NCBI GenBank assembly: GCA_963755715.1 | Contig: CAVWLW010000032.1 | Span: forward strand, 22,564-86,563 | Origin: an uncultured delta proteobacterium | GTDB taxonomy: Bacteria > Desulfobacterota > Binatia > UBA9968 | DNA: 64,000 bases | Reading direction: 5' to 3' | Shown here: positions 1 through 64,000 of the stretch, in pieces | How positions within the stretch are numbered: position 1 is the first letter of the stretch | Layout of the letters: each line of letters starts with the position of its first letter | Made by a program: the position numbers and the translations under genes | Notes under the pieces: model-generated | Databases searched by the model: none | What the model was told of the DNA's origin: nothing | Seen by the model: the letters and a program-made list of their open reading frames with translations, nothing else

Positions 1-84
1 GGCAAAATATACCGATGAGGAGCGCCATCACCGCCGGGTGGCGAAAATCAAAGCGCTGGAGCAGCGCTATGGCAAAACGATTTG
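1..84 (+). CDS. 3' end of an unidentified upstream gene (partial)
   Basis: Open frame running in from the window edge (…AKYTDEERHHRRVAKIKALEQRYGKTI*). No recognisable family. Confidence 0.3.
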
Positions 85-237
85 ATGCAGAGGCAGTATC
101 GCGCTGATAAAAGTTTTCCGGTATGTCGTTCTGAATGTAGTAAGAATCTCGACCGACGAATTTGCTCCAAAAAGTCGAGATCCTTCGGCTTCGCCGAAGG
201 ATAACAAGGCGACACCGTCTCTTGAGGGAGAGATATA

Positions 238-2997
238 ATGAATCCTTTGAAAGAACTCGCGGAACAGGGACAATCGATATGGCTGGATTATATCCGGCGC
301 AACTTGATTCGGAGCGGTGAGCTCAAACGGCTGGTCGACGAAGACGGGCTGCGCGGCGTGACCAGCAATCCGACGATTTTCGACAAAGCGATTTCCGGCA
401 GTACCGATTACGACATGGCGCTGCGCGCGTTGCTCGCGGCCGATCCGCAAGCGCCGGTAGGAAATCTTTACGAAGCGTTGGCGATCGAGGATATTCAGAT
501 GGCGGCCGATGTGCTGCGACCGGTCTATGACGCGACTCACGGTGACGATGGCTACGTGAGCTTCGAAGTGTCGCCCCGTCTCGCGCACGACACCGAGCGC
601 ACGATCAACGAAGCCAAACGCTTGAGGGCCGCGGTTGACCGACCCAATGTGATGATCAAAGTACCGGCGACGCCCGCCGGCATTCCGGCCATCGAAGAGC
701 TGATCGCGGAAGGCGTCAGCGTCAACGTGACTTTGATGTTTTCGATGAGCCATTATGAAGCAGTCGCGCGCGCCTACATAAAAGGCTTGGAGCGCTGCGG
801 CGATCCAGGGCAGGTGGCTTCGGTGGCATCTTTTTTCGTCAGCCGCGTCGATACCATGGTAGACAAGGCGCTCGAAGAGACCGGCAACCCCGAGGCCAAA
901 GCATTGGAGGGAAAAATCGCCATCGCCAATTCGAAGGTCGTTTACCGGCGCTTTTTAGAGATTTTTCACGGCGAAGGATTTGCGGCGTTGCGCCAGCGCG
1001 GCGCGCGGGTGCAACGGCCGTTATGGGCGAGCACGGGAACGAAAAATCCCGCTTACTCGGACGTGCTCTACGTGGAAAATCTGATTGGATCGGAAACGGT
1101 GAATACCTTGCCGCCGGAAACGCTAAACGCGTTTCGCGATCATGGTAAAGTTCCCGGCGCGACCGTGAAGCAAGAATTGGCCGAGGCCGATGAGGTGCTC
1201 GCGCGTCTGGCGAATTTCGGCATCGATCTCAACGCCATTACCGAAAAGCTGCAGCACGATGGTGTTGCCGCTTTTGCCGCGTCCTTCGATCAATTGATGG
1301 CCGGTCTCGAAAAAAAGCGCCAATCGATGCTCGGCGCGGACCTGGATCGACTGGAGCTTCACCTCGGCTCTTACCAAAAGCGGATCGATCGCCGTTTGGC
1401 ACAATGGCAAAAGGACCAATTCGCGAGCCGGCTGTGGAAAAAAGATTACACGATTTGGTCCAAGGAGCCGCAGCCCGAGTTGATCGATCGCCTAGGCTGG
1501 TTGGAATTACCGGAGACGATGGCTAAGGAAGTCGGCGCGCTAACTGCCTTTGCCGACAAAGCCAAAGCGGACGGCATCAAACATGTTGTTCTCCTCGGCA
1601 TGGGCGGTTCAAGCTTGGCGCCGGAAGTTTTTCAACAGACATTTGGCAATGCCTCGGGTTATCCCGAACTGCACGTGCTCGACAGCACCCATCCGGCGGC
1701 GGTGAAGGCGGTCGAAGCCCGTGTCGATTTGGCACACACCTTATTCCTCGTGTCGAGCAAGTCGGGGACGACGACCGAGACCAATTCTTTCTTCTATTAT
1801 TTCTGGGATAAGCTCAAACAAATTGAGAGCGAGCCCGGTTCGCACTTCGTCGCCATCACCGATCCGGGTACGCCGCTGGAAAAATTAGCCGCCGAAAGAC
1901 ATTTCCGCGCAACGTTCAACGCTCCGGAAGAAGTCGGCGGGCGCTATGCGGCGCTCACCGTCTTCGGCTTGGTGCCTGCGGCACTGATCGGCGTCGACGT
2001 CGGCGCGGTGCTGGCGCGCGCGCGGCGCATGAGCGAGGAGTGCGCGCCGACGACAGCGGAAAATCGCCATCCGGGTTTACTTCTCGGCGCTGCTTTAGGC
2101 GAGCTGGCGCTGGCGAAGCGGGATAAAGTGACTTTTTTGTGCTCGCCTTCGCTCTCGGCATTGCCGTCGTGGATCGAGCAATTGATCGCCGAGAGCACGG
2201 GGAAAGATAACAAAGGCATCGTACCGGTGGCCAACGAAAATTTAGCCGCGCCGGAAAATTACGGCGGCGATCGTTTCTTTGTTTATCTCCGTTTCGACGG
2301 CGATGAGAACCATTCCCTTGACCGTCAGGTGGCGGCGCTCGAAGCCAATGGTCACCCCGTTGCGCGGCTCGATTTGAAGGATAAAAGCGATCTCGGCCAG
2401 GAGTTTTTCCGCTGGGAATTTGCCGTAGCGGCGGCGGGCGCAGCGCTCGGCATTCATCCGTTCAACCAGCCCGACGTGCAGCTCGCCAAAGACTTGGCAA
2501 AGAAAGCGATGAGCGAGCCGGCCGACAAAGGAACGGGCAAGGCTAAAGACACGGTTTCGGTTGCCGATCGCGAAGCTTTGCGCAAGGCGGCTGAGTCTTG
2601 GATCGGCAAGAAAAAAGCGCGCGACTATGTCGCGGTGCAGGCGTACATCGATCCGTCGGTGGAAAACGCGGCGAAACTTCAGACGCTCCGTGCGTCGATC
2701 CTGCAGCGCCTGAGCGTTGCAACGACACTCGGCTTCGGCCCGCGTTTTCTCCACTCCACCGGACAACTGCACAAGGGCGGCCCGAACTCGGTGTTGGTGT
2801 TACAGATTGTCGACCAACCTACCGATCACCTAGCAGTGCCGGAGACGAACTACACCTTCGAGGCTTTGATTAAGGCGCAGGCGTTGGGCGATTTTTCAGC
2901 CATGAAGCAGCGGCGCCGGCGCGTGCTCAGAGTCAACCTGGGCAGCGATGCCGCGAGCGGTCTAAATTCATTGACTGAAGTTCTGCGTGCGGAATGA
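238..2997 (+). CDS. Bifunctional transaldolase / glucose-6-phosphate isomerase (Tal-Pgi fusion)
   Basis: 919-aa ORF. The N-terminal half has transaldolase signatures (TSNPTIF, KVPAT). The C-terminal half is PGI-like ([21 protein letters not shown]). A strong RBS (GGGAGAG) precedes the ATG. Confidence 0.9.
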
Positions 2998-3022
2998 CTT
3001 GTCCGCGGAAGGAAAAACGACG

Positions 3023-3255
3023 ATGGAACTGGGAATAATCGGCTTGGTCGGATGGGCGCCAACATGACCGAGCGTCTCGTCCTCGGCGGCCATCGGCTGA
3101 TCAGTTTCGACCGAAGTCCGGAGGCGGTACAGCGAGTCGTCGACGAGGGCGCGCTCTTCGCCCGCTTTACGTCGCGCCAGGAAGACTCGTTCTCGGCGAA
3201 AGTGATCGCCGCGCTGCGCAACGAATTCGGCGGTCACGCGGTGAAGAAAGGTTAG
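3023..3255 (+). pseudogene. gnd: 6-phosphogluconate dehydrogenase (YqeC-like short form) remnant with an internal deletion and a 1-nt frameshift
   Basis: MELGIIGL(G)RMGANMTERLVLGGHRLISFDRSPEAVQRVVDEGA matches the 6PGDH N-terminal Rossmann segment. It is fused directly to the family C-terminus (…SAKVIAALRNEFGGHAVKKG*). About 230 aa of core is missing. One missing g after GGCTTGG shifts the frame. Confidence 0.6.
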
Positions 3256-3261
3256 TGGCTC

Positions 3262-4809
3262 ATGGCCAGCGATAGCGATCCGCATGAATATCTAGGAGAC
3301 GGACTTGGCTCGGCAAAGAAGCCGCATGCCTGCGTGCTGGTGATTTTCGGCGCGTCGGGCGATCTCACCAAACGCAAGCTCATTCCCGCGCTTTATAATC
3401 TCGCGCTCGAGAAGCGCTTGCCCGAGCGCTTTGCCGTGGTCGGCTATGCGCGCAGCGAAATGACCGATGAGTCGTTCCGCGACAAAATGCGCGAAGCGGT
3501 CAAAGAGTTTTCGCGCACCGGGTTGAAGGACGACGTCTGGCAGCAGTTCGCCAACACGCTGTATTACGTGCGGGGAGGCTACGAAGAAAACGATGGCTAC
3601 CAGAGCCTTAAAGAATTTGTCGACGGCTTCGATCGTGGCAGCAGAGTTCTACCAGCGCGAGTTTTCTATTTGGCGACCCCGCCGGATCTCTATGGGAAAG
3701 TGATCGAGAGCATTGCCACGGCGGGATTGGCGCCGAAGGACACCGATGGCGAGCCGCGAACGCGAGTGGTAATCGAAAAGCCGTTCGGCACCGACTTGCA
3801 AACCGCGCGCGAGCTCAATCGCCGAATTCACGAATTCTTGGATGAGCGGCAAATTTACCGGATCGATCATTATCTTGGCAAAGAAACCGTGCAGAACATC
3901 ATGGTGTTCCGTTTCGCCAACGCGGTGTTCGAGCCGATCTGGAATCGACGCTACGTCGACCACGTGCAAATCACTGCGGCGGAATCGGTGGGCGTGGAGA
4001 ACCGCGGTGGCTATTACGAACAAGCCGGCGTGGTGCGCGATATGTTTCAAAACCATTTGCTGCAGCTGCTCTGCATGACGGCGATGGAGCCGCCGGTGGG
4101 TCTCGATGCCGACTCGGTGCGCGATGAGAAAGGTAAGCTGCTCAAGTCGGTTCGTCCCGTAGCGTCGGAGGAAGTCGCGGCGGCGGCGGTGCGCGGTCAA
4201 TACGGCCCCGGCAAGATGGACGGTCAGGAAGGGGTCGGCTATCGACAAGAGCCCGGCGTCGCTAAAAATTCAACGACCGTGACCTACGCGGCGATCCGGT
4301 TCTTCATTGATAACTGGCGCTGGGAAGGCGTGCCGTTTTATCTGCGCTCGGGCAAGCGCTTGGCCAAGCGCGTCTCCGAAATCGCCATCCAGTTTAAGCG
4401 CCCGCCGATGCTGTTGTTCAAGTCTCACGCCGTGGAAGACGTCAACCCCAACGTGCTGGTCATGCGCATTCAGCCCGATGAGGGAGTCTCTTTGACCTTT
4501 GAAGTCAAGCCGCCCGGACATGACATGATTATAAAACCGCTGAGCCTCGATTTTAATTATGAGGAAGCCTTCGGTAACAGCCCGCCGGAGGCGTACGAAA
4601 CGCTTCTGGAGGACTGCATCGAGGGCGATTCGACGTTGTTCACGCGGCATGATTGGGTGGAGTTGGCTTGGTCGCTCGTGGATCCGATTATTCAGGTCTG
4701 GAATCTGAGCAGGCCGAGAAATTTTCCAAACTATGAGGCCGGTTCCTGGGGGCCCAAAGAAGCCGACGATTTCATGGCGCGCGAGGGCCGGCGCTGGCGC
4801 CGGCCGTAG
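3262..4809 (+). CDS. zwf: Glucose-6-phosphate 1-dehydrogenase
   Basis: 515 aa. Carries the G6PD signatures GASGDLTKRKLIPALYNL and RIDHYLGKE. Confidence 0.92.
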   Translation: MASDSDPHEYLGDGLGSAKKPHACVLVIFGASGDLTKRKLIPALYNLALEKRLPERFAVVGYARSEMTDESFRDKMREAVKEFSRTGLKDDVWQQFANTLYYVRGGYEENDGYQSLKEFVDGFDRGSRVLPARVFYLATPPDLYGKVIESIATAGLAPKDTDGEPRTRVVIEKPFGTDLQTARELNRRIHEFLDERQIYRIDHYLGKETVQNIMVFRFANAVFEPIWNRRYVDHVQITAAESVGVENRGGYYEQAGVVRDMFQNHLLQLLCMTAMEPPVGLDADSVRDEKGKLLKSVRPVASEEVAAAAVRGQYGPGKMDGQEGVGYRQEPGVAKNSTTVTYAAIRFFIDNWRWEGVPFYLRSGKRLAKRVSEIAIQFKRPPMLLFKSHAVEDVNPNVLVMRIQPDEGVSLTFEVKPPGHDMIIKPLSLDFNYEEAFGNSPPEAYETLLEDCIEGDSTLFTRHDWVELAWSLVDPIIQVWNLSRPRNFPNYEAGSWGPKEADDFMAREGRRWRRP

Positions 4810-4834
4810 AGGCAAGAAAAAATTCGAGCTCACC

Positions 4835-4905
4835 ACGAAGGTCACGAAGGGTTCGGATATTATTGGTTCCTGGCTTCGTGCTCTTCGTGTCCTTCGTGGT
4901 CAGAA
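4835..4905. repeat. Long hairpin built from repeated CACGAAGG / CCTTCGTG units in the zwf-glk spacer
   Basis: ACCACGAAGGtCACGAAGG … CTTCGTGctCTTCGTGtCCTTCGTGGT. The arms are reverse-complementary. It may act as a terminator, attenuator or REP-like element. Confidence 0.45.
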
Positions 4906-4912
4906 GTGAACC

Positions 4913-5914
4913 ATGGCTCATAGAAATCTCGTTCTCGCGGGCGATATCGGCGGCACCAAGACCAATCTCGCGCTGTTTTCCGTGCACGGCGACAAGCTGC
5001 GCTCCGAGTCCCAGCGCAATTTTCCGAGCAAGCGTTACTCCGGTTTGATCCCGGTTGTGCAGGAATTTCTCGCCGGCGGCGATCACGCGATCGATGCCGC
5101 GTGCTTCGGCATCGCCGGTCCGGTGGTCGACGGCAAAGTCAAGACCCCCAACCTTCCCTGGATGCTCGACACGGCGGAATTGCGCCACGCGCTCAAGCTC
5201 GATGCGGTCACCTTGCTGAACGATCTCGAAGCAGGCGCCTACGGCATCTTCACGCTCGAGAACGATGAATTTTACACTTTGAATGAAGGCACGATGCGCC
5301 AAGCCGGAAACAAGGCGCTGATCGCCGCCGGCACCGGCTTGGGGCAAGCGATCTTGCACGATGACGGGCACCATTTTCATCCGTTGGCATCCGAAGGCGG
5401 CCACGCCGATTTCGCGCCGCGCAATGAATTGGAAATCGAGCTGCTGCGCTATTTGCTCGCGCGGTTTGGTCACGTAAGTTATGAAAGAGTGGTATCGGGG
5501 CCCGGACTGCTCAATATTTACCGATTTCTCAAGGACGCGCGCGGGCTCGAAGAGCCGGCGTGGCTGACCGAGCGGCTCGCGGCCGCGGATGATCCAAGCG
5601 CGGTGATTTCACAGGCGGCGTTGGCTAAAGAAGCGGAGATTTGCGTCGAGGCATTGAATCTCTTCGTGACGGTTTACGGCGCGGAGGCGGGCAATCTCGC
5701 GCTGCGCGCGAAAGCGGTGCGCGGGCTTTACGTCGGCGGCGGCATCGCGCCGAAGATCCTCGACAAGCTCAAAGACGGCACATTCATGAAAGCTTTCGTC
5801 GATAAGGGGCGGTACACGGATCTTTTGGCGGCGACACCGGTTCAGGTCATTTTGAATCCGCAAGCCGCCTTGCGCGGCGCCGCTTACTACGCGGCGTTTC
5901 TTGCCCGTGATTAA
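4913..5914 (+). CDS. glk: Glucokinase (Glk family)
   Basis: 333 aa. N-terminus [17 protein letters not shown], then typical Glk-family core motifs. Confidence 0.85.
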
Positions 5915-6548
5915 ACGCGACATCATTATTTGCCACGACGCTGATGAGCTGGCGCGAAAGGCGGCGGAACAGTTTGTTTCTCTCGCCGACGCCGCGATCG
6001 CCCGATCCGGACGATTTACCGTGGCACTGTCAGGCGGATCGACGCCGCGGGCATCTCTTTTGGGGTGATGAGCGCTGCGTGCCGCCGGATCACGCCGAGA
6101 GTAATTACCGCATGGTTCAGGAGGCGCTGCTGTCGAGAATCAGCATTCCAGCCGGAGAATATTCACCGCATGGCGGGCGAAAAGGAGCCGCGCGTAGCGG
6201 CGAATGAGTACGAAGAGGAATTACGCAGGTTCTTTGCTTTGCGCCGGCCAGTACGGCCTCGCTGCTTTTCCCGGCGGCGCGGCGCTCAATCAAAATGAAC
6301 GTCTGGTGGCAACTGCTTACGTCGAAAGACTCAGAGCCCACCGCCTGACGCTGACTTTGCCGGTCATCAACGCTGCGGCGCAGGTTACCTTCCTGATTGC
6401 CGGGCAGAGCAAGCGCGCCATCGTGAACGAGATCTTGCGGTCGGACGCCGACTCATTCAAGTATCCCGCTGCGCGGGTGAGCCCAAGCGACGGACAACTG
6501 ACCTGGTTGATCACCGCTGACGCCATGGAAAATTTGCCGATTCGATAA
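5908..6548 (+). pseudogene. pgl: 6-phosphogluconolactonase, disrupted by at least three frameshifts
   Basis: The GTG start overlaps the glk stop. Frame 1 has …[12 protein letters not shown]. Frame 2 has [28 protein letters not shown]. Frame 3 has …[12 protein letters not shown]…. Frame 4 has …FPGGAALNQNERLVATAYV…TFLIAGQSKRAIVNEIL… through to the stop. All pieces align to the DevB/Pgl family in order. Confidence 0.75.
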
Positions 6549-6619
6549 AAGCTTCAATCGAATCCCCGCGGCACGAGCTAGAGTTGCCAGAAATTATCTG
6601 TCAGTGAAGGGAGCGCGCT

Positions 6620-7342
6620 ATGAGCGGCTATAACTACGAGAGCTTCGGACAGTGCGATATCGATGCCCCGGATTTTTGGGCAGTTGCCACGATCGGGACG
6701 AAGGCGCCGGATTTTAACTTGGCGGATCTCGACGGCAATCTGGTTTCGCTGTCGTCGTTTGCCGGCAAGAAGCATGTGTTGTTGGAATTCGGCAGCATCA
6801 CGTGACCGCCGTTTGTGGGGGAGGTTCCTCCGCTGACCAAACTCTACCGCGAGTATCGGACGGCAAATTTTCAGTTCTTCATCGTTTACGCCCGCGAAGC
6901 TCATCCCGGGGAAAACTATCCGCACCATACTTCATTGGAACAAAAGCTGGCGCACGCTCGCACGCTGCGCGACTTGGAGCAGATCCAGGAAATTCCGATT
7001 CTCGTCGACGATTTCGCCGGGACAATGCATCGCGCTTACGGCCTCCTGCCGAATATGACCTATCTGATCGACCGCGACGGTATTGTCGTTTACAAGTCCG
7101 ATTGGGGCGATGCGCAGGAAATCGATGGCGTGTGCGCAGCCTCGTCCGACGTCGACGAAATGAAGGCGAATAACGTACCGATCATTCGCCAGGGAATTTC
7201 CCAGCGACTCCACTGGATTCCTATGGACCCCGTGCAGCGCGAACGGGTTTACCGGCGCTCGGGAGAAAAAGCGATTCGCGATTATTTGAACGCGCGCGGC
7301 AGCTTGCCTTACGCGACCGATGCGGAGAAGGCTAAGCGGTAA
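6620..7342 (+). CDS. Iodothyronine-deiodinase-like thioredoxin-fold selenoprotein (in-frame UGA at 6803-6805 read as Sec)
   Basis: ORFs 6620..6805 and 6815..7342 are in the same frame, separated only by TGA. The joined sequence is …KAPDFNLADLDGNLVSLSSFAGKKHVLLEFGSIT-U-PPFVGEVPPLTKLYREYRTANFQFFIVYAREAHPGENYP…. This matches the deiodinase active-site signature FGSxTUPPF and the downstream (V)YIxEAH motif. Confidence 0.75.
6811..6840 (+). ncRNA. Candidate bacterial SECIS hairpin for the deiodinase-like gene
   Basis: GUUUGuGGGGGAGGuuCCUCCgcugacCAAAC begins 6 nt 3' of the UGA. It has a GGAGG/CCUCC inner stem, a G/U-containing apical loop and a GUUUG/CAAAC outer stem. Confidence 0.4.
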
Positions 7343-7466
7343 GAAGAAAGCGCTAAGAGTGTTCGAGTATTGGGCGAAAATTAAATTTTGCTCTAGCTCG
7401 CAAAGTCCGCTCTGGATCGCGCAGAAAGCGGCTGTTTGAGAAACACGGGCTCGACGCCGAGTTGCT

Positions 7467-8066
7467 TTACGTCGCTATTTGATCTTGACCAGTTGCTGGT
7501 GAATCTGCTGCGTTCGACGGGCGTTTCTTGTAATCGACCTCGATAAATTTCCAACGCACGACGCCCTTCGGATCGACGATGAACGTCGATGGATGCGGCC
7601 AGCCCTTGCCGTCGGGGTTGAAGACACCGTAGCGGTTGATCACCTTGTGATCTTTATCTTCGAGCAGCGGAAAATCGAACTCGCCGTCGAACCGTTTGCT
7701 CAGCATTTCGCCGAATTTTTTCGACTCCTCGTGGGTGTCGACGCTGACCGCGAGGATTTGCACTTTCTCTTTTTCCTGCTTCGACAATAAACTTTTCAGC
7801 TTCCCGAGCTGTTCCATGCAGAAGGGTCACCAGTAGCCGCGATAGAAAACCAAGACGACGGTCTTCTTGTCGCGGAACTCCGATAACGCGATGGTCTTGC
7901 CGCCGGCATCTTCGAGGGAAAAATCCGGCGCCGGCTGCCCGACTTTGATGCGGTTTAGATCGGTCGGACTCAGATCGGCGCCGTCTTTCGGCCCCAATTG
8001 AGCGAGCACGGTGGTGCTTGAGAGCAAGATTGCAAAAAACGCAGCCAGGAAAAATCTTATTCCCAT
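7467..8066 (-). CDS. Secreted peroxiredoxin/AhpC-TSA-like thiol:disulfide oxidoreductase selenoprotein (in-frame UGA at 7827-7829, motif W-U-P-F-C)
   Basis: ORFs 7827..8066 and 7467..7817 share a frame and are separated by a single TGA. The joined sequence is a signal peptide (MGIRFFLAAFFAILLSSTTVLA) followed by …GQPAPDFSLEDAGGKTIALSEFRDKKTVVLVFYRGYW-U-PFCMEQLGKL…FPLLEDKDHKVINRYGV…STFIVDPKGVV…. The Prx fold is conserved and Sec replaces the first Cys of CxxC. Confidence 0.75.
7795..7815 (-). ncRNA. Candidate SECIS hairpin for the Prx-like selenoprotein
   Basis: On the mRNA, CAGCUcgggaAGCUG starts about 15 nt 3' of the UGA. It has a 5-bp stem and a GG-containing loop. Longer-range CUUCUGC/GCAGGAAG pairing is possible. 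Confidence 0.35.
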
Positions 8067-8094
8067 GAAAGAGCTCCTTTAAGCGGATTTAACG

Positions 8095-8970
8095 TCAATC
8101 CATGCCGTCAGTTCCGGTCATCCTAGAGCCGCGTGGCGTCGGCGCGGTCCGGCTTACGTAAGGATCGAACCTGCGCTGGGCAAGATAGCGAAACAGATTG
8201 GGCATATGACGCTTGAATGCGCACAAAAGTGCCAACCATCGTGGCAGGATCACTTCGAACTTGTTTTTCTCGATGGCTTTGATGACTTCACGGCAAACGG
8301 CTTCGGTAGTCACGATCAATTTCGCGGGTGATTTGGGCTCGCTGTCGCGAAAATCGCGATTGAACTCGGTCTGCACCGGGCCGGGACAGATCATCGAAAC
8401 GTTGACTCCCAACGGTTTCAGCTCGTAGTAGAGGCTCTCCGACCAGCCGTTCATCGCGAACTTGGAGCCGCAGTAGGCCGCCATGTTGAGCGTGCCGATT
8501 TTTCCTGCAACGGAAGAGATATTGACAATGTGACCGGCGCCTCTGGCGATCATGGACGGCAACACTTCGTGCGCGCAATAGACCGCGCCGAGAAAGTTCG
8601 TGCGCATGATTTCTTCAACAGTCTCGAGCGGCATGTCGACAAAGGGCTGGCGCATGCCGACACCGGCGTTATTGATCAAAATATCGATCTTGCCGTAATC
8701 GGCGAGGACCTTGGCCATCATGCCGCGCACTTGCTCGGCATCGCCGACGTCGCAGCCGATCATCACGGAACGCGGACTGGCGCGGCGCACTTCGACCAGG
8801 ACTTCTTTCAGGCGCGGAATCGAGCGGCCGCAGCCGGCGACGATGGCGCCGCGCGTGGCAAGATCAACGGCGAGCTGACGGCCGATGCCGTTCGAAGCGC
8901 CGGTGATGAGGATGACTTGATTGGTAAATTGCATCGTGCGTTTTCGCCGCCTTGAATAATTCAGCCACAT
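8095..8970 (-). CDS. Short-chain dehydrogenase/reductase (SDR family)
   Basis: TGASNGIGRQLA Rossmann motif and the SDR catalytic region (…SSVAG…YCGSKFA…). Confidence 0.85.
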   Translation of the reverse strand: MWLNYSRRRKRTMQFTNQVILITGASNGIGRQLAVDLATRGAIVAGCGRSIPRLKEVLVEVRRASPRSVMIGCDVGDAEQVRGMMAKVLADYGKIDILINNAGVGMRQPFVDMPLETVEEIMRTNFLGAVYCAHEVLPSMIARGAGHIVNISSVAGKIGTLNMAAYCGSKFAMNGWSESLYYELKPLGVNVSMICPGPVQTEFNRDFRDSEPKSPAKLIVTTEAVCREVIKAIEKNKFEVILPRWLALLCAFKRHMPNLFRYLAQRRFDPYVSRTAPTPRGSRMTGTDGMD

Positions 8971-8982
8971 TAAAAGGCAAAA

Positions 8983-9894
8983 TCAAAGTGGCGCGCAGGC
9001 TTGGAGGGCTGGCTCGAGAGTCGGATAGCGAAACCGATAACCCGATTTTTCGGCGACGGCGGGAATCACGCGTTGCCCGGTGAGCAGCATCTCCGCCATA
9101 TCGCCCAACGCCATCCTCAGGGCGAATCCGGGGACGGTGGCCCAACAGGGCCGGTGCATCACTTTAGCCAGGGTTTGGCAAAACTCCTTGTTGCGCACCG
9201 GAGTGGGCGCGGTGGCGTTGACGGGGCCCGCCGTCCGGGGATCGTCGATCGTCTGCACGATCAAGCCGACGAGATCCTCTAAATGGATCCACGACATCCA
9301 TTGTTGTCCCGAGCCGAGCGCGCCGCCGACGAAATATTTAAATGGCAGGGCCATTTTTCCCAACGCGCCGCCGCCGTGACCGAGGACGATACCGATGCGC
9401 AGGCGCACGACGCGCATGCCTAGTTCCTCGGCTTTCTTCGCTTCTTCCTCCCAGTCGCGGCAGAGCACACTCAGAAAATCATCTCCCGGTGCGATTTCTT
9501 CGGTGATCATTTCATCGCCATGGGGGCCGTAGTAGCCGACGGCCGATGCGTTGATCAAGAACTGCGGTCGCTGCTTGGCTTTGGCGCAGGCCTGAACGAG
9601 ACTATGCGTGGCGTCGATACGGCTTTTCTCAATGCGTCGCCGTTGGGTTGGAGTCCACTTTTTCTCCGCGATCGGTTCGCCGGCGAGGTTGATCACCCCA
9701 TCGGCGCCGTCCAAAGCGACGTCCCACTCTCTGAGCGTGCCCGGCGTCCAATGCAGCCAGCGTTTGGTCCCGGTGTTGGCGTCGCGCGGCGAACCGCGGG
9801 TAAACAAGATCAATGCATGACCTTGCTCTAAGAGCTTGTCGCATAAGGCCCTGCCAATAAAGCCCGTTGCGCCTGTAATCACCAACCTCATCAA
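8983..9894 (-). CDS. NAD-dependent epimerase/dehydratase-family protein (TIGR01777/YfcH-like)
   Basis: MMRLVITGATGFIGRALCDKLLEQGH… N-terminus and an overall SDR39U1-like layout. Confidence 0.7.
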   Translation of the reverse strand: MMRLVITGATGFIGRALCDKLLEQGHALILFTRGSPRDANTGTKRWLHWTPGTLREWDVALDGADGVINLAGEPIAEKKWTPTQRRRIEKSRIDATHSLVQACAKAKQRPQFLINASAVGYYGPHGDEMITEEIAPGDDFLSVLCRDWEEEAKKAEELGMRVVRLRIGIVLGHGGGALGKMALPFKYFVGGALGSGQQWMSWIHLEDLVGLIVQTIDDPRTAGPVNATAPTPVRNKEFCQTLAKVMHRPCWATVPGFALRMALGDMAEMLLTGQRVIPAVAEKSGYRFRYPTLEPALQACAPL

Positions 9895-9981
9895 CGCCTC
9901 TCCGTACGCCCTATGACTTAACGGCTCTCCGGATGAATGTTATGCTTTCAGATGAAACTATTTCCGCTCTGAAGAGTCAAG

Positions 9982-11262
9982 ATGAAGTCGGACAACGATC
10001 GTTCGCCGCGCCGCCGGGTGGTCATCACCGGGCTCGGAGCTGTGGCGCCGAACGGCATCGGCATCGACGCTTATCGGATCGCGCTGCGTGACGGTGTCAG
10101 CGGCGTGGGCGCGATCACGCTCTTCGATGCGGAGGATCTCGAGTGCCGCGTTGCCGCCGAAGTGAAAAATCTTCCGACGGAGATTTCCCTGACCCAACAA
10201 GAGGCGCGGCGGGTCGGCCGAGCGGTGCCGTTGTTGCGTGTCGCCACCGAAGAAGCTTTGCGCGGGGCGGGCGTCTGTTGGCCGCGCCTCAGTCTCGAAG
10301 AAAAACAGTCCTGGGGCGTGGTCATCGGCAGCGGCGGCGGCACGCCGGATTTCACCGAAGAGCAATATCGGCGCTATTTTTCCGATCAACTACGCCGGGT
10401 GAGCGCCTACAATATTTCCAGCTCGACGCCCGGTGGCTTGTCGAGCGAAGTCTCACTCCACTTCGATTTTCACGGACCGAGCCATCTGATTTCGACGGGC
10501 TGCACCAGCTCCACCGATGCGCTCGGCTACGCGTTCAATATGATTCGCTTTGGTCTGGCCGATCACTTGGTGAGCGGCGGCGCGGATGCGACGATCACGC
10601 CCGGCATCATGCGCGGGTTCTGTGTCATGCGCGTGGTCTCAGCTTCGCGCAACCTTGAGCCGGAGCGCGCATCGCGGCCCTTTGACCAGACGCGCGATGG
10701 TTTTGTGCTCGGTGAAGGCGCGTGGGTGCTCATCCTGGAAGAACGCGAACGAGCGCTGACGCGCGGCGCCAAGATCCATGGAGAAATCTTGGGCTACGGA
10801 TCTACCTGCGACGCCTATCATCGGGTCCGGCTCAACCCGAACGGCGCGGAGCCGGCGCGGGCGATGCAGTTGGCGATCGAAGACGCGCAACTGGCCAAGG
10901 ATGAAATCGGCTATATCGCGCTGCACGGCACCTCCACGTCGCTCAACGATCGAACCGAGACTCTGGCGACCAAGCTTTGCTTCGGCGCGCGCGCCTATGA
11001 CATGCCGATGAGCTCGATCAAGTCGATGATCGGCCATCCTCAAGGCGCCTCGGGCGCGGCGGGTATCGTCGCCGCTCTGCTGGGCATGACCTTTGATTTT
11101 TTGCCGCCGACGATCAATTACGAGAAAGCCGATCCGGAGTGCGATTTAAATTATATTCCCAATCACAGCATCGCGCGGCGCACCGACGTCGCGCTTTGCA
11201 ACTGCATCGGTTTCGGCTCGAAGAACTCGGCGCTGGTGGTAGCACGGGGTGAAAATGTATGA
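9982..11262 (+). CDS. Beta-ketoacyl synthase (FabF/KAS II-like)
   Basis: 426 aa. VVITGLGAVAPNG N-terminus, an active-site Cys region (…STGCTSSTDA…) and a C-terminal GHPQGASGAAG…N(C)IGFGSKNSALVV. Confidence 0.85.
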   Translation: MKSDNDRSPRRRVVITGLGAVAPNGIGIDAYRIALRDGVSGVGAITLFDAEDLECRVAAEVKNLPTEISLTQQEARRVGRAVPLLRVATEEALRGAGVCWPRLSLEEKQSWGVVIGSGGGTPDFTEEQYRRYFSDQLRRVSAYNISSSTPGGLSSEVSLHFDFHGPSHLISTGCTSSTDALGYAFNMIRFGLADHLVSGGADATITPGIMRGFCVMRVVSASRNLEPERASRPFDQTRDGFVLGEGAWVLILEERERALTRGAKIHGEILGYGSTCDAYHRVRLNPNGAEPARAMQLAIEDAQLAKDEIGYIALHGTSTSLNDRTETLATKLCFGARAYDMPMSSIKSMIGHPQGASGAAGIVAALLGMTFDFLPPTINYEKADPECDLNYIPNHSIARRTDVALCNCIGFGSKNSALVVARGENV

Positions 11263-11957
11263 AGCGCAGTTATGAGCAAGAGATGATGGATTCGCCGAAT
11301 CATCCGCAAGACCTTTTAGAAGAAGACCTGAAAAATTTGCGGCTCTTTAATCGTTTCCTCGGCGGCTACCGTTGCGTCGAATCGGCGATCGCCGAGGTCG
11401 TCTGCCAGCAAAGGCTCAAAAGTTTTTCGCTTCTTGACGTAGGCACCGGCAGCGCCGATATTCCCGGACGCATTGTTCGCTGGTGTCAGCGGCGGTCCAT
11501 CGACATCAGCGTCGTCGCTCTGGATCAGGACCCGGTTACCGCGCGATTGGCCGCGTGCCGAACCCGCTTGACGCCTGAAATCACGGTGCTGCGCGGCGAT
11601 GCCGCGAATCTGCCGTTTGCGCCGCGTTCTTTCGATTTCGTCTTGGCCTCGCAATTTTTGCATCATTTTTCCGAGGAGAAGGTCGTCGCCATGCTTGAGA
11701 ACTGGTCGCACTTGGCGCGCCGCGCGGTCATTGTCAGCGACTTGGTGCGTCATCCGCTGGCGTATTACGGCGTTCAAGTTCTTACCCGGCTGTGCACCGC
11801 GAACATCATGACCCGCACCGATGCGCCCCTCTCGGTCAAGCGCGCATTTACCCGGACCGAATGGCGCGAGCTTTTTCGCCGCGTGGCGGACGATCATTTT
11901 CGGCTGATCTCGGTGTTCCCGTTTCGCATCACGGCGCGATTGGAGTTTTCGCACTGA
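11259..11957 (+). CDS. Class I SAM-dependent methyltransferase
   Basis: LLDVGTGSADIPGRI motif I. Overlaps its neighbours (ATGA/ATGA), which is consistent with an operon. Confidence 0.7.
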   Translation: MKRSYEQEMMDSPNHPQDLLEEDLKNLRLFNRFLGGYRCVESAIAEVVCQQRLKSFSLLDVGTGSADIPGRIVRWCQRRSIDISVVALDQDPVTARLAACRTRLTPEITVLRGDAANLPFAPRSFDFVLASQFLHHFSEEKVVAMLENWSHLARRAVIVSDLVRHPLAYYGVQVLTRLCTANIMTRTDAPLSVKRAFTRTEWRELFRRVADDHFRLISVFPFRITARLEFSH

Positions 11958-13057
11958 TGCCGAGCATCTTTGACGTCGCCATCATCGGCGCCGGTCCGGC
12001 GGGCTCGGCCACCGCCATTGCGTTGGCGCGCAGCGGTTACGCCGTTGTTTTGATCGATAAGCAAATATTCCCCCGAGAAAAGCTCTGCGGTGATTTCGTC
12101 AACCCGATCAATTGGCCGATCTTTCGCGATCTGGGCGTGGAAGAGCGCCTGCTGGCGCAACCGCACACCCGCGTGACGGGTTTTCGCATTACCTCGTATT
12201 GCGGCGCGAGCGCGGCAGCAACATTTTCCCAGGTGGACCAAAACCGATCTTTCGGTCTCGGACTCAGACGCGCGCAACTGGACCACGTGCTGCTGCAACG
12301 GGCCGAGGAAGCCGGAGTCACGATCCGCACCGGGCAGCGAGTCCAGCAGATTTCAAAACATTCGAAGGAATGGCAGTTGGACATGGGCGCGGGAGAAAGC
12401 TGGCGCGCTAAAATTCTCGTCGGCGCCGATGGACGCAACTCCTGGGTTGCCCAACAGCTCGGCATGAACACGCGCGCCGCGATGCGCGGCCGGTCCGTCG
12501 GTTTCCAAACGCGCATCCATGGCTCGGGCGGCAGCGACGGGCAAATCGAGATCCACCTCTTCCCGGGAGGCTATGCGGGTCTGGTCGGCGTCGGCGATGG
12601 CACGGCCAGTCTGGGACTTGCCATCGATAAACGCATTCTCCCGCGTGTTGGCGTAGATGAATTTTTGCGGACCGAGCGTCTAGCGAAAAATCCGTATCTC
12701 AAATCGGTTTTAGCGCCGCGCGAGAAAGTCCATGGGTTTCGCGCCGCCTATCCCGTCTACTTTCCCAAGCGACGTTCTTTTGCCGACGCCGTTGTTCTTG
12801 TCGGCGATGCGGCGCGAGTCACCGAGCCGATAACGGGCGAGGGAATTTATTTCGCGATGCGGAGCGGCATGCTCGCCGCGGAAACGCTCGATCGGGCGCT
12901 GCGCCAAGGCGATCTGTCCGCTAATTATCTTCGGGCCTACGAGCAAACCTGTGCACGGGCATTGCGACCGCGCGTGCTGTTAAATTCGCTCCTGCGCTTC
13001 GCTATCTACCGGCCGGCGCTGGTCCATCCGCTGATTCGTTGGTCCGCGCAGGAATGA
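11957..13057 (+). CDS. FAD-dependent oxidoreductase, geranylgeranyl-reductase family
   Basis: MPSIFDVAIIGAGPAGSATAIALARSGYAVVLIDK dinucleotide-binding motif with …KLCGDFVNP… The start at 11957 overlaps the MTase stop. Confidence 0.75.
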   Translation: MPSIFDVAIIGAGPAGSATAIALARSGYAVVLIDKQIFPREKLCGDFVNPINWPIFRDLGVEERLLAQPHTRVTGFRITSYCGASAAATFSQVDQNRSFGLGLRRAQLDHVLLQRAEEAGVTIRTGQRVQQISKHSKEWQLDMGAGESWRAKILVGADGRNSWVAQQLGMNTRAAMRGRSVGFQTRIHGSGGSDGQIEIHLFPGGYAGLVGVGDGTASLGLAIDKRILPRVGVDEFLRTERLAKNPYLKSVLAPREKVHGFRAAYPVYFPKRRSFADAVVLVGDAARVTEPITGEGIYFAMRSGMLAAETLDRALRQGDLSANYLRAYEQTCARALRPRVLLNSLLRFAIYRPALVHPLIRWSAQE

Positions 13058-13194
13058 TCGTCTATTGACCACTCTCGTCGATGCCGTCTGTGTCCCCGCA
13101 ACAGCGCGCTGATCCGGTCGCACCGACGCCCGCCGCAAGTTGTTATTCTCCGAGAACTAAATACAATGGCGCGGTGCTCATCTCGATCGGTAGC

Positions 13195-13290
13195 GTCCGT
13201 CATGCCGGTGAAAACCGGCATCCAGGAATTATTGTAGGGGCGTATGGCATACGCCCTTCCTGGATTCCGGCCTGCGCCGGAATGACGACC
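13195..13290. repeat. Structured palindromic intergenic element (nested hairpins), member of a small repeat family
   Basis: cGTCATgCCGGtgaaaaCCGGCATCCAGG…GGGCGTATGgCATACGCCC…CCTGGATtCCGGCctgcGCCGGaATGAC. An outer stem encloses three hairpins. Related copies occur at about 22975-23060 and 51340-51450. Confidence 0.4.
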
Positions 13291-13367
13291 ATAGAAGTCG
13301 ATTCATAGTTGACAGGACGATAACCCTCGCCTTTTCAAACGGGGTGTGCGCGAGAGGTAATTTCAGA

Positions 13368-15039
13368 ATGACTGCGGAATTTACTCCCGAAGAACAAGCG
13401 CGCCTTGCGCCGTTTTTTACCAATCTCGATCGTTCGACGTTCGGCTTGAAATTGCCCCAGGAGGTCGCCGGCGCCTTGTTCTCGCGCTACAGCCGCTCGA
13501 CGAAAAGTCTGCGGCGAACTTTCCTCGATGAATTTCTCGGCGATCCGACGCTTGGATTAAGCGATCTCCTTTCCGGACAAGCCGAGCCCGCAGCCGACAG
13601 CACGGCATTGAAAAAAGCGCGAGCGTTTTACGAGCGCGTGTTGGTCGGTTACGGCGACGATTCGGTCGCGCAGTTGGGCGGCGCTCATCTGGCCTGCGAA
13701 AATATTTCCAACGTCGCCGCCAAACTGCTCGAAGACGCGCGCATCGGCATCGCGCCGCTGGAAAAATCGACGCGCTATGTGCGCTTCGATCAGAAGGACG
13801 CGGCCGGGAATTATCTCTTCTACCGCGAGCCCAAGATCATGGCGTCGCGCCACCGCGACGCTTATCTCGAAGTCATGAATCTGCTCTTCGACACTTACTC
13901 GCGGCAGATGGAGCCGATGCTGGCGTCGATTGCCAAGGCGCTGCCCATCGAGCAAGTGGAGGTGCGCGATCCGAGCAGCGGTAAATCCCTGAGTTACAGC
14001 GAAGCGCAGAAAGATGATCGACTGCGGCGCTGGGCGGAGACCGCCTATCGCGCCACCGTGCGCGCCCATGCGTGCGACGTGCTGCGCAGTTATCTGCCGG
14101 CTGCGACCTTGACCAACGTCGGCATGTTCGGCGTCGGCCAGGCGTTCGAATATCTAATCAGCAAATTCTACTCGCATGAGCTGAGCGAAGCGCAGGAACT
14201 TGGCCGCGCGATGCACGGCGAGCTGAATCAGCTCATTCCGTCGTTCGTCAAGCGCGCGCAGTTGAATGAGTATCTCGTTGGCACGACGGCGGCGGCAAAG
14301 GTGCTGGCGGCAAAGGCCGTTAATGTTTCACCGTGCGACGCCAAAGAACCGGTGACGCTGATCGACTACGACGCCCAAGCCGAAGAGAAAACCATCGCGG
14401 CGATTCTGTACTCGCACGCGCGTCAGCCGTTGATGCAGCTGCGCGAGATCGCCGCCAAGATGAGCGATGAAGATCGTCGCAAGATTCTCAAAGAGTTTTT
14501 TAGCAAACGCCGCCACCGCCGCGACAAACTCAGCCGCGCTTTCGAGAACGTTTATTACACCTTCGATATCCTCGGCAATCTCGGCCTCTATCGCGATCTG
14601 CACCGCCATAGAATTCTTACCCAGGAGCGCCAGGACTTCACCACCGTGCACGGCTACGACACGCCGCCGGAGATCGAAGAGGCGGGTTTCAAGAGCGAGT
14701 TCGACGATTGCATGAAGCGCGCGGCGGATTTGTACGAGCGGATTTACGCCGATCTGCCGAGCGAAGCGCAGTACGTCGTGCCGTTCGCCTACAAGATCCG
14801 CTGGTACATGAAGATGAATCTGCGCGAAGCGCTGCACATGTGCGAGCTGCGCACGATGCCGCAAGGTCATCCCGGACTATCGTTTCATCTGCCAGGAGAT
14901 GTGGCGCAGGATTCAGGAAGTTCATCCAGCGTTGGCGGAGTGCGGCAAGTTTATCGATTGGAAAAAATATCGGTTGGGACGGTTGCAATCAGAAATGCGG
15001 ACGGAGTTTAAGAAATCGGCGTTGAAAAAGGGAGAATAG
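13368..15039 (+). CDS. thyX: Long-form flavin-dependent thymidylate synthase (ThyX-like, tandem ThyX-type domains), C-terminal frameshift at about 14877
   Basis: The C-terminal domain carries ThyX-like motifs (…LYRDLHRHRILTQERQDF… and …YKIRWYMKMNLREALHMCELRTMPQGHP-DYRFICQEMW…). The N-terminal half is a degenerate second copy (…STRYVRF…). The annotated frame drifts after GHP. The family-consistent continuation (DYRFICQEMWRRIQEVHPALAECGKFIDWKKYRLGRLQSEMRTEFKK…*) runs in another frame to 15039. Confidence 0.6.
14871..15010 (+). repeat. thyX 3'-end direct repeat, copy 1 (native gene end)
   Basis: About 140 bp, near-identical to 16361-16500 apart from a 1-nt indel and a few substitutions. Confidence 0.8.
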
Positions 15040-15261
15040 ACCAACCGGTGAAGTTGCAAGACAGTAAATGCCAATGCAACGTGCCCATTCTGTTTTGCGC
15101 CCCTGAAGGCTGATGGTTTCTGGGCCTGAGTGGGCAATTTCGCAGGCAGCGTCTGCGAAATCCAATTTACGTTGCGGTCAATACGAGTGTTTGTTCCAAG
15201 CCTGCGTTACCATAATAGGATTCTATGTTTTCACAAAAATATCTGCTTAGAAACTTTATTG

Positions 15262-15292
15262 TTGCGCATTTGCGCAATTGAGCAAACATGCG
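15262..15292. promoter_or_regulatory. Palindromic operator-like site upstream of the ArsR gene
   Basis: gTTGCGCAtTTGCGCAAttgagcaaacatgcg contains the perfect palindrome TTGCGCAA. The 23-nt core ttgcgcaattgagcaaacatgcg is repeated exactly at 15616-15638. Confidence 0.5.
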
Positions 15293-15604
15293 GTAAAGGG
15301 CGGCATGGACGAAAAGGTCTATTGCCAGTCGCGTCTTTGCCGCCTCATGGGTAACCCGATCGCTTTCGCCGTCGTCGATGCGCTCAGTCAGAATAAAGAA
15401 CTAACCCCGAGCGAGATCGCGCACGCCGTTGGCCGCAGCGTGTCGCGAGTGAGCCACGTCTTGGCGTCGTTACGGTTGGCAGAGGTCGTCCGTTATGACA
15501 CCGACGGGCGACAGGCGCGCTACCGCTTGAAACATCCTCGGGAAACTCGGGACCTTCTGAAGGCCCTCGCATCATTCATCGACTTGTCCTCGGCGTTTCA
15601 GTGA
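15278..15604 (+). CDS. ArsR/SmtB-family transcriptional regulator
   Basis: …MGNPIAFAVVDALSQNKELTPSEIAHAVGRSVSRVSHVLASLRLAEVVRYDTDGRQARYRLKH… is a winged HTH. The likely start is the ATG at 15347. Confidence 0.8.
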   Translation: MSKHAVKGGMDEKVYCQSRLCRLMGNPIAFAVVDALSQNKELTPSEIAHAVGRSVSRVSHVLASLRLAEVVRYDTDGRQARYRLKHPRETRDLLKALASFIDLSSAFQ

Positions 15605-15609
15605 CATTT

Positions 15610-15640
15610 GCGGACTTGCGCAATTGAGCAAACATGCGTG
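15610..15640. promoter_or_regulatory. Second copy of the ArsR operator-like palindrome, just downstream of the regulator gene
   Basis: cggacTTGCGCAAttgagcaaacatgcgtg, an exact 23-nt repeat of the upstream site. Confidence 0.45.
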
Positions 15641-16000
15641 TTCCCGGTGGGAGGAGCAGCAAGAGAATCTCCACGCACGAACGAACTGCAAACTGTAGAA
15701 ATCAAAACTCAGTGTGTTCTTGAACGTAAGTCCGGTGACTATGATGCCTTAGCCGAGCCGGTGGCGTCTACGTCGGTATCTCGCCCATAGCCCGGCGACC
15801 GGGTTTTCACGCTACCCGAGGTCGTTCAAGGAACAACCGTGAGCACCGCGCAACCGTCAACCGCAAAGTCCTGGAATGCAGAATCGTGCATTGGCCAACA
15901 GCAGCACCGCGATTGTCTTTGATCCACGTCCCAGAGGCGGCCATAGAGCCACTCTCGTTTTGGCTTGGCGGACGGTCCGGCGAATGGTAATTTCTATGCG

Positions 16001-16321
16001 ATGAAAACGAGTATTGATCACGCCGGCAGATTGTTGATACCTAAGGAAATTCGTCGGAAGTCCGGCATCAAGCCAGGAATGCCGCTTGAGGTGCGTTGGG
16101 AAAAAGGTGCCATCGCCATTACTCCGGCTCCATTACCAGTGAAGCTGCGAAGGCGAGACCGACTGCTGGTAGCGATTCGGCGCAAGAATGGCCCATCTCT
16201 TTCCACCAAGACCGTCAACTTAACCCGCAAGGCACAGCGCAAAGATTTTTGGCGACTTGTCGACCGTGCCCACAAAAGAGGGGGAAAAGAAAGGGTTTAC
16301 CAAGCTCGACGATCTACCTGA
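16001..16321 (+). CDS. AbrB/MazE/SpoVT-family DNA-binding protein (antitoxin-like, no cognate toxin seen)
   Basis: MKTSIDHAGRLLIPKEIRRKSGIKPGMPLEVRWEKGAIAI is a swapped-hairpin barrel motif. Confidence 0.6.
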   Translation: MKTSIDHAGRLLIPKEIRRKSGIKPGMPLEVRWEKGAIAITPAPLPVKLRRRDRLLVAIRRKNGPSLSTKTVNLTRKAQRKDFWRLVDRAHKRGGKERVYQARRST

Positions 16322-16360
16322 GTAAGAATCGCAGCCCAAAAGACGCCGCCGTCGGTCACC

Positions 16361-16500
16361 CCGACTATCGTTTCATCTGCCAGGAGATGTGGCGCAGGAT
16401 GCAGGAAGTCCATCCAGCGTTGGCGGAGTGCGGCAAGTTTATCGATTGGAAAAAATATCGGTTGGGGCGATTACAGTCAGAAATGCGGACGGAGTTTAAG
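16361..16500 (+). repeat. thyX 3'-end direct repeat, copy 2
   Basis: Near-identical to 14871-15010. Encodes …HPDYRFICQEMWRRMQEVHPALAECGKFIDWKKYRLGRLQSEMRTEFK in frame. Confidence 0.8.
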
Positions 16501-16657
16501 AGGTCAACAATTGAGAATAAAGCATAGTTGAGCGGTAGTTATGAAGGTTGCAATATTCTCGTTGCTCGGTGAGTTGTGGACCCGGTAGGGGGATTGGATT
16601 GTTTATTTGTCCAGGCCTGACCTTGGCGACCTGACCGAAGGGGAAAATCATGACAAA

Positions 16658-17401
16658 TCAGCTCTTGATCTTGCCCAGAATGTGAAGGATCTGAAGTCTG
16701 AGTGGTTTGGGAAAGGTAAGCTGACCGGCCTGGAACCTGCCAAAGCAGAAGTTAAAAATTGATAGGAAATCGTGACGCAAGGTTTGTGAAGTGTGGTGTT
16801 GATGGAGGGCGCGCAGCGCCGGGCCATGGCAATTCCGGACTTTGACTGCGCTCCCACACGGACAGGTGTGATGGCCACGATAACCCCACTCGAAAAGGAA
16901 AATTATGACGGCCAGCGCCACCAATTCATCGGCCAGGTGCAGCGTGTCAATGTAGTGTTGGACGATTCCCTCCTGCCCGTGCGCCTGTTCAGCGAAAGGA
17001 TGCTGACCATGCTGTTTCCAATAGCAGTAACCGTACAAATAGGGAATGACCAGCCGGTTTACAAAACCGAGCAGTGAAGGTTGTTCGAAGAAAATCCGTC
17101 GTTCCTCCACTGGGACGGCCAGACAAAGCGACCCGTCACTATAAATGTGTGGATAACTGCGCTCGATTCTGCCCGCGGTCTCTCTTACCCGCGGCAACAT
17201 GTCTGGAAAGACAGGGGGGATGCGCAATTCGATCTCGAACTTATCCGTAACCGTTTCGAGTCCGTCGGCCGATGCTTCGAACGGCAGGCTTCCAGAGAGC
17301 AACGTTTCATGTTCCAGTTCGGTAAGGTTCGTGAGGCCCCGATAAATTTCCATTAGCTCGGCGAGCTGCCTCGTCATCTCCTCGGTCACCCGGCCCTCCA
17401 A
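16658..17401 (-). CDS. Stand-alone E2 (UBC-fold) ubiquitin-conjugating-like enzyme with a C-terminal SEC-C zinc finger (Cap2-short-like)
   Basis: UBC core …IELRIPPVFPDMLPRVRE…ERSYPHIYSDGSLCLAVPVEE is an HPN-like motif plus a catalytic Cys. The C-terminal HHTCPCGSAVKVRNCHGP matches the SecA-type SEC-C metal-binding motif. The start overlaps the upstream NTase by 16 nt. Confidence 0.65.
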   Translation of the reverse strand: MEGRVTEEMTRQLAELMEIYRGLTNLTELEHETLLSGSLPFEASADGLETVTDKFEIELRIPPVFPDMLPRVRETAGRIERSYPHIYSDGSLCLAVPVEERRIFFEQPSLLGFVNRLVIPYLYGYCYWKQHGQHPFAEQAHGQEGIVQHYIDTLHLADELVALAVIIFLFEWGYRGHHTCPCGSAVKVRNCHGPALRALHQHHTSQTLRHDFLSIFNFCFGRFQAGQLTFPKPLRLQILHILGKIKS

Positions 17402-18590
17402 GGCTTGGCGGCGCCTGTGATGTGGATGCGAGGGGGACTGTCGATCAGGGTTTCAGTCGGAACGACGATCTCAAAATTCTTCGAGACGACCGTCGCACCC
17501 AAAGCGCTGGATAAGTGTTTCTTCAGCTGGCTCGGATTGGCTTCTCTCAGGATCTCAATAACGTCTTTCTGCAAGGCCCCCAACCATAAGAAGAAGGCGC
17601 GAGCGCGGGCGTGGCTATCCTCGTGCCAGCGGTCGGCAAAATTTTCTGCGGGGTTAACAGGGTTTCCGATATACCATTTCCCGTCCGGTGTTCTCTTGAT
17701 CAGTCCCATCGACGAGAGAGAACGGTCAATTGCCTTACCCTCAATGAGGCCCGCGTGTGCACCAAGTTTTTCGACAATACCGCATAGCGCCGAGTAGACA
17801 TCCGTTTCATTCCCGTATAAATGCGCCGACAACGTCGTGATGATGATTGAAATCGGCGCGTATATACAAGGCGCTCTTGGTGATTGAAGCGCGAGTCCAG
17901 GTAGCGTTTCATGATCTGGATTGCGCGTTGCAGCGGTGTGCGTACCAATTGGTCGGGAACTTTGTCGATACTTTCGTAAATGTATGGGATTTGCCGCTGG
18001 ATGACCCGCTTGTTCGAACACGACCTGCTCAAATGCCGCGGCATTTTTCCAGTCGAACCAGCTTCCGTAGCCTCTGGGATTGCTTACAGACCAGATATAG
18101 GAGGAATCCTTCTTGTTCGTAATTGCGATCGATGTGTCCGCATTATCGCGGAGATCAGGAACTCCGGGCAGAATGTCCAGGTGAAAGCCGACACCGTCCT
18201 GCTCGGCGTATTCCAGCGTCCAGCACCGCCGGCCTTCTGCGTCAAGCGTTTTCAGCGTAAGTCCCGTGTTCGCGGAGCCTGTTGCCGACCATGGAGTTGA
18301 CCAACTGTGGATCGGTCCGCTCTTTTGCAGGGGTATTTCGCAGACGAGGTCGATGTCGTAGCTTGCCTCCAAGCCATCTCGGATGGCCTCACTACCGTTC
18401 CCAGCCGGAAAAGAACCCTGTCACGATAAGATGCTCAACTCACCGGAGCGGCCAGGATGTTCCCGTCCTCCAGCCATGCACCAACTGTGTTGTACCGGTC
18501 CACCGCGTCCTGATATTTGCCGGGCGGGATATCAATCTCGGCGGCGACCTGCTCAAGAAAACGCGAATACTTTCTTAAATCGATCGTCAT
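17386..18590 (-). pseudogene. CD-NTase/SMODS-like pol-beta nucleotidyltransferase (cGAS/DncV-like), disrupted in all three frames by stops at 18421-18437
   Basis: The N-terminal helical piece is MTIDLRKYSRFLEQVAAEIDIPPGKYQDAVDRYNTVGAWLEDGNILAAPVS*. The remainder begins with the NTase signature QGSFPAGNGSEAIRDGLEASYDIDLV (GS…DxD), then …GFHLDILPGVPD (third acidic strand) and a helical C-domain ending …AAKPWRAG*. Confidence 0.55.
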
Positions 18591-18616
18591 AATGTTAACC
18601 TCGCACTCTATTGATC

Positions 18617-19654
18617 TTAAGACTTAGTTGCTGTGTCCAGCACATAGACGGGTTCAAATGCCTCGGCCGGCTCCTTAAGAACGCCAGATCGAGCGCAGGG
18701 GTGGCGGTCGCGAGCCAATGAATACCCAAGGCCCTTGAGGTCCTGAATTAATCGCCAGTCGTCCATCTTATATGTGTTGTAGGGGACGATATGGTTTATA
18801 CGGTGTATGGCCGTGCGCTCATGTTCGTGGCCGGTGGCGAGCTTTGCGATACCCATGGCCCCGTGGGACTGCCCGTCCATGAAAAGCTTTACGAGCTTCG
18901 TGCCGAGCGTTCCGATCCCAGCCGATTTCGGAACGGCTAGGTTTCTTCAAGGCAACCGAGGCTCAGGATGTGCAGGGAATCCCGTGACAGCCGAGGAGCG
19001 TCACGGCCTCGACAACGGCGAGATCGATCGGATTGTTCGCCCAAATGCCGCCATCCAAGAGCCCAACACCGTGCTCTGTAATGTGTTGTGGAAAATATGT
19101 CGGTGCCGCGGCGGTCGCGAGCGCGATGTCAACGGCGAACGACTTGTAATCGTTTCTGAGGCGCGGGTGATGCGCCGTCTTGTAGATATACACAGATTGG
19201 GCAACGGGGTTCAGCGGGGATGACAAGTCGGGTTTTCGCGTCACCGAGCCTTTTTCGCCGAGCACATCATGGAGAACGGTGCGCAGAGGTGCTGGGTCAT
19301 GCTTCCTCCGATACACCCAGCGGAGCGCGCGCAGATTTCGGCAAAGATAGTCGGCCACCGGGCGGTCGCCACCGAAAATCTCCGGGCCACGTTGTTCGTA
19401 AAGGTCCAGGAGATAAGAGAGGCCGAAAGGTTCATATTCAAGACCAATAGCGATGATTCCGCCGGTTGAGGTCCCTGCGATCAGATCGAAATAGGAGACG
19501 ATCGGGCGATTGAGATGTTGTTCGAGAGCGGCTAGAAAGGCCGCAGGGAATGTCTGAGAATGCCGCCGCCGTCGATGCACAGTATGCGGCGTTTTGCGGG
19601 CTCACCGTCGTTTTCAATTCCACTTAACTGCACCGATTTTCTGCTTCTCACCAC
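18617..19654 (-). pseudogene. Patatin-like phospholipase (CapV-like effector), at least two frameshifts
   Basis: N-terminus …KRRILCIDGGG (oxyanion motif), then a frameshift. Next frame has …FPAAFLAALEQHL…DLIAGTSTGGIIA (GxSxG) …LLDGGIWANNP (catalytic Asp). The C-terminal third continues in a further frame (18617..18955). Confidence 0.65.
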
Positions 19655-19759
19655 CTGAAGTTTGCGGCTAGGCCTCACTTGTGCAATCATGTTTCAGAGA
19701 TGATACAATCCGTCGAATCGAATGTCAAACAGGTTTTCACATATGAAACGGAGGCCCCA

Positions 19760-20125
19760 TGTCCAAGCTAACCTTGCAAATTCTCGGCAGGAGGTTGGCA
19801 GAAAAGCGAAAGTCACGAGGCATTAGAGAGGTCGCCAAGAAATCGGTGTTAGTCCGGCGACATTGTCCGAATTGAGCGAGGCTATGTCCCTGATATAGAA
19901 ACATTCGGTAAGGTTTGCCGGTGGATGGACGTCGATCCCGGTGAGATCTTAGGAGTAAAGCCGAAGGTGGCTAGTAAACCGAAAGCCGCTGTTCACTTTA
20001 AGAAGGATCAAACTTTGCAAATCGAAACTGCACAAGCTCTCGCTCAAATGATTCTCGCAGCCCAGCGCGCCATGATGGCTTCTGAGGGACAAGAGAATAG
20101 GCCGCTGTGTTGGTCCGGGGTTTAA
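19760..20125 (+). pseudogene. XRE-family HTH regulator (Cro/C1-type), frameshifted
   Basis: MSKLTLQILGRRLAEKRKSRGIREVAK | EIGVSPATLSELERGYVPDIETFGKVCRWMDVDPGEIL… The HTH is split by a 1-nt indel at about 19845. It lies divergent from the patatin gene, and the spacer has TGTTTCA/TGAAACA inverted repeats. Confidence 0.5.
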
Positions 20126-20165
20126 AAGCTGGTGTGAAAATGTCTCCGTTCACCTGCGAAAGGAC

Positions 20166-20711
20166 TTGGGGCTTATACCTAGCGCACCTCTAGACGTGAA
20201 AGCCTTGGCGGAGTGGCTGCATATAGAAATATGGACTCCTCACCAAATTCCTGGGCTTGAGTCGAAATGGACGCATGTACTTCTTAAGAAAGATCCCGAT
20301 GCCTGGTCGGCAGTCACATTAGCCATAAACTCCAAGAATTTGATTATTTTGAACTCTTCTCATTCTAAAGCACGTCAAGCAAGTGACCTGACGCACGAAC
20401 TATCTCATATCTTGATAGGCCACGAGGCTGGTCGGGTAGATATCTCACCGGACGGGTTGTTGATGCTGAACACTTACAATAGAGACCAGGAGGATGAAGC
20501 AAATTGGATGGCGGGGTGCTTGCTCTTGCCAAGAGAAGCCTTGGCGGTTGCTATAAAGCAACAGGTCGACTTCGAGATTACAGCAAAAAAATACGGAGTG
20601 AACCGTGAGATGCTACGTTGGCGGCTTAACGTAACCGGCGTGCAACGTCAGTTTGCACGAGGGCATAACAGGGCTCTGGGGTCTAACTTCCTAGGTCCCG
20701 ACGCTGATTAA
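20166..20711 (+). CDS. ImmA/IrrE-family metallopeptidase
   Basis: HEXXH-type motif (LTHELSHILIGHE). Sits next to an XRE regulator in the low-GC segment (about 42% GC, against about 62% for the window). Confidence 0.7.
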   Translation: MGLIPSAPLDVKALAEWLHIEIWTPHQIPGLESKWTHVLLKKDPDAWSAVTLAINSKNLIILNSSHSKARQASDLTHELSHILIGHEAGRVDISPDGLLMLNTYNRDQEDEANWMAGCLLLPREALAVAIKQQVDFEITAKKYGVNREMLRWRLNVTGVQRQFARGHNRALGSNFLGPDAD

Positions 20712-20915
20712 CGACGGAGCAGGGCTATTCAGGTAAATGTGGCAATGAAACGTTCTTATCGACTTTTGATAGAGGGCCTGGCTTTTGAATCTCATCATTT
20801 CCAACAATCAAAAAGAAAGATTTGAGACAGCATCGAAAGATTCGACACTAACAGCTACTATAAAGAAATTTTGACCTGAAACGTATTCCCCGTACCGAGA
20901 CCGAGTAGGGACGCC

Positions 20916-21932
20916 ATGACAGTTCGCATTGCCCAGTTCGTGCACGCCACCCACGATGTGGTGGACGAAGCTTTCCTGCGGGAATTTCCTGAAGTCGAGG
21001 CGGTGAAGGCCAATAACCTCGAAGCCCTGTCCGATGCGCTCGCCGGGGCGGAAATCTTCCATGTCTACAATTCCGCCTTTACACCGGAGTTCGCGAAGCT
21101 CGTGCGCGACAAGGGTCGTGCGCTGAAGTGGATTCAGTTCACGACCGTAGGCATCGATGTCGCGCTGAGAGTGGGACTGCCCGACGGCGTTTGGGTCACG
21201 AATTCCGGCGATGTGAGCCAGCGGGTGCTGGCCGGGCACGCCATCGCCCTGATGCTTGGCGTGATGCGGGGATTCCGTAGATTCGAGCCGCTGCGTGCGC
21301 GGCATGATTATGCGCGGCAGAGCTTGCCCCGCTACATGGTCGCGCCCGATGGCGCGCGCATGGTGATCCTCGGCATGGGCCGCATCGGTCAGGACATCGC
21401 GCGCAAGGCCAAGGCATTCGACATGGAGGTGATCTGCGTCACCCGCGCGCCCGCTCCCGCCGTGCCCGAGATCGACCGCGTGGTGCCCCGGGAAAAGGTG
21501 GACGAGGTGCTTCCTACTGCCGACGCGGTAATGATCGCGATGCCGCTCGACGCCGGCACTCAAGGATTTTTAAGCGCGGCAAGAATCGCGCTCATGAAAG
21601 AGACGGCTATCCTGGTAAATATCTCCCGCGGCAAGGTGGTGGACGAAGCCGCTCTGGCCCGCGCCCTCGCCGAAGGCCGCATCATGGGGGCAGGGCTCGA
21701 CGCTTTCGCCAAAGAACCGTTGCCCGCGGATAGTCCGCTCTGGGATCTCCCCAACGTGCTGATGACGCCCCATGTCGGCGGTAACGGCGGGCGCGAATTG
21801 TGGCGGCGGATGAGCGAACTTGTGCGCGACAACACGCGCCGCTATCTTTCGGGTGCGCCGCTCAAACACGTAGTGAGAACACCCGATGGGACGCTTCAAG
21901 GTTTTGAAAACCCGCAGGCTGGCAACTCATAG
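20916..21932 (+). CDS. D-isomer-specific 2-hydroxyacid dehydrogenase family protein
   Basis: NAD-binding VILGMGRIGQDIARKA and catalytic region …NISRGKVVDEAAL…TPHVGG. Confidence 0.85.
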   Translation: MTVRIAQFVHATHDVVDEAFLREFPEVEAVKANNLEALSDALAGAEIFHVYNSAFTPEFAKLVRDKGRALKWIQFTTVGIDVALRVGLPDGVWVTNSGDVSQRVLAGHAIALMLGVMRGFRRFEPLRARHDYARQSLPRYMVAPDGARMVILGMGRIGQDIARKAKAFDMEVICVTRAPAPAVPEIDRVVPREKVDEVLPTADAVMIAMPLDAGTQGFLSAARIALMKETAILVNISRGKVVDEAALARALAEGRIMGAGLDAFAKEPLPADSPLWDLPNVLMTPHVGGNGGRELWRRMSELVRDNTRRYLSGAPLKHVVRTPDGTLQGFENPQAGNS

Positions 21933-22162
21933 TGGGTGAATCTGAGGTCGAGAGTTTTATGCGAAAGACCAAAACCACTCGCTACGACGTTGCCGAACAC
22001 CTGCGAACACCGGAGGAAATGGCGGCATATCTTGAGGCTTGCCTCGATGAGGCAAAAGGAGATGCCGCCTTTATAGCCAAAGCTCTCGGCGATATTGCAC
22101 GCGCCCGCGGCATGACGCAGGTGGCGCGTGACACCTTTCGGTTTCAAGCATTGGCACGCTGA
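21932..22162 (+). CDS. Putative addiction-module antidote HTH protein (TIGR02684-like), orphan
   Basis: …TRYDVAEHLRTPEEMAAYLEACLDEAKGDAAFIAKALGDIARARGMTQVAR…. No RelE/ParE-type partner lies adjacent. Confidence 0.5.
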   Translation: MGESEVESFMRKTKTTRYDVAEHLRTPEEMAAYLEACLDEAKGDAAFIAKALGDIARARGMTQVARDTFRFQALAR

Positions 22163-22215
22163 GGCGGCTGAGAGGTAATTAAGAGTCGTGCCGGAGCGTT
22201 GCACTGCTGCCTGGC

Positions 22216-22905
22216 GTGGGAATGGAAAGGGGAAACGAAAACATGATCGACGAAAGCTATAACGCAATCAAAAACGATTTCATCATGGCGCTTCGGATCA
22301 TTTACCGTGAGGGACTGAGCGACGCGTTTGCTCATCTCAGCCTGCGCAGCAACGAGGGCGATGAAATGATGTTCATGCCGCGCAAGAGTCCGGCTATAGT
22401 CAAGAGCGAGGAATTGTTTTTTGTCGACTTCGATAAATCCGTGCCGCAGTCTTCCTTGCACCAGGCGATCTATAAAGCCCGTCCCGATGTCAAAGCGGTT
22501 TTTCACTTCCACTCGCCGGCGGTGGTTCTGCTGAGCGTCGTCGGCCAAACCATTCGGCCGATGCATAACTACAGCGCGATTTTCTACGAAGGCGTGCCGC
22601 TCTATACCGGAACGGGGCAGGTCGAATCGCCGGCGCGGGCCGGGGAAATGGCCAAGTTGCTCGGCAACGCCAAGGCGTTGATGCTGCGCGGACACGGCGC
22701 CGTAGTCGTCGGACAGTCGATTCGTGAGGTTTGCATCTTGGCGCTTTTCTTAGAGGAGTCGGCGCGGCTGCAAACCGAAGCGATAAAACTGGGTACGCCG
22801 ATGTTTATGGAGCGCGACGAAGCCGAGAAGATCGCCAAGCGAACCTTCAAGCCGACCTCCGTCGAACGTGCTTGGGACCATTTTGTCGCGAAATACGCCG
22901 ATTGA
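22216..22905 (+). CDS. Class II aldolase/adducin-domain protein
   Basis: …AFAHLSLRSNEGDEMMFMPRKSP…FHFHSPAVVLLSV…MLRGHGAVVVGQSIREV…. Confidence 0.75.
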   Translation: MGMERGNENMIDESYNAIKNDFIMALRIIYREGLSDAFAHLSLRSNEGDEMMFMPRKSPAIVKSEELFFVDFDKSVPQSSLHQAIYKARPDVKAVFHFHSPAVVLLSVVGQTIRPMHNYSAIFYEGVPLYTGTGQVESPARAGEMAKLLGNAKALMLRGHGAVVVGQSIREVCILALFLEESARLQTEAIKLGTPMFMERDEAEKIAKRTFKPTSVERAWDHFVAKYAD

Positions 22906-22974
22906 TTTTGTTGTTCGGCCGGGCAGCCCGATCTCATCGACTGGAAATGGTCGGTTAATATCTCTCTCGGGGAT

Positions 22975-23060
22975 GGTTGAAAATCCCTCGCCTTCAGGCG
23001 AGTGAGAGTTCGTCATGCCGGCGAACGCCGACATCCAGGTTCGTTTTGGAAAACTATACC
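22975..23060. repeat. Palindromic repeat element related to the one at 13195-13290
   Basis: CCTCGCCTTcAGGCGAG hairpin, then cGTCATGCCGGcgaacgCCGaCATCCAGG. Confidence 0.35.
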
Positions 23061-23191
23061 GGCGCGCCGGCAATTACGAAAAGGCTAAGACGCAGCTCGC
23101 CAACGGCGTTGCAATGATGCGCGAGATGGAGATGGGACTGTGGCTGCAAAAGGCTGAGGCTGAGTTGAGGGAACTAGAATCATTCCGTTAA
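23030..23191 (+). pseudogene. C-terminal TPR-like fragment of a larger regulatory protein (remnant)
   Basis: …FGKLYRRAGNYEKAKTQLANGVAMMREMEMGLWLQKAEAELRELESFR*. The frame closes immediately upstream inside the repeat element. Confidence 0.3.
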
Positions 23192-23261
23192 CCAGACACC
23201 CTGTTGAAATTCTGCTTGGCCTAAAAATGAAGCGCAATGTGCGGGAAGTCGGTTCGAGCTG

Positions 23262-23340
23262 GAATGCGGCGAATTTATTGACTCGAAAAACTACCGGCTT
23301 GGGGCGGTTGCAATCCGAGATGCGCACGGAATACAAGAAC
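23262..23340 (+). repeat. thyX 3'-end direct repeat, copy 3 (degenerate, about 75% identical)
   Basis: Encodes …NYRLGRLQSEMRTEYKN*, compared with …KKYRLGRLQSEMRTEFKK in copies 1 and 2. Confidence 0.6.
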
Positions 23341-23346
23341 TAAAAT

Positions 23347-24363
23347 TTGAATAACAAAGGGACAAATATGAAATGCCGGCTTACCTTGATGGCCGCCTTG
23401 ACCGTATCGCTCTGCTTCATTCGCGCTTCGATGGCGCCGGCCCAAGTTGCGAGAATCAAAGTCGGCTACTCCTCGATCGGTGTCGGCCAGTCGCTCGTCT
23501 GGGTTGCTAAAGAGGCGGGGCTTTTCAAGGAGAACGGGCTCGATGTGCAGCTTATTTTTATCGGCAGCTCGAGTATCCTGACTCAAGCCGTGATCGCCGG
23601 CGACGTGCCGATCGCGATCATGTCCGGCACGGCGGCGATCGGCTCGCAATTGGCGGGATCGGACGTTGTCATGGCTGCGAGCACAAAAAAAGATCCAGCC
23701 CAGGCATTTCTGGTCACCGCAAAAGGAATTTCACAACCCGCGCAGCTCAAGGGGAAAAGACTGGCGGTGAGCCGGCTCGGCGCATCTTCGGATTTTATCC
23801 TCAGGTTGATTCTCAAAAAGATCGGCTTAGTGCCGGACAAAGACGTGGCGATTGTGCAGATCGGCTCTTCGCCGGTCAGAATGGCCGCCTTGGTCAATGG
23901 CGCCGCCGATGGCACGGCGCTGACCTTCGAAGAGATGATGGTGGCCAAGAAAATGGGTTTTAACGTCATGCTCAACCTCGTGGAGTTGGGTGTCGAATCG
24001 CTAAACAGCGACGTCGTGACGACGCGAAAATTTATGCGGGAGTCGCGGGAAACCGTCCAACGGTTCATCAAGGGCATGATCAAAGGAGTGAGTTTCTTCG
24101 CCGCCAATAAAAAATTTTCCATGGATGTTATTGCCCGCTACACCAAGAGCAACGACACGGAAAAGATCGAATATGGCTATGACTATGCGGCAAAAATCTT
24201 TCTCAGGAAGCCTTACCCGCCGATCAAGGGAATCCAACTCGCCCTCGAAGAGATCGGCGAAAGAACTCCCGCGGCGAAGACAGCGAGTCCGGAGCAGTTT
24301 ATCGACATCTCTATCGTAAAAGAGCTCGATCAGAGCGGCTTTATCGATGCGCTTTACAAATAG
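23347..24363 (+). CDS. ABC-type substrate-binding protein, NMT1/THI5 (SsuA/TauA)-like, with signal peptide
   Basis: Signal peptide followed by IKVGYSSIGVGQSLVWVAKEAGLFKENGLDVQLIFIGSS…. Confidence 0.8.
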   Translation: MNNKGTNMKCRLTLMAALTVSLCFIRASMAPAQVARIKVGYSSIGVGQSLVWVAKEAGLFKENGLDVQLIFIGSSSILTQAVIAGDVPIAIMSGTAAIGSQLAGSDVVMAASTKKDPAQAFLVTAKGISQPAQLKGKRLAVSRLGASSDFILRLILKKIGLVPDKDVAIVQIGSSPVRMAALVNGAADGTALTFEEMMVAKKMGFNVMLNLVELGVESLNSDVVTTRKFMRESRETVQRFIKGMIKGVSFFAANKKFSMDVIARYTKSNDTEKIEYGYDYAAKIFLRKPYPPIKGIQLALEEIGERTPAAKTASPEQFIDISIVKELDQSGFIDALYK

Positions 24364-24378
24364 AATCGGAGAAGATCT

Positions 24379-25378
24379 ATGCGGCTTGCGGTCAGATTAA
24401 CTAGCGTCATTCTCGGACTGCTGCTTGCGCCAGTGGTAGCTTCGATTGCCCGCGCGGCGTCGGTGCCCCAGAAAGCGACCTTCACTTACGGCGGCTTGAA
24501 TGAACGCAGCGGTGTGCTGTTCGTCGCGCGCGATGCGGGGATTTTTCAGAAGCATGGCTTGGACGCGACGATCGTCAATGTGCGTAATGCGCAGGTCGGC
24601 ATGTCGGCGCTCGCCGGAGGGGAGACTCAGTTCCACGTCGGGCTCGGCCACGGGTACCTCTATCGGAGCCATGGCGGGCGGTCTCGATCTCGCTTTTATC
24701 GCGGGGCTGATCAATAAGCTCGACGGCGCGTTTGTCGTCAATTCGAGCATTCGTTCTCCGGCGGATCTCAAGGGCAAACGGATCGGTATTCAGAGCATCG
24801 GCGGCGGTGTTTGGATGTTTACCATGCTCGCCTTCGATCACTGGGGGCTCGATCCCGATCGCGATAAGATTCAGTTTCGCATCCTCGGCGACCAATCGGT
24901 GCAGGCCCAGGCGATCGCCCAGAACGTTATCGACGGCGGGTATCTCAGCTATTCCTACGGCGCGCAGTTGGAGCGCCAGGGATATCGAATCATGGCCGAC
25001 CTGATAAAGATGGGCATTCCGTATCAGGGCCTGGGCGTCATGGCGAAGCGCAGCTTGATCGACAAAAATCCCGAACTACCGGAGCGAGCGCTGCGGGCGC
25101 TGGTGGAGACGATCACTTTCGTCAACAATCCGGCTAACAAGAACGTCGTGGTGAAATCTCTGGTGAAAGAGCTCCGGCTAACGAAAGTCGAAGATGCCCA
25201 GGCCGGTTATGAAATGATGCGGGTGCTTTTTGAAAAGCGCATCTATCCCAATGTTGACGGTTTGCGCAACGTCATTCGCCTCCTCGGTCGTACCAGCGAG
25301 CCCATCCGCAAGCTCAAGGTCGAGGACATCATCGACGACCGCGTGGTGCGGAAGTTGGAAAAGGAAGGGCTCTTCTAG
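24379..25378 (+). CDS. NMT1-like substrate-binding protein (frameshift at about 24660)
   Basis: Signal peptide plus …FTYGGLNERSGVLFVARDAGIFQKHGLDATIVNV… The rest continues in a second frame to 25378. Confidence 0.65.
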
Positions 25379-25529
25379 GCAGGCTGCTGAAAAAGACCCA
25401 TATGCATTCGTTGCGCACTCGATCGATTGCGCGTCAACGTACAAGAGTACGCCTCCGCTGTGCCAGTCAGATCCTTCGCGCGCCTCGCCTCTGGATCTTT
25501 TTGAGCAGCCTGCAAGAGGCTTTTTCACT

Positions 25530-25615
25530 AGGAATGGAGTCACTGGAATAATGGAGTGATGGAGTGATGCGTTAAGACCCAGCATTCCAACACTCCAGTA
25601 CTCCATCACTCCAAC
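25530..25615. repeat. Long imperfect palindrome (GGAGTGATGGAGT … ACTCCATCACTCC) in an intergenic region
   Basis: 13-bp perfect arms plus extended imperfect pairing. A second inverted repeat (GCAGGCTGCTGAAAAAG/CTTTTTGAGCAGCCTGC) lies about 110 nt apart at 25378-25520. Confidence 0.4.
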
Positions 25616-25706
25616 CGTCTCGACCTTGACGCTCCCGCGCCTCTGGTGGTAGACCTGCCCGTAGATTCAAAGTACGTAAACCACGCGTTCTAAGGAGGAA
25701 AAGTTT

Positions 25707-26768
25707 ATGGCTGGCAACGGCAGTAATGCAGGATTTGAAGTTTTAATTTCTTCTGACTCCCACGTGATGGAGCCGTCAGAGATTCTCGCCGAGCGAGCGC
25801 CGCAATCATTCAAAGATCAAGTACCACGCTTTCCGAAGTTGGAAGTCGGCAGCAGTTTCCAAACTCATCCCGGCGGATCGGACCCGACGCACCGAATCAA
25901 AGAGATGGAAACCGACGGTCTCAGCGCCGAAGTGCTCTTCCCGACGTATCTGTTGCCCCACTTCGCTATGGACGATGGTAAGCTCCAGGCAGTCTGTTTC
26001 CGCGCCTACAACGATTGGCTGATCGAGTATTGCAACGTGTCGCCGAAGCGCTTGATCGGGATCGCCGCGATCTCCGTCTACGATATCGATGAAGCTGTAA
26101 AGGAACTCGAGCGCTGCGCCAAGGCCGGCATAAAGGGCTCGATCATCTGGCAGGCGCCGCACCCGGATTTGCCGTTTCACTCGGAACACTACAACAAGTT
26201 CTGGGCGGCGTCACAGGATTTAGAAATTCCCGTGCATTTGCACATTCTGACCGGTCATGGTTACCACAAGGAGTCCGTGTTCGGGAATAAAAGGACCGGA
26301 GTTGAGGCTTATCGAGGCAGCGTCAACCTGAAGCTAAAGGAAATCATCGACGCATATTTCGAATTGATCTTTTACGGCGTGTTCGAGCGCTATCCCAAGC
26401 TAAGATTCGTCGGCGTCGAGAATGAAATCGGCTGGATGCCCTTCATGCTGCAGCAATGGGATTACTATTACAATCGCTTCAAGAAGGTGAATCCTCTCCC
26501 GATCACCAAGAATCCTAGCGAGTATTTCAAGAATCAGATTTTTGGAACGTTTTTTAGAGATACGGTCGCGGGACACAATTTTGAGCATTGGGGACAGGAC
26601 AACTGCATGTGGTCCAACGACTATCCGCACGGCAATTCGACCTGGCCGGATTCGAAAAAATTTATCGACCGCGACCTCGGCCACTTGCCGGCCGATATTC
26701 GCAAGAAGCTGGTCTATACCAACGTGAAAAATCTCTACGACATCGATATTCCGCATCCGGTGCAGTAG
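25707..26768 (+). CDS. Amidohydrolase-2 family metal-dependent hydrolase
   Basis: …VLISSDSHVMEP… and a TIM-barrel hydrolase layout (…HLHILTGHGY…NDYPHG…). Confidence 0.75.
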   Translation: MAGNGSNAGFEVLISSDSHVMEPSEILAERAPQSFKDQVPRFPKLEVGSSFQTHPGGSDPTHRIKEMETDGLSAEVLFPTYLLPHFAMDDGKLQAVCFRAYNDWLIEYCNVSPKRLIGIAAISVYDIDEAVKELERCAKAGIKGSIIWQAPHPDLPFHSEHYNKFWAASQDLEIPVHLHILTGHGYHKESVFGNKRTGVEAYRGSVNLKLKEIIDAYFELIFYGVFERYPKLRFVGVENEIGWMPFMLQQWDYYYNRFKKVNPLPITKNPSEYFKNQIFGTFFRDTVAGHNFEHWGQDNCMWSNDYPHGNSTWPDSKKFIDRDLGHLPADIRKKLVYTNVKNLYDIDIPHPVQ

Positions 26769-27002
26769 GGGCGCGGATTTGGTCGTGTGACCCATTGGCG
26801 CGCTGGCGGACGAGACGAAGTCTGACAGCGCGCCATTTTTTTGGCCGTAGTGTATCGCGGAAGATATGATTCAACTCTTACCACGAAGGACAGCGATAGT
26901 TCGAACGAAGGTTTAATCTCAATTGGGATCCGAGGACCCTTCGTGTCCATTCGCGTGACTTCGTGAGTTAAGACAAGTACAACTCGATACATAGGAGGTT
27001 TT

Positions 27003-28752
27003 ATGCCCGCACGTTACGGTTCCGATCTGGTCGTCGATCTGCTCAAAATTCTTGGCATCGAATATGTCGCGCTCAATCCCGGCTCGAGCTTTCGCGGCAT
27101 TCACGATTCTCTGGTCAATTACGAGAGCGGCCGCACGCCGAATCCCGAAATGATTCTCTGCTGCCATGAAGAGATCGCCGTGGCGGTGGCGCACGGCTAC
27201 GCCAAGGCGACGGGCAAGATCATGCCGGCGATCGTGCACAACGTCGTCGGTCTGCAGCACGCCTCGATGGCGATCTACAACGCCTGGTGCGATCACACGC
27301 CGGTGATGGTCATGGGCGGCACCGGGCCGATGAACTCCGCCAAACGCCGTCCCTGGATCGACTGGATTCACACGGCGCAGGTGCAGGGCAATCTGGTGCG
27401 CGATTTCGTCAAGTGGGACGATCAGCCGGTGGGCATCGAGGCGTTTCCGTCCTCGATCATGCGCGGCTATCGCATCGCCATGAGCGATCCGGGCGGGCCC
27501 GTGTATCTTTGCTTCGACGTCACCGATCAGGAGGCCGCGATCGAAAAAGAAATTCCCCTGCCCGATCCGAAGCGTTTCCGCCCCGCGGCGCCGCTGCAGG
27601 CGGACTACGATGCGATCAAAGAAGCGGCGCAGTTACTCGCGTCGGCGCAAAACCCGGTGATCCTCGCCGACTATGTGGGGCGGAACAACGACGCGGTGTT
27701 GAGCCTGGTGGCCCTCGCCGATCTGCTGTCGATTCCGGTCATCGATCTCGGTGCGCGCTTGAATTTCCCCAACACGCATGCGCTCAATCTCACCGGCAGG
27801 AATCGCGAGCTGATCGCCAATGCCGACGTGATCATGGGTCTCGACGTCACCGATCTTTACGGCGCGCTGGTGCGCACGGATCCCAACACGCACGCCAACG
27901 TTCCCGCGACCAAACCCGGCTGCAAAGTGATCAACGTCACGCTCAAAGATATCGTAGTGCGCGGCTGGACCAGCGACTTTCAGGAGCTGGCGCCGGTGGA
28001 TTTGCCGATCGTCGCGAATACCCGAGTTTTTCTCCCGCGCTTTGGCCGAAGAGATCAGGAAGCAGGGAAAATTTTCCAAGAGCGTCGTCGATGACCGGCG
28101 CAAGGCAATGGCGGCGCAGCATGAAGAAGTCCATGCGCGCTGGCAAGCCGATCTCAAGAAGCGCTGGGACGAGCGGCCGATCGCGCCGCCGCGTTTAGCC
28201 TGGGAAATTTGGGAAGCATTAAAAAAAGAAGATTGGCTGCTGGTGGCTGGCGCTTTTCGCGGTTGGCCGAGCCGTCTGTGGACTTGGGACAAGCCCGGTC
28301 TCTTTCTCGGCGGCTACGGCGGCGGTGGTTTGGGTTATGGTCCGGCGGCATCGGTCGGCGCGTCGCTGCCCTACCGCGGCACGGGCAAGATCTGCGTCAA
28401 TCTGCAGCGCGACGGCGAGATGCTTTACACGCCGAGCGCCCTGTGGACTGCGGCGAATACCGGCGTGCCGTTCTTGACGATAATGACCAACAATCGGGTT
28501 TATTATAACGACGTGGAGCATCAGGAAAAAGTTGCGATCCACCGCGGCCGGCCGGTTGAGAACAAACTCGTCGGTATGGAAATGGCCAAGCCCCCGGTCG
28601 ACTTTGCCAACTTGGCCCGCTCCTTCAGTCTTCACGGCGAGGGACCGATCACCGAACCGGAGCAGATTCGTCCGGCGGTGGAACGGGCGATCAAGGTCAT
28701 CAAAGAAGAAAAACGACCGGCCTTGGTCGATGTGTACATGCAGATGGTGTGA
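27003..28752 (+). CDS. Thiamine-pyrophosphate-dependent enzyme (acetolactate synthase/benzoylformate decarboxylase family), frameshift at about 28050
   Basis: N-terminal TPP-binding domain (…VALNPGSSFRGIHDSL…) and a C-terminal TPP domain (…GGLGYGPAASVGASL…) in two overlapping frames. Confidence 0.75.
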
Positions 28753-29789
28753 CGCATCGTCGGCGGGAGCAGAGCAGGAGATCGACTATGGGCAGAGCGA
28801 AACTGCTGCGTTTGAGTTTGATCGTTGGTTTAGTCTGGGGCAGCGCTGGCGTTGTCAACGCACAGAGCAAGCCACTCAAGAAGATCCGCGTGGGCGTGCC
28901 GTCGGTCGGCGTTGCGAATATCATTATCTTTGTCACCAAGGAAGCCAAGCTGTATGAAAAGTATGGGCTCGACGGCGAAGTCATCACGATCAACGGTTCG
29001 GGAATCGCCTCGAAAGCATTGATCAGCGGCAATATCGATATCTGTCCCGTCGCGACGCCGACGGTGATCGCCGCGAATCTCGCCGGATCGGATATGCAGA
29101 TTCTTGCGCATACTATGCCCGGCGTCGTTCATGCGCTGATGGTGAGACCGGAGATCAAGCGGGTGGAAGATCTCAAAGGCAAAAAAATCGCCGTGTCGAG
29201 CCTCGGCTCGCTGACCGATTTTCTGGTGAAGGCGATCGCCAAGAAGAAGGGTCTCAATCCGGATCGCGATTTCACCTTCATCCAAATGGGTGGCGACGGC
29301 GAGCGCATCGCCGCGCTCAAGGCCGGAGTCGTCGACGCCGCGGCGCTATCCCATCCCGGCTATGGGACGGCGCGGAAAATAGGCTTTCCGATGCTGTGGG
29401 ACGCGGCCAAGGAGCTCGACTATCCGTGGATGGAAATCACGACGCGGCGGGCGACGATCAAGAGCGATCGAGAACTGGTCATGAATTACGTCAAGGCGCA
29501 TCTCGATGGGATCGCACTGTTCAAAAAAGATCGCGACTTCGGCCGCAAGGTGATCAAAAAGACCTTGCGCATGGACGATGACGAGTTGGTCAACGAGTCC
29601 TATGAAATTTATTCCAAAGCATTTATCCCGGCGCCCTATCCCAATCTTCCCGGCATGAAAGTCAGCTTCGAATACGTCGCCGCGACACGGCCGGACGTCT
29701 GGAGCCACAAGGCCGAAGAATTCGCCGACCCAAGTTTCGTCGCCGAGCTGGACAAGAGCGGGTTTATCAAGTCGCTGTATGGGAAATAA
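28749..29789 (+). CDS. NMT1-like ABC substrate-binding protein with signal peptide
   Basis: Paralog of 40044..41044 (VGVPSVGVANIIIFVTKEAKLYEKYGLD…). Confidence 0.8.
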   Translation: MTHRRREQSRRSTMGRAKLLRLSLIVGLVWGSAGVVNAQSKPLKKIRVGVPSVGVANIIIFVTKEAKLYEKYGLDGEVITINGSGIASKALISGNIDICPVATPTVIAANLAGSDMQILAHTMPGVVHALMVRPEIKRVEDLKGKKIAVSSLGSLTDFLVKAIAKKKGLNPDRDFTFIQMGGDGERIAALKAGVVDAAALSHPGYGTARKIGFPMLWDAAKELDYPWMEITTRRATIKSDRELVMNYVKAHLDGIALFKKDRDFGRKVIKKTLRMDDDELVNESYEIYSKAFIPAPYPNLPGMKVSFEYVAATRPDVWSHKAEEFADPSFVAELDKSGFIKSLYGK

Positions 29790-29833
29790 CGCTGACAGCC
29801 ATGTGCGAAGCTTAAAGAATCTTTTGCCGCAGC

Positions 29834-30245
29834 TCATCGAGCGTATAGCAAGACTTTGCCCTTGCCTCGTCTACGATCAATGCTGCGATACACGAACTCC
29901 ACTCCGTCAATAGATCTTCGGTTTCCCGGCAGGTCAATCACATGGCTGCCGTGACCTTCGCGAAAACGCGCCTGGATTTTCGGTCTAAACTTCTTGCCGT
30001 CGTCAAAGGTCACGACCATCTCGCGGATCTCGATCGGCGCATCTCTGACTTCCGATTCGCAATTCCCGGAATGGTCCGTCATTCTGTTTGACGTCAATTC
30101 GATCGTGATCGTTGTCGAAATTCACCTCTTGCTCACCTAATAGCTGCCATCGACCGCCTTTTTGTGTCGCGCCGGAAACGCCGGCGCAGAGCAGTACAAT
30201 CAAAAGTATTGCGAACATGAATGACCGCTTCATACAACCTCCCAT
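29834..30245 (-). CDS. Secreted/lipoprotein hypothetical protein (frameshifted)
   Basis: Lipoprotein signal (MKRSFMFAILLIVLLCAG) and a conserved-looking C-terminal piece in a second frame. Confidence 0.35.
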
Positions 30246-30625
30246 AGCGCCACAATGATTATTCGCAGCCTCTCCCTATGCCTCAACGTACCTACGCAAT
30301 GTGCTGTTCCGTGCTAATAATTTCCTACTCGCCATACTGGTGAAGGCTAAGTCAAACGCATCGATGAGACCATTTAATTGTACTCGGCTTCATAACGTTT
30401 GGGCTATTACTTTTTTCCTCAAGGCAAAACGATAGTAGTTCTCAGGTCCTGATAAGATTGAAGCCAATTCTTAGGCGAAGCTGACTTGTCCGGTAATTTC
30501 TACCGGCAGATCGCCTCTAATTCCCTCCGCGCGCTTTTGCCCAAGTTTTCTAACTGGGCGAGATTTGGGCACTTTATGCCTGGTATGACGGTTGCTCTAC
30601 TCTTGTTCCAGAGGAGGACAACATT

Positions 30626-30850
30626 ATGAGAACCATTGCAACGATACTATTGCTGGGAAGTTTAGCTCTGACCGGTTGTGAATTTGCTGCGGGAGCTGCT
30701 ACCGGCGCTTTGGCGACCGGCGCCGGCTATGAAATCAATGCGAAGCGGCAGATGGACCGGCTTGACGATGATTATCGTCATGAGCGAATTAGCCGCCGCG
30801 AATATGAACGCCGTAAAGATCAGATAGAGCGCGGCTCGATTATTTACTAA
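30626..30850 (+). CDS. Small lipoprotein with SHOCT-like C-terminus
   Basis: MRTIATILLLGSLALTGC lipobox. C-terminus …ISRREYERRKDQI…. Confidence 0.5.
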   Translation: MRTIATILLLGSLALTGCEFAAGAATGALATGAGYEINAKRQMDRLDDDYRHERISRREYERRKDQIERGSIIY

Positions 30851-31012
30851 TATTCTAAGTCGAACTTCTGATCGGCTATTGTTCCAGGCGCCGTCTAACG
30901 CGATCTCGCGACAGGCGGCGCCTGGAAATGCGCTTTACAGAAGCCAGCGCGTTTTCGCCGCTTCCGTGCATCCACCGCACATATCAAAACACAAATCTGT
31001 CAGTGGCTGGCG

Positions 31013-31264
31013 TCAAGGCTGAAAAAACGAAGACGGCACCAAAAGAACTTGCTCATAGTTTTCTAGCTTAAACTTCTTTCCTGTTTTAAGGCACAGAGCA
31101 TTGTGGCCTTTAATAGCTTGCACCTGGGGTGGGACGGGGCCTGTGCCGAAGGATTCGGCAATGCTTTGCTTGCGGTCCGGGCCGTGGTCGAGATGGATTT
31201 TCATGAGAAGCGGATGCTCGCTGCCGCAATCATTGCAAAGAACGTAGACTTCGTATGCCGGCAT
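31013..31264 (-). CDS. Hypothetical small Cys-containing protein
   Basis: MPAYEVYVLCNDCGSEHPLLMKIHLDHGP… Low-GC surroundings. Confidence 0.3.
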   Translation of the reverse strand: MPAYEVYVLCNDCGSEHPLLMKIHLDHGPDRKQSIAESFGTGPVPPQVQAIKGHNALCLKTGKKFKLENYEQVLLVPSSFFQP

Positions 31265-31520
31265 GATGCGCTCTTTATCGCCAATCTGGTTTAAGCTGTG
31301 AAGTGCTCTCTTGTGCACTTCTCTCGCTATCCGCCTCTTCTCTAAAACATCCGGGCTATTCTACTTTCTAAAGATTAACAAAGAAAATTGTAATCTAACA
31401 GATTATTGAAGCAATATATAAAACCGGGCCCCGAAACAGAAGGAGGAGCGTTTTCGACACCGGCAGCATAATAGTTCGGCCTAAGTCGCTTCATGGTAAA
31501 TACTTGGTTACAATCACAAC

Positions 31521-32713
31521 ATGAAACGCTCTGGCGTCGCCGACCTTCCTCTCCATGGCGGCCGCGTGCCGCAATGGCTTGCCGAACGAATGACCCAACT
31601 GGGCACGGCTATCACCGAAGCCGTCGTCCAGGATTATGGCGCCTCGGCTTTTCTCTCGCGGCTGAGCGATCCCTTCTGGTTCCAGGCGTTGGGCGCGGTG
31701 ATGGGAATGGACTGGCATTCTTCGGGCATTACCACGTCAGTCATGGGAGCCCTCAAGCGCGGGCTAACACCACGAGCAAATGAGCTTGGGCATTTATATC
31801 TGCGGCGGCCGCGGCAGGTTTTCGCGCAACACGCCGCAGGAATTGCGCTCGATCGCCGAGCGATCGAGGATTCGACGGCGAAGCCCTGGTCCGCAACAGC
31901 CGGCTCACGGCGCGCATCGACAATAATGCGATCGCCGATGGATTTCAGATCTACCTCCATAGTTTCATTGTGACTTCGGACGGCGAGTGGGCCGTCGTGC
32001 AGCAGGGTTTGAACGATCGGAGCGGCTTGGCGCGTCGGTACCACTGGCACTCCGCCGCCGTGCGCGATTTCGTCGCCGAGCCGCACAGCGCAATCGTCGG
32101 CGAGAATCAGGGCACGATCATGAACCTCGTGGATGCTCAAGCCAAGCCCGCGCAAACCGCTTTGCTTGACATCGCGCGCGAAAATCCAGACACGACTTTA
32201 AGGGCGGCGCGCCACCTGCGCCTGCCGGGTCATCACGAAGTACGCGCGGAGAACATCGATCTCAAGCGTCTCGGCGCCGTGCTCGCCGTCGCGTACGAAA
32301 GGGATCTGCACCAGTTCGCCGAACTTCTGCTCTTGGAGAAACTCGGTCCACGCACTCTTCAGTCGCTCGCCTTAATTGCCGAAGTTGTCCACGGCGCACC
32401 GAGCCGTTTCACCGATCCCGCGCGCTTTTCATTCGCGCACGGCGGCAAGGATGGTCATCCATTTCCGGTCCCGTTGAGGACCTATGACGAATCCCTTAAC
32501 TGCCTCAGAACGTCACTCGAGCTAGCCAAGCTCGGCGACAAAGACAAACTCGAGGGCTTTCACCGCCTCGAACGATTCGTCCGGACCATCGAAACCCGCC
32601 TCCAACCCGAAGCCGACTTCGATGCGGTCATTGCCCACGAAAAAGCGATCTCTCCCTCGCTCGACGGCCGTTCCGTCTTTGACGATAAGCCCCGACAGCT
32701 GTCACTTTTCTGA
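31521..32713 (+). CDS. Conserved hypothetical protein (DUF763-like), frameshifted
   Basis: MKRSGVADLPLHGGRVPQWLAERMTQLG… The family name is from memory only. Pieces lie in two or three frames. Confidence 0.4.
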
Positions 32714-32839
32714 TTTCAGGACGGAGGAGAGTTCGCTCAGGACAAACTCCGGCGCAGGGAGCCATGAACCGAACTGTCACAAAGGTTGGCGGTCGGTGAC
32801 TTCACTTGCGAGACACAACGCTTCCGAACATCAAGCCGA

Positions 32840-33796
32840 TCAGCGAACGGTAATAAATAAAACGCCGGCAACCATGAGCACTGCGCCGAGAATGATGCGC
32901 AAATTTACCGTCTCGATTTTGCGCAGGAAGATCGCACTGAAGAAAACGGTGAAAAGCGGCGTCGTGTTGAGCAGCGGTATGATCACGGACAGCTGACCGC
33001 GGCCGAGCGCGATGAAGTTCGCCACCTGCGCGAGCGTTGCCAATGAAGCCGCGCCGACGAAGAAAACCAGGCTGCGCCCCGGTAGGAGGAATTGGGCGGT
33101 TCGTTTGGTGGTGAATGCGAACAGCAGCAGCAAGATCAGCGACACAGTAGTCACCACCGCCACGGCGACGAATGGATCGGGGATAATTTTCAACCCTTGC
33201 TTGCGCAGGCTTTGTGAGACCGCCGAGATGAGGCCGGCGCTGATCGGCAGGAGCGCGTCGACCAAGCGCCATTTCGTATCGCCTTGCTGCCTTCCCGAGA
33301 TCACCCAAAGGCTGCCGACAATCAGAACCGTGCCGAGGAAGACCCACCAACCAGGCTGTTCGTGGAAGATGGTAATTGCGATGGCGGTCGCGAAGAGCGG
33401 CTCGCTGCCGCGCAGCGGCCCGGCGCGGGCGACGCCGATACGCGTGATGCCCTCGTAAAAAAGCGCGCGCGCAAAAAGCGGTTGCATGGAGCCGCTGATC
33501 AAATAGTAGATCATTGCCGGCGAGCGGAGAAAATCGAGCGAGGTCGTGGTGATCAAATAGCTCCACATGCAGGTGATCGACACCGTATAACTCACTAACA
33601 TGGCGGCGAAGATATTCGACTGGCGCAAGCCGAAGCGGACCAAGATAGAATCTCCCGCCCAACCCATGGCGGAACCGATGGCGATAATTTCAGCGGACAG
33701 CGGCGTCAAGTGTCGTCTCGTTTGCGGAAGTGTCAGATAAGCCGAGTGCGCGGGCATTTGCAAATGTGCGGCTGGAGAAAGAGCCAAATGCCGCAA
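32840..33796 (-). CDS. EamA/DMT-superfamily membrane transporter
   Basis: About 10 predicted TM helices with a duplicated EamA-like layout. Confidence 0.65.
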   Translation of the reverse strand: MRHLALSPAAHLQMPAHSAYLTLPQTRRHLTPLSAEIIAIGSAMGWAGDSILVRFGLRQSNIFAAMLVSYTVSITCMWSYLITTTSLDFLRSPAMIYYLISGSMQPLFARALFYEGITRIGVARAGPLRGSEPLFATAIAITIFHEQPGWWVFLGTVLIVGSLWVISGRQQGDTKWRLVDALLPISAGLISAVSQSLRKQGLKIIPDPFVAVAVVTTVSLILLLLFAFTTKRTAQFLLPGRSLVFFVGAASLATLAQVANFIALGRGQLSVIIPLLNTTPLFTVFFSAIFLRKIETVNLRIILGAVLMVAGVLFITVR

Positions 33797-33884
33797 ACTG
33801 GATCGACATGGCTTGCGCTCTCGGCAAATACTGGCCTAAGATCGACTTCGCCGGGAACAGAAATTCTTCAGTCGAGGAGGAAAT

Positions 33885-34322
33885 ATGGAAAAGCAAGCGA
33901 AGGTCGTGCAGCTAAAGACTCAACTGGTGAAAGAGGGGCACACGCGGGAGTTGCTCGCGGAAACCGATCTGATGACCTTGAGGATCCATTGCTATGCGCC
34001 GGGGATCGGCGAAAACGCGCTGCATTCGCACACCAAGGAAGATCATATGTTCCTGGTGCTGCAGGGGACGGCGCAGTTCACCACCGGACGCGACGGCAAG
34101 ATGGTCGTCACGGCGGGAAAAAATCAAGCGGTCGTGCTCCCGGCTGGTTGTTACTATCAGTTCTGCAACTCGGGCAGCGATCCACTCGTGATGGCGCGCG
34201 TCGGCGCGGGATCGGACAAGGCCGATCAACGAATCAACCCCGACGGATCGGCGATTCCAGGAAGAACCCATGAGCAGGGCGCGGCGAAACCAGTTTTGAT
34301 CGAAGGAGCTTTCTTTGAATAG
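33885..34322 (+). CDS. Cupin-domain protein
   Basis: …GIGENALHSHTKEDHMFLVLQGTAQFTTG…VVLPAGCYYQFCNSG…. Confidence 0.7.
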   Translation: MEKQAKVVQLKTQLVKEGHTRELLAETDLMTLRIHCYAPGIGENALHSHTKEDHMFLVLQGTAQFTTGRDGKMVVTAGKNQAVVLPAGCYYQFCNSGSDPLVMARVGAGSDKADQRINPDGSAIPGRTHEQGAAKPVLIEGAFFE

Positions 34323-34384
34323 CGTCAATGGTTCGGGCTTTCGTGGGCTCACCGCAGAGACGCTGAGAACCCTGAGACGGTTGT

Positions 34385-34755
34385 TATCAACGGACTAACC
34401 GAGAAGATTATCGGGGCAGCGATAGTGGTTCATAAAACCCTCGGACCCGGCTTCTGGAATCGGCTTATGAAGAATGTTCGGCGTACGAGCTTTCCCTTGC
34501 CAACATTTTCTTCGAATGTCAGCTGGCACTGCCGGTAAGCGACAAGTCACTTCAGCTCGACTGCGGATATCGACTCGATTCTTAATTGAAAAGACCGTGA
34601 TTTTGGAACTGAAAGCGGTGGAGACGTTACAACCGATTCACGAGGCTCAACTTTTGACCTATCTGAAACTAGGTGGATGGCCGATCGGTTTGCTGATCAA
34701 CTTCAACGTGCCTATTCTCAAGAAGGGAATCAGGCGACTGGTAAATAATTTTTAG
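34385..34755 (+). pseudogene. GxxExxY-family protein (putative PD-(D/E)xK-like), multiple frameshifts
   Basis: LTEKIIGAAIVVHKTLGPGF…ESAYEE…YELSL…[49 protein letters not shown]…. Confidence 0.55.
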
Positions 34756-34910
34756 TAACCTCTGCGAACTCAGCGTCTCTGTGGTGAAACTCCTAACAGG
34801 AAATCGCAAGTCATCGGAAACCTTTGAATAGAGGGAGGGACAAGCCCGCGCTCGTGGGGGGAGCACGGGCTTGTCGGGAGAGCTTCCCCTACGGGAAGTG
34901 GCGGAACTGC

Positions 34911-35120
34911 TTAGGCAATGTCTCTCATGTGCGTGAAAGTGTACTGCAGCTTTCTAATCTCGGCGTTGAACCAACGTTGACGTCGGCGATGGCGCGTCAG
35001 GTGCGGTTTGAGAAGCGACTGCGGGTACATCTTGGCGCCGCATTTCTCACACTTGACGGCTTCAAAGTCACTCCGAGCCAACGATATTATTTTCGATTCC
35101 TCTTGTGAACCTGGCCGCAT
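34911..35120 (-). CDS. Small protein with a C2H2-like zinc-finger pattern
   Basis: VKCEKCGAKMYPQSLLKPHLTRH fits C-x2-C-x12-H-x3-H. Confidence 0.3.
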   Translation of the reverse strand: MRPGSQEESKIISLARSDFEAVKCEKCGAKMYPQSLLKPHLTRHRRRQRWFNAEIRKLQYTFTHMRDIA

Positions 35121-35724
35121 GATCTTCCTCCTCGGCTGTTGCGGCTTGAAGGAGCAAGTGACATGCCAGCATCCCTAAACCCCTTTGATCATGGATTTCT
35201 GAATCTTTTTGCGCGGTAAATAGGATGGACGGCTGGCTATTGGTTTGACGTAGATGTCAGGGACGTGTCACGGGTGACAGCGGACAATCCAGCACTCACA
35301 ATTACTGCCACGTCATCGGCGCAGAAGAGCGGAAATTTCAATACCCAGCAGGCTCAACTTGACAATTGCGCCAGGTGATTTTCTTGCGCGGCGCGGGCGA
35401 GTTTGGAAGAGTTGGCGACGAGGGGCGTAAAAGTTTTTTACAAGCCACCCGGCAAGTCGAAAAATTCGGCGGCAGTGCTGCCCAATAAATTATCGAAGTC
35501 TTGCGAGCTCAGACCGGAGCAGGTTTGACGCGCAGCGGTTTGATGTGCGCTGGCACGTACGGTGCGCGCGCCGGATAGTCGATCCGATAACGGCCCGTGG
35601 GCAAGGCGACGACGTGCGGTCCCTGCTCGGCATATTTCAGGTCCAGACCGGCAAAGGCGTCGAGGGGAGTAAAATGAGTATCGATTATCTTCTACCTCCG
35701 GTTCGAAACCAATCCACATTCATG

Positions 35725-36702
35725 TTACCGCACGCCGACGACTCTTCGCACCGCATCGATAATATGCTCTTTGCCGGGTACAAACTGCGCCTTCAACGCC
35801 GAGCTCGCGGGCACAGGCGCGAACGGCGCGGCGATGCGCAATATCGGGCTGTCTAGATAATAGAAAGCTTCCTGTTGAATGCGCGCGACGATTTCCGCGC
35901 CGATGCCGCCTTGCTCGACAGCTTCGTGCACGACGATCAGCCGGCTGGTTTTTTTTACCGAGTCGACAATTGATGCCACGTCAAGCGGCGAGATGCTGCG
36001 CGGATCGATTACTTCGGCGGAAATTCCTTCATTCGCTAACTCTTCGGCCGCGGCGAGCGCCAGTGCAAGCATGCTCGACAGAGCGACTATCGTCACGTGA
36101 TCGCCTTGCCGCAGAACCTTGGCTTTACCAATCGGGACGATGTGATCGCTATCGGGAACTTGCCCTTTCGACCAATAGAGCCCGCGATGCTCGATGAAGA
36201 CCACTGGGTTGTCGTCGCGAATAGCTGTCTTCAGCAATCCTTTGGCATCGGCGGGATTGGACGGCATCACTACTTTCAAACCAGGGACATGTGCGAGCCA
36301 GGCTTCGAGGCTTTGCGAGTGATGCGCACCCATGGTGCCGCTGATGCCGCACTGGACGCGCACGGTGAGCGGAATTTTTAGCTGCCCGCCGGACATGTAA
36401 TGGAGTTTCGCGGCATGGTTGACCAACTGATCCATCGCCAGGGTGATGAAGTCGATGAACATGATCTCGACAACGGGTCTGAGCCCTGCCGTTGCCGCGC
36501 CGACAGCGAGACCCATGACCGTGCCTTCGCTGATCGGCGTGTTGACCATCCGATTCGCGCCAAGCTCTTCAGCGAGTCCTTTGGTGACGCCGAAAGGGCC
36601 GCCGAGGGCGACGTCTTCGCCGAAGACGTAAACGGATAAATCGCGGCGCATTTCCTCGGCGAGACCGGCGCGGATAGCATCAAGATAGGTTTGTTCAGGC
36701 AT
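35725..36702 (-). CDS. 2-oxoacid (pyruvate/acetoin) dehydrogenase E1 component beta subunit
   Basis: Transketolase-like pyrimidine-binding and C-terminal domains. Confidence 0.9.
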   Translation of the reverse strand: MPEQTYLDAIRAGLAEEMRRDLSVYVFGEDVALGGPFGVTKGLAEELGANRMVNTPISEGTVMGLAVGAATAGLRPVVEIMFIDFITLAMDQLVNHAAKLHYMSGGQLKIPLTVRVQCGISGTMGAHHSQSLEAWLAHVPGLKVVMPSNPADAKGLLKTAIRDDNPVVFIEHRGLYWSKGQVPDSDHIVPIGKAKVLRQGDHVTIVALSSMLALALAAAEELANEGISAEVIDPRSISPLDVASIVDSVKKTSRLIVVHEAVEQGGIGAEIVARIQQEAFYYLDSPILRIAAPFAPVPASSALKAQFVPGKEHIIDAVRRVVGVR

Positions 36703-36719
36703 TGCGAATAAGAATTTCG

Positions 36720-37729
36720 GAAGGGCGCAGCATGCTACGCCCCTACAATTCGCACGTTATGTCGATACTGCGTAGACTTGATCGTCGCTGTCGTCTTGCT
36801 GTGGGCCAAGGAGATGACAGCGCGAATTCGGCGGCTTTCTCGACAAGCTCGCGTGCTTCGCTTTCGATCGATTCAAGTTGCTTTGTCTGTAATCATCTTT
36901 CTTGCTTTCAGCGCACGGGCGACACGCGCGATGGGATCTCTTCTTTTTCCATTCGGCGAGCTGCGACAACTCGCGATATTTTGCCGGGTCGCCTTCGTAG
37001 TGGCCGCGCATGCGGTGCGTCAAGCATTCGACGAAAATCGGTCCTTTGCCGGCGCGGCATTGCTCACGGCTTTCTCATCGCTTCGCGCACGGCGAAGAGG
37101 TCGTTGCCATCGACGGTGCTGGCCGGAATCCCGTAGGTCTTCGCATGCTGCGCCAAGCGTTCAATTTTCGTGTGCGCCGACAGCGGCGTAAACTCGGCGT
37201 AGCCGTTGTTCTCACAGACGAAGATGACCGGTAACTTCCAGAGGCTGGCGATATTAAGCGACTCGTGAAACGGCCCGGCTTGACCGGCGCCGTCGCCGAA
37301 AAAAACCACGGCAACTTGATGTTTCTTCCGTTCTTTGGCCGCAAAGGCTGCGCCTAAGGCAAGCGGAATCGTGCCGCCGACAACGCCGGTGGCGGTGATG
37401 AAGCCGGTTTCTTTGGCGACGATATGCATCGAGCCGCCTTTGCCACCGCAATAGCCGGTGGCACGGCCGGCGATTTCGGCCATGAGCTTGTTGATATCGG
37501 CGCCCTTGGCGATGGCATGGCCGTGCGAGCGATGACCGCCGAAGACATAATCGTCATTCTCCAGCAAGCTGCAGACACCGACCGCGACGGCTTCTTGGCC
37601 GATGCCCAAATGCAGCAAGCCGACGATCTGACGCTCGGCGTAAAGCGCCGAGGCTTTTTCCTCGAAGGCGCGAATGAGCCACATGCGGCGCAGCAAGGCG
37701 ATAAGGTCGGAAGAATTTTTTTTAGCCAT
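36720..37729 (-). pseudogene. 2-oxoacid dehydrogenase E1 alpha subunit (TPP-binding), C-terminal frameshift
   Basis: Intact to …FAVREAMRKP*. The family C-terminus (…HRMRGHYEGDPAKYR…) continues in another frame. Confidence 0.7.
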
Positions 37730-37924
37730 GACGTAGTAGGGTATTCAAAACGAAACCGCCGGCAATCGACATAAGCAAGTCGAATTGTGCTGCGATGAGA
37801 ATCAAAGGAAGAAAGATTTCTCGCGGCGCCTGCCCTGAGCATTGCCGAAGGGCTCGAAATGACACGCAAGGAGCTGAATAGCAACGCATTCTAAAAAGTA
37901 GAAAACTTGGAACTAGAAACTACC

Positions 37925-38896
37925 TCAGCGCAGCGCTGCCTTGACCGCATCCATGATGCGTGACTCCGAGGGGCCGATATGCGCTTCGAGCGGCGGGCTG
38001 TACGGCACGGGCACGTCTAACGTCGAGACGCGGCGGATGGGCGCTTTCAATTTGTCGAAGCCGCTCTCGGCGATGCGCGCGGCAATCTCGGCGGCGACGC
38101 CACAGCTCTGATGGGTTTCGTCGGCAATGACAACTCTATGGGTCTTTTCGATCGAGGAGAGAATCGTTGCCAAATCGAAGGGCACGAGCGTCCGCGGATC
38201 GACGACTTCCACTTCGATGCCTTCTTTTGCGAGTTTCTCGGCGGCCTGAAGACCGACTTGCACGGTATAGGACGTCGCGACCAATGTGACGTGGCTGCCT
38301 TTGCGTTTCACATCGGCAACACCGAACGGTATCGGCTTGTCGTTGTCCGGGATTTCACCGCGAATATCCAACAGCCTGGTGTGATCGACGAAGATGGTCG
38401 GGTTATCGCTGGCGACGGCGGTCTTGAGCAAGCCTTTTACGTCGCGCGGCGAAGAGGGAATTGCGATCTCCAAACCGGGAACATTCCACAGCATGGCCTG
38501 GGGACTGCCGGAGTGTTGCGCCGCGCCGCCGCCGCGCAGGCCGTGAAATAGATGAAACACCACCGGTACGCGCGTCTGACCGCCGGACATGGAAAAAGCG
38601 TTGGCCGCTTCGTTGGCGACTTGCGGCCAGGCTTCATAGATAAAACTGCCGGTGCTGAGATCGACGACCGGCCTTAAGCCTGCCATCGCCGCGCCGGTGG
38701 CGAGACCGCAAAAGCCAAGCTCGGAGATTGGCGGCGAGATCATGCGCTCGGCGTATTTATTTTTGAGATTTTGGTAGACGTGGCGGTGCGGGCTCAGACT
38801 CAAAAAAGTCCCGTTGATCAGATGGACTCTCTCGTCCGCCGCCATGATCTCTTCCAGCGCCTCGAATTTGGCTTCGTAATAGGCAAGCTCTTTCAT
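37925..38896 (-). CDS. 2-oxoacid dehydrogenase E1 beta subunit (second copy)
   Basis: Paralog of 35725..36702. Confidence 0.9.
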   Translation of the reverse strand: MKELAYYEAKFEALEEIMAADERVHLINGTFLSLSPHRHVYQNLKNKYAERMISPPISELGFCGLATGAAMAGLRPVVDLSTGSFIYEAWPQVANEAANAFSMSGGQTRVPVVFHLFHGLRGGGAAQHSGSPQAMLWNVPGLEIAIPSSPRDVKGLLKTAVASDNPTIFVDHTRLLDIRGEIPDNDKPIPFGVADVKRKGSHVTLVATSYTVQVGLQAAEKLAKEGIEVEVVDPRTLVPFDLATILSSIEKTHRVVIADETHQSCGVAAEIAARIAESGFDKLKAPIRRVSTLDVPVPYSPPLEAHIGPSESRIMDAVKAALR

Positions 38897-38898
38897 AA

Positions 38899-39924
38899 TC
38901 AGCTCTGCGCAAAAAAATCTTTTTCGGCTTCTTCCGGTTTTGGATAGGGACTGTTGAGCGCGAAGTCGACGGCAACGGCGATCTCGCCTTTTACTCGGCC
39001 TTCGATAGCGGCGATTTCATCGCGGCTCGCTTGTTCGGCTTCGACCAATTCACGAATGAAAATCAGCAACGGGTCGCAGGAATGATACCACTCGCGGGCT
39101 TTTTCCGGCACGCTGCTGACATCCCAGGCGAGCGAAGTGTGGGTCGGCTGCGGCACGGTGGGCCAATTGGTTTCGCTGCCGGGAAAGCGAACCGTTTGTG
39201 CTTCGATGAATTGAGGGCCTTCGCCGTCGCGGATTTTCTGCAACGCTGCGCCGATCGTCGCGTGCACGAGCCCCGCATCCATGCCGTCGATCTGCTGCGC
39301 CGGGATTTTGTAGGCTTTCGGTAAATCCGTGAGCGGATACGCAGCCATGGAAGACGATTGCGCCGCAGCCACGGCGCGGCCGGCGCCGTATTTACCGTTG
39401 TTCTCGCAGAGAAACAGCACCGGCAGTTTATAAAGCGATGCCAGATTGAAAGCTTCCGGCGCGGCGCCTTCTTCGAGCGAGCCGTCGCCAAACAGACAAA
39501 CGGTGATGCGCCCGTTTTTCTGCGCTTTCGATGCGTAGGCCGTGCCCGTCGACAGCGGAATGATGCCGGCGACGACCCCCGAGCTGTGCAGAAAGCCGAG
39601 CGACGGCGCGACCGAATGAAACGACCCGCCTTTCCCTTTATTCAGCCCGTCGGCGCGGCCGAGAATTTCGGCAAAAAGTTTCTTCGGCTCGACGCCGCGG
39701 GCGAGCAGATGGCCATGGTTTCTGTGCGTGGTGAAGAGATAGTCGTCGGCGCGCAGGCATGAGATCGCCGGCACGCCGGTGCCTTCTTGGCCAACGTAAA
39801 GATGATAGTGTCCGCCGAACACGCCTTTGTCGTGGAGCGGCACGAGATTCTCTTCGAAGTGACGAATGACAAACATCCGCCGGCACAGATCCAACAACGC
39901 TTCACGCGGTAGTTTGGGTAACAT
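38899..39924 (-). CDS. 2-oxoacid dehydrogenase E1 alpha subunit (second copy)
   Basis: …YLFTTHRNHGH… TPP motif region. Confidence 0.9.
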   Translation of the reverse strand: MLPKLPREALLDLCRRMFVIRHFEENLVPLHDKGVFGGHYHLYVGQEGTGVPAISCLRADDYLFTTHRNHGHLLARGVEPKKLFAEILGRADGLNKGKGGSFHSVAPSLGFLHSSGVVAGIIPLSTGTAYASKAQKNGRITVCLFGDGSLEEGAAPEAFNLASLYKLPVLFLCENNGKYGAGRAVAAAQSSSMAAYPLTDLPKAYKIPAQQIDGMDAGLVHATIGAALQKIRDGEGPQFIEAQTVRFPGSETNWPTVPQPTHTSLAWDVSSVPEKAREWYHSCDPLLIFIRELVEAEQASRDEIAAIEGRVKGEIAVAVDFALNSPYPKPEEAEKDFFAQS

Positions 39925-40043
39925 ATGGGTTGTGACTTATTGCAAAAGCCGGGGGCTTGTCAACGTCCGTTCGCTCGATTGACAAGGCTTCGACGGCGGG
40001 ACTAAATGCCAAATAGGAAAGGCATTCGGACGGAGGCAATTCC

Positions 40044-41044
40044 ATGATTTCAAAACGGTGGCCGTTGGTTATATTCATGGCGAGTCTTTTCGTTTCGCCT
40101 TCAGTTCTCTTCGCTCAATCCCGCGCGCTGAAAAAGGTCCAAGTCGGTGTCCCTGCGATCAGCATGGGGAACATCATCATCTACTTTACCAAAGAGGCAA
40201 AAATTTTTGAGAAGTATGGTCTCGACGTCGATCCGGTCGCGGTGGCGGGCTCCGGCATCGCTTCAAAGGCGCTGATCTCGGGCAGCGTGCTGATCTCGCC
40301 GATCGCGACGCCGACGGTCATGACCGCAGTGCTCGCCGGCTCCGACATGGTGATTTTGGCTCACACCATGCCGGGCGTCATCCAATCGCTCATGGTGCGG
40401 CCGGAGATTAAACGCGACGAAGACCTCAAAGGAAAAACCATCGGCGTGACCACCTTTGGTTCGCTCACCGATTTTCTCGTCAAGTATCTCGCCCGACAGA
40501 AGGGGCTCATACCCGGACAAGGATTTTGCGCTCCTGCAGATCGGTACCGACAGTGACCGCTTTGTGGCGCTGCAGCAGGGAAGAATCCAGGGGGCGACCT
40601 TGTCGCATCCGAATTTTATTTTCGCGCAGCGCGCCGGCTTTCACGTGCTCTGGGATTTCTTCCGCGACGTCGACTATCCCTGGAGCGAGATCGCGACCAC
40701 GCGCACCCAGATCAAGCAGGATCGCGATCTGGTCATGCGCTACATGCGCGCCCATATAGAAGGCATCGCCCGATTTCAAGCAGGAGCCTGAGCTCGCGAA
40801 GAAGGTCATCAAGAAGATGCTGCGACTGGACGACGATTCGTTAGCGCAGGAGTCTTGGGAGCTATTTGCGAAACATCGTATTGCCGCGCCGTACCCAAAC
40901 ATCAAGGGCATGAAAACGAGTTATGAGTACGTCGCGGCGACGCGACCGGACGTCTACAAACACAAGCCGGAAGAATTTATCGACTCAAGCTTTGTCGAAG
41001 AGCTCGACAAGAGCGGATTCATCAAGAAACTGTACGAGAAATAA
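40044..41044 (+). pseudogene. NMT1-like substrate-binding protein (three frame pieces)
   Basis: Paralog of 28749..29789, with frameshifts at about 40520 and 40790. Confidence 0.7.
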
Positions 41045-41053
41045 TCTGCCGGC

Positions 41054-41988
41054 ATGAAGGTTCGCATCGGAATAGCGCTCGGACAATGGCCGATTCAAGA
41101 CCACTCCGCTGACGCCATTCTCGATCTTATCGACTACTTCGAAGCGCTGGACGTCGATTCACTCTGGGTAAGCGATCGCCTGGTTTCGTCCGCACTCATT
41201 CTCGAGCCCGTTACTTTTCTCGCCTACATCGCCGGCCATTTGCGCAAAATGAAGCTCGGCACGAGCACGCTGGTGCTGCCGACGCGCAATCCGATCGTCC
41301 TCGCCAAAGAACTGGCCACACTGGACTTCCTTTCGCGGGGCCGGTTATTTCCTGCTTTCGGCTTGGGCGGCGATGAATCCAAGGATTTGCTCGCCGTTGG
41401 CGTGAACAAGAAAGAGCGCGCGGCTCGCGCCGATGAGGCGATCCGTCTCATGCGACTCCTGTGGACGGAAGAAAATATCACGTTTGAAGGAAAATTTTAT
41501 TCCGTGCAAAACGTCACGATTATGCCACGACCGTGGCAGAAAAACGGTCTGCCGATCTGGATCGGCGGGCGGAGTCAAGCGGCGCTGCGCCGCACCGGGC
41601 GTTTAGGCGACGGCTGGCTAGTCTCTTCGGTGTCGCCGGTGGAAGTCGAAGCGGGGATCAAGACGATTCGAGAACACGCCGCGGCAGCTGGACGTGAAGT
41701 TCCGGAAGATCATTATGGGGTTTTGATTCCGTTTTACTTCGCGGCGAGCGCGGAAAAAGCTTTGGAGCTTGGCGGACAGTCCGTGCGCCCGCGCGCCGAC
41801 ATGCCGATAGCGCGAATTCACCGCCTTTGGAAATTCCGATCAGGTGCGTGCAAAAGTCCAAGCCTATATCACCGCGGGTGCAACAAAATTCGTCATGCGT
41901 CCATGCGGACCGTTCGAAGCCTGGCGCGAGCAGATAGAAATGCTCGCGCGTGAGGTGATTCGGCCGCTGCAGACATCGGCTGAGTGAA
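41054..41988 (+). CDS. LLM-class (luciferase-like) flavin-dependent oxidoreductase, frameshift at about 41815
   Basis: …DSLWVSDR…LGTSTLVLP…. The C-terminus (…VRAKVQAYITAGATKFVMRPCGPFEAWREQIEMLAREVIRPL…) lies in a second frame. Confidence 0.7.
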
Positions 41989-42125
41989 GTACTCGCCAAC
42001 ATTTCACCGACCAATCGCCGAGCTGCGGATGTAGTATCAGGCACGCGGAGTTCGCCTGGATTCCCGCTAAAAGCATGCAGGAATGACGGACCCCAAACGC
42101 ACTAGTAGATTTCTTGGCAAGGCTC

Positions 42126-43124
42126 TCAGGCAGAGGTTGACTTGGTCACCAGCACTGCCGCGCCGTGAATCTTTCCAGCGCGCAAGCGATTCAACGCTTC
42201 GTTCGCTTCTTCCAGCGGAAATGTTTCTATTTCGGTGCGCACGGGAATTTTGGGCGCTAGCGCCATGAACTCTTCGCCGTCGCGGCGGGTGAGATTGGCG
42301 ACGGAGCAGATCGAGCGTTCTTCCCAGAGAATTGAGTACGGAAAAGACGGGATGTCGGTCATGTGGATGCCGCCGCAGACGACGGTGCCGCCTTTGCCGA
42401 CGGCTTTAAGAGCTTGCGGCACGAGCTCGCCTACCGGCGCAAAGATGATAGCCGCATCAAGTTTTTTCGGCGGCAGTTCGTTCGAGCCGCCGGCCCAAAC
42501 CGCACCGAGATCGAGAGCGAATTTTTTTGCTTCTTCGTCTGTGGGCCGGGTGAAAGCATAGATTTCCCGCTGTTGATACTTTGCCACTTGCGCGACGATG
42601 TGCGCGGCAGCGCCGAAGCCGTAAATGCCGAGCCGCTTGCCGTTCCCTGCTTTAACCAAACTTCGGTATCCGATCAGACCCGCGCACAAAAGTGGCGCGG
42701 CTTCCGTATCGCTATAGAAATCTGAGATCGGAAAACAGAAGCGCTGATCGGCGACAGTACATTCGGCATAGCCGCCGTCGAGCGTGTAGCCGGTGAACTT
42801 CGCCTGGTCGCAGAGATTTTCTTGCCCGCTCCGACAGTAGGCACATTGGCCACATGTCCAACCCAGCCACGGCACGCCGACGCGGTCGCCGATTTTAAAG
42901 CGAGTCACCGCGTCACCCAAATCGGCAATGGTGCCGACGATTTCATGGCCGGGCACAAGCGGCAATTTAGGCTGTGTCAATTCGCCATCGACGACGTGAA
43001 GATCCGTCCGGCACACCGCGCACGCGTGAACGTGGATCAAAACTTGGCCGGTGCCAGGCTTGGGGATTGGCAGATCCGCCAAATGCAGAGGTCGGCCGGC
43101 TTTTTCAAAGACCATGGCCCGCAT
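42126..43124 (-). CDS. Zinc-dependent alcohol dehydrogenase
   Basis: …HACAVCRTDLHVVDGE… zinc motif and a GxGxxG region. Confidence 0.9.
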   Translation of the reverse strand: MRAMVFEKAGRPLHLADLPIPKPGTGQVLIHVHACAVCRTDLHVVDGELTQPKLPLVPGHEIVGTIADLGDAVTRFKIGDRVGVPWLGWTCGQCAYCRSGQENLCDQAKFTGYTLDGGYAECTVADQRFCFPISDFYSDTEAAPLLCAGLIGYRSLVKAGNGKRLGIYGFGAAAHIVAQVAKYQQREIYAFTRPTDEEAKKFALDLGAVWAGGSNELPPKKLDAAIIFAPVGELVPQALKAVGKGGTVVCGGIHMTDIPSFPYSILWEERSICSVANLTRRDGEEFMALAPKIPVRTEIETFPLEEANEALNRLRAGKIHGAAVLVTKSTSA

Positions 43125-43177
43125 CAGTTAAATGTTTATCGAAAGTGATTTCAGAAGCCAAATGGCGGAACGCGCCA

Positions 43178-43702
43178 ATGCGCTTTTTCTTGCCGAATTC
43201 TCCTCCGTGTTATAGTGAGCGTCAATTTGCAGATACAAATCTAAGCGTGATCCAAAGGAGCGGCCAAGTGGGATACATCGAATCGAATCTGTTGCCCGAT
43301 GAGAAAATCATCTACAAAGCTAGATTGCACTGGATCATCTTTTGGAAATCGTGCGCGCTGGTAATTCTTGGAGGAATTTTTCTACTCATTCAACCGATCA
43401 TCGGCGGCGTTGTCATCTTGATCGGATTTTTTGCTTTACTTTTTCCGCTGATCGATTACGCAACATCAGAGTTCGGCGTCACCAATAAGAGGGTGATTAT
43501 CAAAGTCGGGTTTCTGCGCCGAAAAACACTGGAGTTGTTGCTACGCCACGTGGAAGCGATATCGGTGGACCAAAGCGTGATGGGCAGGTTGCTAAATTAC
43601 GGCTCCGTGACGCTCACGGGGACCGGCGGCGTGAGAGAAGTGTTTCATAATATTTCAAAGCCACTGGAGTTTCGCCGGCAGATCCAAGGGGGGGCGTCTT
43701 AA
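43178..43702 (+). CDS. Membrane protein with a bacterial PH (bPH_2/YdbS-like) domain
   Basis: Two TM helices followed by …TNKRVIIKVGFLRRKTLELLLRHVEAISVDQSVMGRLLNYGSVTLTGTGG…. Confidence 0.6.
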   Translation: MRFFLPNSPPCYSERQFADTNLSVIQRSGQVGYIESNLLPDEKIIYKARLHWIIFWKSCALVILGGIFLLIQPIIGGVVILIGFFALLFPLIDYATSEFGVTNKRVIIKVGFLRRKTLELLLRHVEAISVDQSVMGRLLNYGSVTLTGTGGVREVFHNISKPLEFRRQIQGGAS

Positions 43703-43746
43703 GGTTCTATCGACAGGTCGAATCAGTTGGACCGATCGGCGCGGCG

Positions 43747-43983
43747 TCAATCCAAGTCGATATCTCTAATCGGCTTTGTGATGGGCTCTTCTTTGGCTTT
43801 CTTGAACAGCTCTTGAAATTTCGCTTCTAACACTTTCGACCTGTTCTTTTCCGCTTCGGCGATTTTCTGATATTTTTCATCGCGCCGGCCGGCTTCTTCA
43901 TTGACCTGCTTTACCGCATCTTTCAGCGCCACCGCCATTTGCGGTTTAACCGGCAATTTATGGTCAAGAACAACGCCGAGCAC
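43747..43983 (-). CDS. Hypothetical charged/coiled-coil small protein
   Basis: No family recognised. May extend upstream (…ITCPCCDAALTIDP…). Confidence 0.3.
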   Translation of the reverse strand: MLGVVLDHKLPVKPQMAVALKDAVKQVNEEAGRRDEKYQKIAEAEKNRSKVLEAKFQELFKKAKEEPITKPIRDIDLD

Positions 43984-44116
43984 CGGATCGATTGTTAGTG
44001 CCGCATCGCAGCAGGGGCAAGTGATCTGGATTGCGTTATTAGCTTTTCGTCTGGCATGACATCGTGAGTTCCTCTCGTTTGAAACATTCGGAGGGCGGGT
44101 TCAAGCCGCCGTTTCG

Positions 44117-44485
44117 TTATCCTCTCAACTCGATCTGCTCTCCATCCGGGCCGCCGAAGACGACCCGACGCCAACCGTTTTCTCTTGGTTCGCGCGCGGC
44201 GGTATCGTGTGGGGCGCGGACCAATTTGACTCCATCCCTTTGAAGCTTTTCGATAGTCCCAGTAAAATCGTCGGTCTCAAGACAAAAGTGAAAACCCGAC
44301 ATGGTCTCGCCGGGATGATGGGTCAATTCGAGCACCGTATCGCCCAGTTTTAGGTAAGCAATCTGCAAGCCGCCGCCGGCGACCTGCTGGAAGTAGTGGC
44401 TAAAGCCGAAATGATGCTCGTAAAATTTTACCGAGCGATCCAGGTCTGACACGTGGATCGCGACATGATCGATGCGTTTGAACAT
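44117..44485 (-). CDS. VOC-family (glyoxalase/bleomycin-resistance) protein
   Basis: MFKRIDHVAIHVSDLDRSVKFYEHHFGF…. Confidence 0.75.
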   Translation of the reverse strand: MFKRIDHVAIHVSDLDRSVKFYEHHFGFSHYFQQVAGGGLQIAYLKLGDTVLELTHHPGETMSGFHFCLETDDFTGTIEKLQRDGVKLVRAPHDTAAREPRENGWRRVVFGGPDGEQIELRG

Positions 44486-44601
44486 AACTGCTTCTCCAAC
44501 TAAAAGGATAGGCTTTTCCCAGGTCAGTTTGCAAGCTTGGCTCGACGGTGTGCAAATCATGCGCAGAGCGCTAAAATAGCGGCGCGACAAATTTAATAGT
44601 T

Positions 44602-45288
44602 ATGCCTATTTTTCGACTTGTCGAGGACACGGTTTTTCCACCGCCGGATTACGCTGATCCGAGCGGTTTGATCGCCATTGGCGGCGACCTTTCCAGTGAG
44701 CGCTTACTGGAAGCTTACCGGGTTGGTATTTTTCCGTGGTATTCGGAGGATCAGCCGCTGCTCTGGTGGTCGCCCGACCCGCGTTTTGTCCTCGAACTCG
44801 ACAATTTTAAAATATCGCGCAGCTTGCAAAAGACGCTGCGAAGAGGAGTTTTTCACGTGACCTTCGACCGGGTGTTTGAGGATGTGATCGCGGCTTGCTC
44901 CGTTGTGGCCCGGGAAGGGCAAAGCGGCACTTGGATCACGCCGGAGATGCAGCAAGCTTATATTCACTTGCACGGGCTGGGTTTTGCTCATTCGGTAGAA
45001 TCCTGGTTCGAGGGTGAGCTCGTCGGCGGGCTTTACGGCGTGTCCTTGGGCAAGGCGTTTTTCGGCGAGTCGATGTTTCACCGTAAAACCGACGCGTCGA
45101 AAGTCGCGCTGGCGATCTTGGTGGAGAAACTCAAGGTCTGGGGGTTTCACTTTGTCGACTCGCAGATGACGACGGATCATATGTATCGGCTCGGCGCCAG
45201 AGAAATTTCGCGGCGGATTTTTTTGAAAAAACTGCAATCGGCGCTGCGCCATTCGACCAAGCGCGGCAAGTGGCACGTGGAAGATTGA
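44602..45288 (+). CDS. aat: Leucyl/phenylalanyl-tRNA--protein transferase
   Basis: …LIAIGGDLSSERLLEAYRVGIFPWYSEDQPLLWWSPDPRFVL…. Confidence 0.9.
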   Translation: MPIFRLVEDTVFPPPDYADPSGLIAIGGDLSSERLLEAYRVGIFPWYSEDQPLLWWSPDPRFVLELDNFKISRSLQKTLRRGVFHVTFDRVFEDVIAACSVVAREGQSGTWITPEMQQAYIHLHGLGFAHSVESWFEGELVGGLYGVSLGKAFFGESMFHRKTDASKVALAILVEKLKVWGFHFVDSQMTTDHMYRLGAREISRRIFLKKLQSALRHSTKRGKWHVED

Positions 45289-45296
45289 AACGAGGT

Positions 45297-45848
45297 TTAC
45301 GAATTTGTTTTGCTAGGGAGCGGCGCTTGCTCCACCGTGCGAACCAGAGCTTCGAGAGATTTTTCAGACGGAAATTCCAACACTAAAAGCGCGATGCTCA
45401 AAGCCGAGAGCCAATATTGATCTTGAACAAAGCGGCCAAGGATAGCCAACACCAAGCCATAGACCGCGACTGCTTCGATGATTGCGAAAATCACAACTTT
45501 GCGGGTGACGTAAGTAGACACCACGTAGGCGGCGCGTTCTTCGATGCCGCCTTTGAATTCTTCCAAGGCGCGAAAGAGCTTGGTCGCGCGCGCGGCGCGC
45601 AGGATCGCCTCGGACGATAAATTTTGTTTGCGCCAGTAGGCGTAGTAACCGAGATCGACGACGGTGAGCAGCCAAAGCACGACTCTGGCCGTCTCAGCCA
45701 AAGAGCGATTGCTGCCGATGTTGGGATTGCCCAGCACGTTGCGCGCGATCACGAGATAGATCGGGATCGAGATAACAAAGGCGCTCCACAAAATCACCGC
45801 AGCGCCGCGCTGATCGAGCAAAATTTTTCTAAACTCGGGTCGAATCAT
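45297..45848 (-). CDS. Hypothetical membrane protein
   Basis: Four to five predicted TM helices. No family recognised. Confidence 0.45.
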   Translation of the reverse strand: MIRPEFRKILLDQRGAAVILWSAFVISIPIYLVIARNVLGNPNIGSNRSLAETARVVLWLLTVVDLGYYAYWRKQNLSSEAILRAARATKLFRALEEFKGGIEERAAYVVSTYVTRKVVIFAIIEAVAVYGLVLAILGRFVQDQYWLSALSIALLVLEFPSEKSLEALVRTVEQAPLPSKTNS

Positions 45849-45992
45849 GGGTTTCCCTCATCTGCGGTCTTAGCACAGCCGAACGCGCCCTGTCTTGCGA
45901 ATGCGGAAAAATTCGTTGGCTAGCGCGATCGCCTTGTCGCCTCTGAGGCGCGGTGATATAGCCACGTTGAAAACTCACTTTTGGAGGACAAG

Positions 45993-47585
45993 ATGGCTGA
46001 GTTCGATATCGTCATCCACGGCGGCAGACTGATCGACGGCACGGGTAATCCCTGGTTTTACGGCGACCTCGGGATCAAAGACGGCAAGATCGCGTCGATC
46101 GGCAAAATTAATCCGGAAGCTGGAGCGCGGGCTATCTCGGCTAAAGACTACGTCGTGACGCCCGGCTATATCGACATGCACACGCACAGCGACCAACCGA
46201 TCGTCAACGACGGCAACGCCGAAAGCAAAGTGCGCCAGGGCGTGACGCTGGACATTATCGGCGAGAGCCAAACCGTGGCGCCGCTCGAGGGCGCGATCTT
46301 GGAAGAATACCGGGCCGAGCATCGCAAACGCAACGGCATCGAAACCGACTGGGAAACTTTTACCGGCTACTTCAATACGGTGATGCGCGGCGGTATTTCG
46401 ATCAACGTCGGTTCCGGTGTATCGCCACAACAGGTGAAACGCGTGGTTTGCGGTTTCGAAGAACGTCCGGCGAACGCCGCCGAGCAGGAGAAGATGAATC
46501 GGCTGGTGGCCCAAGCGATGGAAGAGGGCGCGCTCGGTCTTACTGCGGCTTGGCATGCCAAGGGACCGGAGAGTCCCGGTGAGGTCGTCGAGATGGCGAA
46601 AGTCGCCAAGCGCTACGGCGGTTACTACGGCGTACACGTCGGCAGCGAAGGCTTCGATATTTTTGAAGAGTTGGCCAAGACCCTGCGCATCGCGCGCGAG
46701 TCGCAGATTCCGATCCACGTTTATCATTTAAAAATGCGCGCCAAAGCCAACTGGGGACGGGTGCGCGAAGTGGTCGAACAGATCGAAGAAGCGCGGCGCG
46801 AGGGTTTGGATATTACCGCCAATCAATATCCTTACACGGCGATGCAACATCCGTGGCGCCGTCTGTTTCCGCGCTGGGTTCAAGACGGCCCGGTCGGCGA
46901 AACGATCTCGCAGTTCAAGAGTCCTTCGTTTCGCGAGCGCGTCATGAAAGATCCCGAGTTCAGCCAATATGTCGATGAACACGGCGGCTGGGAAGGTGTC
47001 GTGGCGGCGCGGTTGGATACCGCGGCCCTTAAGAAGTTCGAGGGCATGACGATCGCCGAGATCGCCAAGATCCGCGAACAGGATCCGGTGAGCACGTGCT
47101 TCGATCTGATTTACGAAGAAGGCGCGTTCATTCACGGCGTGCATCACACGATGAACGAGGACGACGTGAAGGCGGTGATGCGCGTGCCTTGGGTTTCGAT
47201 CGGCTCTGACGGCAGCGCGCTCAATCTAAAATATCCCGGCAAGCCGCACCCGCGCAGCTTCGGCACCAACCCGAGAGTGCTGGGTAAATATACGCGCGAG
47301 GAAAAAGTACTTACACTCGAAGACGCCGTGCGCAAGATGACCTCGATGCCGGCGCAAGTCCTCGGGCTCAAAGATCGCGGTCTGTTGCGCGAGGGATATT
47401 GGGGAGACGTGGTGGTGTTCGATCCGGATCGGGTCGCCGATATGGCGACCTACGAGAATCCCAAGCAGTATCCCAAAGGAATCGATTACGTATTGGTCAA
47501 CGGCTCTGTGGTGATCGACAACGGCCAGCACACCGGCGCGCGGCCGGGCAAAGTCGTATATGGGCCGGGATATGTGGGAAAATGA
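45993..47585 (+). CDS. N-acyl-D-amino-acid deacylase (D-aminoacylase) family amidohydrolase
   Basis: MAEFDIVIHGGRLIDGTGNPWFYGDLGIKDGKIASIGKI…IDMHTHSD…. Confidence 0.85.
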   Translation: MAEFDIVIHGGRLIDGTGNPWFYGDLGIKDGKIASIGKINPEAGARAISAKDYVVTPGYIDMHTHSDQPIVNDGNAESKVRQGVTLDIIGESQTVAPLEGAILEEYRAEHRKRNGIETDWETFTGYFNTVMRGGISINVGSGVSPQQVKRVVCGFEERPANAAEQEKMNRLVAQAMEEGALGLTAAWHAKGPESPGEVVEMAKVAKRYGGYYGVHVGSEGFDIFEELAKTLRIARESQIPIHVYHLKMRAKANWGRVREVVEQIEEARREGLDITANQYPYTAMQHPWRRLFPRWVQDGPVGETISQFKSPSFRERVMKDPEFSQYVDEHGGWEGVVAARLDTAALKKFEGMTIAEIAKIREQDPVSTCFDLIYEEGAFIHGVHHTMNEDDVKAVMRVPWVSIGSDGSALNLKYPGKPHPRSFGTNPRVLGKYTREEKVLTLEDAVRKMTSMPAQVLGLKDRGLLREGYWGDVVVFDPDRVADMATYENPKQYPKGIDYVLVNGSVVIDNGQHTGARPGKVVYGPGYVGK

Positions 47586-47724
47586 AAAACTGAAAAGGTA
47601 ACAGTAAAAATTAGCATTGACTTGGAACAAATCGACCGCGACTTGAGGAGACGAAGTCTTTGATCCCGGGCGCTGTTTCGGATAGCGTTCCCGCGAACTC
47701 AATTCCCTACAAGGAGGCAACCGT

Positions 47725-48699
<975 letters not shown>

Positions 48700-48758
48700 T
48701 GACACCGGAACGGACTCGTCGGCGCTGTAACAGGCGGTACGCACCGCGCATCGGCTTT

Positions 48759-49590
48759 TTAACTCTGCAGATTTTTCTTAAAAAATTCTAAAGTCCGGCC
48801 CCAGGCCTCTTTCGCCGCGTCTTCCCTATAACTCTGTGGGCTCGTGTCCGAATTGAATGAATGCGGCGCGCCGGGATAGATTTTGTACTCGAAAGATTTA
48901 CCGTACTTTTTCATCGCCTCTTCCAGTTGCGGCACGGCCGAGGTGATCGGCTCATCTGCCCCACCATATTGGCCCAAAACCGGCGCCGTAATGTTTTTAA
49001 CATCTTCAAGGTTCCGTGGATTGCTGCCGTAGTATATCACGGACGCCGCCAAGTCTTTGCTCCGCGTCGTAAAGAGCAGAGCTTTACCCCCGCCCCAACA
49101 GAAACCAATCACACCGATCTTGTTAGCGCCGACAAAACTTTGGCCTTTTAAATAATTGATTCCGCCGGTGAGATCTTTGGTGAGCGTGTCATCGTCCAAT
49201 TTTCTACCCGCCGCGATGGCCGCTTCGCTACTTGCAAACGAACTCGTTCCTCCCTGGCGCGACAAAAGGTCAGGCGCCAGCGCCACGTAACCGGCTTTGG
49301 CAAGCCTTCGCGCCACGTCCCGAGTGTGATCACTGATCCCGTCCCAGGCATGAATTACCACTACGGCGGGACGCGCAACGTCCCCTTTGGGTCGGGTGAT
49401 ATAGCCGCCGATTGCGGTTCCATCGGTCGAGGCATATTTGATCTCCGATGATGTCAATCCAGGATCGTTGGGATCCACCTGTGCGGCATGTGCGATCACC
49501 GGCGCCAGCGGATCGATCAGTAGCTTTCCCCGCCGCTAGACCCCCGGTAACCAGCACGCTCTTTTGGAGAAACTCCCGGCGCGTAACCAT
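48759..49590 (-). CDS. Dienelactone hydrolase family protein (N-terminal frameshift)
   Basis: Paralog of 49608..50486. The Tat-like leader (…RREFLQKSVLVTGGLAAG…) is in another frame. Confidence 0.7.
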
Positions 49591-49607
49591 GTCCCTACTC
49601 CTTGATG

Positions 49608-50486
49608 CTAACCTTGCAAATGTTTCTTGAAGAACTCTAACGTCCGGCCCCACGCATCCTTCGCCGCCTCTGGACGGTAACGGTCCTCCCGCACATCACT
49701 GTTAAACGCGTGCGGTGCGTCGGGGTAAATCTTATAGTCGTACGACTTGCCGTTTTTCTTCATCTCTTCCGCGAGCCTTGGCACTTGCGAAGAAATGGGT
49801 TTATCCAGCTCGCCATAGTTGCCCAAGACCGGCGCGGTAATATTTTTGACTGCATCGAGATCCTTTGGAATCGGCCCGTAGTATATAACCGTCGCCGCCA
49901 AATCTTTGCTCTGGGTGGTGAAAAGAAAAGTTTTACCGCCGCCCCAACAAAATCCGATAACTCCAATTTTGTTGGGCTGGACGAAACTTTGACTCTTGAT
50001 ATAGTTTTGCGCACCCATCAAGTCTTTCATGACGTTGTCGTCGCTGAGTTGGTTAATCGCTTTCGCGACCTCTTCTCGGCTCGCGAACGAACTAGTGCCG
50101 CCCACTCGCGAAACGACGTCCGGCACAATCGCAACGTAACCCGCTTTAGCCAATCTCCGGCCGACGTCCCGATTATGGTCGTCAAGCGCCCAGTTGTCGC
50201 TGACCACGATCACTGCCGGTCGTCTGCCATCTCCCTTCGGACGGGTAACATAGGCGTTAATTGACGCCCCGTCGTCGGCGGCATATTTAACATCCGTCGA
50301 TATCAGCGCCGGGTCGTTCGGATCCACTTGATTGGCGGCATGGACAGCAGTTGGACTCAGCGAATCGAGCAATGACGACGCAACAGCCATACTGCCCGTC
50401 CAGAGCATGGCCCGTCGTAGAAACTCTCGACGAGTGATCGTTCCCGCTCGATAACTGTCCATCAAATATTTGAGATCTTCTAGCAT
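49608..50486 (-). CDS. Dienelactone hydrolase family protein with Tat signal
   Basis: …TRREFLRRAMLWTGSMAV… plus DLH core …IGFCWGGG…. Confidence 0.85.
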   Translation of the reverse strand: MLEDLKYLMDSYRAGTITRREFLRRAMLWTGSMAVASSLLDSLSPTAVHAANQVDPNDPALISTDVKYAADDGASINAYVTRPKGDGRRPAVIVVSDNWALDDHNRDVGRRLAKAGYVAIVPDVVSRVGGTSSFASREEVAKAINQLSDDNVMKDLMGAQNYIKSQSFVQPNKIGVIGFCWGGGKTFLFTTQSKDLAATVIYYGPIPKDLDAVKNITAPVLGNYGELDKPISSQVPRLAEEMKKNGKSYDYKIYPDAPHAFNSDVREDRYRPEAAKDAWGRTLEFFKKHLQG

Positions 50487-50512
50487 GTATTCCTCCTTGT
50501 GTTTTTTGCCTG

Positions 50513-51193
50513 CTATTTGATCATATCGATTTTGGTCAACGTCACTTGCTGCCCTACGCCGGGAGCATTGCCCAGATGATAAGCGGTATACTGCTCAAAA
50601 TAAGTATTTTCAGACGACATCCCGTCTACAGGGATAATAACTTGCAACCCCCGGAACGCAGCCTGACTGGCTGTATTGAGCACGGCACCGTGGGCAGCGG
50701 TTCCTACCACTACCACCGTCTTGATTCCCTTATCGTTTAGGATCTTTTCCAGATCGGTCTTAAAAAACTTATCGGCCGCCGATTTCACTATAGGTTCCCC
50801 CTCAAGCGGAGCCACGTCTTTGAGTATATCAGCCGGAGTGGCTGCCGTCGTGATGCTATGGACGACCAATACGCCTTTGTCTCTGGCGAGTTTCAACAAG
50901 GCTTGAACGTGAGGAACCGAAGTCAGACAACGCGGCCGCCTCTCGGTATTACAAGTCTGTTTTACAAAATCGAGAACCAGCAGGGCCGTCGTCTTAGGAT
51001 CGAGCGTTACAGTCTTCAATTCGGGAGGTTTTGGCGCCTGCACTTTGGACCAATCATCGACAATCGTTTGCGCAGATGCTGGAATGGCGCCTTGATAGAA
51101 AAAAAAACCAACCACTATTGTAAGCGCATAAAAAACCGAGGTGAGAATTGAATGGCTTTTCCGAAAAGATATTTTTGCCATAGGCTCCTCCAA
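50513..51193 (-). CDS. Isochorismatase-family (cysteine hydrolase) protein with signal peptide
   Basis: …ALLVLDFVKQTCN… and …VVVGTAAHGAVLNTASQAAFRGLQVIIPVDGMSS. Confidence 0.8.
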   Translation of the reverse strand: MEEPMAKISFRKSHSILTSVFYALTIVVGFFFYQGAIPASAQTIVDDWSKVQAPKPPELKTVTLDPKTTALLVLDFVKQTCNTERRPRCLTSVPHVQALLKLARDKGVLVVHSITTAATPADILKDVAPLEGEPIVKSAADKFFKTDLEKILNDKGIKTVVVVGTAAHGAVLNTASQAAFRGLQVIIPVDGMSSENTYFEQYTAYHLGNAPGVGQQVTLTKIDMIK

Positions 51194-51339
51194 ATCAATA
51201 AATTATCGCCTGAGAAGCTGCGCAACTTATAACACCTCCCCCAGGCCCTCGCAAAAGTTCTCGTAAGGCAGTTAAACAATCCTCCGCTAAAAGCCGAGGA
51301 ATTTAAACGTGGTCGGTTGGCAATCGACTATCTTGCTAT

Positions 51340-51450
51340 TTCGTTACTCCCGCCTTTTCGTCACCCCGGTGAAAACCAGGGTCCAGCCCATCCCCTAAGC
51401 CTGGGTACCGTTTCCCAATGGTATGAGGGACCCTCTCCGTCACTGAGCTG
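51340..51450. repeat. Structured palindromic element related to 13195-13290
   Basis: …CCCGGTGAAAACCAGGGTCC…GGGACCCTC… shares the cCGGTGAAAACC core and nested-hairpin architecture. Confidence 0.3.
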
Positions 51451-51612
51451 GCCAGAGTTTATCCGAGCGCCCTCGAAGGGGCTGCCATAAGCATAGCGTA
51501 ATTTGCCCTCGACCCAAGTACGCCCTGATCTTTGTTTTAAAGCTTTTGATTCGTGCATAACGTTCAAGCCGTTAAAAAAAATCCAACGGCGCATTTATCG
51601 CCGCGACTTTAC

Positions 51613-52683
51613 TCAGCGTCCGAGAAAAATTTGACCGAATTCCTTGCCGCTCTGATCGAGAATCGGCCCGATAAAGTCCACGTCGATCAGGAGATATTCC
51701 TTTTCAGCCAACTCGGCGAATCTTTGCTTGACGCCCTTGCGAGCGACGACGCGACCGAAGGTCGTGATCATGCTTTGGCCTTCTTCGGAAAGTGCCCAAT
51801 CGACAAACAGCGCGGCGGCGTAAGGATGGGGCGCGTGGCGCGCCAGCATGAGTTTGTTCGCCTGAGCAAAATAAGGATCGAGGATCATTTGATCGATCGG
51901 TGCGCCGCGAGCTTTCAAGTCCAGGACGGTGTGGCCTGAAAGCGCAATCGCTAAGGGCCTTTCGCCAGCAGCGATTAACTGGCTTTGCGCAGTACGGCCG
52001 CGGACCAGCCGCAAATCCTGTTTGGCGAGATTCCGCATGTACTGAAGTCCTTTATCTCGCCCCATCTGTTTAAGTAGCACCGCGAACCACTCGTAGGATT
52101 CGTCGTCGAGAAACATGTTGCTTTTCCACTTTGGCTGTAACAGATCGTCGTAGGTTTTCGGTGCGTCCGGGCGTTTGACGAGATTAGTATTGTAGCCGAG
52201 CACGATTGGAATCACGTACAGGGATGTAAAGTAGCCGTCCTTGTCCTTATTCGGGGTATTGAAGAACTGGCGCTGCGGCGATTGATAGGGATCGATGGCG
52301 CCGATTTTCTTGAGCGCCGATGCCTGCTCGGCAGAACCGTTGGTTACGTCGAACAAGTGATTTCCCGCATTCATCTCCGTTTGAATCTTAATCACCTGGC
52401 GGTTACCAGAGACGCGGTAGGGATTTACCTTTATGAACGGATAACGCTTTTGAAAGACGCGGATGAACGGGTCGATCTGCTGGGCTTGGAGAGAACTATA
52501 AAACGCTACTTCGCCTTCGGCTCGAGCCTTCTCGACTAGAGTTTTCTGCCGTTGTTCCGGCGCCAGATTGTTTAGCTTGGCCAGAACTTGACCAGCGGTT
52601 TCGGGTGGGGTGCCTGCAAACGTTGCGTTTGCTGCAAAAATTACCAGCAATAGGATAACAGCGCGGAAATTCCACCGCTTCAT
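51613..52683 (-). CDS. ABC transporter substrate-binding protein (family 1; iron/polyamine-type)
   Basis: Signal peptide and an SBP_bac_1-like fold. Confidence 0.65.
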   Translation of the reverse strand: MKRWNFRAVILLLVIFAANATFAGTPPETAGQVLAKLNNLAPEQRQKTLVEKARAEGEVAFYSSLQAQQIDPFIRVFQKRYPFIKVNPYRVSGNRQVIKIQTEMNAGNHLFDVTNGSAEQASALKKIGAIDPYQSPQRQFFNTPNKDKDGYFTSLYVIPIVLGYNTNLVKRPDAPKTYDDLLQPKWKSNMFLDDESYEWFAVLLKQMGRDKGLQYMRNLAKQDLRLVRGRTAQSQLIAAGERPLAIALSGHTVLDLKARGAPIDQMILDPYFAQANKLMLARHAPHPYAAALFVDWALSEEGQSMITTFGRVVARKGVKQRFAELAEKEYLLIDVDFIGPILDQSGKEFGQIFLGR

Positions 52684-52858
52684 TCGTCAAGCCTCGCTTA
52701 GAACGAATCGTGGTCTTCGGTTACCCGAATGACAGCGCGCTGTCAAGCAAGCTAAATATTTCACGCGCGCGAGCGGTCGTTTGTTGACAGCTATTTTGGT
52801 ATTCGATAGCGTCGCGTCACAATGCGTGGATAGCTTGCCACTTCCGCGTTAACTGATA

Positions 52859-53725
52859 TTGGAGGTGCCAGTGGAAGATCTCAAGCCGATTAAAAGCGGG
52901 AAAGTCAAAGTCGACGACGTCAATCTTTATTACGAATTATACGGCGAGGGCGATCCGCTGGTGCTTGTCGCCGGCACCGGTATCAGTCTCGCGCCTTGGC
53001 GCGTCTCTCAGGTGCCGGAGTTCGCCAAACACTATCAGGTTTTGATCTACGATCATCGCGGTTTGGGCCGGAGCGACAAGCCGGACATGCATTATACGAC
53101 TCGGCTGTTTGCCAAGGACTGCGTCGGTCTAATGGACGCGCTCGGCATCAAAAAGGCCCATATGATGGGACATTCGATGGGCGCGCGCGTGTGCCAATGG
53201 ATCGCATTGGATTACCCGGATAAGGTGCGTAGCCTGGTTCTTTCGGGGCCGGGCTCGGGAAAATATAGCGAGGAGCTCGAAGATTATCCGCGCGGCGTGC
53301 CGATGGACGCGGCTTTGGAAATGATCGAGAAGGGCTACGAAAAATATCAGAGCGATCACTGGGGCCCCGGTTTCATGTTCAGCGACAGTTTCGTCAAGGA
53401 GCACCCGGAGATCGTAAAAAAATATCAGGAGCTGATCGTCGACGAAGTGCCGCCGTTAAAATGTTATCTGCGCCACGTGGTGGCGCGCCAATGCCACGAA
53501 ACGACTCATTTAATTCACAAAATCAAAGCGCCGACCTTGGTCATCGTCGGCAGCAAGGACATTCACGAGGGCGGCACCGGGAGCCACGTCGAGTCGGCTA
53601 AGGTGCTGGCGGAAAAAATGCCCAATGCAGAGCTTGTGCTCATCGAGGGCGGCAGGCATGGTTATCTGCGCGAGATGCCGGACAAAGGCCATCCGCCGAT
53701 CCTCGATTTTCTTAGACGTCATTGA
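52859..53725 (+). CDS. Alpha/beta hydrolase
   Basis: GHSMGARV nucleophile elbow and …HRGLGRSD…. Confidence 0.8.
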   Translation: MEVPVEDLKPIKSGKVKVDDVNLYYELYGEGDPLVLVAGTGISLAPWRVSQVPEFAKHYQVLIYDHRGLGRSDKPDMHYTTRLFAKDCVGLMDALGIKKAHMMGHSMGARVCQWIALDYPDKVRSLVLSGPGSGKYSEELEDYPRGVPMDAALEMIEKGYEKYQSDHWGPGFMFSDSFVKEHPEIVKKYQELIVDEVPPLKCYLRHVVARQCHETTHLIHKIKAPTLVIVGSKDIHEGGTGSHVESAKVLAEKMPNAELVLIEGGRHGYLREMPDKGHPPILDFLRRH

Positions 53726-55269
53726 CGCGAGAGATGCCCATGTTCATCAAGCGAGATCTGTCGATCAGCCGGCGTGAATTTGCTCGCGCCGTGGTCGGCG
53801 CTGCGGCCGGTATCGCGGGGAGCAGCAAGCTGGGCTGGGCGGCGGCGCCACGCGACCGCATTGTCGTGGCGATGAGCGTCGGCATCGATAGCGTCAACCC
53901 TTATGCTCACAGCGATTCGCCTCTCTACGGCTTATGGGGCCATATCATGGAATCGCTGGTGGACACGGATTACGAGCGCAAGAATTTTTCGCCCGAGCTG
54001 GCGACGGCTTGGAGCCCCAAAGGCAATGAATGGACTTTCCAACTGCGCAAGGGCGTGACGTTTCACGACGGCTCGCCGTTTACGGCCAAGGATGTGGCCT
54101 ATTCCTACGAGCGTTTGGTTAAAGACAAACAGAGTCTCCAGGCGCCAAATCTGAGCGATATTAAAGAAGTCAAAGCGCCGGATGATTACACTTTGGTCAT
54201 CGTCACGCAGCGCCCTAAAGTTGCGCTGCTCGGCTTGCTCTACAATCGCGTGATCCTGAGCCAAAAGGCGGCCGAGCGTTTAGGCGAGAAGCTCGACGAT
54301 CAGGCGATCGGCACGGGTCCTTACCGTTTTGCCGGATGGCAGCGCGGCGCGCATTTCACCATGCGCCGGAACGATAAATATTGGGGCGCGCCGCCAAGCG
54401 TTCGTGAAATCGTCTGGCGGCCGGTCAAGGAAGACGCTGCCAGAATCGCGGCGATCGAATCGGGACAGGCGGATATCATCAATCAAGTGCCGGTTCACGA
54501 AATCGACCGGCTTAAACGCAATCCGCGAGTGCGTGTCGAGATGCTGCGCGGCTTGAGAGTGCTTTATATTGGTTTGAACCCGGCGCACAAACCGTTCGAC
54601 AACAAGCTGGTCCGCCAAGCTTTCAATTACGCGGTCGACCAGGAAGCGATTATCAAGCATGTGCACGAAAATCAGGTTTATGGCCTCAAAGGGTTATTGG
54701 GCCCGCAGATGCTCGGTTACGACGATCAACTGGAAAATTATCCGTACGATCCCGAGAAGGCAAAAAAACTGCTAGCCGAGGCTGGCTATCCGAACGGCCT
54801 CACCGTGGATTTCAACACTCATGCCGGCCGTTATCAGAAAGACCGTGAAACCGCCCAAGCGATCGCCAGCCAAATGGCCAAGGCGGGTATCAAGACCGAT
54901 ATCAAGGCGCCGGAATACGCGATCTACGAAGAAGAATTCAACAACGGCAAGTACGGCATGTACATGTTCGGCCGGGGCTCGATTACGGATCCGGAAGCTT
55001 TCTACATCCGTTATTTTCGCTCGGGGCGGGGCAAGCGGCTGTCGTATAAGAATCCTGACTTCGACCGGATTTTCGACCAGCAGAGCGAGACTTTCGATTC
55101 GGCCAAGCGGGAGGAAATGCTGCGCCAATTGGGCAAGATCTTGCACGAGGATTGCCCGGTCATTCCGCTTTACAACACGGCCGATGTCTATGCGGTGCGC
55201 CGAGAAGTCATCTGGAAGCCGCGGCCCGATGAGAAAATTCCCGTCATCAATGCCCGGTTCCAAAGCTAG
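53722..55269 (+). CDS. ABC transporter substrate-binding protein, family 5 (peptide/opine/nickel type), Tat signal
   Basis: …RREFARAVVGAAAGIAGS… Tat leader and an SBP_bac_5 core. Confidence 0.85.
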   Translation: MTREMPMFIKRDLSISRREFARAVVGAAAGIAGSSKLGWAAAPRDRIVVAMSVGIDSVNPYAHSDSPLYGLWGHIMESLVDTDYERKNFSPELATAWSPKGNEWTFQLRKGVTFHDGSPFTAKDVAYSYERLVKDKQSLQAPNLSDIKEVKAPDDYTLVIVTQRPKVALLGLLYNRVILSQKAAERLGEKLDDQAIGTGPYRFAGWQRGAHFTMRRNDKYWGAPPSVREIVWRPVKEDAARIAAIESGQADIINQVPVHEIDRLKRNPRVRVEMLRGLRVLYIGLNPAHKPFDNKLVRQAFNYAVDQEAIIKHVHENQVYGLKGLLGPQMLGYDDQLENYPYDPEKAKKLLAEAGYPNGLTVDFNTHAGRYQKDRETAQAIASQMAKAGIKTDIKAPEYAIYEEEFNNGKYGMYMFGRGSITDPEAFYIRYFRSGRGKRLSYKNPDFDRIFDQQSETFDSAKREEMLRQLGKILHEDCPVIPLYNTADVYAVRREVIWKPRPDEKIPVINARFQS

Positions 55270-55272
55270 CAC

Positions 55273-56571
55273 TTGGGGGAAAGAGTGGACAAGAAAGAAA
55301 TCATCGACAAGCAGAAGAAATATCTTTTTAGCTGCGTCGCGACTTACTATGACGAGCCGCTGGTCGTCGATCATGCCAAAGATCAATATGTCTATGACGC
55401 CGACGGCAAGGAATTCTTGGACTTTTTCGGCGGCATCCTGACCGTCAGCGTCGGCCATTGCAACGAGAAAGTAACTAAGGCGATCGACGAGCAGACCCAC
55501 AAAGTGCAGCACATGTCGACGCTCTACGCCAACGAGCCGCAGGTGCTTCTGGCGGAGAAGCTGGCGCAGATCACACCGGGACGGCTGGAAAAATCTTTTT
55601 TCACCAACAGCGGCACAGAGGCCAACGAGACGGCGGTCTTACTGGCACAGATTCACACCCAGTGCCAGGACGTCATCACGCTGCGCCACAGCTACAGCGG
55701 CCGTTCTTATCTCGCGTTGAGCCTCTCGGCGCAGTCGAGCTGGCGGCTGATGCCCAACGTCGTGCCCGGCGTGCATCACATCGCCAACGCTTACTGCTAT
55801 CGCTGCCCCTTCGGCTTGACTTATCCCAGTTGCGATTTGAAGTGCGCTAAAGACGCCGAAGAAGCGATTCAAACCATGACTTCGCAGGGACGAGTCGCTG
55901 CGTTTCTCGCCGAGCCGATTCAAGGCGTCGGCGGATTCATCGTGCCGCCCAAAGAATATTTCAAAGAGATCGTCGGCATCATTCGAAAATACGGCGGCCT
56001 GTTCATCTGCGACGAAGTGCAGACCGGCTGGGGCCGCACCGGCGGCAAGATGTTCGGTATCGAACACTGGGGCGTCGATCCCGACATCATGACTTTCGCC
56101 AAAGGCATGGCCAATGGCGTGCCCATCGGCGCGACCATCGCCACGCCGGAGGTCGCCGACAGCATGAAGGGCAACACGATTTCGACTTTCGGCGGCAATC
56201 CGGTCACTTGCACCGCGGCGCATGCGACGATCCAAGTGATCGAAGAGGAAAATCTCGTCGAAAACGCGCGCGTGCTCGGCAACCGTTTGCGCGACGGCTT
56301 AAACGCGTTGAAAGACAAATATCCGATCATCGGCGACGTGCGCGGCATGGGGCTGATGCAGGGCATGGAGTTGGTCGGCGAGCAAAAGAAACCCGACATT
56401 GAAAACACCAAACGAGTGATGGAATTGACCAAGAAGCATGGACTGTTGGTCGGCAAGGGCGGCACTTACGGCAATGTTTTGCGCGTCGCGCCGCCGCTCA
56501 ACACGAACAAGGATCAGATCGACCAGGCGCTGAAAGTTTTGGATCAGTCTTTCGGTCAGTTAGGTCAATGA
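55273..56571 (+). CDS. Class III pyridoxal-phosphate-dependent aminotransferase
   Basis: …FTNSGTEANE…DEVQTGWGRTG… AT-III signatures. Confidence 0.85.
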   Translation: MGERVDKKEIIDKQKKYLFSCVATYYDEPLVVDHAKDQYVYDADGKEFLDFFGGILTVSVGHCNEKVTKAIDEQTHKVQHMSTLYANEPQVLLAEKLAQITPGRLEKSFFTNSGTEANETAVLLAQIHTQCQDVITLRHSYSGRSYLALSLSAQSSWRLMPNVVPGVHHIANAYCYRCPFGLTYPSCDLKCAKDAEEAIQTMTSQGRVAAFLAEPIQGVGGFIVPPKEYFKEIVGIIRKYGGLFICDEVQTGWGRTGGKMFGIEHWGVDPDIMTFAKGMANGVPIGATIATPEVADSMKGNTISTFGGNPVTCTAAHATIQVIEEENLVENARVLGNRLRDGLNALKDKYPIIGDVRGMGLMQGMELVGEQKKPDIENTKRVMELTKKHGLLVGKGGTYGNVLRVAPPLNTNKDQIDQALKVLDQSFGQLGQ

Positions 56572-56643
56572 AGACGCTGCTCGGTCTCCGGTTATCATTA
56601 AAGTCATGATTGCAGCATTGCTCCTGATTAAACTGCCAACCGC

Positions 56644-57642
56644 ATGAACAAGCTTAGTCGCAGGATCATTGGCGCGATTCCGGTCCTCCTGGGTATCTCT
56701 TTTCTCATTTTCCTACTGATGCATATCGCGCCGGGCGATCCGGTGAGTCTCTTGCTCGGCGACGACGCCACGCCTGCGGATATCGAGCGGACGCGCCACG
56801 AATGGGGCTTGGATCGACCGCTGATCGTGCAGTATTGGGACTTTCTCACTCGGGCGGTGACCGGCGACTTCGGCAAGTCGCTCAAGTTCAACGAGCCGGT
56901 GACAAAATTGGTCAGCGAGCGCTTGCCGGCGACGCTTGAACTGGCGTTTGCCGCCTTGTGCGTCGCGATCCTGATCGCGGTGCCGCTCGGCGTTTATTCG
57001 GCGATCCGGCACAATTCGCTGCTCGATCACGCCGGCATGAGCGTCGCGCTCATCGGCGTCTCCTTGCCCAATTTTTGGCTCGGTATCATGTTGATATATT
57101 TTCTCGGCGGCCAGCTGAATTGGCTGCCGGTCGCCGGCCGCATCGAATACGGCATTGAAGTCAGATCCATCACCGGGCTCTATTTACTCGACAGTGTGCT
57201 GACCGGTAATTACGCCGCCTTTTGGAGTGCGTTGCAGCACTTGTTGATGCCGGCTTTCACCCTGGGATCGGCGCTGGCGGCGATCGTGACGCGCATCTCG
57301 CGCTCGAGCGTGCTCGAAGTCATGCGCCAGGATTACGTAACGACGGCGCGGGCCAAGGGCTTGAGCGAGTCGACGGTAATCTGGCGCCACATTCTGCGTA
57401 ACGCGCTGATCACGATCGTGACGATCCTCGGTCTTCAGTTGGGCGCATTGCTGAGCGGCTCGGTGATCACCGAAACGGTCTTTTCCTTTCCAGGCATCGG
57501 CGACCTGTTGATCCAGTCGATCTCGGCGCGGGACTATAAGCTCACCCAGGTATTGATTCTCATGTTTGCCGTCACCTATTTCGTCGTCAATCTATTGGTC
57601 GATCTGCTCTACAGTTGGATCGACCCGAGGATCAGGTTTTAA
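56644..57642 (+). CDS. ABC transporter permease (DppB/OppB-like)
   Basis: Six TM helices with the binding-protein-dependent transport signature. Confidence 0.9.
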   Translation: MNKLSRRIIGAIPVLLGISFLIFLLMHIAPGDPVSLLLGDDATPADIERTRHEWGLDRPLIVQYWDFLTRAVTGDFGKSLKFNEPVTKLVSERLPATLELAFAALCVAILIAVPLGVYSAIRHNSLLDHAGMSVALIGVSLPNFWLGIMLIYFLGGQLNWLPVAGRIEYGIEVRSITGLYLLDSVLTGNYAAFWSALQHLLMPAFTLGSALAAIVTRISRSSVLEVMRQDYVTTARAKGLSESTVIWRHILRNALITIVTILGLQLGALLSGSVITETVFSFPGIGDLLIQSISARDYKLTQVLILMFAVTYFVVNLLVDLLYSWIDPRIRF

Positions 57643-58481
57643 TGTTTTCGCTGCGCTATTTAAAAATCTGGGTGGGCGGCGCAATCTTGCTGTTGCTCTG
57701 CGTGTGCGGTCTGGCGGCGCCGTTGTTGGCGCCGCGCGATCCGCAGGCGCAGACCTTGGAGGATCGCCTGCGGCCGCCGCGCTGGACCGAAAACGGTTCG
57801 TCCGCCTACCTGCTTGGCACGGATAATCTCGGCCGAGATATGCTCAGTCGGATTATTTACGGCTCGCGGATTTCCCTGATGGTCGGCGCCGCCACCGTGA
57901 TCTTCGCCGGCTTTGTCGGCTGCACGCTCGGCGCAGTCGCGGGCTATTTCGGCCACACGACCGATGAAGTGGTCAGCAAAGTCTCGGAAATATTTCTTGC
58001 CTTTCCATTTTTGTTGATCGCGATCGCGATCATGGCATTCCTCGGCCAAGGAGTCGGCAATTTGATCATGGCGCTGATGCTCAGCCGATGGGTGCAATAC
58101 TGCCGCGTCGTGCGCGGCGAGGTGTTGTCAATCCGAGAGCGGGATTTCGTCACCGCCGCCAAAGCGTTGGGCGCCAAAGACTGGTATGTGCTCTTCCGCC
58201 ACGTGGTGCCGAATACGCTGGCCAGCGTGACGGTGATCGCGACCTTCGGCATGGCGATCGTTATCATCACCGAAGCGAGCCTGAGCTTTCTCGGGCTCGG
58301 CGTGCCGGTCCATATCCCGACTTGGGGGTCGATGCTGAGCGAGGGGCGAAGCTACATCAACCGCGCGCCGTGGCTCACAATATTTCCAGGGCTGGCGATT
58401 TTTATCACCGTATTCGGCATCAACCTATTGGGCGACGGCCTGCGCGATATTCTCGATCCGAAGTTGCGCCGGCAGAGGTAG
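57642..58481 (+). CDS. ABC transporter permease (DppC/OppC-like)
   Basis: TAATG overlap with the preceding permease and a DppC-type fold. Confidence 0.9.
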   Translation: MFSLRYLKIWVGGAILLLLCVCGLAAPLLAPRDPQAQTLEDRLRPPRWTENGSSAYLLGTDNLGRDMLSRIIYGSRISLMVGAATVIFAGFVGCTLGAVAGYFGHTTDEVVSKVSEIFLAFPFLLIAIAIMAFLGQGVGNLIMALMLSRWVQYCRVVRGEVLSIRERDFVTAAKALGAKDWYVLFRHVVPNTLASVTVIATFGMAIVIITEASLSFLGLGVPVHIPTWGSMLSEGRSYINRAPWLTIFPGLAIFITVFGINLLGDGLRDILDPKLRRQR

Positions 58482-58544
58482 TTGGACAACGGAGCGGATG
58501 CGGAGCGGAGAAATTCGATTGGATATTCGATATAGGAGATTTCT

Positions 58545-60077
58545 ATGGCAAAGAAGGTATTCAGTCGTAGACAATTTTTGATGCAGACGGCGGCCTTGGG
58601 TGTCGGCGCGGCCACGGCGCCGTTTTTTTTGCGCAACGGCTACGCCGCTTCGCGCGATCGGGTGACGATTTATCACAGCAGCGTCGCCGACTCGATTCAT
58701 CCTTACAATCACAGCTCGAGCCCGATTTACGGCGACTGGCAGCACGTCATGGAGCCGCTCATCGAGCTCGACTACAACAAAAAAGATTATGTCGGCGTGC
58801 TCGCCGACTCGTGGCAATTCCAGGGTAACAAATGGCTCTTCAAGCTCAAAAAGGGCATCAAGTTTCACAATGGCGCGCAGTTGACGTCGAAGGACGTGGC
58901 ATTTTCGATCGAGAAAATGCGCGATGAAAAAGGCGGCAGCTTGCAGGCGCCGAATTTCAAAGACGTCACCGAAGTTCAAACGCCCGACGACCTGACCGTG
59001 ATCTTCGTCACCAAACAACCGCTGGCGATTTTTCTGGATCGTTTGGAGAACCGATTTATTTTAAGCAAAGTCGCCGGCGATAAATTCGGCGACAAGCTTT
59101 ATGACAACCCGATCGGCACCGGCCCTTACAAATTCGTCAGCTATCAGCGCGGCGGCAACATGGTTTTCACGCGCAACGAGGAATATTGGGGCGGCAAAGC
59201 GGCGATCAAAGAAGTGATCTTTCGCAAAGTCACTGAAGACGCCGCTCGCTTGGCGGCGCTCGAGTCCGGTCAGGCGGATTTCATCAACAACGTGCCCGAT
59301 CACGAGGTCGCGCGCTTGCAAAAGCACCCGCGGGTGAGAATCGACAAGGTGGAAGGGCTGCGGATGTTTTTTCTCGCCTTCAACATGGCATTCAAGCCCT
59401 GGGACAACAAACTCGTGCGCCAGGCGGCGAATTATTCTGTCGATGCGCCGGCGATTGTGAAAAACATTTTTGACGGCATCGGCTATCCCTGTAATGGTCC
59501 GGTGGGCGCCAACGTGATCGGCGCCGATCCTAAGCTCAAGCGCTATCCCTACGATCCACAGAAGGCGAAGCAACTGCTGACTCAGGCCGGCTTTCCCAAC
59601 GGTTGCGACATCCAGCTCTATTATTCCGCCGGGCGCTACCCCAAAGACAAAGAAGTCTGTCAGGTCGTCGCGGCGCAGATGGTGAAAGGCGGATTTCGCG
59701 TCGAACTGATTTCTCAGGAGTGGGCGTTATTCTGGGACAAGCAGGGAGTCAACGGCGGCAAGCTGCCGTTCTATTACATCGGGCGCGGCTCCCTCACCGA
59801 CGCCGACACGCTCTATGATCAATATTTTCGCACCGGCACAACCAAACGCACGAATTATAGCAATCCGGAGCTCGACAAGGTCATAGAGGAGCAACAAAAA
59901 ACCGCGGATCAGAAAAAGCGCGTCGCCTTGTTGCAGCAAGCCGGCAAAACGATCATGGAGGAAGCGACTTTCATCCCGCTTTACAATCTCGCCGACATCT
60001 ACGGCGTGGCGCGAAACCTGATCTGGCAGACGCGGCCGGATGAAAAAGTTTTGGGTTGGGACATGAAAATAAAGTAA
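58545..60077 (+). CDS. Family-5 substrate-binding protein, paralog 2 (Tat signal)
   Basis: Paralog of 53722..55269. Confidence 0.85.
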   Translation: MAKKVFSRRQFLMQTAALGVGAATAPFFLRNGYAASRDRVTIYHSSVADSIHPYNHSSSPIYGDWQHVMEPLIELDYNKKDYVGVLADSWQFQGNKWLFKLKKGIKFHNGAQLTSKDVAFSIEKMRDEKGGSLQAPNFKDVTEVQTPDDLTVIFVTKQPLAIFLDRLENRFILSKVAGDKFGDKLYDNPIGTGPYKFVSYQRGGNMVFTRNEEYWGGKAAIKEVIFRKVTEDAARLAALESGQADFINNVPDHEVARLQKHPRVRIDKVEGLRMFFLAFNMAFKPWDNKLVRQAANYSVDAPAIVKNIFDGIGYPCNGPVGANVIGADPKLKRYPYDPQKAKQLLTQAGFPNGCDIQLYYSAGRYPKDKEVCQVVAAQMVKGGFRVELISQEWALFWDKQGVNGGKLPFYYIGRGSLTDADTLYDQYFRTGTTKRTNYSNPELDKVIEEQQKTADQKKRVALLQQAGKTIMEEATFIPLYNLADIYGVARNLIWQTRPDEKVLGWDMKIK

Positions 60078-60138
60078 GTCATCGATGGCCGCTTAGGCGC
60101 AGAAAACTTTTTTTGCGAATCTCGAAGGCTCGGGAGGC

Positions 60139-61674
60139 ATGATGCGTTCGGATTCACCTGCAATCAAACGAAGAACGTTTTTGAAGCAAGGCGCCTTAGC
60201 CGGCCTGGGCGTTCTCGCGCCTACGGCATGGCCGCAGCTCAGTTGGTCCGCGTCCAAAGAGCGGCTGATGATTCTGAGCAGCATCGGTTTAGACACGCTT
60301 CATCCCTACGCGCACAGTTCCGGTCCGCAGTATGGCATCTGGCAACACATGATCGAGCCGCTGGTCGAGATCAACTACGCGCGCAAAGATTATTACGGCG
60401 TGCTCGCCGAGTCTTGGAAATTCCAGGGGAACACATGGGTGTTTCGCCTGAGAAAAGGGATTCGTTTCCACGATGGCTCGCCGTTTACCGCCCAAGATGT
60501 GATCCATTCGGTCAATCGCATTAGAAATGATAAGCGCAGCCTGCAGAAATCAAATTTCGACGACCTGACCGAAGTCCAAGCGCCGGACGATTATACCGTG
60601 GTGTTCACGACTGCAGTGCCGAACGCGGTTATGCTCGACCGGTTGCAAAACCGCTTTATTCTCAGCAAGAGCGCGGCGGAGAAATACGGCGACGACGTCG
60701 ATCAACACGCGATCGGGACCGGGCCGTATAAGTTCGTGAGTTGGCAGCGCGACGGTAATCTCGTCATGACGCGCAACGATGATTACTGGGGACCGAAGGC
60801 CGCCATCAAAGAAGTCGTGCTGAAAAAGGTCGGCGAGGATGCGGCTAGAATGTCCGGCTTGCTCGCAGGACAGTGCGACGTGGTCAACAATGTTCCGGTG
60901 GAGGAGATCGCCCGCTTGGACAAGCATCCGCGGGTGCGTGCGGAAAAAATCGAAGGGCTGAGAATGTATTTCTTGGCGATGAACGTCACGCACAAGCCGT
61001 TCGACAACAAGCTCGTGCGCCAGGCGTTTAACTACGCGGTCGACCCAACGGTGGTGATCAAGCATATCTATGAAGGCCAGGGTTATGTGATGAGCGGGCC
61101 GCTTGGCGCCAACGTGATCGGCTTCGATCCCAAAATTAAGCGCTATGCCTACGATCCGAAGAGGGCCAAGGAATTGTTGGCACAAGCCGGCTTCGCCAAT
61201 GGCTTGGAGGTCAAGCTGTACTTTTCTCCGGACCGCTATCCCAAGGCGAAAGAAGTCTGCCAGGTCATCGCCGATCAGCTTGCCAAGGCGGGGGTAAAGG
61301 TCGAGCTCGTCTCTCAAGAATTTGCCATCTTCTGGGGTTCGGACGGAGTCAACGGCGGCAAGATTCCCTTTTACTATGTCGGCCGTCCAGCCATCGATGC
61401 GGATACGGTTTACGACCAATATTACCGTTCGGGCAGAACCAAGCGGGTCAGCTTTCAAAATGCCGAGGTCGATCGGCTGATCGATGAACAGCACAAGACC
61501 GAAGATCAAAAAAAGCGCGTTGCGCTATTGCAACAAATCGGTCGTATTCTGATGGACGAGGCGGCACTGGTGCCCTTGTACACGCTCGCGGAGATCTACG
61601 GTGTGGCGCGCAATGTGATCTGGAAAGCGCATCCGGAAGAAAAGGTTCTCGCCTTTGATATGAAAATTCGCTAG
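60139..61674 (+). CDS. Family-5 substrate-binding protein, paralog 3
   Basis: Paralog of 58545..60077. Confidence 0.85.
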   Translation: MMRSDSPAIKRRTFLKQGALAGLGVLAPTAWPQLSWSASKERLMILSSIGLDTLHPYAHSSGPQYGIWQHMIEPLVEINYARKDYYGVLAESWKFQGNTWVFRLRKGIRFHDGSPFTAQDVIHSVNRIRNDKRSLQKSNFDDLTEVQAPDDYTVVFTTAVPNAVMLDRLQNRFILSKSAAEKYGDDVDQHAIGTGPYKFVSWQRDGNLVMTRNDDYWGPKAAIKEVVLKKVGEDAARMSGLLAGQCDVVNNVPVEEIARLDKHPRVRAEKIEGLRMYFLAMNVTHKPFDNKLVRQAFNYAVDPTVVIKHIYEGQGYVMSGPLGANVIGFDPKIKRYAYDPKRAKELLAQAGFANGLEVKLYFSPDRYPKAKEVCQVIADQLAKAGVKVELVSQEFAIFWGSDGVNGGKIPFYYVGRPAIDADTVYDQYYRSGRTKRVSFQNAEVDRLIDEQHKTEDQKKRVALLQQIGRILMDEAALVPLYTLAEIYGVARNVIWKAHPEEKVLAFDMKIR

Positions 61675-61709
61675 CGGAAACGACACAGATAAAGTTCACG
61701 CCAGGTCGA

Positions 61710-63255
61710 TTGGAGAATCGAATGAGTTCACTGAACCCGAGCATCAAGCGCAGAGATTTTCTCAAACAAGGAGCCCTCGCCGGCTTCGGCGCGCTACTTG
61801 GCAATTCCATCGTCAGGGCGAGTTACGCCGCGTCGCGAGAACGGCTGACGTTCCTGGCCGCGGTCGGACTGGACACGCTTCATCCCTACGCGATCAGCGC
61901 GAGCCCGCATTATGGCATCTGGGAGCATATGATCGAGCCGCTGATCGAGATCAACTACGCTAAAAAAGAATATTACGGCGTGCTCGCCGAGTCATGGGAA
62001 TTCCAGGACAAGAAGTGGGTGTTCAAATTGCGTAAGAACGTGCGCTTTCACGACGGTAGCCCGTTCACATCGAAGGACGTGATTCACTCCGTCAACCGAA
62101 TTAAGACCGATAAGCAAAGCTTGCAGGCGGAAAATTTTCGCGACTTGACCGAGATGCAGGCGCCGGACGATTACACTGTGATTTTTACGACCGAAGTGCC
62201 GAATGCGGTTTTTCTCGATCGCTTGTACAACCGCTACATGGTCAGCAAAGCCGCGGCGGACAAGTACGGTGATCAAGTCGACCAGCACCCGATCGGCACG
62301 GGTCCCTATAAATTCGTCAGTTGGCAGCGCGGCGCCAATCTAGTGCTCACCCGCAACGAGGACTATTGGAACGGCAAAATGGCGATCAAAGAGATCGTTA
62401 TAAAAACCGTCAAGGAAGACTCCGGGCGGGTCTCGGGTCTGATGGCGGGCCAAGGCGACGTGATTAACAACGTGCCGGTCGAAGAGCTTTCGCGCTTCGA
62501 CAAACATCCGAGGATCCGATCCGGAAAAAGTCGAAGGACTGCGCATGCACTTTCTCGCGATGAACGTCACGCACAAGCCGTTCGACAATAAGCTGGTGCG
62601 CCAGGCCTTCAACTATGCGGTCGATCCGGCGCAAATCATCAAATACATCTATGAAGGCAACGGCTATGTCATGAACGGGCCGATGAGCGCCAACGTGATC
62701 GGCTTCGATCCCAAGATCAAACGCTATCCCTACGATCCGAAAAAAGCCAAAGAGCTGTTAGCGAAGGCGGGATTCAATGACGGCTTGGAGGTGAAGCTCT
62801 ACTTTTCACCCGACCGCTATCCGAAAGCGCGCGAAGTCTGCCAAGTGGTCGCCGATCAATTGGCCAAGGCCGGAGTGAAAACCGAATTGATCGCGCAAGA
62901 GTTCGTTATTTTTTGGGGTAAAGAAGGCGTCAACGGCGGCAAGACGCCTTTTTATTATGTCGGGCGGCCCGCCATCGACGCCGACACGGTTTACGATCAA
63001 TACTACCGCTCCGGGGTGAGCCCGCGCATTCAGTACAAGAATCCGGAGTTCGACAAGTTAATCGACGAAGAACAGAAAACCGGCGATCCCAAAAAGCGCA
63101 TCGCGATTTTGCAACAGGCTGGACGGATCTTGATGGAAGATGTGCCGTTTGTGCCGTTATATACCTTGGCGGAAAATTATGGCGTGGCGCGCAACGTGAT
63201 TTGGAAGCCGCGGCCCGATGAAAAAGTTTTGGCTGCGGAGATGAAAATTAAATAA
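61710..63255 (+). CDS. Family-5 substrate-binding protein, paralog 4 (frameshift at about 62520)
   Basis: Two overlapping frames collinear with paralog 3. Confidence 0.75.
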
Positions 63256-63532
63256 CATTGGCTCAATATTGCGTGCCGCAATACTTGCTGCCGCTCGGCA
63301 CTCACCGCCGGCGGTTGATGTTGCAGAACGAGTTTGTTTTCGCTTCGGACAATTTTGCACGGCGATCATAGGGTCGACGGGAAACCAGCAGAATCCGCTG
63401 TCGGAATTTCTTGGCATAGTCGTTGCTCTAGCGTCATTTCATGCCGACGAATGCTACTGGCGTAGCCGATGGAGCGGCGGCGAAAATGCGCTACTCCTCA
63501 ACCCTACGATGCATCGGTCAATCCCTCGAAGC

Positions 63533-63983
63533 GATGGAACTGAAGTCGCTGGAGATAAAAACGCACGGCGATGATTTCATTGTCCAAGTGTGGAACCGCG
63601 GCCCGTCGATGGCCATGGATCTGGAAAAGCATTATTCGCCGCAAGATTTACGTAATCTCGACGCCGAAGGACGCGAAAAGCGCAAACCGTTCGCCGGACC
63701 GCCGAATCTTTTGAGCTTATCGCAGGTCTTGCGACTTGCCGGGAACTACGTCGATCGTATGCGCGGGCGGCTTCTCAGGGTTTCTTGGCAGGATCAATCA
63801 GACAAGATTCAATCGATCACCGTGCAATGGGAGCCTGTCATACCGGTTATGGGAGCGAGTGAATCCCAACCGACGAGCATCGAAGAGTTGTGCATCCATA
63901 TCTACAAGCAGCGCAAAAAAATCCCGTTTAGCTCGGAGCGTCAGGCACACCGACCGTTTGTGAGCGTCGCCCGTAACAGATGA
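63533..63983 (+). CDS. Hypothetical protein
   Basis: MELKSLEIKTHGDDFIVQVWNRGP… No family recognised. Confidence 0.3.
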
Positions 63984-64000
63984 TCGGTGCGGCAGCTTTA

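Follow-up and report, generated by a model that had tools for sequence, protein, structure and literature searches.

A probable exported UxxC selenoprotein on a peroxiredoxin-like scaffold in an uncultured Binatia bacterium

An in-frame TGA on the minus strand of a 64,000-nucleotide stretch of Binatia DNA (here, the window; positions are counted from its first letter) very probably encodes selenocysteine (Sec). The two open reading frames (ORFs) on either side of it very likely make up a single gene; its product, of about 196 residues, would be an exported oxidoreductase with a thioredoxin fold, built on a peroxiredoxin (Prx) scaffold of the AhpE/BCP kind and using UxxC chemistry (Table 1). 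Its actual Sec insertion, localization, substrate, and reductant are inferred.

Table 1. Features of the Prx-like gene (positions in the window)
Feature	Positions	Strand	Description or basis
Upstream ORF, 79 aa	7827-8066	minus	Ends in TGA 7829-7827
Downstream ORF, 116 aa	7467-7817	minus	In frame with the 79-aa ORF
Start codon ATG	8066-8064	minus	AAGGAG 8 nt upstream
Gene, part 1 (first 79 codons): predicted signal peptide, linker, first Prx-fold strands to ...VFYRGYW	7830-8066	minus	Translation, profile match, orthologs
Predicted signal peptide MGIRFFLAAFFAILLSSTTVLA	8066-8001	minus	Cleavage after VLA (residue 22), before QLGPKDG
In-frame TGA, proposed Sec codon (residue 80, first position of U-P-F-C)	7827-7829	minus	Sequence and relatives
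Gene, part 2: P-F-C83, helix alpha1, core Prx fold, cis-Pro-type loop W-P-H-P159-S-T-F-I-V-D	7467-7826	minus	Translation, Pfam match
Candidate bacterial SECIS hairpin CAGCU-CGGGA-AGCUG	7797-7811	minus	5 bp, 5-nt G-rich loop, -5.3 kcal/mol
Hairpin 5' arm	7811-7807	minus	CAGCU
Hairpin loop	7806-7802	minus	CGGGA
Hairpin 3' arm	7801-7797	minus	AGCUG
Probable true 3' end	7475-7511	minus	One base (G at about 7511) removed, giving ...RPSN-QQIHQQLVKIK and stop TAG 7477-7475

A single reading frame across the TGA

The initial annotation, made from the sequence of the window, had described a 79-aa and a 116-aa ORF on the minus strand split only by TGA at 7827-7829, and this is exactly what the sequence contains. 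After the TGA the frame continues with CCC TTC TGC and the ATG that opens the 116-aa ORF, and translation across the TGA reads ...VVLVFYRGYW-U-PFCMEQLGKL.... A linker, LGPKDG...PTDLxRIKVG, is conserved in the first 79 codons. The joined product matches Pfam AhpC-TSA (PF00578) with 122.3 bits (E = 1.4e-35; cut-off, 26 bits) over residues 42 to 172, whereas the halves taken separately score 33 and 64 bits, and by Pfam profile search neither is a complete fold. The Prx/AhpC-TSA fold claimed at the outset is borne out by the profile search then suggested as a check, in which the match spans the TGA essentially from end to end (profile positions 1 to 123 of 124).

Conservation in the ortholog alignment is unbroken through the TGA, and variability is greater at the third codon position than at the first and second, in the same frame, on both sides of it; the values for the first 79 codons (0.31/0.25/0.59) show the pattern of a coding frame. 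By these measures, selection acts on one and the same reading frame before and after the TGA. The initial annotation had named two separate genes, or a downstream Met start with its own ribosome binding site (RBS) and no conservation across the TGA, as grounds for refutation. Homologs are not split into two genes, and the codon after U-P-x-C in most orthologs specifies Val, Ile, Leu, Thr, or Ala (GTA, ATC, ACA, GCT), so that no start codon is available there; in the window sequence, no RBS precedes the ATG at 7817. By itself, the geometry of the ORFs is not beyond chance: 54 in-frame TGAs in the window are flanked on either side by 60 or more open codons. The locus is set beyond chance by the AhpC-TSA match across the TGA, the retention of TGA in 92 relatives with Cys homologs, and a conserved, covarying hairpin.

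The assembly is indel-rich, and an extra G near 7511 shifts the final 18 residues, those following ...RPSN, out of the frame used by all homologs, which terminate in ...RPSNxQIHQQLVKIK (P0018, P0020, and P0022 compared). An alternative-frame ORF in the window ends in ...QQIHQQLVKIK, and the corrected protein has 196 residues, the orthologs having 195 or 196. In a locus of the same species (L001), a different indel occurs at the same spot of the gene's 3' end. The ORF span given initially is right as to the TGA-split ORFs, but its end at 7467 belongs to a frameshifted tail, and the stop is rather at 7475-7477.

Predicted export, active site, and family

The N-terminus is laid out as MGIR / FFLAAFFAILLSS / TTVLA|Q, with a hydrophobicity peak of 2.95 over residues 5 to 15, and contains neither a twin-Arg motif nor a lipobox Cys. 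The signal peptide recognized in the initial annotation agrees with the prediction of an n-h-c signal, and orthologs from several phyla share such an N-terminus, ending in AxA/AxG before (Q)LGP.

In alignments to BCP (2cx3) and AhpE (1xvw, 4x1u), Sec80 of U-P-F-C lies opposite the Thr/Ser of PxxxT/SxxC, and Cys83 aligns with the peroxidatic Cys. The Pro of PxxxTxxC is replaced by Arg76 and the Thr by Sec80 (R-G-Y-W-U-P-F-C), while Pro159 takes the place of the catalytic Arg (R116 of AhpE), H-P-S-T standing against N-R-G-T and K-R-A-V. The UGA had been assigned to the first Cys of a CxxC/peroxidatic motif; it does occupy the first Cys of a thioredoxin-type CxxC, but it aligns with Thr, and the peroxidatic position is that of Cys83. 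AhpE and BCP rank first both by sequence (E about 1e-13) and by fold, with ResA 42nd by fold, and an AlphaFold model of a Cys homolog (P0058; core pLDDT of >93) is closest to AhpE, with a target-normalized TM score of 0.86. Peroxiredoxins proper have a PxxxT/SxxC(U) with a peroxidatic last residue and a catalytic Arg, and neither is found here. Judged by these residues, the protein is Prx-like in fold, not in active site, and is no true peroxiredoxin. All NCBIfam Prx models score far under their cut-offs (PrxU, 62.6 bits versus 270), and the top NCBIfam match, ResA, reaches 65 bits versus 170. The names ResA, PrxU, BCP, and SelL-related were considered on such partial scores, and none was adopted because no NCBIfam model reaches its cut-off.

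Prx-like UxxC selenoproteins have been predicted since 2004, first in Geobacter and Syntrophus-type Deltaproteobacteria. With its PF00578 domain and a thioredoxin-like UxxC instead of TxxU/TxxC, the protein fits the “Prx-like thiol:disulfide oxidoreductase (UxxC)” selenoprotein family, as matched by published descriptions of domain and motif. In the Sargasso Sea study, the Prx-like family is described as one in which the TXXU of Sec-Prx has given way to a thioredoxin-like UXXC (PMC1088965); the GOS study has an entry “Prx-like 1, pfam00578, UxxC” (PMC2398784), and “Prx-like thiol:disulfide oxidoreductase, PF00578, UxxC” is listed as a high-confidence prediction (PMC13188914). No biochemical characterization of any member of the subfamily was found in the literature searched.

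Proposed mechanism

We propose that the UGA at 7827-7829 is decoded as Sec, with the G-rich-loop hairpin 15 nt downstream acting as a bacterial SECIS that would recruit SelB-GTP-Sec-tRNA(Sec); the weak UGA-C stop context may aid recoding. The product would be exported to a periplasmic or extracytoplasmic location, with the signal peptide cut after VLA. Sec80 and Cys83 of the mature protein, placed where helix alpha1 begins, would act together as a U-x-x-C redox pair. The Sec80 selenolate could attack an oxidized substrate (perhaps a peroxide, or else a disulfide or sulfenate in a protein), and Cys83 would resolve the adduct to a selenenylsulfide, which may in turn be reduced by a DsbD/CcdA-type membrane electron transporter fed by cytoplasmic thioredoxin. 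Electrons for periplasmic oxidoreductases and for an envelope peroxiredoxin are known to pass through DsbD as a hub (PMC3322552).

The same selenoprotein might instead serve as a periplasmic peroxide scavenger and not as a protein-disulfide reductase, with an exposed Sec80 selenolate directly reducing H2O2 or organic hydroperoxides as in glutathione peroxidase and Cys83 resolving the selenenic acid, a function that we regard as possible rather than probable. A scaffold closest to peroxiredoxins, Cys83 at the peroxidatic position, the existence of an envelope peroxiredoxin dependent on a DsbD-type protein (PMC3322552), and the typically peroxide- or redox-active nature of Sec enzymes (PMC13188914) are all in keeping with it, but the Prx catalytic set has been dismantled at Arg76, Sec80, and Pro159, the PrxU score is far below its cut-off, and UxxC combined with a cis-Pro-type loop is the arrangement of thioredoxin, TlpA, and ResA.

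Probable selenocysteine and the downstream hairpin

Residue 80 is encoded by TGA in 92 distinct relatives. These represent six or more bacterial lineages and come from MAGs of Binatia, Udaeobacter, Blastocatellia, Gammaproteobacteria, Gemmatimonadetes, and Kofleriaceae and from soil metagenomes; the base after the TGA is always C (UGA-CCN). Against these 92 TGA forms, the fetched loci include five with TGC/TGT and one with TCA. TGC or TGT is carried by homologs of about 50% identity, and Cys forms account for 36 of the 48 full-length database homologs, so Cys-containing homologs, for which a check had been proposed, do occur. A second conserved TGA-interrupted redox gene, which is deiodinase-like, lies 125 nt away. 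Regular-expression probes and a tRNA scan, both crude and covering the 64-kb window, returned no signatures of tRNA-Sec, selA, selB, or selD. The claim of one selenoprotein gene with Sec at the TGA is upheld, as very probable, by the TGA in relatives, the Cys-codon homologs, and the conserved hairpin.

Bacterial SECIS elements have been described as stem-loops that lie within the coding sequence just past the UGA and carry G in a small apical loop (PMC1088965). The CAGCU/AGCUG hairpin pointed out in the initial annotation is real and conserved and starts 15 nt after the UGA, a spacing suited to a bacterial SECIS, overlapping codons Q86 to L90, but its loop is the 5-nt CGGGA and not just GG. 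In nearly all TGA forms a G-rich-loop hairpin begins 12 to 20 nt after the UGA. These hairpins fall into three unrelated sequence classes at one position, all with G in the loop, and the mean folding energy along the whole gene (86 genes) is lowest at +9 after the UGA (-9.8 versus about -5.7 kcal/mol). In class A, the 5-bp core is invariant in 60 sequences and its flanking pairs covary (UA in 21 and GC in 10; CG in 28 and UA in 7); as the core never varies, there is no covariation within the core itself, and this stretch doubles as coding sequence for the conserved peptide QLGKL. Class B shows 96% pairing, with both sides changed in four of five pairs, which none of 500 shuffles reached. Within the stem, Gln is encoded by CAG in 81 Sec forms and by CAA in 2, versus a ratio of 3:2 in Cys forms, and the hairpin is missing from two of the Cys forms checked.

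The window hairpin is the weakest version in the family (5 bp, -5.3 kcal/mol), with A-A and C-A mismatches where other clades have two extra flanking pairs, and its loop has GGG compared with GU in Escherichia coli fdhF. Single-sequence folding of the 56 to 80 nt after the UGA gave energies no better than those of shuffles (z = -0.33). A longer ViennaRNA stem-loop after the UGA was rejected as not conserved, RNAalifold recovering the 5-bp helix only. Rfam at gathering thresholds gave no match in the window, a result that is uninformative because Rfam has no general bacterial SECIS model. The stem-loop expected of a bacterial SECIS is thus present as a weak copy in the window and, at the family level, as three covarying classes.

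It is very improbable that a suppressor tRNA or a changed genetic code lets the UGA be read as a standard amino acid (Trp, Gly, or Cys). The host lineages use the standard genetic code, in line with TGA being the commonest stop in the window, where it ends 19 of 38 long ORFs, and an altered code was rejected on this ground and on the DNA behind the JGI gene calls. These calls give Trp here, but the codons called W are TGA in the DNA, so that the Trp is an artifact of short-contig calling; one deiodinase-like paralog does carry a true TGG in place of its Sec codon. Plain read-through would have no need of a conserved hairpin directly downstream, and the position is that of a redox-active Cys in homologs, the hallmark Sec/Cys pair. 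That the TGA is a true stop, leaving a pseudogene or a 79-aa secreted peptide with a separately initiated 116-aa fragment, is scarcely credible: gene callers in every database consulted split the gene there (79-aa plus 113- to 140-aa fragments) or enter Trp at the UGA, the window has an ATG 9 nt past the TGA, and indels are many, the gene's own 3' end being frameshifted, but a nonsense mutation would not persist across several phyla in 92 distinct sequences while purifying selection acts on both halves in one frame, and incomplete folds in each half, a non-start codon in most orthologs at the window's ATG, which itself has no RBS, and full-length Cys-codon homologs all speak against it.

Genomic neighborhood

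The Prx-like and deiodinase-like genes are convergent, and the initial annotation had suggested a small selenoprotein redox locus. Among about 100 loci, the two genes adjoin only in L001 and in L041, a 97% identical ortholog, and sister genomes have a guanylate cyclase gene or pgl in place of the deiodinase-like gene. With adjacency limited to two close relatives, a functional unit of two selenoprotein genes is not supported, and the idea was dropped. The deiodinase-like paralog with TGG is encoded elsewhere.

Neither neighbor clustering at about 100 loci nor Pfam scanning of the genes that flank the Prx-like gene in distant phyla revealed an operon partner conserved across phyla, and synteny with the SDR/epimerase gene is confined to the Binatia clade. 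In two separate Cys-form lineages, dsbD lies next to the Prx-like gene in divergent orientation, an adjacency seen with Cys forms only; cytochrome c maturation genes were absent from the neighborhoods examined. Scanning of positions 7200 to 8300 revealed nothing resembling a promoter in the interval from the SDR gene to the Prx-like gene, nor any convincing terminator, and the convergent spacer has no inverted repeat. A literature search returned nothing relevant on selenoproteins in Binatia.

Significance and comparison with known systems

The known picture of bacterial selenoproteins is unchanged by this gene, which adds one well-supported member and points to selenium-based thiol chemistry outside the cytoplasm. 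As gene callers split or mistranslate the gene, estimates of redox capacity and selenium use in Binatia and other soil lineages come out too low. The family is also a natural experiment, with one UGA position, three hairpins, and compensatory changes that couple a synonymous site to amino acid choice. A bolder and rather unlikely proposition is that the signal-peptide UxxC clade is a major redox enzyme of the extracytoplasmic space in soil bacteria, with a nearly obligate dependence on Sec, exported by the Sec translocon and recycled by DsbD/CcdA, in largely aerobic phyla not known as selenium users (Binatota, Acidobacteriota, Verrucomicrobiota, and Gemmatimonadota), the hairpin having been reinvented at least three times at a fixed position. 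To our knowledge, no selenoprotein has yet been shown to leave the cytoplasm via the Sec translocon; if the proposition is true, this would be the first, and it would offer a handle on the selenium demand of soil.

Most similar among known proteins are the Prx-like UxxC selenoproteins, which likewise have a PF00578 domain, Sec first in UxxC, a G-loop hairpin past the UGA, and many Cys homologs. The clade of the window protein differs in belonging to soil lineages (Binatia, Acidobacteriota, Verrucomicrobiota, and Gemmatimonadota) rather than marine plankton or anaerobic Deltaproteobacteria, in its conserved predicted signal peptide and LGPKDG linker, and in being almost always of the Sec form (92 TGA versus 5 Cys in the fetched sample). 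PrxU of the Eubacterium acidaminophilum type (NF040737) shares the AhpC/TSA fold and an in-frame UGA in the active-site segment, but its Sec replaces the peroxidatic Cys (T-x-x-U), whereas in the window protein Sec lies three residues earlier, the Cys is kept, and the catalytic Arg is missing, in keeping with the low score against that model.

AhpE and BCP (PrxQ; 1xvw, 4x1u, and 2cx3) are the best match in sequence and fold, with the same order of strands and helices and Cys83 at the peroxidatic position. They are, however, cytoplasmic and without Sec, and the window protein does not have their PxxxT/SxxC...R signature, having Arg76, Sec80, Cys83, and Pro159 instead. The TlpA/ResA/CcmG type resembles the window protein in export (predicted here), in a W-C-x-x-C-type motif at the start of helix alpha1, in a cis-Pro loop of the Pro-Thr type preceding the beta strand ...TFxxD, and in DsbD/CcdA-dependent reduction (PMC3322552), which is proposed here, but the window protein falls well short of the ResA cut-off and is structurally nearer to Prx than to ResA.

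Gene structure and reading frame

The Prx-like gene is read on the minus strand across an in-frame TGA, proposed to encode selenocysteine (Sec, U) at residue 80, and its joined translation is MGIRFFLAAFFAILLSSTTVLAQLGPKDG...VVLVFYRGYW-U-PFCMEQLGKLKSLL.... Open-frame geometry by itself proves nothing, because the window (56% GC) contains 54 in-frame TGAs with ≥60 open codons on either side. The decisive evidence for a joined gene is a Pfam AhpC-TSA match that spans the TGA. The joined protein scores 122 bits over residues 42 to 172, covering profile positions 1 to 123 of 124, versus 33 and 64 bits for the separate halves (positions 1 to 37 and 44 to 123). Mean pairwise differences at codon positions 1/2/3 were 0.31/0.25/0.59 in the 34 codons upstream of the TGA and 0.44/0.35/0.59 in the 30 codons downstream; a single frame is under purifying selection on both flanks. 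These results bear out the initial annotation, which joined same-frame ORFs of 79 and 116 amino acids into one gene and proposed the profile search. It had also considered a separate Met start for the second half. The codon matching the window's ATG (after U-P-F-C) is GTA, GTC, ATC, ACA or GCT in most orthologs, so the second half has no separate start. Of the window's 38 long ORFs, 19 end in TGA, more than in any other stop codon; the genetic code is therefore standard.

Coordinates of features discussed in the text (window positions unless a locus is named)
Feature	Position	Strand	Details
Start ATG, Prx-like gene	8066-8064	minus	AAGGAG 8 nt upstream
In-frame TGA, Prx-like gene	7829-7827	minus	ends 79-codon frame; direct reading of sequence
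Same-frame continuation, 119 codons	CCC TTC TGC ATG... to TAA 7469-7467	minus	translation
Prx-like gene, 3' end	7467-7520	minus	extra base near 7511 shifts last 11 codons
Candidate SECIS hairpin	CAGCU 7811-7807, loop CGGGA, AGCUG 7801-7797	minus	15 nt after UGA; -5.3 kcal/mol
Deiodinase-like gene	6620-7342	plus	TGA 6803-6805; motif FGSIT-U-PPF; Pfam T4_deiodinase 58 bits
pgl (6-phosphogluconolactonase)	5901-6548	plus	four frame segments (3-1-2-3) versus intact 252-aa copy in homologous locus L006
dsbD beside Cys forms	L037-L040 ~1440-3746; L077 2-169	divergent	DsbD_N, DsbD_TM, Thioredoxin_7

Homologs and conservation of the TGA

Protein searches returned three types of relative: full-length JGI proteins (60 to 72% identity) with Trp where the TGA lies, dozens of clusters of 113 to 115 amino acids (63 to 96% identity) whose first residue lies directly after U-P-F-C, and full-length proteins (~50% identity) with a W-C-P-Y-C motif. 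The Trp is a gene-calling artefact, because the underlying codon is TGA in both Trp proteins with fetched DNA (P0001 and P0004). JGI calls on short contigs (L032 and L033; P0001 to P0014) render TGA as Trp and give rise to database “WWPFC” proteins; gene calling of this kind conceals selenoproteins and generates spurious Trp variants. The 113-aa clusters are C-terminal halves of split genes, with an AhpC-TSA fragment of 73 to 79 amino acids ending 9 nt upstream on every fetched contig.

A scan of species-representative genomes yielded 23 loci, and all of the ten nearest (46 to 81% identity) carry TGA at the Sec codon. Their hosts are assigned to Candidatus Binatia, “uncultured delta proteobacterium,” Udaeobacter, Blastocatellia, Gammaproteobacteria and Gemmatimonadetes; Binatia MAGs are the nearest named genomes. 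A distant Kofleriaceae homolog has TGA at the same codon. Eighty further loci came from a metagenome scan using peptide patterns outside the hairpin region. The pooled loci comprise 92 distinct TGA forms, five Cys forms (TGC or TGT), the kind of relative that the initial annotation proposed to look for, and one TCA form.

The TCA (Ser) form, L034 (2666-3184), is an ortholog of 77% identity with a truncated N terminus and an intact class A hairpin (see below); it may have lost Sec recently, be a pseudogene or contain a misread base. JGI contig L033 carries a tandem pair of Sec-containing Prx-like paralogs (11-460 and 632-1219). The upstream copy belongs to class B by its hairpin (CGGC-AGUUG-GCCG), and the available part of the contig shows no N terminus resembling a signal peptide for it; the downstream copy is orthologous to the window gene and belongs to class A. 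Two sister genomes possess an additional AhpC-TSA fragment gene of 109 to 130 amino acids (L003 1869-2261 and L007 1828-2157) ~4 kb upstream of the ortholog, which may be another split selenoprotein gene.

Assembly quality and Sec machinery

The TGA is shared by independent assemblies of many samples and thus is not an assembly artefact. Indels affect the surrounding sequence. ENA contig L001 and the window share 98.6% identity across 12.4 kb, with 27 gap openings. Through the extra base in the Prx-like gene, an unrelated tail replaces the conserved C-terminal helix of homologs (...RPSNxQIHQQLVKIK); the true stop is likely TAG at 7477-7475, giving a protein of 196 amino acids. As another indel occurs there in L001, the region near 7511 may be error prone in assemblies. 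Within 650 nt, the neighboring pgl has three or more frameshifts, reflecting either a cluster of assembly indels or a decaying gene. Sec machinery was not found within the 64-kb window.

A conserved hairpin downstream of the UGA

The CAGCU/AGCUG hairpin placed about 15 nt downstream in the initial annotation is present and has comparative support across TGA forms. Taken singly it is unremarkable (z = -0.33 versus shuffles for the fold of the 60 nt 3' of the UGA), but the comparative evidence is much stronger. In 31-nt windows along 86 TGA-form genes, the position with the lowest mean energy overall is +9 relative to the UGA (-9.8 kcal/mol versus ~-5.7 gene-wide). Three sequence classes occupy the same location, with G in every loop: class A (CAGCU-NGGNN-AGCUG; 60 sequences, including the window), class B (CGGC-AGUUR-GCCG; 20 sequences) and class C (GCUCCAA-GGUC-UUGGAGC; five sequences). 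Six TGA forms fit none of these classes; by inspection, most of them have their own hairpins.

The 5-bp core of class A is invariant, and two flanking pairs, unpaired in the window's own clade, vary two-sidedly (U-A 21/G-C 10; C-G 28/U-A 7). Pairing extends to 96% of class B cells, with double changes in four of five pairs; none of 500 shuffles approaches this, nor does any slid register. One class B pair links a synonymous Ala third base with the second base five codons on (GCU/GAG, GCG/GCA, GCC/GGA). The stem Gln codon is CAG in 81 sequences and CAA in two, the lowest synonymous entropy among the region's conserved degenerate codons, versus CAA in two of five Cys forms (Fisher P = 0.015). 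Cys forms do not retain the QLG[KE]L peptide (QLAGM, QLKEM), and two of those checked have no hairpin. Two TGC forms have hairpin-like sequences at the SECIS position, L077 (796; CGGC-AGCUG-GCCG) and L085 (1235; AGCUC-ACG-GAGCU), possibly relics of Sec-to-Cys conversion. The base directly after the UGA is always C, and UGA-C is a weak termination context.

Gene neighborhood

No conserved neighbor of the Sec forms was found across phyla. In the Binatia clade, the Prx-like gene lies 3' of SDR and epimerase genes on the same strand, 28 nt from the SDR stop and with no promoter-like site between SDR and Prx-like genes; the three are probably cotranscribed.

The convergent deiodinase-like gene is likewise conserved and TGA interrupted. 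Its motif is very similar to the active-site motif of animal deiodinases, and a hairpin rich in GC (GGGGGAGG / CCUCCGCU) follows ~13 nt 3' of the UGA. C-terminal fragments of ~175 amino acids make up more than 100 clusters in the protein database, and this family is therefore also mostly in Sec form and miscalled. L001 and L041 are the only two of ~100 loci where the gene adjoins the Prx-like gene; guanylate cyclase or pgl occupies its position in sister genomes. The proposal of a small selenoprotein redox locus is not upheld: no evidence points to a functional unit, because the adjacency is lineage specific and the genes are convergent. The main value of this neighbor is as indirect evidence of Sec decoding in the window's organism. 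NCBI MAG contig L121 carries two deiodinase-like paralogs ~2 kb apart (3501-4226 and 6393-7115), one with TGA and the other with a genuine TGG at the Sec position; Trp there is odd and could stem from an error in sequencing, from inactivation of this copy or from replacement of Sec by Trp, whose codon is a single step away from TGA.

Export, proposed mechanism and relation to known families

The N terminus of the Prx-like protein has a positive MGIR start, a hydrophobic core (Kyte-Doolittle peak of 2.95, residues 5 to 15) and VLA preceding Q, with neither a twin-arginine motif nor a lipobox Cys. Across orthologs from several phyla its sequence varies and its layout is kept, with AxA or AxG immediately before an invariant (Q)LGP; export is a strong inference from these features. 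In two separate lineages dsbD divergently adjoins Cys forms and hints at a possible physiological reductant. Periplasmic oxidoreductases receive electrons from cytoplasmic thioredoxin through DsbD, and an envelope peroxiredoxin is supplied by a related transporter (PMC3322552). In the proposed mechanism, Sec would be inserted at UGA80 in a SelB-dependent manner guided by the coding-region hairpin, and the protein would be exported by the Sec translocon and cleaved after Ala22. The Sec80 selenolate would then attack an oxidized substrate, Cys83 would resolve the adduct to a selenenylsulfide, and a DsbD/CcdA-type transporter would reduce it.

That the Prx-like gene is a real selenoprotein gene of an already known family is well supported. 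“Prx-like 1, pfam00578, UxxC” is listed with 225 Sec and 2,740 Cys GOS sequences (PMC2398784), UxxC Prx-like proteins occur in Geobacter and Syntrophus genomes (PMC1794560), and “Prx-like thiol:disulfide oxidoreductase, PF00578, UxxC” is among high-confidence predicted families (PMC13188914). No NCBIfam model reached its cutoff (ResA, 65 versus 170; PrxU, 63 versus 270; SelL-related, 54 versus 120). The nearest solved structures by sequence are BCP/PrxQ (2cx3) and AhpE (1xvw, 4x1u), with E values of ~1e-13, followed by ResA. The AlphaFold model of a Cys homolog, P0058 (mean pLDDT of 85.5; >93 from residue 50), is nearest to AhpE (TM of 0.86 normalized to target; root mean square deviation of 1.9 Å), with ResA at rank 42. 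This peroxiredoxin-type scaffold favors peroxide as the substrate, and the active-site layout favors thiol-disulfide exchange, with a protein disulfide or sulfenate as the substrate. Given a selenoprotein, we consider the peroxidase role less likely than not.

In residue-level alignment, F-Y-R-G-Y-W-U-P-F-C pairs with F-F-P-A-A-F-S-P-V-C of BCP and F-F-P-L-A-F-T-G-I-C of AhpE. The initial annotation was correct in substance but imprecise about the peroxidatic position: Sec80 aligns with the conserved Thr/Ser of peroxiredoxins, and it is Cys83 that aligns with their peroxidatic Cys. Furthermore, Arg76 stands at their conserved Pro position, and Pro159 (W-P-H-P-S-T-F-I-V-D) stands at that of the catalytic Arg of AhpE (R116). 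The active site thus is not that of a peroxiredoxin; its UxxC opening helix alpha1, together with a Pro-Ser/Thr loop, is the arrangement of thioredoxin, TlpA and ResA.

Follow-up and report, generated by a model that had tools for sequence, protein, structure and literature searches.

How did a series of accessory genes come to lie between thyX and the gene for a solute-binding protein (SBP), its ancestral downstream neighbour, and how did the 3′ end of thyX come to recur among them? A preliminary description of the 64-kb stretch of DNA analysed here (the window) read these repeats as the classic footprint of site-specific integration. We compared the window with related loci in order to reconsider this reading.

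Three copies of the thyX 3′ end

A profile built with nhmmer from 122 resident thyX 3′ ends and run on the whole window gave exactly three significant matches, all on the plus strand: 14707-15041 in the resident gene (E about 1e-107 to 2e-107), copy 2 (E 7e-48) and copy 3 (E 8e-16). The fourth-ranked match had an E-value of 0.012. A repeat search of all 64 kb found no further copy, so the sequence is tied to thyX and is not a dispersed repeat. In the 145 related loci, copies occur only downstream of thyX and in its orientation, with no match on the minus strand.

The resident gene was recognised by Pfam Thy1 (4e-36), in a match that extends to profile position 169 of 191. Once repaired, the protein can be aligned over its full length with 556-aa homologues of 85-98% identity, named ThyX of Candidatus Binatia. 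As assembled, it carries a 1-nt insertion at 14871-14874 (CATCCCGGAC versus CATCCGGAC in L001, a 98%-identical relative), and therefore the reading frame first listed stopped at 15011; that end is a frameshift product, and the true frame reaches 15039. The frameshifts in thyX and in three CBASS genes are possibly assembly errors. Upstream of thyX lie genes for an FAD-dependent oxidoreductase, a methyltransferase and a ketoacyl synthase. Copy 1 remains conserved as far as ...EFK, after which come eight variable codons, the tail KSALKKGE. Such tails are hypervariable: 120 homologues that are 84-98% identical show more than 60 different ones. Synonymous-site constraint was looked for in the thyX 3′ end, and none was found.

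The recurrence first noticed near 16361-16500 was borne out, 14871-15013 and 16359-16501 being 95% identical without gaps. With one 1-nt indel allowed, homology begins at 14865/16354, and at the left end of copy 2 a run of 37 nt matches copy 1 without exception. Copy 2 holds 57 codons and a stop in an intact frame, with its own tail RSTIENKA, and its left edge lies 173-174 nt upstream of that stop. Over 49 codons the two copies show six synonymous codon differences and one non-synonymous, while their last eight codons all differ, seven of them non-synonymously. Because of this pattern, mostly synonymous changes and then an all-different tail, copies 1 and 2 read as two alleles of a functional thyX end rather than as a recent internal duplication.

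Copy 3, at first placed at 23262-23340, is indeed degenerate: identity is down to about 75-81%, 4 nt are deleted and 1 nt is inserted. It closes with a stop codon of its own (23341-23343), 24 nt ahead of the SBP start codon. Lying directly ahead of the SBP gene, it is probably what remains of the ancestral thyX end at its original site. In genomes with an empty site, thyX ends in ...TEYKKS..* and the SBP gene starts 3-10 nt further on.

Table 1. Features of the thyX-SBP region in window coordinates
Feature	Position	Strand	Basis or remark
Resident thyX	13368-15039	+	two-domain FAD-dependent thymidylate synthase, 556 aa once repaired
Copy 1, thyX 3′ end now in use	14865-15039	+	pairwise comparison, 3′-end profile
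ArsR-type wHTH module	15262-15638	+	regulator 15305-15604; Pfam HTH_5 and others, 1e-5
AbrB/MazE-fold (VapB-like) antitoxin	16001-16321	+	Pfam MazE_antitoxin 2e-5
Copy 2, displaced thyX 3′ end	16354-16527	+	pairwise comparison, profile, reading frame
CBASS operon	16658-19728	-	PADLOC, Pfam, reading frames, promoter scan
CBASS E2-type protein	16658-17401	-	PADLOC
CBASS cyclase	17386-18372	-	N-terminal ~60 aa in another frame, 18438-18623
CBASS patatin phospholipase effector, split	18963-19580 and 18617-18880	-	Pfam Patatin 2.5e-16
Divergent regulator pair	19760-20711	+	XRE/CapH-like HTH and ImmA/CapP-like metalloprotease
Block common to relatives	20858-23222	+	Pfam; comparison with L001, L002
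D-2-hydroxyacid dehydrogenase	20916-21932	+	Pfam
Truncated HI1420-type antidote	21932-22162	+	Pfam
Class II aldolase	22216-22905	+	Pfam
Short TPR-like relic	23015-23191	+	Pfam
Copy 3, decayed thyX 3′ end	23223-23348	+	profile, alignment; tail ...TEYKN*
NMT1/THI5-type solute-binding protein (SBP)	23368-24363	+	Pfam NMT1 1.6e-26; ancestral downstream neighbour of thyX

Cargo of the window

The division of the region into two accessory segments was too simple: the first segment is a mosaic and the second is composite. In the first, the ArsR module is 97-98% identical to L002, and its flanks are only 29-89% identical. Duplicated operators had been suggested for this regulator, and a 31-nt element does occur twice around the gene (15262-15292 and 15608-15638, 94% identical). 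The 18-bp near-palindrome TTTGCGCAATTGAGCAAA within it is a likely operator. The same element recurs on the plus strand in L001, L002, L004, L005, L010, L023 and L047. The AbrB-type antitoxin is an orphan, as described, with no toxin gene after it. In L093, L104 and L075 the gene of a related antitoxin (71-74% identical) precedes a PIN toxin gene, and a thyX remnant comes next; no toxin was identified beside the closest full-length matches (L091, L049, L015).

In the second segment, PADLOC recognised the CBASS-like operon by its E2 protein (1.5e-71), cyclase (2e-56) and phospholipase effector (7e-54 and 1.7e-4), and a promoter scan gave a promoter-like site at 19728-19700 (11/12). The divergent genes, an XRE/CapH-like HTH gene (19760-20125) with at least two frameshifts by sequence reading and an ImmA/CapP-like metalloprotease gene (20166-20711; Pfam Peptidase_M78 4.6e-16, PADLOC capP 3e-11), had been taken for a separate low-GC module. 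Their GC content of 0.47-0.51 is the lowest in the region, but the pair is a CapH/CapP-type regulator of CBASS and no module apart. The block that follows is 97-98% identical to L001, 90% to L002 and 90-98% across several relatives, its genes being shuffled among genomes and their order varying at other loci. The segment thus combines strain-specific CBASS and CapH/CapP genes with a block common to relatives.

The thyX junction in related genomes

If the cargo was inserted, then we can ask: Does an uninterrupted junction exist? Six genomes of more distant Binatia (L033, L034, L041, L043, L051, L058) have it, with SBP orthologues of 62-71% identity directly adjoining thyX. At the other extreme, 33 of the 145 related loci have 2-4 co-oriented thyX 3′ copies around highly variable cargo, and none of the 45 extra copies lies on the minus strand. 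Together these findings uphold the proposed insertion hotspot with tandem accretion. The cargo consists mostly of type II toxin-antitoxin pairs, and also of CBASS, restriction-modification, ATPase, amidohydrolase and ArsR genes. The first neighbour of thyX was of at least 13 different kinds, and at 46 further loci it was not identified. Cargo differs even between the window and L001, though their flanks are 98% identical; divergence between the two climbs toward the thyX 3′ end, from 1-3 to 9-19 mismatches per 250 bp. Many cassettes measure only 0.7-1.5 kb, and cargo genes usually stop just 12-35 nt ahead of the remnant. A remnant of the same kind occurs at another gene in L062, at the 3′ end of a 2-hydroxyacid dehydrogenase gene.

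The left edges of the remnants are abrupt and fall at no fewer than 20 different thyX positions, from -62 to about -318; several cluster loosely at -182 to -238, and no flanking motif common to the edges was found. The same junction is kept with the same cargo across loci for HigBA (8 loci), ParE (5), ATPase (3) and VapBC (2). Some cargo families have junctions that differ between genomes, as with ATPase (L015, L018, L022) and DUF4258/MqsA (L120, L136). The remnant of L140 matches that of L135 at 205/209 positions to about -75 and then at 57/78, with unrelated DNA beyond, and a 60-nt patch in L090 agrees with L107 at 55/60 positions and with L135 at just 47/57. On these alignments the remnants appear to be recombinant mosaics with variable breakpoints. 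In L015 and L018 the proximal remnants are not the least decayed.

No recombinase was recognisable in the window, as stated before, or in about 190 ORFs near thyX in at least 40 relatives. The 20 main window ORFs contained no tyrosine or serine recombinase or transposase, and 119 leftover six-frame segments of 15011-23346 yielded none of the degenerate integrase remnants sought there. Neither recombinase nor transposase appeared in 50 individually scanned neighbour ORFs, and a Pfam census of 141 neighbour ORFs, which hides families present in a single ORF, showed no such family with two or more members. A recombinase motif scan, of sensitivity not established, was also negative. The thyX 3′ copies showed no significant single-strand hairpin (z between -1.25 and 0) and no tRNA footprint, and no thyX 3′ fragment was found in phage, plasmid or viral records.

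How DNA may enter at thyX

It seems to us fairly probable that in Binatia the thyX 3′ end is a recombination hotspot which new DNA enters by homologous recombination, with the highly conserved thyX coding sequence as anchor, and not by a site-specific recombinase. We infer both the agent, RecA-type recombination, and the origin of each first junction. An incoming fragment would consist of a donor thyX 3′ end and then cargo; the donor end would replace that of the recipient, and the old end would be pushed downstream as a non-functional remnant. Since the ancestral thyX stop lies so close to the next gene, an insertion bringing its own thyX end leaves both genes intact. The first junction of each cassette, joining the cargo end to some thyX position, would be made once, through illegitimate joining or when a circularised fragment integrates. 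The unit of thyX end, tail, cargo and remnant would then have thyX homology on both sides, the remnant serving as the second arm. Two ordinary crossovers would suffice to copy the unit into any thyX that is similar enough, or one crossover if it was excised as a circle. Co-oriented arrays would result, usually with the newest cassette adjoining thyX. The window would record at least two displacements, in copies 2 and 3, and the ArsR module and CBASS with CapH/CapP would be further exchanges that left no remnant.

The empty site, the multi-copy loci, the variable neighbours of thyX, the negative recombinase searches, the many abrupt left edges, the junctions kept with the same cargo and the mosaic remnants count for such displacement, as do the rising divergence from L001, the hypervariable tails, the L062 remnant and the rhs and type VI secretion (T6SS) parallels given below. 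The differing junctions within cargo families, the clustering of left edges and the proximal remnants that are not always least decayed count against it. So does the short gap between cargo and remnant: joining at random would be expected to give a less tidy arrangement, and deletion or selection at a later stage has to be assumed.

Old integrative elements (islands, prophage relics or CIME-like elements), entering by a tyrosine or serine integrase that acts on an att site within the 3′ end of thyX, seem an unlikely source. Each would have brought a replacement end, its integrase having decayed or its mobilisation depending on help in trans or on an intact element in cis elsewhere. Direct repeats with a replacement end are their textbook footprint, and the empty site, the 37 identical nucleotides of copy 2 and the loose clustering of left edges are in keeping with them. 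ICEs and islands accrete in tandem in the 3′ ends of genes or tRNAs, as do ICESt1/ICESt3 and integrase-less CIMEs at the 3′ end of fda, and share with the thyX arrays the replacement end, flanking repeats, tandem arrangement, integrase-less members and an empty site in relatives. In those elements, however, the att core is fixed and some part of the array encodes a recombinase, whereas the thyX arrays have variable junctions and yielded no integrase, intact or degenerate, in the window and neighbour ORFs searched. So many junction positions would need many different integrases. The small size of many cassettes, the breakpoints varying inside remnants and the unconstrained synonymous sites also weigh against this origin. 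The many abrupt edges lacking a motif, the mosaic remnants and the absence of thyX fragments from phage, plasmid and viral records speak against the classic footprint first proposed.

An integron-like platform, with an unrecognised or unlinked dedicated recombinase and the thyX fragment as cassette-associated site, is very unlikely. Chromosomal integrons string together many small co-oriented cassettes in long arrays, with an excess of toxin-antitoxin genes and a repeat at the end of each cassette. The thyX arrays resemble them in their co-oriented, short, often single-operon, toxin-antitoxin-rich cassettes, which are each followed by a repeat of one kind and whose genes end near it. Yet no IntI-like gene adjoins thyX among the upstream neighbours named above, attI and an attC hairpin are lacking, junction positions vary, some cargo (CBASS) lies on the opposite strand, and the repeat is a piece of a protein-coding gene.

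Tandem duplication of the thyX 3′ end with downstream DNA, then divergence and gene replacement, is highly improbable. Random-endpoint events are common in bacteria and would yield variable left edges and co-orientation, but this origin is largely refuted by the differing tails of copies 1 and 2 and the almost only synonymous changes upstream, a pattern pointing to divergence in separate lineages while each was in a functional gene; moreover, the cargoes that flank a remnant are unrelated to each other, and a given cassette recurs together with its junction in different arrays. Concatenation of strain haplotypes by the assembler is hardly credible: the window has several 1-nt frameshifts typical of long-read assemblies, and contigs frequently stop at the end of thyX, 11 of 38 contig ends being no more than 300 nt away from its stop codon, but the 33 multi-copy loci were obtained in many separate studies with many assemblers, short-read contigs and MAGs among them, and older copies have decayed with indels, unlike concatenated haplotypes.

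Which known systems, then, does thyX-anchored displacement resemble? Defence hotspots flanked by core genes and free of mobile-element markers are known from E. coli and Pseudomonas pangenomes. They share with the thyX locus the variable defence cargo between conserved core genes and its turnover among close strains through homologous recombination in the flanks; a series of remnants left by the neighbouring core gene has, to our knowledge, not been described for them. In the C-terminal displacement of rhs genes and the orphan CT/immunity arrays of Rhs and CDI systems (Jackson et al. 2009, PMC2935791), homologous recombination was proposed, possibly with a circular intermediate and limited to close relatives. 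The thyX locus is similar in its conserved 5′ part and hypervariable 3′ tip, in having no integrase, and in its downstream strings of co-oriented dissociated 3′ fragments with core pieces of variable length. It differs in that the anchor is a housekeeping enzyme gene and not a polymorphic toxin gene, the variable tip is just an 8-25-aa tail of no known function, and the payload consists of separate genes (toxin-antitoxin, CBASS, restriction-modification, regulators, enzymes) in place of a toxin domain and immunity gene.

The T6SS effector-immunity arrays of Vibrio cholerae were built by sequential displacement, for which homology-facilitated illegitimate recombination was proposed, finished arrays moving by ordinary homologous recombination (Kirchberger et al. 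2017, PMC5361080). There too, each new insertion uses conserved sequence upstream as its anchor and moves the previous 3′ end, with its genes, further downstream, but immunity genes are thought to be retained by selection, whereas here thyX fragments and unrelated cassettes accumulate. The thyX hotspot, unlike those arrays, spans a whole class-level lineage. The 3′ end of this essential gene is a recurrent insertion point in soil Binatia bacteria.

Copies of the thyX 3′ end and the genes between them

The thyX open reading frame encodes a two-domain ThyX, and its last ~145 nt are repeated at 16354-16501 with 95% identity; a degenerate third copy lies directly ahead of the next gene. The 64-kb window was searched with a profile HMM of the 3′ ends of 122 resident thyX genes in related loci (numbered L001, L002 and so on, from other genomes and metagenomes). 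It matched exactly three times, always on the plus strand, the following match having an E-value of 0.012. A repeat search of the window revealed no further copy, and the triplication noticed in the preliminary description was thus borne out.

Coordinates of the thyX 3′-end copies, associated elements and recurrent junctions (junctions in nt relative to the thyX stop)
Feature	Locus	Position	Strand	Evidence or occurrence
thyX	window	13344-15011		Pfam Thy1, 4e-36
thyX 3′-end copy 1	window	14707-15041	+	profile HMM, E 2e-107
thyX 3′-end copy 2	window	16354-16527	+	profile HMM, E 7e-48
thyX 3′-end copy 3	window	23223-23348	+	profile HMM, E 8e-16
~31-nt element	window	15262-15292, 15608-15638	+	repeat comparison
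~31-nt element	L001	8881	+
~31-nt element	L002	11835, 12181	+
~31-nt element	L004	13897	+
~31-nt element	L005	3270	+
~31-nt element	L010	11811	+
~31-nt element	L023	12764	+
~31-nt element	L047	2346, 2693	+
VapB/AbrB-type antitoxin	window	16001-16321
CBASS and regulators	window	16658-20711		PADLOC: cyclase 2e-56, E2 1.5e-71, phospholipase 7e-54, capP 3e-11
Frameshift, cyclase	window	about 18372-18440		single-base
Frameshift, patatin effector	window	18880-18963		single-base
Frameshift, XRE/CapH	window	about 19780-19860		single-base
Dehydrogenase 3′ remnant	L062	19643-19761		119 nt, 91%
Dehydrogenase 3′ remnant	L062	20674-20720		47 nt, 89%
Junction with HigBA		-231/-238		eight loci
Junction with ParE		-182		five loci
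Junction with ATPase		-139		three loci
Junction with VapBC		-195		two loci

As assembled, thyX has a frameshift at 14871-14874; once repaired, the protein has 556 aa and matches 556-aa homologues of Candidatus Binatia over its whole length. At this site the 98% identical locus L001 reads CATCCGGAC and the window reads CATCCCGGAC. This comparison reveals a simple extra C in the window, and an origin of the frameshift as a product of the junction was rejected. An assembly or polishing error near the repeat is at least as likely, because three CBASS genes show similar 1-nt problems.

The reading frame of copy 2 is intact. Along 49 codons its differences from copy 1 are six synonymous and one non-synonymous, and past the residues ...EFK all eight tail codons differ, seven of them non-synonymously. 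A body with mostly synonymous changes followed by different tails marks the two copies as 3′ ends that each belonged to a functional thyX allele, in separate lineages. The tails are hypervariable (>60 variants in 120 homologues of 84-98% identity), and the divergence between the window and L001 thyX rises toward the 3′ end. Copy 3 has lost 4 nt at one place and gained 1 nt at another; its last residues are ...TEYKN*, and the start codon of the next gene, which codes for an NMT1/THI5-type solute-binding protein (SBP), lies 24 nt further on.

Between copies 1 and 2 an ArsR-type regulator is flanked by two copies of an 18-bp near-palindrome, TTTGCGCAATTGAGCAAA, contained in a ~31-nt element. In relatives this element is also always on the plus strand; it brackets arsR where this gene is present and is found also without it. 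It is probably the ArsR operator, and it also marks module boundaries. The ArsR module (15244-15643) is 97-98% identical to L002 11800-12225, against 29-67% for the adjacent intergenic DNA and 86-89% for the thyX ends; it seems that this very small module alone was recently exchanged between the two loci. The antitoxin gene that follows has no adjacent toxin gene and does not form a type II toxin-antitoxin pair. In three other loci (L093, L104, L075) a PIN toxin comes after a related AbrB antitoxin that is 71-74% identical to this one.

After copy 2 lies an operon with the composition of a CBASS system: a cyclase, an E2-type protein and a patatin effector. Beside it are a divergent HTH gene and an ImmA-like protease, which PADLOC scores as CapP. 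The reading frames are not intact: frameshifts interrupt the HTH gene, the effector and the N-terminal part of the cyclase. Together, the frameshifts of the window point either to mistakes in long-read assembly or polishing or to a CBASS that has truly decayed.

The CBASS is followed by a block in which Pfam identified a 2-hydroxyacid dehydrogenase, a truncated HI1420-type antidote and a class II aldolase. The block is 90-98% identical to that of relatives, and its gene arrangement differs in other loci. Compared with L001 (12773-12859), the antidote gene of the window has a ~80-nt deletion at 22136-22154, giving 76 aa versus 99 aa, and is without its C-terminal HTH_3 part; the partner toxin is absent from both loci. 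A short ORF with a weak TPR match (23015-23191) is 80% identical to L062 16118-16259, which adjoins a large cyclase-AAA-TPR gene, and this ORF is probably what is left of a former cargo gene. Elsewhere in the window (54058-63255) there is a tandem family of three to four paralogous units, 60-81% identical with a period of ~1.6 kb, which is unrelated to the thyX finding.

The thyX site in related genomes

The comparison set consisted of 68 genome loci and 80 metagenome loci, plus two contigs retrieved through exact protein matches. The uninterrupted thyX-SBP junction that the preliminary description had proposed to seek is present in six more distant Binatia (L033, L034, L041, L043, L051 and L058; thyX about 70-72% identical). 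Here the SBP orthologue (62-71% identical) directly follows thyX, with 3-10 nt between the thyX stop and the SBP start codon, and the thyX tail is ...TEYKKS.., as in copy 3. From this junction and this tail, the simplest reading of copy 3 is an ancestral thyX end that stayed in position, with all of 15040-23222 inserted. The division of the insert into two segments, made from the sequence of the window, was not supported.

In the closer clade at least 13 classes of first gene after thyX were identified, and there are many loci in which the neighbour was not identified. L001 is 98% identical to the window up to position 15028 and again from 20858. Between these points L001 has a HigA-like gene, a displaced thyX 3′ end (hereafter remnant), a DNA methyltransferase and an unknown gene, while the window has ArsR/AbrB, copy 2 and the CBASS. 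Two to four copies of the thyX 3′ end occur in 33 of the 145 loci having this end, and none of the extra copies in these loci is on the minus strand. An insertion hotspot with tandem accretion, as previously suggested, is thus upheld by the empty site, the variable cargo and the multi-copy loci.

Contig ends lie within 300 nt of the thyX stop in 11 of 38 cases, against about 2 expected (L005, L007, L009, L016, L024, L025, L026, L028, L031, L040 and L045). Assemblies of Binatia MAGs break systematically at the hotspot, with the practical side effect that contigs from Binatia metagenomes often end at the thyX site.

Type II toxin-antitoxin pairs predominate in the cassettes of other loci: PIN with AbrB, HigB with HigA, Unstab_antitox with ParE, DUF4258 with an MqsA-like protein, and Phd/YefM. 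Other cargo includes an AAA_14/DUF4143 ATPase, an amidohydrolase, an ABC-type ATPase and further genes. The variable region after thyX in L002 contains a group II intron reverse transcriptase (RVT_1 + GIIM) at 15871-17184 on the minus strand. At the thyX hotspot of L015, an ImmA-like protease is followed by a cluster of dCTP deaminase-like, 5-hmdU DNA kinase and MazG_C genes (17965-20712), of a type typical of phage DNA hypermodification or defence.

Junctions and the search for an integration agent

Each cargo family has its own junction with the remnant, reused across loci. The right ends of the remnants reach the variable tail. Their left edges are abrupt and lie at 20 or more positions between -62 and about -318, counted from the stop, and the sequences flanking them share no common motif. 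Cargo genes end close to the remnant. Locus L140 is identical to L135 at 205 of 209 positions from the cargo end to about -75, then at 57 of 78, with unrelated DNA beyond. Within L090 a 60-nt patch matches L107 at 55 of 60 positions, versus 47 of 57 for its near-twin L135. As these alignments illustrate, the remnants are mosaics.

Could a dedicated enzyme have produced these arrays? No recombinase family was found by Pfam in the 20 main ORFs of the window, in line with the preliminary description, in which none was recognisable. This holds for degenerate remnants too: the 119 other stop-free segments of at least 40 aa in 15011-23346 (six-frame segments, joined by X before the search) gave no Pfam match at E 0.1. 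In relatives, 50 individually scanned neighbour ORFs contained no recombinase, and in a census of 141 representative neighbour ORFs no family of integrases or transposases was represented by at least two members. A regular-expression scan of all loci for tyrosine-recombinase boxes was negative. No thyX 3′ fragment was present in viral contigs, phage or plasmid records, and blastn of the thyX 3′ end against phage and plasmid collections gave 0 matches. A peptide and pattern scan of viral contigs for attP yielded only two 21-nt chance matches. The literature search found nothing relevant on thyX as an integration site.

A hidden tRNA, tmRNA or Rfam element as the true target was rejected, as none was found within the thyX end. 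Constraint at the DNA level was also rejected: the thyX 3′ end has a synonymous codon identity of 0.39-0.60, compared with 0.31-0.70 elsewhere, with no excess of synonymous conservation. A consensus scan of the thyX end found no promoter, and a promoter there as the reason for remnant retention is speculation.

An integron would have intI and attI beside the array; here the upstream genes are metabolic and the scans found no integrase family. Nor do the three thyX copies form attC-like hairpins, their ssDNA folds on both strands having z-scores from -1.25 to 0, none significant. Like integrative elements at gene 3′ ends, the locus has target-derived flanking repeats with a replacement end and a site unoccupied in relatives (six loci), but it has neither a recombinase in or next to the element nor a constant crossover core. 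Site-specific integration, the mechanism first proposed for the repeats, was therefore not sustained in view of the many left-edge positions, the lack of a shared motif and the mosaic remnants.

Proposed displacement of the thyX end by homologous recombination

The features described misfit one or a few site-specific integrases and fit a homology-anchored displacement. Like the C-terminal displacement arrays of rhs, CDI and T6SS loci, thyX has a conserved body with a hypervariable exchangeable 3′ tip, co-oriented dissociated 3′ fragments of variable core length (33 loci, 2-4 copies), and signs of homologous recombination in the mosaics, variable breakpoints and thyX divergence gradient. A circular intermediate plus homologous recombination has been proposed for rhs (PMC2935791), and homology-facilitated illegitimate recombination for the effector-immunity arrays of V. 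cholerae T6SS (PMC5361080). The displacement reading of the thyX arrays matches these systems in architecture and in both proposed mechanisms. They differ in that the tip is not a toxin domain followed by an immunity gene: the tails are 8-25 aa long, and the cargo is made up of independent genes. Unlike in rhs and V. cholerae T6SS, the anchor is a housekeeping gene, ThyX, and the payload comprises toxin-antitoxin, defence and other genes.

Under homology-anchored displacement, donor DNA would cross over within the conserved thyX and bring its own tail and cargo, and the old thyX end would be shifted downstream by the incoming one. Once formed, a cassette with its thyX fragment would have homology on both sides and could be inserted in another thyX through ordinary recombination or as an excised circle.

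The pattern is not unique to thyX. Downstream of an intact 2-hydroxyacid dehydrogenase gene, L062 has two remnants of its 3′ end, the nearer of them past a ~7-kb insertion encoding adenylate/guanylate cyclase-AAA-TPR proteins; here a second gene carries the displacement pattern seen at thyX.

We also put forward, tentatively and as possible rather than probable, that cargo joined to the 3′ fragment of an essential gene is a distinct kind of mobile cassette, without its own enzyme and driven by host RecA. The gene fragment would provide a second homology arm that travels with the cassette. Host RecA could place the cassette at the thyX of any related genome, and toxin-antitoxin cargo would hinder its loss. 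If true, this would be an integron-like platform of gene capture without an integrase, one that may also work at further conserved Binatia genes, as the L062 dehydrogenase remnants hint.

If the displacement reading is correct, accessory and defence genes can build up and spread as ordered cassette arrays without integrase, transposase or phage, using nothing but the conserved end of an essential gene as landing pad and carried-along homology arm. C-terminal displacement, so far a feature of polymorphic-toxin loci, would then also cover a housekeeping gene, with toxin-antitoxin and anti-phage genes as its cargo, and serial co-oriented 3′ remnants of core genes would be a simple signature of integrase-free hotspots in uncultivated lineages.

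Follow-up and report, generated by a model that had tools for sequence, protein, structure and literature searches.

In the window, i.e. the whole 64,000-nucleotide stretch of DNA that was analysed, the minus strand between positions 16658 and 19633 carries a type II-short CBASS ("E2-CBASS") consisting of a CapV-type patatin, a clade-G-like CD-NTase and an E2-only Cap2 homologue. Together with a divergent capH/capP switch the system comprises five genes, and this type of anti-phage CBASS is an already catalogued kind. An earlier note on the same DNA had read the three co-oriented genes as a type II-short (E2-only) CBASS with a patatin effector, which is borne out by Pfam and NCBIfam matches and by PADLOC matches far beyond chance (7e-54 for a 205-aa piece of the patatin against PDLC00757, 2e-56 for a 328-aa ORF of the cyclase against PDLC00780 and 1.5e-71 for the E2 against PDLC00871). 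The motifs quoted there (DGGG, GTSTGG, DGG, QGSF, YDIDL, HLDIL, YPHIYSDGSLCLAV, CPCGSAVKVRNCHG and the KPWRAG end) could all be located in the translations or the DNA. Coordinates of the features are presented in Table 1.

Table 1. Features of the CBASS locus and its surroundings in the window.
Feature	Position	Strand	Basis
True thyX 3' end, first repeat copy	14871..15013	+	Repeat search and alignment
E2-only Cap2 homologue, 243 aa, intact	16658..17389	-	UBC-fold core, catalytic Cys89, helical C-terminal extension
SEC-C-like zinc knuckle CPCGSAVKVRNCHG, E2 residues 176-189	16823..16864	-	Located after invariant YRGHH
CD-NTase pseudogene, clade-G-like cyclase	17386..18590	-	PADLOC cyclase matches on both fragments
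CapV-type patatin phospholipase pseudogene	18617..19633	-	Pfam Patatin and PADLOC effector matches on 205-aa piece
capH/capV spacer, putative promoter and inverted repeat	19691..19749	-	Sequence reading
capH-like XRE-family HTH repressor pseudogene	19759..20101	+	tblastn with intact protein
capP-like M78 (IrrE-type) metallopeptidase	20118..20711	+	Pfam Peptidase_M78, PADLOC capP

An intact five-gene allele is present in at least seven public metagenome assemblies (JGI 3300017605; ENA ERZ25039556, -560, -487 and -520; short-read Logan assemblies ERR11596052 and ERR11748452), where its products are 340, 400, 243, 114 and 195 aa in length. Three of these loci differ from one another by 0-1 nt over 5.8 kb. 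Intact homologous operons with the E2 plus SEC-C, which the earlier note had proposed to look for, therefore exist in nearly identical form in sister strains.

The patatin gene lies directly upstream of the cyclase as the adjacent effector by which CBASS is recognised. Its 205-aa piece matches Pfam Patatin (2.5e-16), while the intact 340-aa product matches the PADLOC effector model at 3.9e-95 and scores 234.7 bits against the NCBIfam equivalog NF041079, 'CBASS cGAMP-activated phospholipase' (cut-off 200). The intact cyclase of 400 aa, a length that fits the 'longer CD-NTase' trait of E2-CBASS, matches the PADLOC cyclase model at 4e-112, and in the window a 51-aa N-terminal piece also matches PDLC00780 (4e-8). 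QGSF, YDIDL and HLDIL of the pol-beta active site are all there; the gene is interrupted in the window. PDB relatives are the cGAS-like enzyme 9woo (5e-45), SmCdnG (2e-32) and BdCdnG (5e-13); the top match 9woo is annotated only as a cGAMP synthase and the nearest named solved relatives are CdnG enzymes. The PADLOC and PDB matches support the reading of this protein as a signalling CD-NTase and rule out an antibiotic nucleotidyltransferase or another non-signalling one. In E2-CBASS the cyclase docks its E2 through an additional C-terminal helix with a three-stranded sheet. The last 73 residues of the present cyclase gave no meaningful PDB sequence match, and the AF2 model (36 close homologues; mean pLDDT 55, below 50 at residues 374-387) was too poor for use.

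The E2 adopts a UBC fold, as had been proposed, with its PADLOC match covering profile positions 4-227 of 241 and UBC-fold matches including SmE2 and Cap2; the codon of the catalytic Cys89 (TGT, 17125-17123) is located inside YPHIYSDGSLCLAV. Its GTG start codon (17389) and the TGA stop of the cyclase (17388-17386) share the tetranucleotide GTGA, an overlap that the earlier note had described, and since the homologues start at this GTG the gene is 16658-17389 and not 16658-17401. A contig profile search with an E2 alignment, seeded by the motif YRGHHxCPC, yielded 68 loci; searching genome contigs with a single E2 protein gave no matches and an alignment query was needed. The cyclase is directly upstream of the E2 in 64/68 of these loci and a patatin is present in 46/68, so that the expected co-occurrence of the three genes holds, and the patatin-cyclase-E2 operon is kept in 46-64 of the 68 loci in many phyla. 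Neither an E1 adenylation domain nor a JAB isopeptidase could be found within +/-10 kb in the intact reference locus, in agreement with the absence of these partners noted before.

The regulatory pair at 19759-20711 on the plus strand had been missed in the earlier note, as had the composite island at the thyX 3' end and the intact alleles. The intact capH gene (114 aa) matches HTH_3/HTH_31, and no capH profile match at E<=0.001 was obtained for the HTH protein. In the window capH has suffered three single-base deletions at 19842, 19869 and 20089, and tblastn with the intact protein recovers it in two frames (19759-19839 and 19868-20089). The window capP matches Pfam Peptidase_M78 at 4.6e-16, above the cut-off, and PADLOC capP at 3e-11 (3e-11 to 4e-11 over window and intact alleles). 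It differs by 13% from the reference allele, whose intact gene encodes 195 aa; a 1-base deletion at 20121 shifts the original start out of frame and leaves TTG at 20166 as the first in-frame start, and a +1 insertion at 20691 extends the C-terminus. Homologues of this HTH/M78 pair are present in only 4/68 loci (tblastn E<=1e-5). The spacer between capH and capV contains a putative sigma70-like promoter of the capV operon, TTGACA (19728-19723) and TATCAT (19705-19700) separated by 17 nt. It is bracketed by an inverted repeat, GTTTCA...TGAAAC, which is also seen in the intact allele and is a candidate CapH operator.

The host, an uncultured bacterium that is probably Binatia-like, carries the CBASS in a small composite island located at the thyX 3' end. 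Beyond the first copy of the thyX 3' repeat, further copies are located at 16359-16501 (95% identical) and 23299-23354 (75%), so that the copies bracket the CBASS-bearing island, which holds other decayed remnants as well, namely the thyX 3' copies and a truncated HigA-like gene. Neither a tRNA scan nor an Rfam scan of the entire window gave a match, so that a tRNA integration site does not account for the island.

The zinc knuckle of the E2 had been described as an unusual, C-terminal SEC-C motif, and neither part of this description stands. The motif occupies residues 176-189 of the 243-aa protein, and a knuckle of this type is invariant across the ~243-aa CBASS E2 family (120/120 best homologues; 139/150 diverse representatives). 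The corresponding count among the 68 loci (66/68) is biased because the YRGHHxCPC motif seeded their retrieval. Residues C176, C178, C187 and H188 are invariant in 36 diverse E2 homologues and the PADLOC CBASS E2 model already covers the knuckle. The E2 family profile matches the SecA zinc-domain peptides 1tm6, 1ozb and 1sx0 at E 0.007-0.018; the single E2 sequence scores 15.1 bits against Pfam SEC-C, under its cut-off of 20.4. This E2 family comprises at least 1,400 50%-identity clusters at E<=1e-10, and in our literature search no publication connected SEC-C or zinc with the E2 proteins of CBASS.

The Ala-Gly end of the cyclase, which had been taken as compatible with C-terminal conjugation, fares no better. 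The tail motif of the family is K-P-W-(R/G/K) followed by 1-2 variable residues. Among the 120 closest cyclases the residue after the invariant PW is R in 104, G in 8, K in 6 and Q in 2; Gly is the last residue in 17/120, and any Gly after PW is present in 27/120. More distant members end in KPWG plus 0-4 residues. The Ala-Gly end is thus not conserved and therefore unusable as a conjugation signature; the family lacks the conserved C-terminal glycine of E2-CBASS, though the window allele itself ends in Ala-Gly.

The copy in the window is disrupted, as the earlier note had seen, and the damage is worse than described there. Compared to the intact allele, capV carries 10 indels, the cyclase 8 and capH 3, and the uninterrupted effector, cyclase and regulator frames of the seven intact copies are absent from the window, where the patatin is split over at least three frames. 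In the cyclase, an in-frame +3 insertion at 18422 creates a premature TGA directly before QGSF. The stops in all three frames that had been reported for this gene are seen, on reading the sequence, as TGA codons at 18442-18421. Frame-shifted stretches of the cyclase replace nearly invariant residues, e.g. residues 193-235, and exact match to the intact allele is limited to the last ~157 codons (17859-17389). The system as written in the window is dead.

In the comparison with the three intact loci, all 145/145 substitutions and 38/38 indel columns are unique to the window. The window-unique indels are concentrated at the CBASS, with 4 in 7.4-14.9 kb, 2 in 14.9-17.86 kb and 28 in 17860-20883; these 28 break capH, capV and the cyclase and abolish the capP start, and they include indels at 18385, 18938, 18989 and 19554. 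In the E2 and in all DNA between 17855 and the thyX end there is practically no difference from the references. No independent contig or copy of the broken allele was found by metagenome scans or by an exact-product look-up of the 51-aa cyclase stub: a 33-mer specific to the window and spanning the TGA insertion gave 0 hits, and so did the thyX frameshift junction with or without its extra base.

Between genuine pseudogenisation in this strain and a local artefact of the consensus, we favour the former with modest confidence, because the rest of the window is of good quality and filtered by selection while the broken segment resembles neutral intergenic DNA. Elsewhere in the window ORFs are long and intact with 85% coding density. 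Beyond 23 kb, indels relative to L074, a related long-read-style assembly, fall almost only in intergenic spacers and therefore the window appears selection-filtered, not noisy. In the segment 17856-19650 substitutions amount to 1.8%, no different from the strain-level divergence seen in the housekeeping genes on either side (0.9-4.3%). Its codon differences are 7 synonymous to 18 non-synonymous as compared to 24:10 in the neighbouring dehydrogenase, and its ratio of indels to substitutions (19:32) is statistically indistinguishable from that of intergenic DNA in the same strains (36:100; Fisher p=0.15). Two observations on the broken segment deserve mention. Its indels are all of 1-3 nt, without the larger deletions present in spacers, which counts against real decay, as does the failure to find an independent copy of the broken allele. 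The boundary between identical and damaged sequence lies inside the cyclase gene at about 17855, which a chimeric or mixed-strain consensus would also yield.

A serious alternative, to which we give appreciable though lesser credence, is that the locus is intact in the organism and that the 28 indels, with the mismatches next to them, arose as errors in the consensus of a long-read or mixed-strain metagenome assembly, within a strain-variable island. The small size of the indels and the breakpoint inside a gene would both suit such an origin, as would the 13/32 substitutions located within 5 nt of an indel and the state of capH, which pairs synonymous-biased divergence (15 synonymous to 6 non-synonymous substitutions) with 3 frameshifts. 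The window thyX also has a unique +1 frameshift (14871), and homopolymer indels occur at 16277 and 16337 in otherwise identical sequence. Among sister contigs with Flye-style names, clear clusters of errors are seen in genes that purifying selection maintains: thyX of L074 has 8 unique indels, which must be errors because the gene is under selection (41 synonymous to 14 non-synonymous substitutions), and the epimerase and AhpC genes are split in L069 and L074. However, the window is otherwise clean, and the indel rate here (~0.9%) is about 19-fold that elsewhere in the window. Homopolymers of 4 or more bases hold only about 4/18 of the capV and cyclase indels, no shared motif of the kind expected from methylation-type systematic error is apparent around 23 indel sites, and the pattern of substitutions and indels fits neutral spacer DNA.

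If pseudogenisation is real, the intact E2 together with the rest of 14923-17855 may form a tract acquired recently by recombination from a strain whose allele is intact. The intactness of the E2 would then reflect recent shared ancestry and not selection, because the tract spans ~1 kb that is non-coding as well as the final third of the dead cyclase gene. It is very unlikely that selection has kept the E2 alone, as an orphan that took on a new role once the toxic effector and the cyclase were lost. An intact E2 next to four damaged genes invites this idea, and in other genomes too the patatin or cyclase gene is split beside a whole E2 (L002, L005, L010, L015 and L029), but the E2 lies within a 2.9-kb tract with almost no substitutions, and with a cyclase adjacent in 64/68 loci an E2 is almost never found without one. 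Function of the operon as written, through programmed frameshifting, stop-codon read-through or split subunits, has a negligible probability: some frameshifts are later compensated, so that the 328-aa and 205-aa ORFs persist, but shifted stretches replace nearly invariant residues, a TGA precedes the GS motif, eighteen indels cannot all be programmed and the homologues are single intact genes. Frame-restoring indel pairs were also considered as a sign of selection for an open frame; 10/14 successive steps are compensating versus 7 expected (hand count, binomial p about 0.09), which is not significant, and the loss of invariant residues in the shifted stretches likewise rules this out.

For the intact form, we infer the mode of action from characterised homologues. 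The CapH repressor and CapP metalloprotease would control the promoter in the capH/capV spacer, and the clade-G-like CD-NTase would make a cyclic (di)nucleotide. The E2, via Cys89, would bind and covalently handle the C-terminal tail of the cyclase and thereby regulate it. The nucleotide would then activate the CapV patatin phospholipase, leading to destruction of the membrane and abortion of the infection.

For the window itself these results are of little import, as the defence-system type is catalogued and the copy is dead or mis-assembled. They illustrate that intact alleles of sister strains can tell "decayed" from "unusual", and that an intact E2 beside dead partners here points to a recombination tract and is not evidence of new function. 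The published E2-CBASS mechanism, in which the E2 attacks a conserved C-terminal glycine, was worked out on the short E2 type only, whereas in the much larger long-E2 family the E2 has a zinc knuckle and the cyclase tail is without that glycine; the roles of both are a testable question. It is conceivable, albeit doubtful in our estimate, that the ~243-aa knuckle E2s and cyclases ending in K-P-W-Arg-x-x form a mechanistically distinct, uncharacterised branch of E2-only CBASS. In such a branch, linkage of the cyclase could take place at a residue other than glycine, or its regulation could do without a covalent bond, and the zinc knuckle and C-terminal helices could provide a docking, acceptor or E3-like element absent from the short Serratia-type E2.

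Among known systems, the SmCdnG-SmE2 pair of Serratia marcescens (PDB 8hsb, 9kkb; PMC12948482 and Yan et al. 2024 cited there) shares with this locus an E2-only partner without E1 or JAB, a long clade-G-like CD-NTase (400 aa here; E=2e-32 to SmCdnG) and the overlap of the cyclase stop with the E2 start. Cyclase-E2 fusions have been noted for E2-CBASS (PMC12948482) and natural ones occur in the present family (P0379 and P0429). However, SmE2 has ~160 aa as compared to 243 aa here, where the invariant CxC...CH knuckle and ~55 further helical residues are present, and no sequence similarity of the E2 family profile to SmE2 was found. A glycine at or near the cyclase C-terminus serves linkage to the E2 in E2-CBASS and is conserved at the C-terminus of SmCdnG-type enzymes (PMC12948482), in contrast to the K-P-W-R-x-x of 104/120 close homologues here. 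The CapV effector also sets this locus apart from the SmCdnG-SmE2 system. Canonical type II CBASS (Enterobacter cloacae, 7to3; Bacillus cereus, PMC11153139) has a Cap2 E1-E2 fusion and a Cap3 JAB, while the locus has neither E1 nor JAB; the canonical cyclases typically end in Ala or Gly, while the C-terminal residue is not conserved in the present family. The patatin shares the DGGG, GTSTGG and DGG motifs of CapV, the cGAMP-activated patatin phospholipase (PMC12480259), from which the window copy differs in being broken. CapH and CapP regulate CBASS in a DNA-damage-responsive manner (bioRxiv 10.1101/2022.04.27.489752), and the arrangement is alike, i.e. a gene for an XRE-type HTH protein precedes one for an M78/IrrE-like metallopeptidase, and the pair is transcribed divergently from the CBASS operon; both genes are damaged in the window. 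Finally, SEC-C of SecA (PF02810) has the same CPCGSGxKxxxCHG pattern and spacing as the putatively metal-binding knuckle of the E2, but SEC-C ends a translocase whereas the knuckle is embedded within the E2 protein.

All three genes of the minus-strand locus (16658-19633), described in an earlier note as a CBASS-like defence operon, matched PADLOC CBASS models, and the motifs quoted in that note were all found in the window translations or DNA. The E2 matched PDLC00871 (1.5e-71) with profile positions 4-227 of 241 aligned, while the cyclase matched PDLC00780 in two pieces, a 328-aa ORF (2e-56) and a 51-aa N-terminal stub (4e-8). The E2 start shares a GTGA with the cyclase stop, and homologues also begin at that GTG. 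The PADLOC, Pfam and NCBIfam matches confirm the classification as an E2-only CBASS with a patatin effector (CapV). Beside the operon and divergent from it lies an HTH and M78 gene pair, which corresponds to the CapH/CapP arrangement reported for CBASS (bioRxiv 10.1101/2022.04.27.489752). The spacer between capH and capV contains a putative promoter (TTGACA-17-TATCAT) flanked on both sides by the inverted repeat GTTTCA...TGAAAC.

Genes of the CBASS locus and indels relative to the intact allele on contig L001
Feature	Position	Orientation	Match or remark	Indels
Patatin-like phospholipase (first, upstream gene)	18617-19633	minus	Pfam Patatin 2.5e-16; PADLOC phospholipase effector 7e-54	10
Pol-beta/CD-NTase nucleotidyltransferase (cyclase; middle gene)	17386-18590	minus	PADLOC PDLC00780	8
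E2-like protein, 243 aa (last gene)	16658-17389	minus	PADLOC PDLC00871	0
XRE-type HTH gene remnants (capH-like)	19759-20101	divergent from operon	absent from earlier note	3
M78/IrrE-type metallopeptidase (capP-like)	20118-20711	divergent from operon	Pfam 4.6e-16; PADLOC capP 3e-11; absent from earlier note	2, at its two ends
Neighbouring 2-hydroxyacid dehydrogenase				0

Intact homologous operons, which the earlier note had proposed to look for, were found in JGI, ENA and Logan assemblies. One protein on L001 (JGI contig Ga0187303_1550036) matches the window E2 at 100% identity, and this contig has the same neighbourhood with uninterrupted genes, whose products measure 114 aa (HTH), 195 aa (M78), 340 aa (patatin), 400 aa (cyclase) and 243 aa (E2). 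The intact locus is also present in ENA ERZ25039556, -560, -487 and -520, the last on a contig of 199 kb, and in the short-read Logan assemblies ERR11596052 and ERR11748452. Three intact copies differ mutually by 0-1 nt over 5.8 kb, and in a four-way alignment 145 of 145 substitutions and 38 of 38 indel columns are unique to the window. The intact patatin passes the NCBIfam equivalog 'CBASS cGAMP-activated phospholipase' (234.7 bits, cut-off 200) and the intact cyclase matches PADLOC at 4e-112, its closest solved structures being a cGAS-like enzyme (9woo, 5e-45), Serratia SmCdnG (2e-32) and Bradyrhizobium BdCdnG (5e-13).

The window differs from L001 by 30 indels, which bears out the disruption of patatin and cyclase noted earlier. 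TGA codons occur in all three frames at 18442-18421, a +3 insertion creates a TGA directly ahead of the cyclase QGSF motif, and capP is no longer in frame with its original start. An alignment of five sequences (7393-28503) places 4 window-unique indels at 7.4-14.9 kb, 2 at 14.9-17.86 kb and 28 at 17860-20883, a very uneven distribution. Segment 14923-17855, spanning the thyX end, the ArsR and MazE-like genes, the E2 and the last third of the cyclase, is near-identical to the references (0.07-0.3% difference), as compared to 1.8% for 17856-19650 and 0.9-4.3% for the flanking housekeeping genes. As judged from these alignments, the locus is a mosaic of tracts with unequal divergence from the references, and 14923-17855 is most plausibly a tract of recent recombination because its ~1 kb of non-coding DNA has almost no substitutions. 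Apart from two homopolymer-length differences, at 16277 and 16337, this 2.9-kb tract is identical to four reference contigs; one of the two differences changes the C-terminal end of the MazE/AbrB-like gene product, which has 107 aa in the references. In the regulator region (19750-20711), capH and capP are 6.3% and 12.8% diverged from the reference strains, versus 1-4% for flanking genes and 1.8% for the adjacent capV, which implies either a second recombination breakpoint, putatively near 19650-19750, or regulators that may be evolving fast.

Pseudogenisation of the broken segment is probably real. The window outside it is clean, with long ORFs unbroken and a coding density of 85%, and beyond 23 kb indels relative to the sister contig L074 (ENA ERZ25039520 contig_66065) are almost all confined to intergenic spacers, which is a mark of selection and not of noise. 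Within the broken segment substitutions are at the level of strain divergence, and codon differences are 7 synonymous and 18 non-synonymous, as compared to 24:10 in the dehydrogenase and 24:9 in thyX. Its indel to substitution ratio (19:32) is indistinguishable from that of same-strain spacers (36:100; Fisher p=0.15, or p=0.24 without indel-adjacent mismatches). The clean remainder, the spacer-like ratio, the non-synonymous excess and the recombination tract were all counted for real decay. A local consensus or chimera artefact in the assembly, somewhat unlikely on this evidence, would nevertheless agree with indels that are all 1-3 nt long, with the 13 of 32 substitutions lying within 5 nt of an indel and with a breakpoint between identical and damaged sequence that falls within a gene. 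Moreover, no independent copy of the broken allele was found by a metagenome scan with a window-specific 33-mer or by exact-product look-up. Sister assemblies with Flye-style contig names demonstrably hold error clusters: thyX of L074 has 8 unique indels, in the part equivalent to window 13330-14503, although purifying selection acts on it (41 synonymous and 14 non-synonymous substitutions), and an epimerase gene and an AhpC gene are both split in L074 and in the sister contig L069. The window capH shows the same combination of synonymous-biased substitutions and indels.

Two other window genes are damaged. In thyX (13344-15039; intact in L069, 545 aa), a window-unique extra C at 14871 shifts the frame of the last ~47 codons; since thyX substitutions are synonymous-biased, this change may reflect an error in the assembly or a mutation that is very recent. 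A 6-phosphogluconolactonase/Glucosamine_iso-like gene (~5950-6650; intact in L069, 235 aa), a second heavily damaged gene of the window, is broken by 56-nt and 48-nt deletions and five 1-2-nt indels.

A composite island next to the 3' end of thyX contains the CBASS locus. The final 143 nt of thyX (14871-15013) recur at 16359-16501 (95% identical) and a third, decayed copy lies at 23299-23354 (~75% identity), a repetition that points to several insertions, one after another, at a single attachment site. The 8.3 kb between the outer copies, in which no integrase or tRNA was seen, carry an ArsR-type HTH gene, a MazE/AbrB-like gene, CBASS, the 2-hydroxyacid dehydrogenase, a truncated HigA-like antidote gene (21932-22162) and a class II aldolase gene. 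GC3 is 0.51-0.62 in the CBASS genes versus 0.68-0.77 in neighbouring core genes, and a housekeeping protein has its nearest named relatives in MAGs labelled Candidatus Binatia or "Deltaproteobacteria" (best identity 93%).

By analogy with homologues (PMC12480259, PMC12948482; PMC11153139 for type II context), CapH of the intact system would repress the operon until cleaved by CapP on a damage signal, and the CdnG-like enzyme would make a cyclic (di)nucleotide. The E2 would dock on the cyclase tail and covalently process it via Cys89, setting cyclase activity, and activated CapV would break down membrane lipids, aborting infection. The window sequence as written permits none of these steps.

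A scan seeded with a profile and covering one genome per species yielded 66 loci across many phyla, including Binatia, Gammaproteobacteria, Nitrospira/Nitrospinaceae, Latescibacterota, Rhodothermales, Desulfobacterota and Firmicutes. Co-occurrence of the genes was upheld, the cyclase being directly upstream of the E2 in 64 of 68 loci and a patatin homologue present in 46 of 68. About eight of the closer loci have a whole E2 beside a split patatin or cyclase, so broken copies are not rare; the window copy is more damaged than any of them.

The SEC-C-type knuckle of the E2 (CPCGSAVKVRNCHG, residues 176-189) is present as had been claimed, but it is not unusual. The CxC...CH pattern occurs in 120 of the 120 best homologues (word-index search) and in 139 of 150 representatives (exhaustive profile search), several of the other 11 being markedly short (128-207 aa), and 36 diverse homologues share C176, C178, C187, H188 and the YRGHH ahead of them without exception. 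The exhaustive search recovered 2,149 clusters (50% identity) at E<=1e-3 and 1,420 at the stricter E<=1e-10, and SecA zinc-domain peptides score E 0.007-0.018 against the family profile. Since the PADLOC E2 model spans the knuckle region, the architecture is already catalogued; no paper tying SEC-C or zinc to CBASS E2 proteins was found in the literature searched.

The Ala-Gly end of the cyclase, the other supposed peculiarity, is not conserved. Among the 120 closest cyclases K-P-W (window tail 17386-17430) shows little or no variation, and the residue after it is R (104), G (8), K (6) or Q (2). One or two variable positions come next, and the chain ends about equally often in E, V, A or G. 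More distant cyclases end in KPWG plus 0-4 residues. Two natural single-chain fusions of a cyclase with a SEC-C-bearing E2, both parts from the families described here (P0379, 651 aa; P0429, 616 aa), are joined just past the conserved PW motif. In the published model the E2 attacks a conserved cyclase glycine and trims the trailing residues (PMC12948482). The KPWG-type tails are consistent with it, whereas the Arg-type tail of the window cyclase's subfamily has no obvious fit; characterised E2-CBASS cyclases are instead reported to have a conserved terminal glycine. This raises a modest question about the role of a long E2 with a putative zinc knuckle together with a glycine-less cyclase tail. 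The system itself, an E2-only CBASS with CapV and CapH/CapP, is of a kind already known, and the window copy is a new but broken member of it.

What the first reader, a model, noticed from the sequence alone, without database searches (positions are those of the whole stretch)
16658..17401. E2/UBC-fold enzyme carrying a SEC-C zinc-finger tail
The C-terminal CPCGSAVKVRNCHG matches the SecA C-terminal SEC-C metal-binding motif. I do not recall this being a described feature of CBASS Cap2-type or other bacterial E2s. It could mediate ribosome or SecB-type interactions, or zinc-dependent target recognition.
Basis: partly seen in the sequence, partly recalled or inferred. Interest (0 to 1): 0.55.

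Follow-up and report, generated by a model that had tools for sequence, protein, structure and literature searches.

The report
CBASS E2 with SecA-like metal knuckle
The gene encodes the ubiquitin-E2-like regulator of a bacterial anti-phage alarm system (CBASS, E2-only type), and its SecA-like metal-binding motif is real and conserved across a large, already catalogued protein family, but nobody has tested what the motif does.

Summary
The ORF is real and lies on the minus strand. Its likely start is GTG at 17389, giving 243 aa at 16658-17389.

It is the last gene of a patatin, clade-G CD-NTase, E2 operon, which is a type II-short ("E2-only") CBASS. PADLOC's CBASS E2 model matches at E=1.5e-71. 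The AlphaFold model (pLDDT 89) has a UBC fold, with the active-site motif H85...C93.

CPCGSAVKVRNCHG (aa 180-193) has the exact SecA metal-binding pattern CXCX8CH, including the conserved Ser. In this protein it scores below Pfam's SEC-C cutoff (15.1 against 20.4 bits). However, its four ligands are kept in 142-143 of 143 diverse family representatives, the same level as the catalytic residues. The family profile's best matches among solved structures are SecA zinc-domain peptides.

The motif is not a tail. It sits between the UBC core and 55 further helical residues.

The combination is not rare. It marks a clade with 1,460 representative clusters at E≤1e-10, all sampled members match PADLOC E2 models, and RefSeq already names some members "SEC-C metal-binding domain-containing protein".

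No paper I could search discusses the motif in a CBASS E2. The only characterised E2-only enzyme (Serratia SmE2, 162 aa) has no such extension.

In this window the partner genes carry many frameshifts.

The parts
16658..17389 (-). E2-like gene (243 aa from GTG 17389; the ORF listing ORF starts at TTG 17401, 247 aa; residue numbers in this report use the 247-aa frame). It is the CBASS type II-short E2.
   Evidence: ORF. PADLOC E2 model PDLC00871 matches at E=1.5e-71. An identical 243-aa protein, P0001, lies on metagenome contig L001. Start context.
17120..17149 (-). Active-site motif HIYSDGSLCL, with His85 (17147-17149) and catalytic Cys93 (17123-17125).
   Evidence: Translation. H85 and C93 are kept in 143 of 143 representatives. 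The motif aligns with HP(N/H)..G.ICL of UBE2W and other E2s.
16979..16981 (-). Invariant His141, in the conserved loop P-F-x-E-x-x-H-G. Candidate second active-site histidine.
   Evidence: Kept in 143 of 143. The region has the lowest pLDDT inside the fold (block 131-140 = 75). The role is inferred by analogy with SmE2 H152.
16823..16864 (-). SecA-like (SEC-C type) metal-binding knuckle CPCGSAVKVRNCHG. Predicted ligands are C180, C182, C191 and H192, plus conserved S184.
   Evidence: The model shows a beta bridge at 179/187 and a helical turn at 188-190, with pLDDT 94-95.
16661..16822 (-). C-terminal helical extension after the knuckle (aa 194-247, three helices). Its sequence and length vary across the family (24-125 residues after the ligand His).
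   Evidence: and the consensus.
17386..18590 (-). CD-NTase (clade-G-like cyclase). In this window it is split by frameshifts into 18435-18590 and 17386-18372. It ends ...AAKPWRAG*.
   Evidence: PADLOC cyclase models at 2e-56 and 1e-8. The intact 400-aa version is in L001. 8 indels relative to L001. Matches SmCdnG (8HSB) at 2e-32 and 9WOO at 5e-45.
17389..17406 (-). Codons for the CD-NTase C-terminal tail K-P-W-R-A-G. The W-R codons (TGGAGG) contain the Shine-Dalgarno sequence GGAGG (17395-17399) of the E2 gene. This tail is the probable E2 substrate.
   Evidence: The PW motif is conserved in 64 cognate cyclases and in two natural CD-NTase-E2 fusions.
18617..19690 (-). Patatin-like phospholipase effector (CapV-like). 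In this window it is broken into at least three frames.
   Evidence: Pfam Patatin 2.5e-16. PADLOC phospholipase effector 7e-54. NCBIfam CBASS_lipase 5e-44, below its cutoff because the product is truncated. The intact 340-aa version is in L001. 10 indels.
19759..20711 (+). Divergently transcribed HTH (about 19759-20101, frameshifted here) and M78 peptidase (about 20107-20711). A CapH/CapP-like regulator pair.
   Evidence: Pfam Peptidase_M78 4.6e-16. PADLOC capP 3e-11. HTH_3 and M78 genes are called in L001. Indels.

Best explanation
The gene encodes the E2-like regulator of a type II-short (E2-only) CBASS anti-phage operon made up of a patatin phospholipase, a clade-G CD-NTase and the E2.

Residues 1-172 form a UBC fold with catalytic Cys93, His85 and an invariant His141. 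By analogy with Serratia SmE2, this enzyme probably works without an E1 or ATP. It would attack the C-terminal tail of its own cyclase, releasing the few variable residues after the conserved K-P-W motif. It would then hold the cyclase as a thioester or isopeptide adduct and so control cyclic-nucleotide synthesis.

Residues 180-192 are a true SecA-type CXCX8CH metal-binding knuckle, binding Zn2+ or possibly Fe.

My preferred reading is that the knuckle is a structural element. It would lock the polypeptide as it leaves the UBC core and position the variable C-terminal helices, together forming the surface that holds the cyclase. In SmE2 a short C-terminal loop does this job.

Shown here: the fold, the operon context, the motif and its family-wide invariance. 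Inferred: metal binding, covalent capture of the cyclase, and the structural role of the knuckle.
For: - Operon and family: PADLOC E2, cyclase and phospholipase models match. The identical E2 sits in an intact operon on L001. The order (effector)-CD-NTase-E2 holds in 66 genomes from many phyla, often with overlapping genes. Alternative effectors are SAVED-2TM, S_4TM and HNH, and no E1 or JAB was found.
- Fold: AlphaFold pLDDT 89.3, and Foldseek finds only UBC/UEV/UFC1 folds.
- Catalytic residues: H85, C93 and H141 are kept in 143 of 143 representatives.
- Knuckle: exact CXCX8CH spacing with the conserved Ser. Ligands are kept in 142-143 of 143. There are SEC-C and SecA-domain hits at family level. 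The knuckle is modelled confidently, pLDDT 94-95.
- Internal position: the knuckle lies inside the chain, and the sequence after it varies in length and sequence while the knuckle does not. This fits a fold-organising element at the edge of the core.
- E1-independent capture: SmE2 cleaves the residue after Gly406 of its cyclase and forms Cys101 and Lys159 adducts. The cyclases here are CdnG-like. They end in a conserved PW motif followed by 1-4 variable residues in 59 of 64 cases. Natural cyclase-E2 fusions keep the PW motif before a linker.
Against: - No metal-binding, conjugation or defence experiment exists for this clade.
- I could not inspect the model's coordinates, so the clustering of the four ligands and the knuckle's position relative to Cys93 are unverified.
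- The window protein scores below Pfam's SEC-C cutoff.
- The cyclase tails here have no conserved glycine. The residue after W is R in 34, G in 16 and K in 6, whereas SmE2 needs Gly or Ala at the attachment position. The chemistry may therefore differ.
- SmE2 itself is too divergent to align by sequence.
- A purely structural role does not explain why the basic residues of the knuckle loop (K/R187, R189) are also conserved.
- In this window the cyclase and effector are frameshifted, so the system may be inactive in this genome.
Confidence: 0.6

Rival explanations
1. The knuckle is an exposed docking module that works as in SecA. It would bind an acidic partner (SecB, the ribosome or anionic membrane lipids), so placing or switching the cyclase-E2 complex. 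This could tie CBASS activation to translation or to the membrane where the patatin effector acts.
For: SecA-type metal-binding domains bind SecB and ribosomes, and that binding relieves autoinhibition. The basic residues flanking the hydrophobic position are conserved here as in SecA (K/R187 in 89 of 143, R189 in 108 of 143; alignment to SecA peptides). The tail after the knuckle varies while the knuckle is invariant.
Against: Known SecA-like domains are terminal and flexibly tethered, whereas this one is internal and modelled at pLDDT 94-95 between helices. The conserved aromatic residue of SecA-type domains is replaced by Val/Leu/Ile. The family occurs with many effectors, including non-membrane ones such as HNH. 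No partner was tested.
Confidence: 0.12
2. The knuckle is a redox or iron sensor. Oxidation or metal loss during infection or stress would change E2 activity and so release or activate the cyclase.
For: SecA-like domains bind iron preferentially through the conserved serine, which is kept here (S184 in 129 of 143). YchJ, a protein with SEC-C-like motifs, was reported as a ROS-sensing switch acting through C-terminal cysteines. Most family members have His177 just before the motif (106 of 143), which could supply an extra ligand.
Against: There is no direct evidence. In YchJ the metal-bound N-terminal cysteines were judged not to be the reactive thiols. Invariant Cys3His sites are most often structural.
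Confidence: 0.15
3. The knuckle binds nucleic acid (phage or host RNA/DNA) and gives the E2-only system its infection-sensing input.
For: It is a small Cys3His knuckle with a conserved basic loop. YchJ uses a basic C-terminal region next to its SEC-C-like motif to bind DNA.
Against: There is only a single knuckle with few basic residues. No nucleic-acid-binding domain was detected. SmE2 systems work without any such element.
Confidence: 0.08
4. The motif is a chance resemblance, or the ORF is a non-functional relic of a decayed operon.
For: The Pfam SEC-C hit is below threshold in this protein. The neighbouring cyclase, effector and HTH genes carry 8, 10 and 3 indels relative to L001.
Against: The ligands are invariant across 143 representatives at 25-58% identity to the window protein. 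The E2 ORF is intact and identical at DNA level to the copy in an intact operon.
Confidence: 0.03

Closest known systems
SmE2 of the Serratia marcescens E2-CBASS (Yan et al., Nat Microbiol 2024, preprint 10.1101/2022.05.25.493364; Xiao et al., mLife 2026, PMC12948482)
   Same: It is an E2-only partner encoded directly after a clade-G CD-NTase, with no E1 or JAB. It has a UBC fold with a catalytic Cys and nearby His residues. The cyclase tail has an aromatic residue followed by a few C-terminal residues.
   Different: SmE2 is 162 aa and ends in a short loop over the active site, with no metal motif or helical extension reported. It is not detectable by sequence from this family. Its cyclase ends Y-G-E with an essential small residue, whereas the cyclases here end K-P-W-(R/G/K)-x(0-4) without a conserved Gly.
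Cap2 (E1-E2 fusion) with Cap3 (JAB) of full type II CBASS (Ledvina et al. 2023, preprint 10.1101/2022.03.31.486616; Jenson et al. 2023, PMC10097602)
   Same: A UBC-like E2 domain acts on the C-terminus of the cognate CD-NTase. Weak PADLOC E1-E2 model hits cover the active-site region.
   Different: There is no E1 adenylation domain and no JAB peptidase in the window or in the related loci examined. Cap2 has no SEC-C-like knuckle as far as the searched papers report.
SecA C-terminal metal-binding domain and its relatives in YecA and YchJ (Pfam PF02810 SEC-C; PDB 1SX0, 1TM6, 1OZB, 9L6B)
   Same: The ligand pattern CXCX8CH is exact, with Pro between the first two Cys, the conserved Gly-Ser, basic residues at matching positions and Gly after His.
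   Different: It is internal rather than at a chain end. The conserved aromatic residue is replaced by Val/Leu/Ile. It is attached to a UBC fold in a defence operon. This sequence is below the Pfam cutoff.
Eukaryotic E2, UEV and UFC1 domains
   Same: The overall UBC fold (Foldseek probability 1.0, TM-score normalised to target 0.45-0.60) and the H-x(7)-C active-site context.
   Different: Sequence identity is 14-18%. There is an extra knuckle and three helices, and the substrate is an enzyme's own tail rather than ubiquitin.

Membership tests
CBASS type II-short (E2-only) E2 | Matches curated CBASS E2 profiles | tested here: met
   PADLOC PDLC00871 at E=1.5e-71 covers residues 6-233, and six further E2 models match at E<=1.7e-25. 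All 143 family representatives match the same seven models at E<=1e-10.
CBASS type II-short (E2-only) E2 | UBC fold with a catalytic cysteine in an H-x(n)-C context | tested here: met
   AlphaFold model pLDDT 89.3. Foldseek hits UEV, UFC1 and E2 folds. H85 and C93 are invariant.
CBASS type II-short (E2-only) E2 | Encoded next to a CD-NTase and a cyclic-nucleotide-activated effector | tested here: met
   The window holds patatin, CD-NTase and E2. The intact operon is in L001. 66 loci keep the arrangement.
CBASS type II-short (E2-only) E2 | No E1 domain and no JAB peptidase in the operon | tested here: met
   None appears among the window neighbours, the genes called in L001 or 24 candidate flanking genes from 20 of the related loci that lack an adjacent patatin. 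Not every flanking ORF of every locus was scanned.
CBASS type II-short (E2-only) E2 | Forms a covalent adduct with the cyclase C-terminus and regulates its activity | not testable with these tools
   This needs biochemistry. The only support is analogy with SmE2 and the conserved PW tail.
SecA-like metal-binding domain (Pfam SEC-C, PF02810) | CXCX8C(H/C) ligand pattern | tested here: met
   C180-P-C182-x8-C191-H192. The pattern is defined.
SecA-like metal-binding domain (Pfam SEC-C, PF02810) | Conserved serine two residues after the second Cys | tested here: met
   S184 is present, and is kept in 129 of 143 representatives. Its role is described.
SecA-like metal-binding domain (Pfam SEC-C, PF02810) | Conserved aromatic residue in the loop (Tyr in the SecA sequence CPCGSGKKYKQCHG) | tested here: not met
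   Val188 here. Across the family it is L 65, I 33, V 17 and F 11.
SecA-like metal-binding domain (Pfam SEC-C, PF02810) | Reaches Pfam's gathering score | tested here: not met
   15.1 bits against 20.4 for the window protein. At family level, 61 of 143 members hit at E<=0.01, the best at 4e-6, and the profile hits SecA zinc-domain peptides at E 0.007-0.02.
SecA-like metal-binding domain (Pfam SEC-C, PF02810) | Lies at the extreme end of the polypeptide | tested here: not met
   55 residues follow it here, and 24-125 in homologs.
SecA-like metal-binding domain (Pfam SEC-C, PF02810) | Binds one Zn or Fe ion; binds SecB or ribosomes | not testable with these tools

The most novel reading that the evidence does not exclude
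The invariant SecA-type knuckle is not just structural. It would be the missing input of E2-only CBASS: a metal-, redox- or partner-dependent switch (ribosome, SecB, membrane or nucleic acid) that decides when the E2 releases or activates its covalently held cyclase. Combined with a cyclase tail that lacks the usual C-terminal glycine (K-P-W-R/G/K), this clade would use a conjugation chemistry and trigger different from both Cap2/Cap3 and SmE2.
Probability: 0.15. Interest if true: 0.7.

Novelty: new member of a known kind. Interest (0 to 1): 0.35.

Why it matters
How CBASS cyclases are kept silent and then switched on by infection is still largely open. For E2-only systems, a single short enzyme (SmE2) carries all the mechanistic knowledge.

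This window's gene belongs to a much larger, phylogenetically broad E2-only clade. Its members all carry an extra SecA-type metal site and a helical extension. Their cyclases end in a K-P-W motif rather than a conserved glycine.

If the metal site proves regulatory, it would give a concrete handle on CBASS activation. If it is structural, the clade is still a better-populated model for E1-independent, ubiquitin-like protein capture.

There is also a practical annotation point. Some RefSeq 'SEC-C metal-binding domain-containing protein' entries that sit next to a 'nucleotidyltransferase' are unrecognised CBASS E2s.

Tried and rejected
- NCBIfam gave no hit for the E2 or the cyclase.
- Sequence searches of the PDB, with the protein and with the family profile, found no CBASS E2 structure. 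SmE2 could therefore not be aligned, and equivalents of its H152/K159 could not be assigned.
- Model coordinates are not exposed, so ligand distances and the distance from the knuckle to Cys93 could not be measured.
- tblastn against 50,697 phage records found nothing.
- Six literature searches combining CBASS, E2, Cap2 or CD-NTase with SEC-C, SecA-like or zinc found no description of the motif (and reading in 13, 41, 52, 60, 61). The one paper holding both 'SEC-C' and CBASS terms concerns an unrelated lactococcal protein, Rugutis.
- I considered that the apparent absence of the motif in 11 of 150 representatives meant it is dispensable. I rejected this: five are fragments, and six have a one-residue insertion (C-x-H) that keeps four ligands.
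- I considered a terminal-glycine, Cap2-like conjugation. I rejected it as the general rule for this clade because the cyclase tails do not conserve Gly.

Full report
**The sequence.** The finding's coordinates match an ORF on the minus strand, 16658..17401 (247 aa from TTG). Codons 16823-16864 read CPCGSAVKVRNCHG. Codons 17120-17149 read HIYSDGSLCL, an E2-type His...Cys active-site motif.

The real start is probably GTG at 17389. It overlaps the stop codon of the upstream gene as GTGA. A GGAGG Shine-Dalgarno sequence lies 5 nt upstream. Most homologs, including a 100% identical metagenomic protein, are 243 aa. Residue numbers below use the 247-aa frame.

**What the gene is.** Pfam sees only sub-threshold matches to UQ_con, Prok-E2_B and SEC-C, and NCBIfam sees nothing. 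PADLOC's CBASS E2 model PDLC00871 matches at E=1.5e-71 over residues 6-233, with six more E2 models at E≤1.7e-25.

The two genes upstream on the same strand are a CD-NTase cyclase (PADLOC 2e-56) and a patatin phospholipase effector (PADLOC 7e-54; Pfam Patatin 2.5e-16). Divergently upstream lie an HTH and an M78 peptidase that matches PADLOC capP.

A 7.1-kb metagenome contig (L001) is 96.9% identical. It carries the same operon intact: patatin 340 aa, CD-NTase 400 aa, E2 243 aa, with a 4-nt overlap between cyclase and E2.

The cyclase is CdnG-like: SmCdnG (8HSB) matches at E=2e-32 and 9WOO at 5e-45. No E1 or JAB is present. This is therefore a type II-short, "E2-only" CBASS.

**Structure.** An AlphaFold2 model built on 27 homologs is confident (mean pLDDT 89.3, pTM 0.79). 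Its layout is:
- Residues 1-172: N-terminal helix, four strands, active-site loop and four helices.
- Residues 176-192: a small knuckle, with a beta bridge at 179/187 and a helical turn at 188-190 (pLDDT 94-95).
- Residues 193-245: three more helices.

Foldseek against the PDB returns only UBC-fold proteins (TSG101 UEV, UFC1 and E2s; E about 2e-3, probability 1.0, TM-score normalised to target 0.45-0.60). Nothing matches the extension.

**Is the SEC-C-like motif real?** In this one protein the Pfam SEC-C hit is below the gathering score (15.1 against 20.4 bits). [quoted passage not shown] It departs in one respect: the conserved aromatic residue is Val here.

The family evidence is stronger.
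- A profile of 27 homologs finds, as its best PDB matches, the SecA zinc-binding-domain peptides 1TM6, 1OZB and 1SX0 (E 0.007-0.02), and then the YchJ C-terminal domain.
- An HMM search of 1.84 billion cluster representatives finds 2,180 relatives at E≤1e-3, 1,460 at E≤1e-10 and 302 at E≤1e-30.
- In an alignment of 143 full-length representatives (25-58% identical to the window protein, mean column identity 21%), C180, C182, C191 and H192 are kept in 142, 142, 143 and 142 sequences, and S184 in 129. The catalytic H85 and C93, and a further invariant H141, are kept in 143 each.
- The few full-length members that seemed to lack the motif have C-x-H instead of C-H.
- 61 of the 143 hit Pfam SEC-C at E≤0.01, the best at 4e-6.

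The motif is therefore a real and defining feature of this clade, not a chance match. It is not a tail: 55 residues follow it here and 24-125 in relatives. That following region varies in length and sequence while the knuckle does not.

**Is it new?** As a sequence feature it is not rare, and it is not invisible to databases.
- All 143 representatives match the same seven PADLOC CBASS E2 models.
- RefSeq names homologs "SEC-C metal-binding domain-containing protein" or "SEC-C domain-containing protein", directly after a "nucleotidyltransferase" gene. Others are "hypothetical protein".
- Standard annotation sees the knuckle but not the E2. Only 15 of 143 hit UQ_con.

In the literature I could search, nothing connects SEC-C, SecA-like motifs or zinc with CBASS E2 proteins.

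The E2-only system that has been characterised, from Serratia marcescens, has a 162-aa E2 ending in a short loop over the active site. Neither the original study nor the 2026 cryo-EM paper mentions a metal site or an extension. SmE2 is too divergent to be found from this family by sequence.

**Context across genomes.** A scan of one genome per species returned 66 loci in Gammaproteobacteria, Alphaproteobacteria, Binatia, Nitrospirota, Latescibacterota, Desulfobacterota, Spirochaetia, Planctomycetota, Bacillota and others. Note that one of the two search patterns was the motif itself.

In almost all of these loci a CD-NTase ends at or overlaps the E2 start, usually with patatin upstream. Where patatin is absent, the adjacent genes are SAVED-2TM, S_4TM or HNH-type effectors. 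No E1 or JAB appeared. No homolog was found in 50,697 phage records. Eleven plasmids carry one.

**How it probably works.** The reference mechanism is SmE2. Without E1 or ATP, it cleaves off the residue after Gly406 of its cyclase. It then forms a thioester on Cys101 and an isopeptide on Lys159, and drives poly-cGASylation that activates cGAMP synthesis. Two histidines near the cysteine are essential.

The clade studied here has the same ingredients: H85, C93 and an invariant H141 in a lower-confidence loop.

The cognate cyclases end in a strongly conserved (A/S/P)(K/R/Q)-P-W motif. In 59 of 64 loci this is followed by 1-4 variable residues. Such residues are what one would expect of a leaving group in a protease-like, energy-conserving capture. 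Two natural cyclase-E2 fusion proteins keep R-P-W-R and Q-P-W-S before a linker and the E2 domain.

I therefore infer covalent capture of the cyclase tail by Cys93.

For the knuckle, I favour a structural metal site that fixes the chain where it leaves the UBC core and builds the cyclase-holding C-terminal module. The reasons are that it is internal, modelled with high confidence, as invariant as the catalytic residues, and placed next to a variable tail.

Three alternatives are not excluded:
- A SecA-like docking surface for SecB, ribosomes or membranes.
- An iron or redox switch.
- A nucleic-acid contact.

The conserved basic residues K/R187 and R189 are the main observation that a purely structural role leaves unexplained.

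**Caveats.**
- I could not read the model's coordinates, so ligand clustering and the knuckle's distance from Cys93 are unverified.
- The residue after the conserved Trp is R (34), G (16) or K (6), not a conserved glycine, whereas SmE2 needs Gly or Ala there. The attachment chemistry may differ.
- Part of the R/G/K preference may be a dual-coding effect. In the window, the W-R codons TGGAGG are the Shine-Dalgarno sequence of the E2 gene.
- In this window the patatin, cyclase and HTH genes carry 10, 8 and 3 indels relative to L001. The E2 gene has none, and no difference of any kind was found between window 16342 and 17860. Other long genes in the window look intact. This is either local assembly error in a strain-variable island or real decay, and I could not tell which.

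The gene is an ordinary member of a large, already catalogued CBASS E2 clade. The clade's SecA-type metal knuckle is universal and machine-annotated, but undescribed in the searched literature and uncharacterised. Interest is moderate-low for the gene itself. It would be higher if the knuckle turns out to be a regulatory input.

Noticed in passing
window 17860-20884, compared with L001: Relative to a 96.9% identical metagenome contig with intact genes, the window's patatin, CD-NTase and HTH genes carry 10, 8 and 3 indels plus substitutions. The stretch 16342-17860 (E2 and the 3' third of the cyclase) has no differences at all. The indel-to-substitution ratio is too high for ordinary pseudogene decay, so it may be a local assembly or strain-mixture artefact. 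Alternatively, the toxic effector and cyclase may have been inactivated.
   Followed up: partly
window 17389-17406; loci L002-L067, CD-NTase 3' ends: Cyclases paired with this E2 clade end in a conserved (K/R/Q)-P-W motif. It is followed by R (34), G (16), K (6) or another residue (8), then 0-4 more residues in most. There is no conserved C-terminal glycine, unlike what is reported for SmCdnG and for Cap2-type systems.
   Followed up: partly
window 17395-17400: The Trp-Arg codons (TGGAGG) of the cyclase tail contain the GGAGG Shine-Dalgarno sequence of the overlapping E2 gene (GTGA start/stop overlap). The purine-rich R/G/K preference after Trp may partly reflect this dual coding.
   Followed up: partly
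proteins P0140 (651 aa) and P0185 (616 aa): These are natural single-chain CD-NTase-E2 fusions. They keep the P-W motif at the end of the cyclase part, then a linker of about 10-35 residues, then the E2 with its knuckle. This is compatible with in-cis processing.
   Followed up: partly
window 19759-20711 (+): A divergently transcribed HTH and M78 peptidase pair (PADLOC capP hit), resembling the CapH/CapP transcriptional regulators of CBASS. The HTH is frameshifted in this window.
   Followed up: partly
window 15278-15604 (+) and 15965-16321 (+): An ArsR-family HTH protein and a MazE/AbrB-like antitoxin-type protein lie just downstream of the CBASS operon. No obvious toxin partner was examined.
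   Followed up: no
L026:3550-5119: One Arenicellales genome carries a second, much more divergent CD-NTase-E2 pair about 2 kb upstream of the main one, apparently tandem CBASS modules.
   Followed up: no
RefSeq plasmids NC_015512.1, NZ_LN846931.1 and NC_015694.1: Homologs are annotated only as 'SEC-C (metal-binding) domain-containing protein' or 'hypothetical protein', next to a 'nucleotidyltransferase'. The E2 identity, and hence the CBASS system, is missed by standard annotation.
   Followed up: partly
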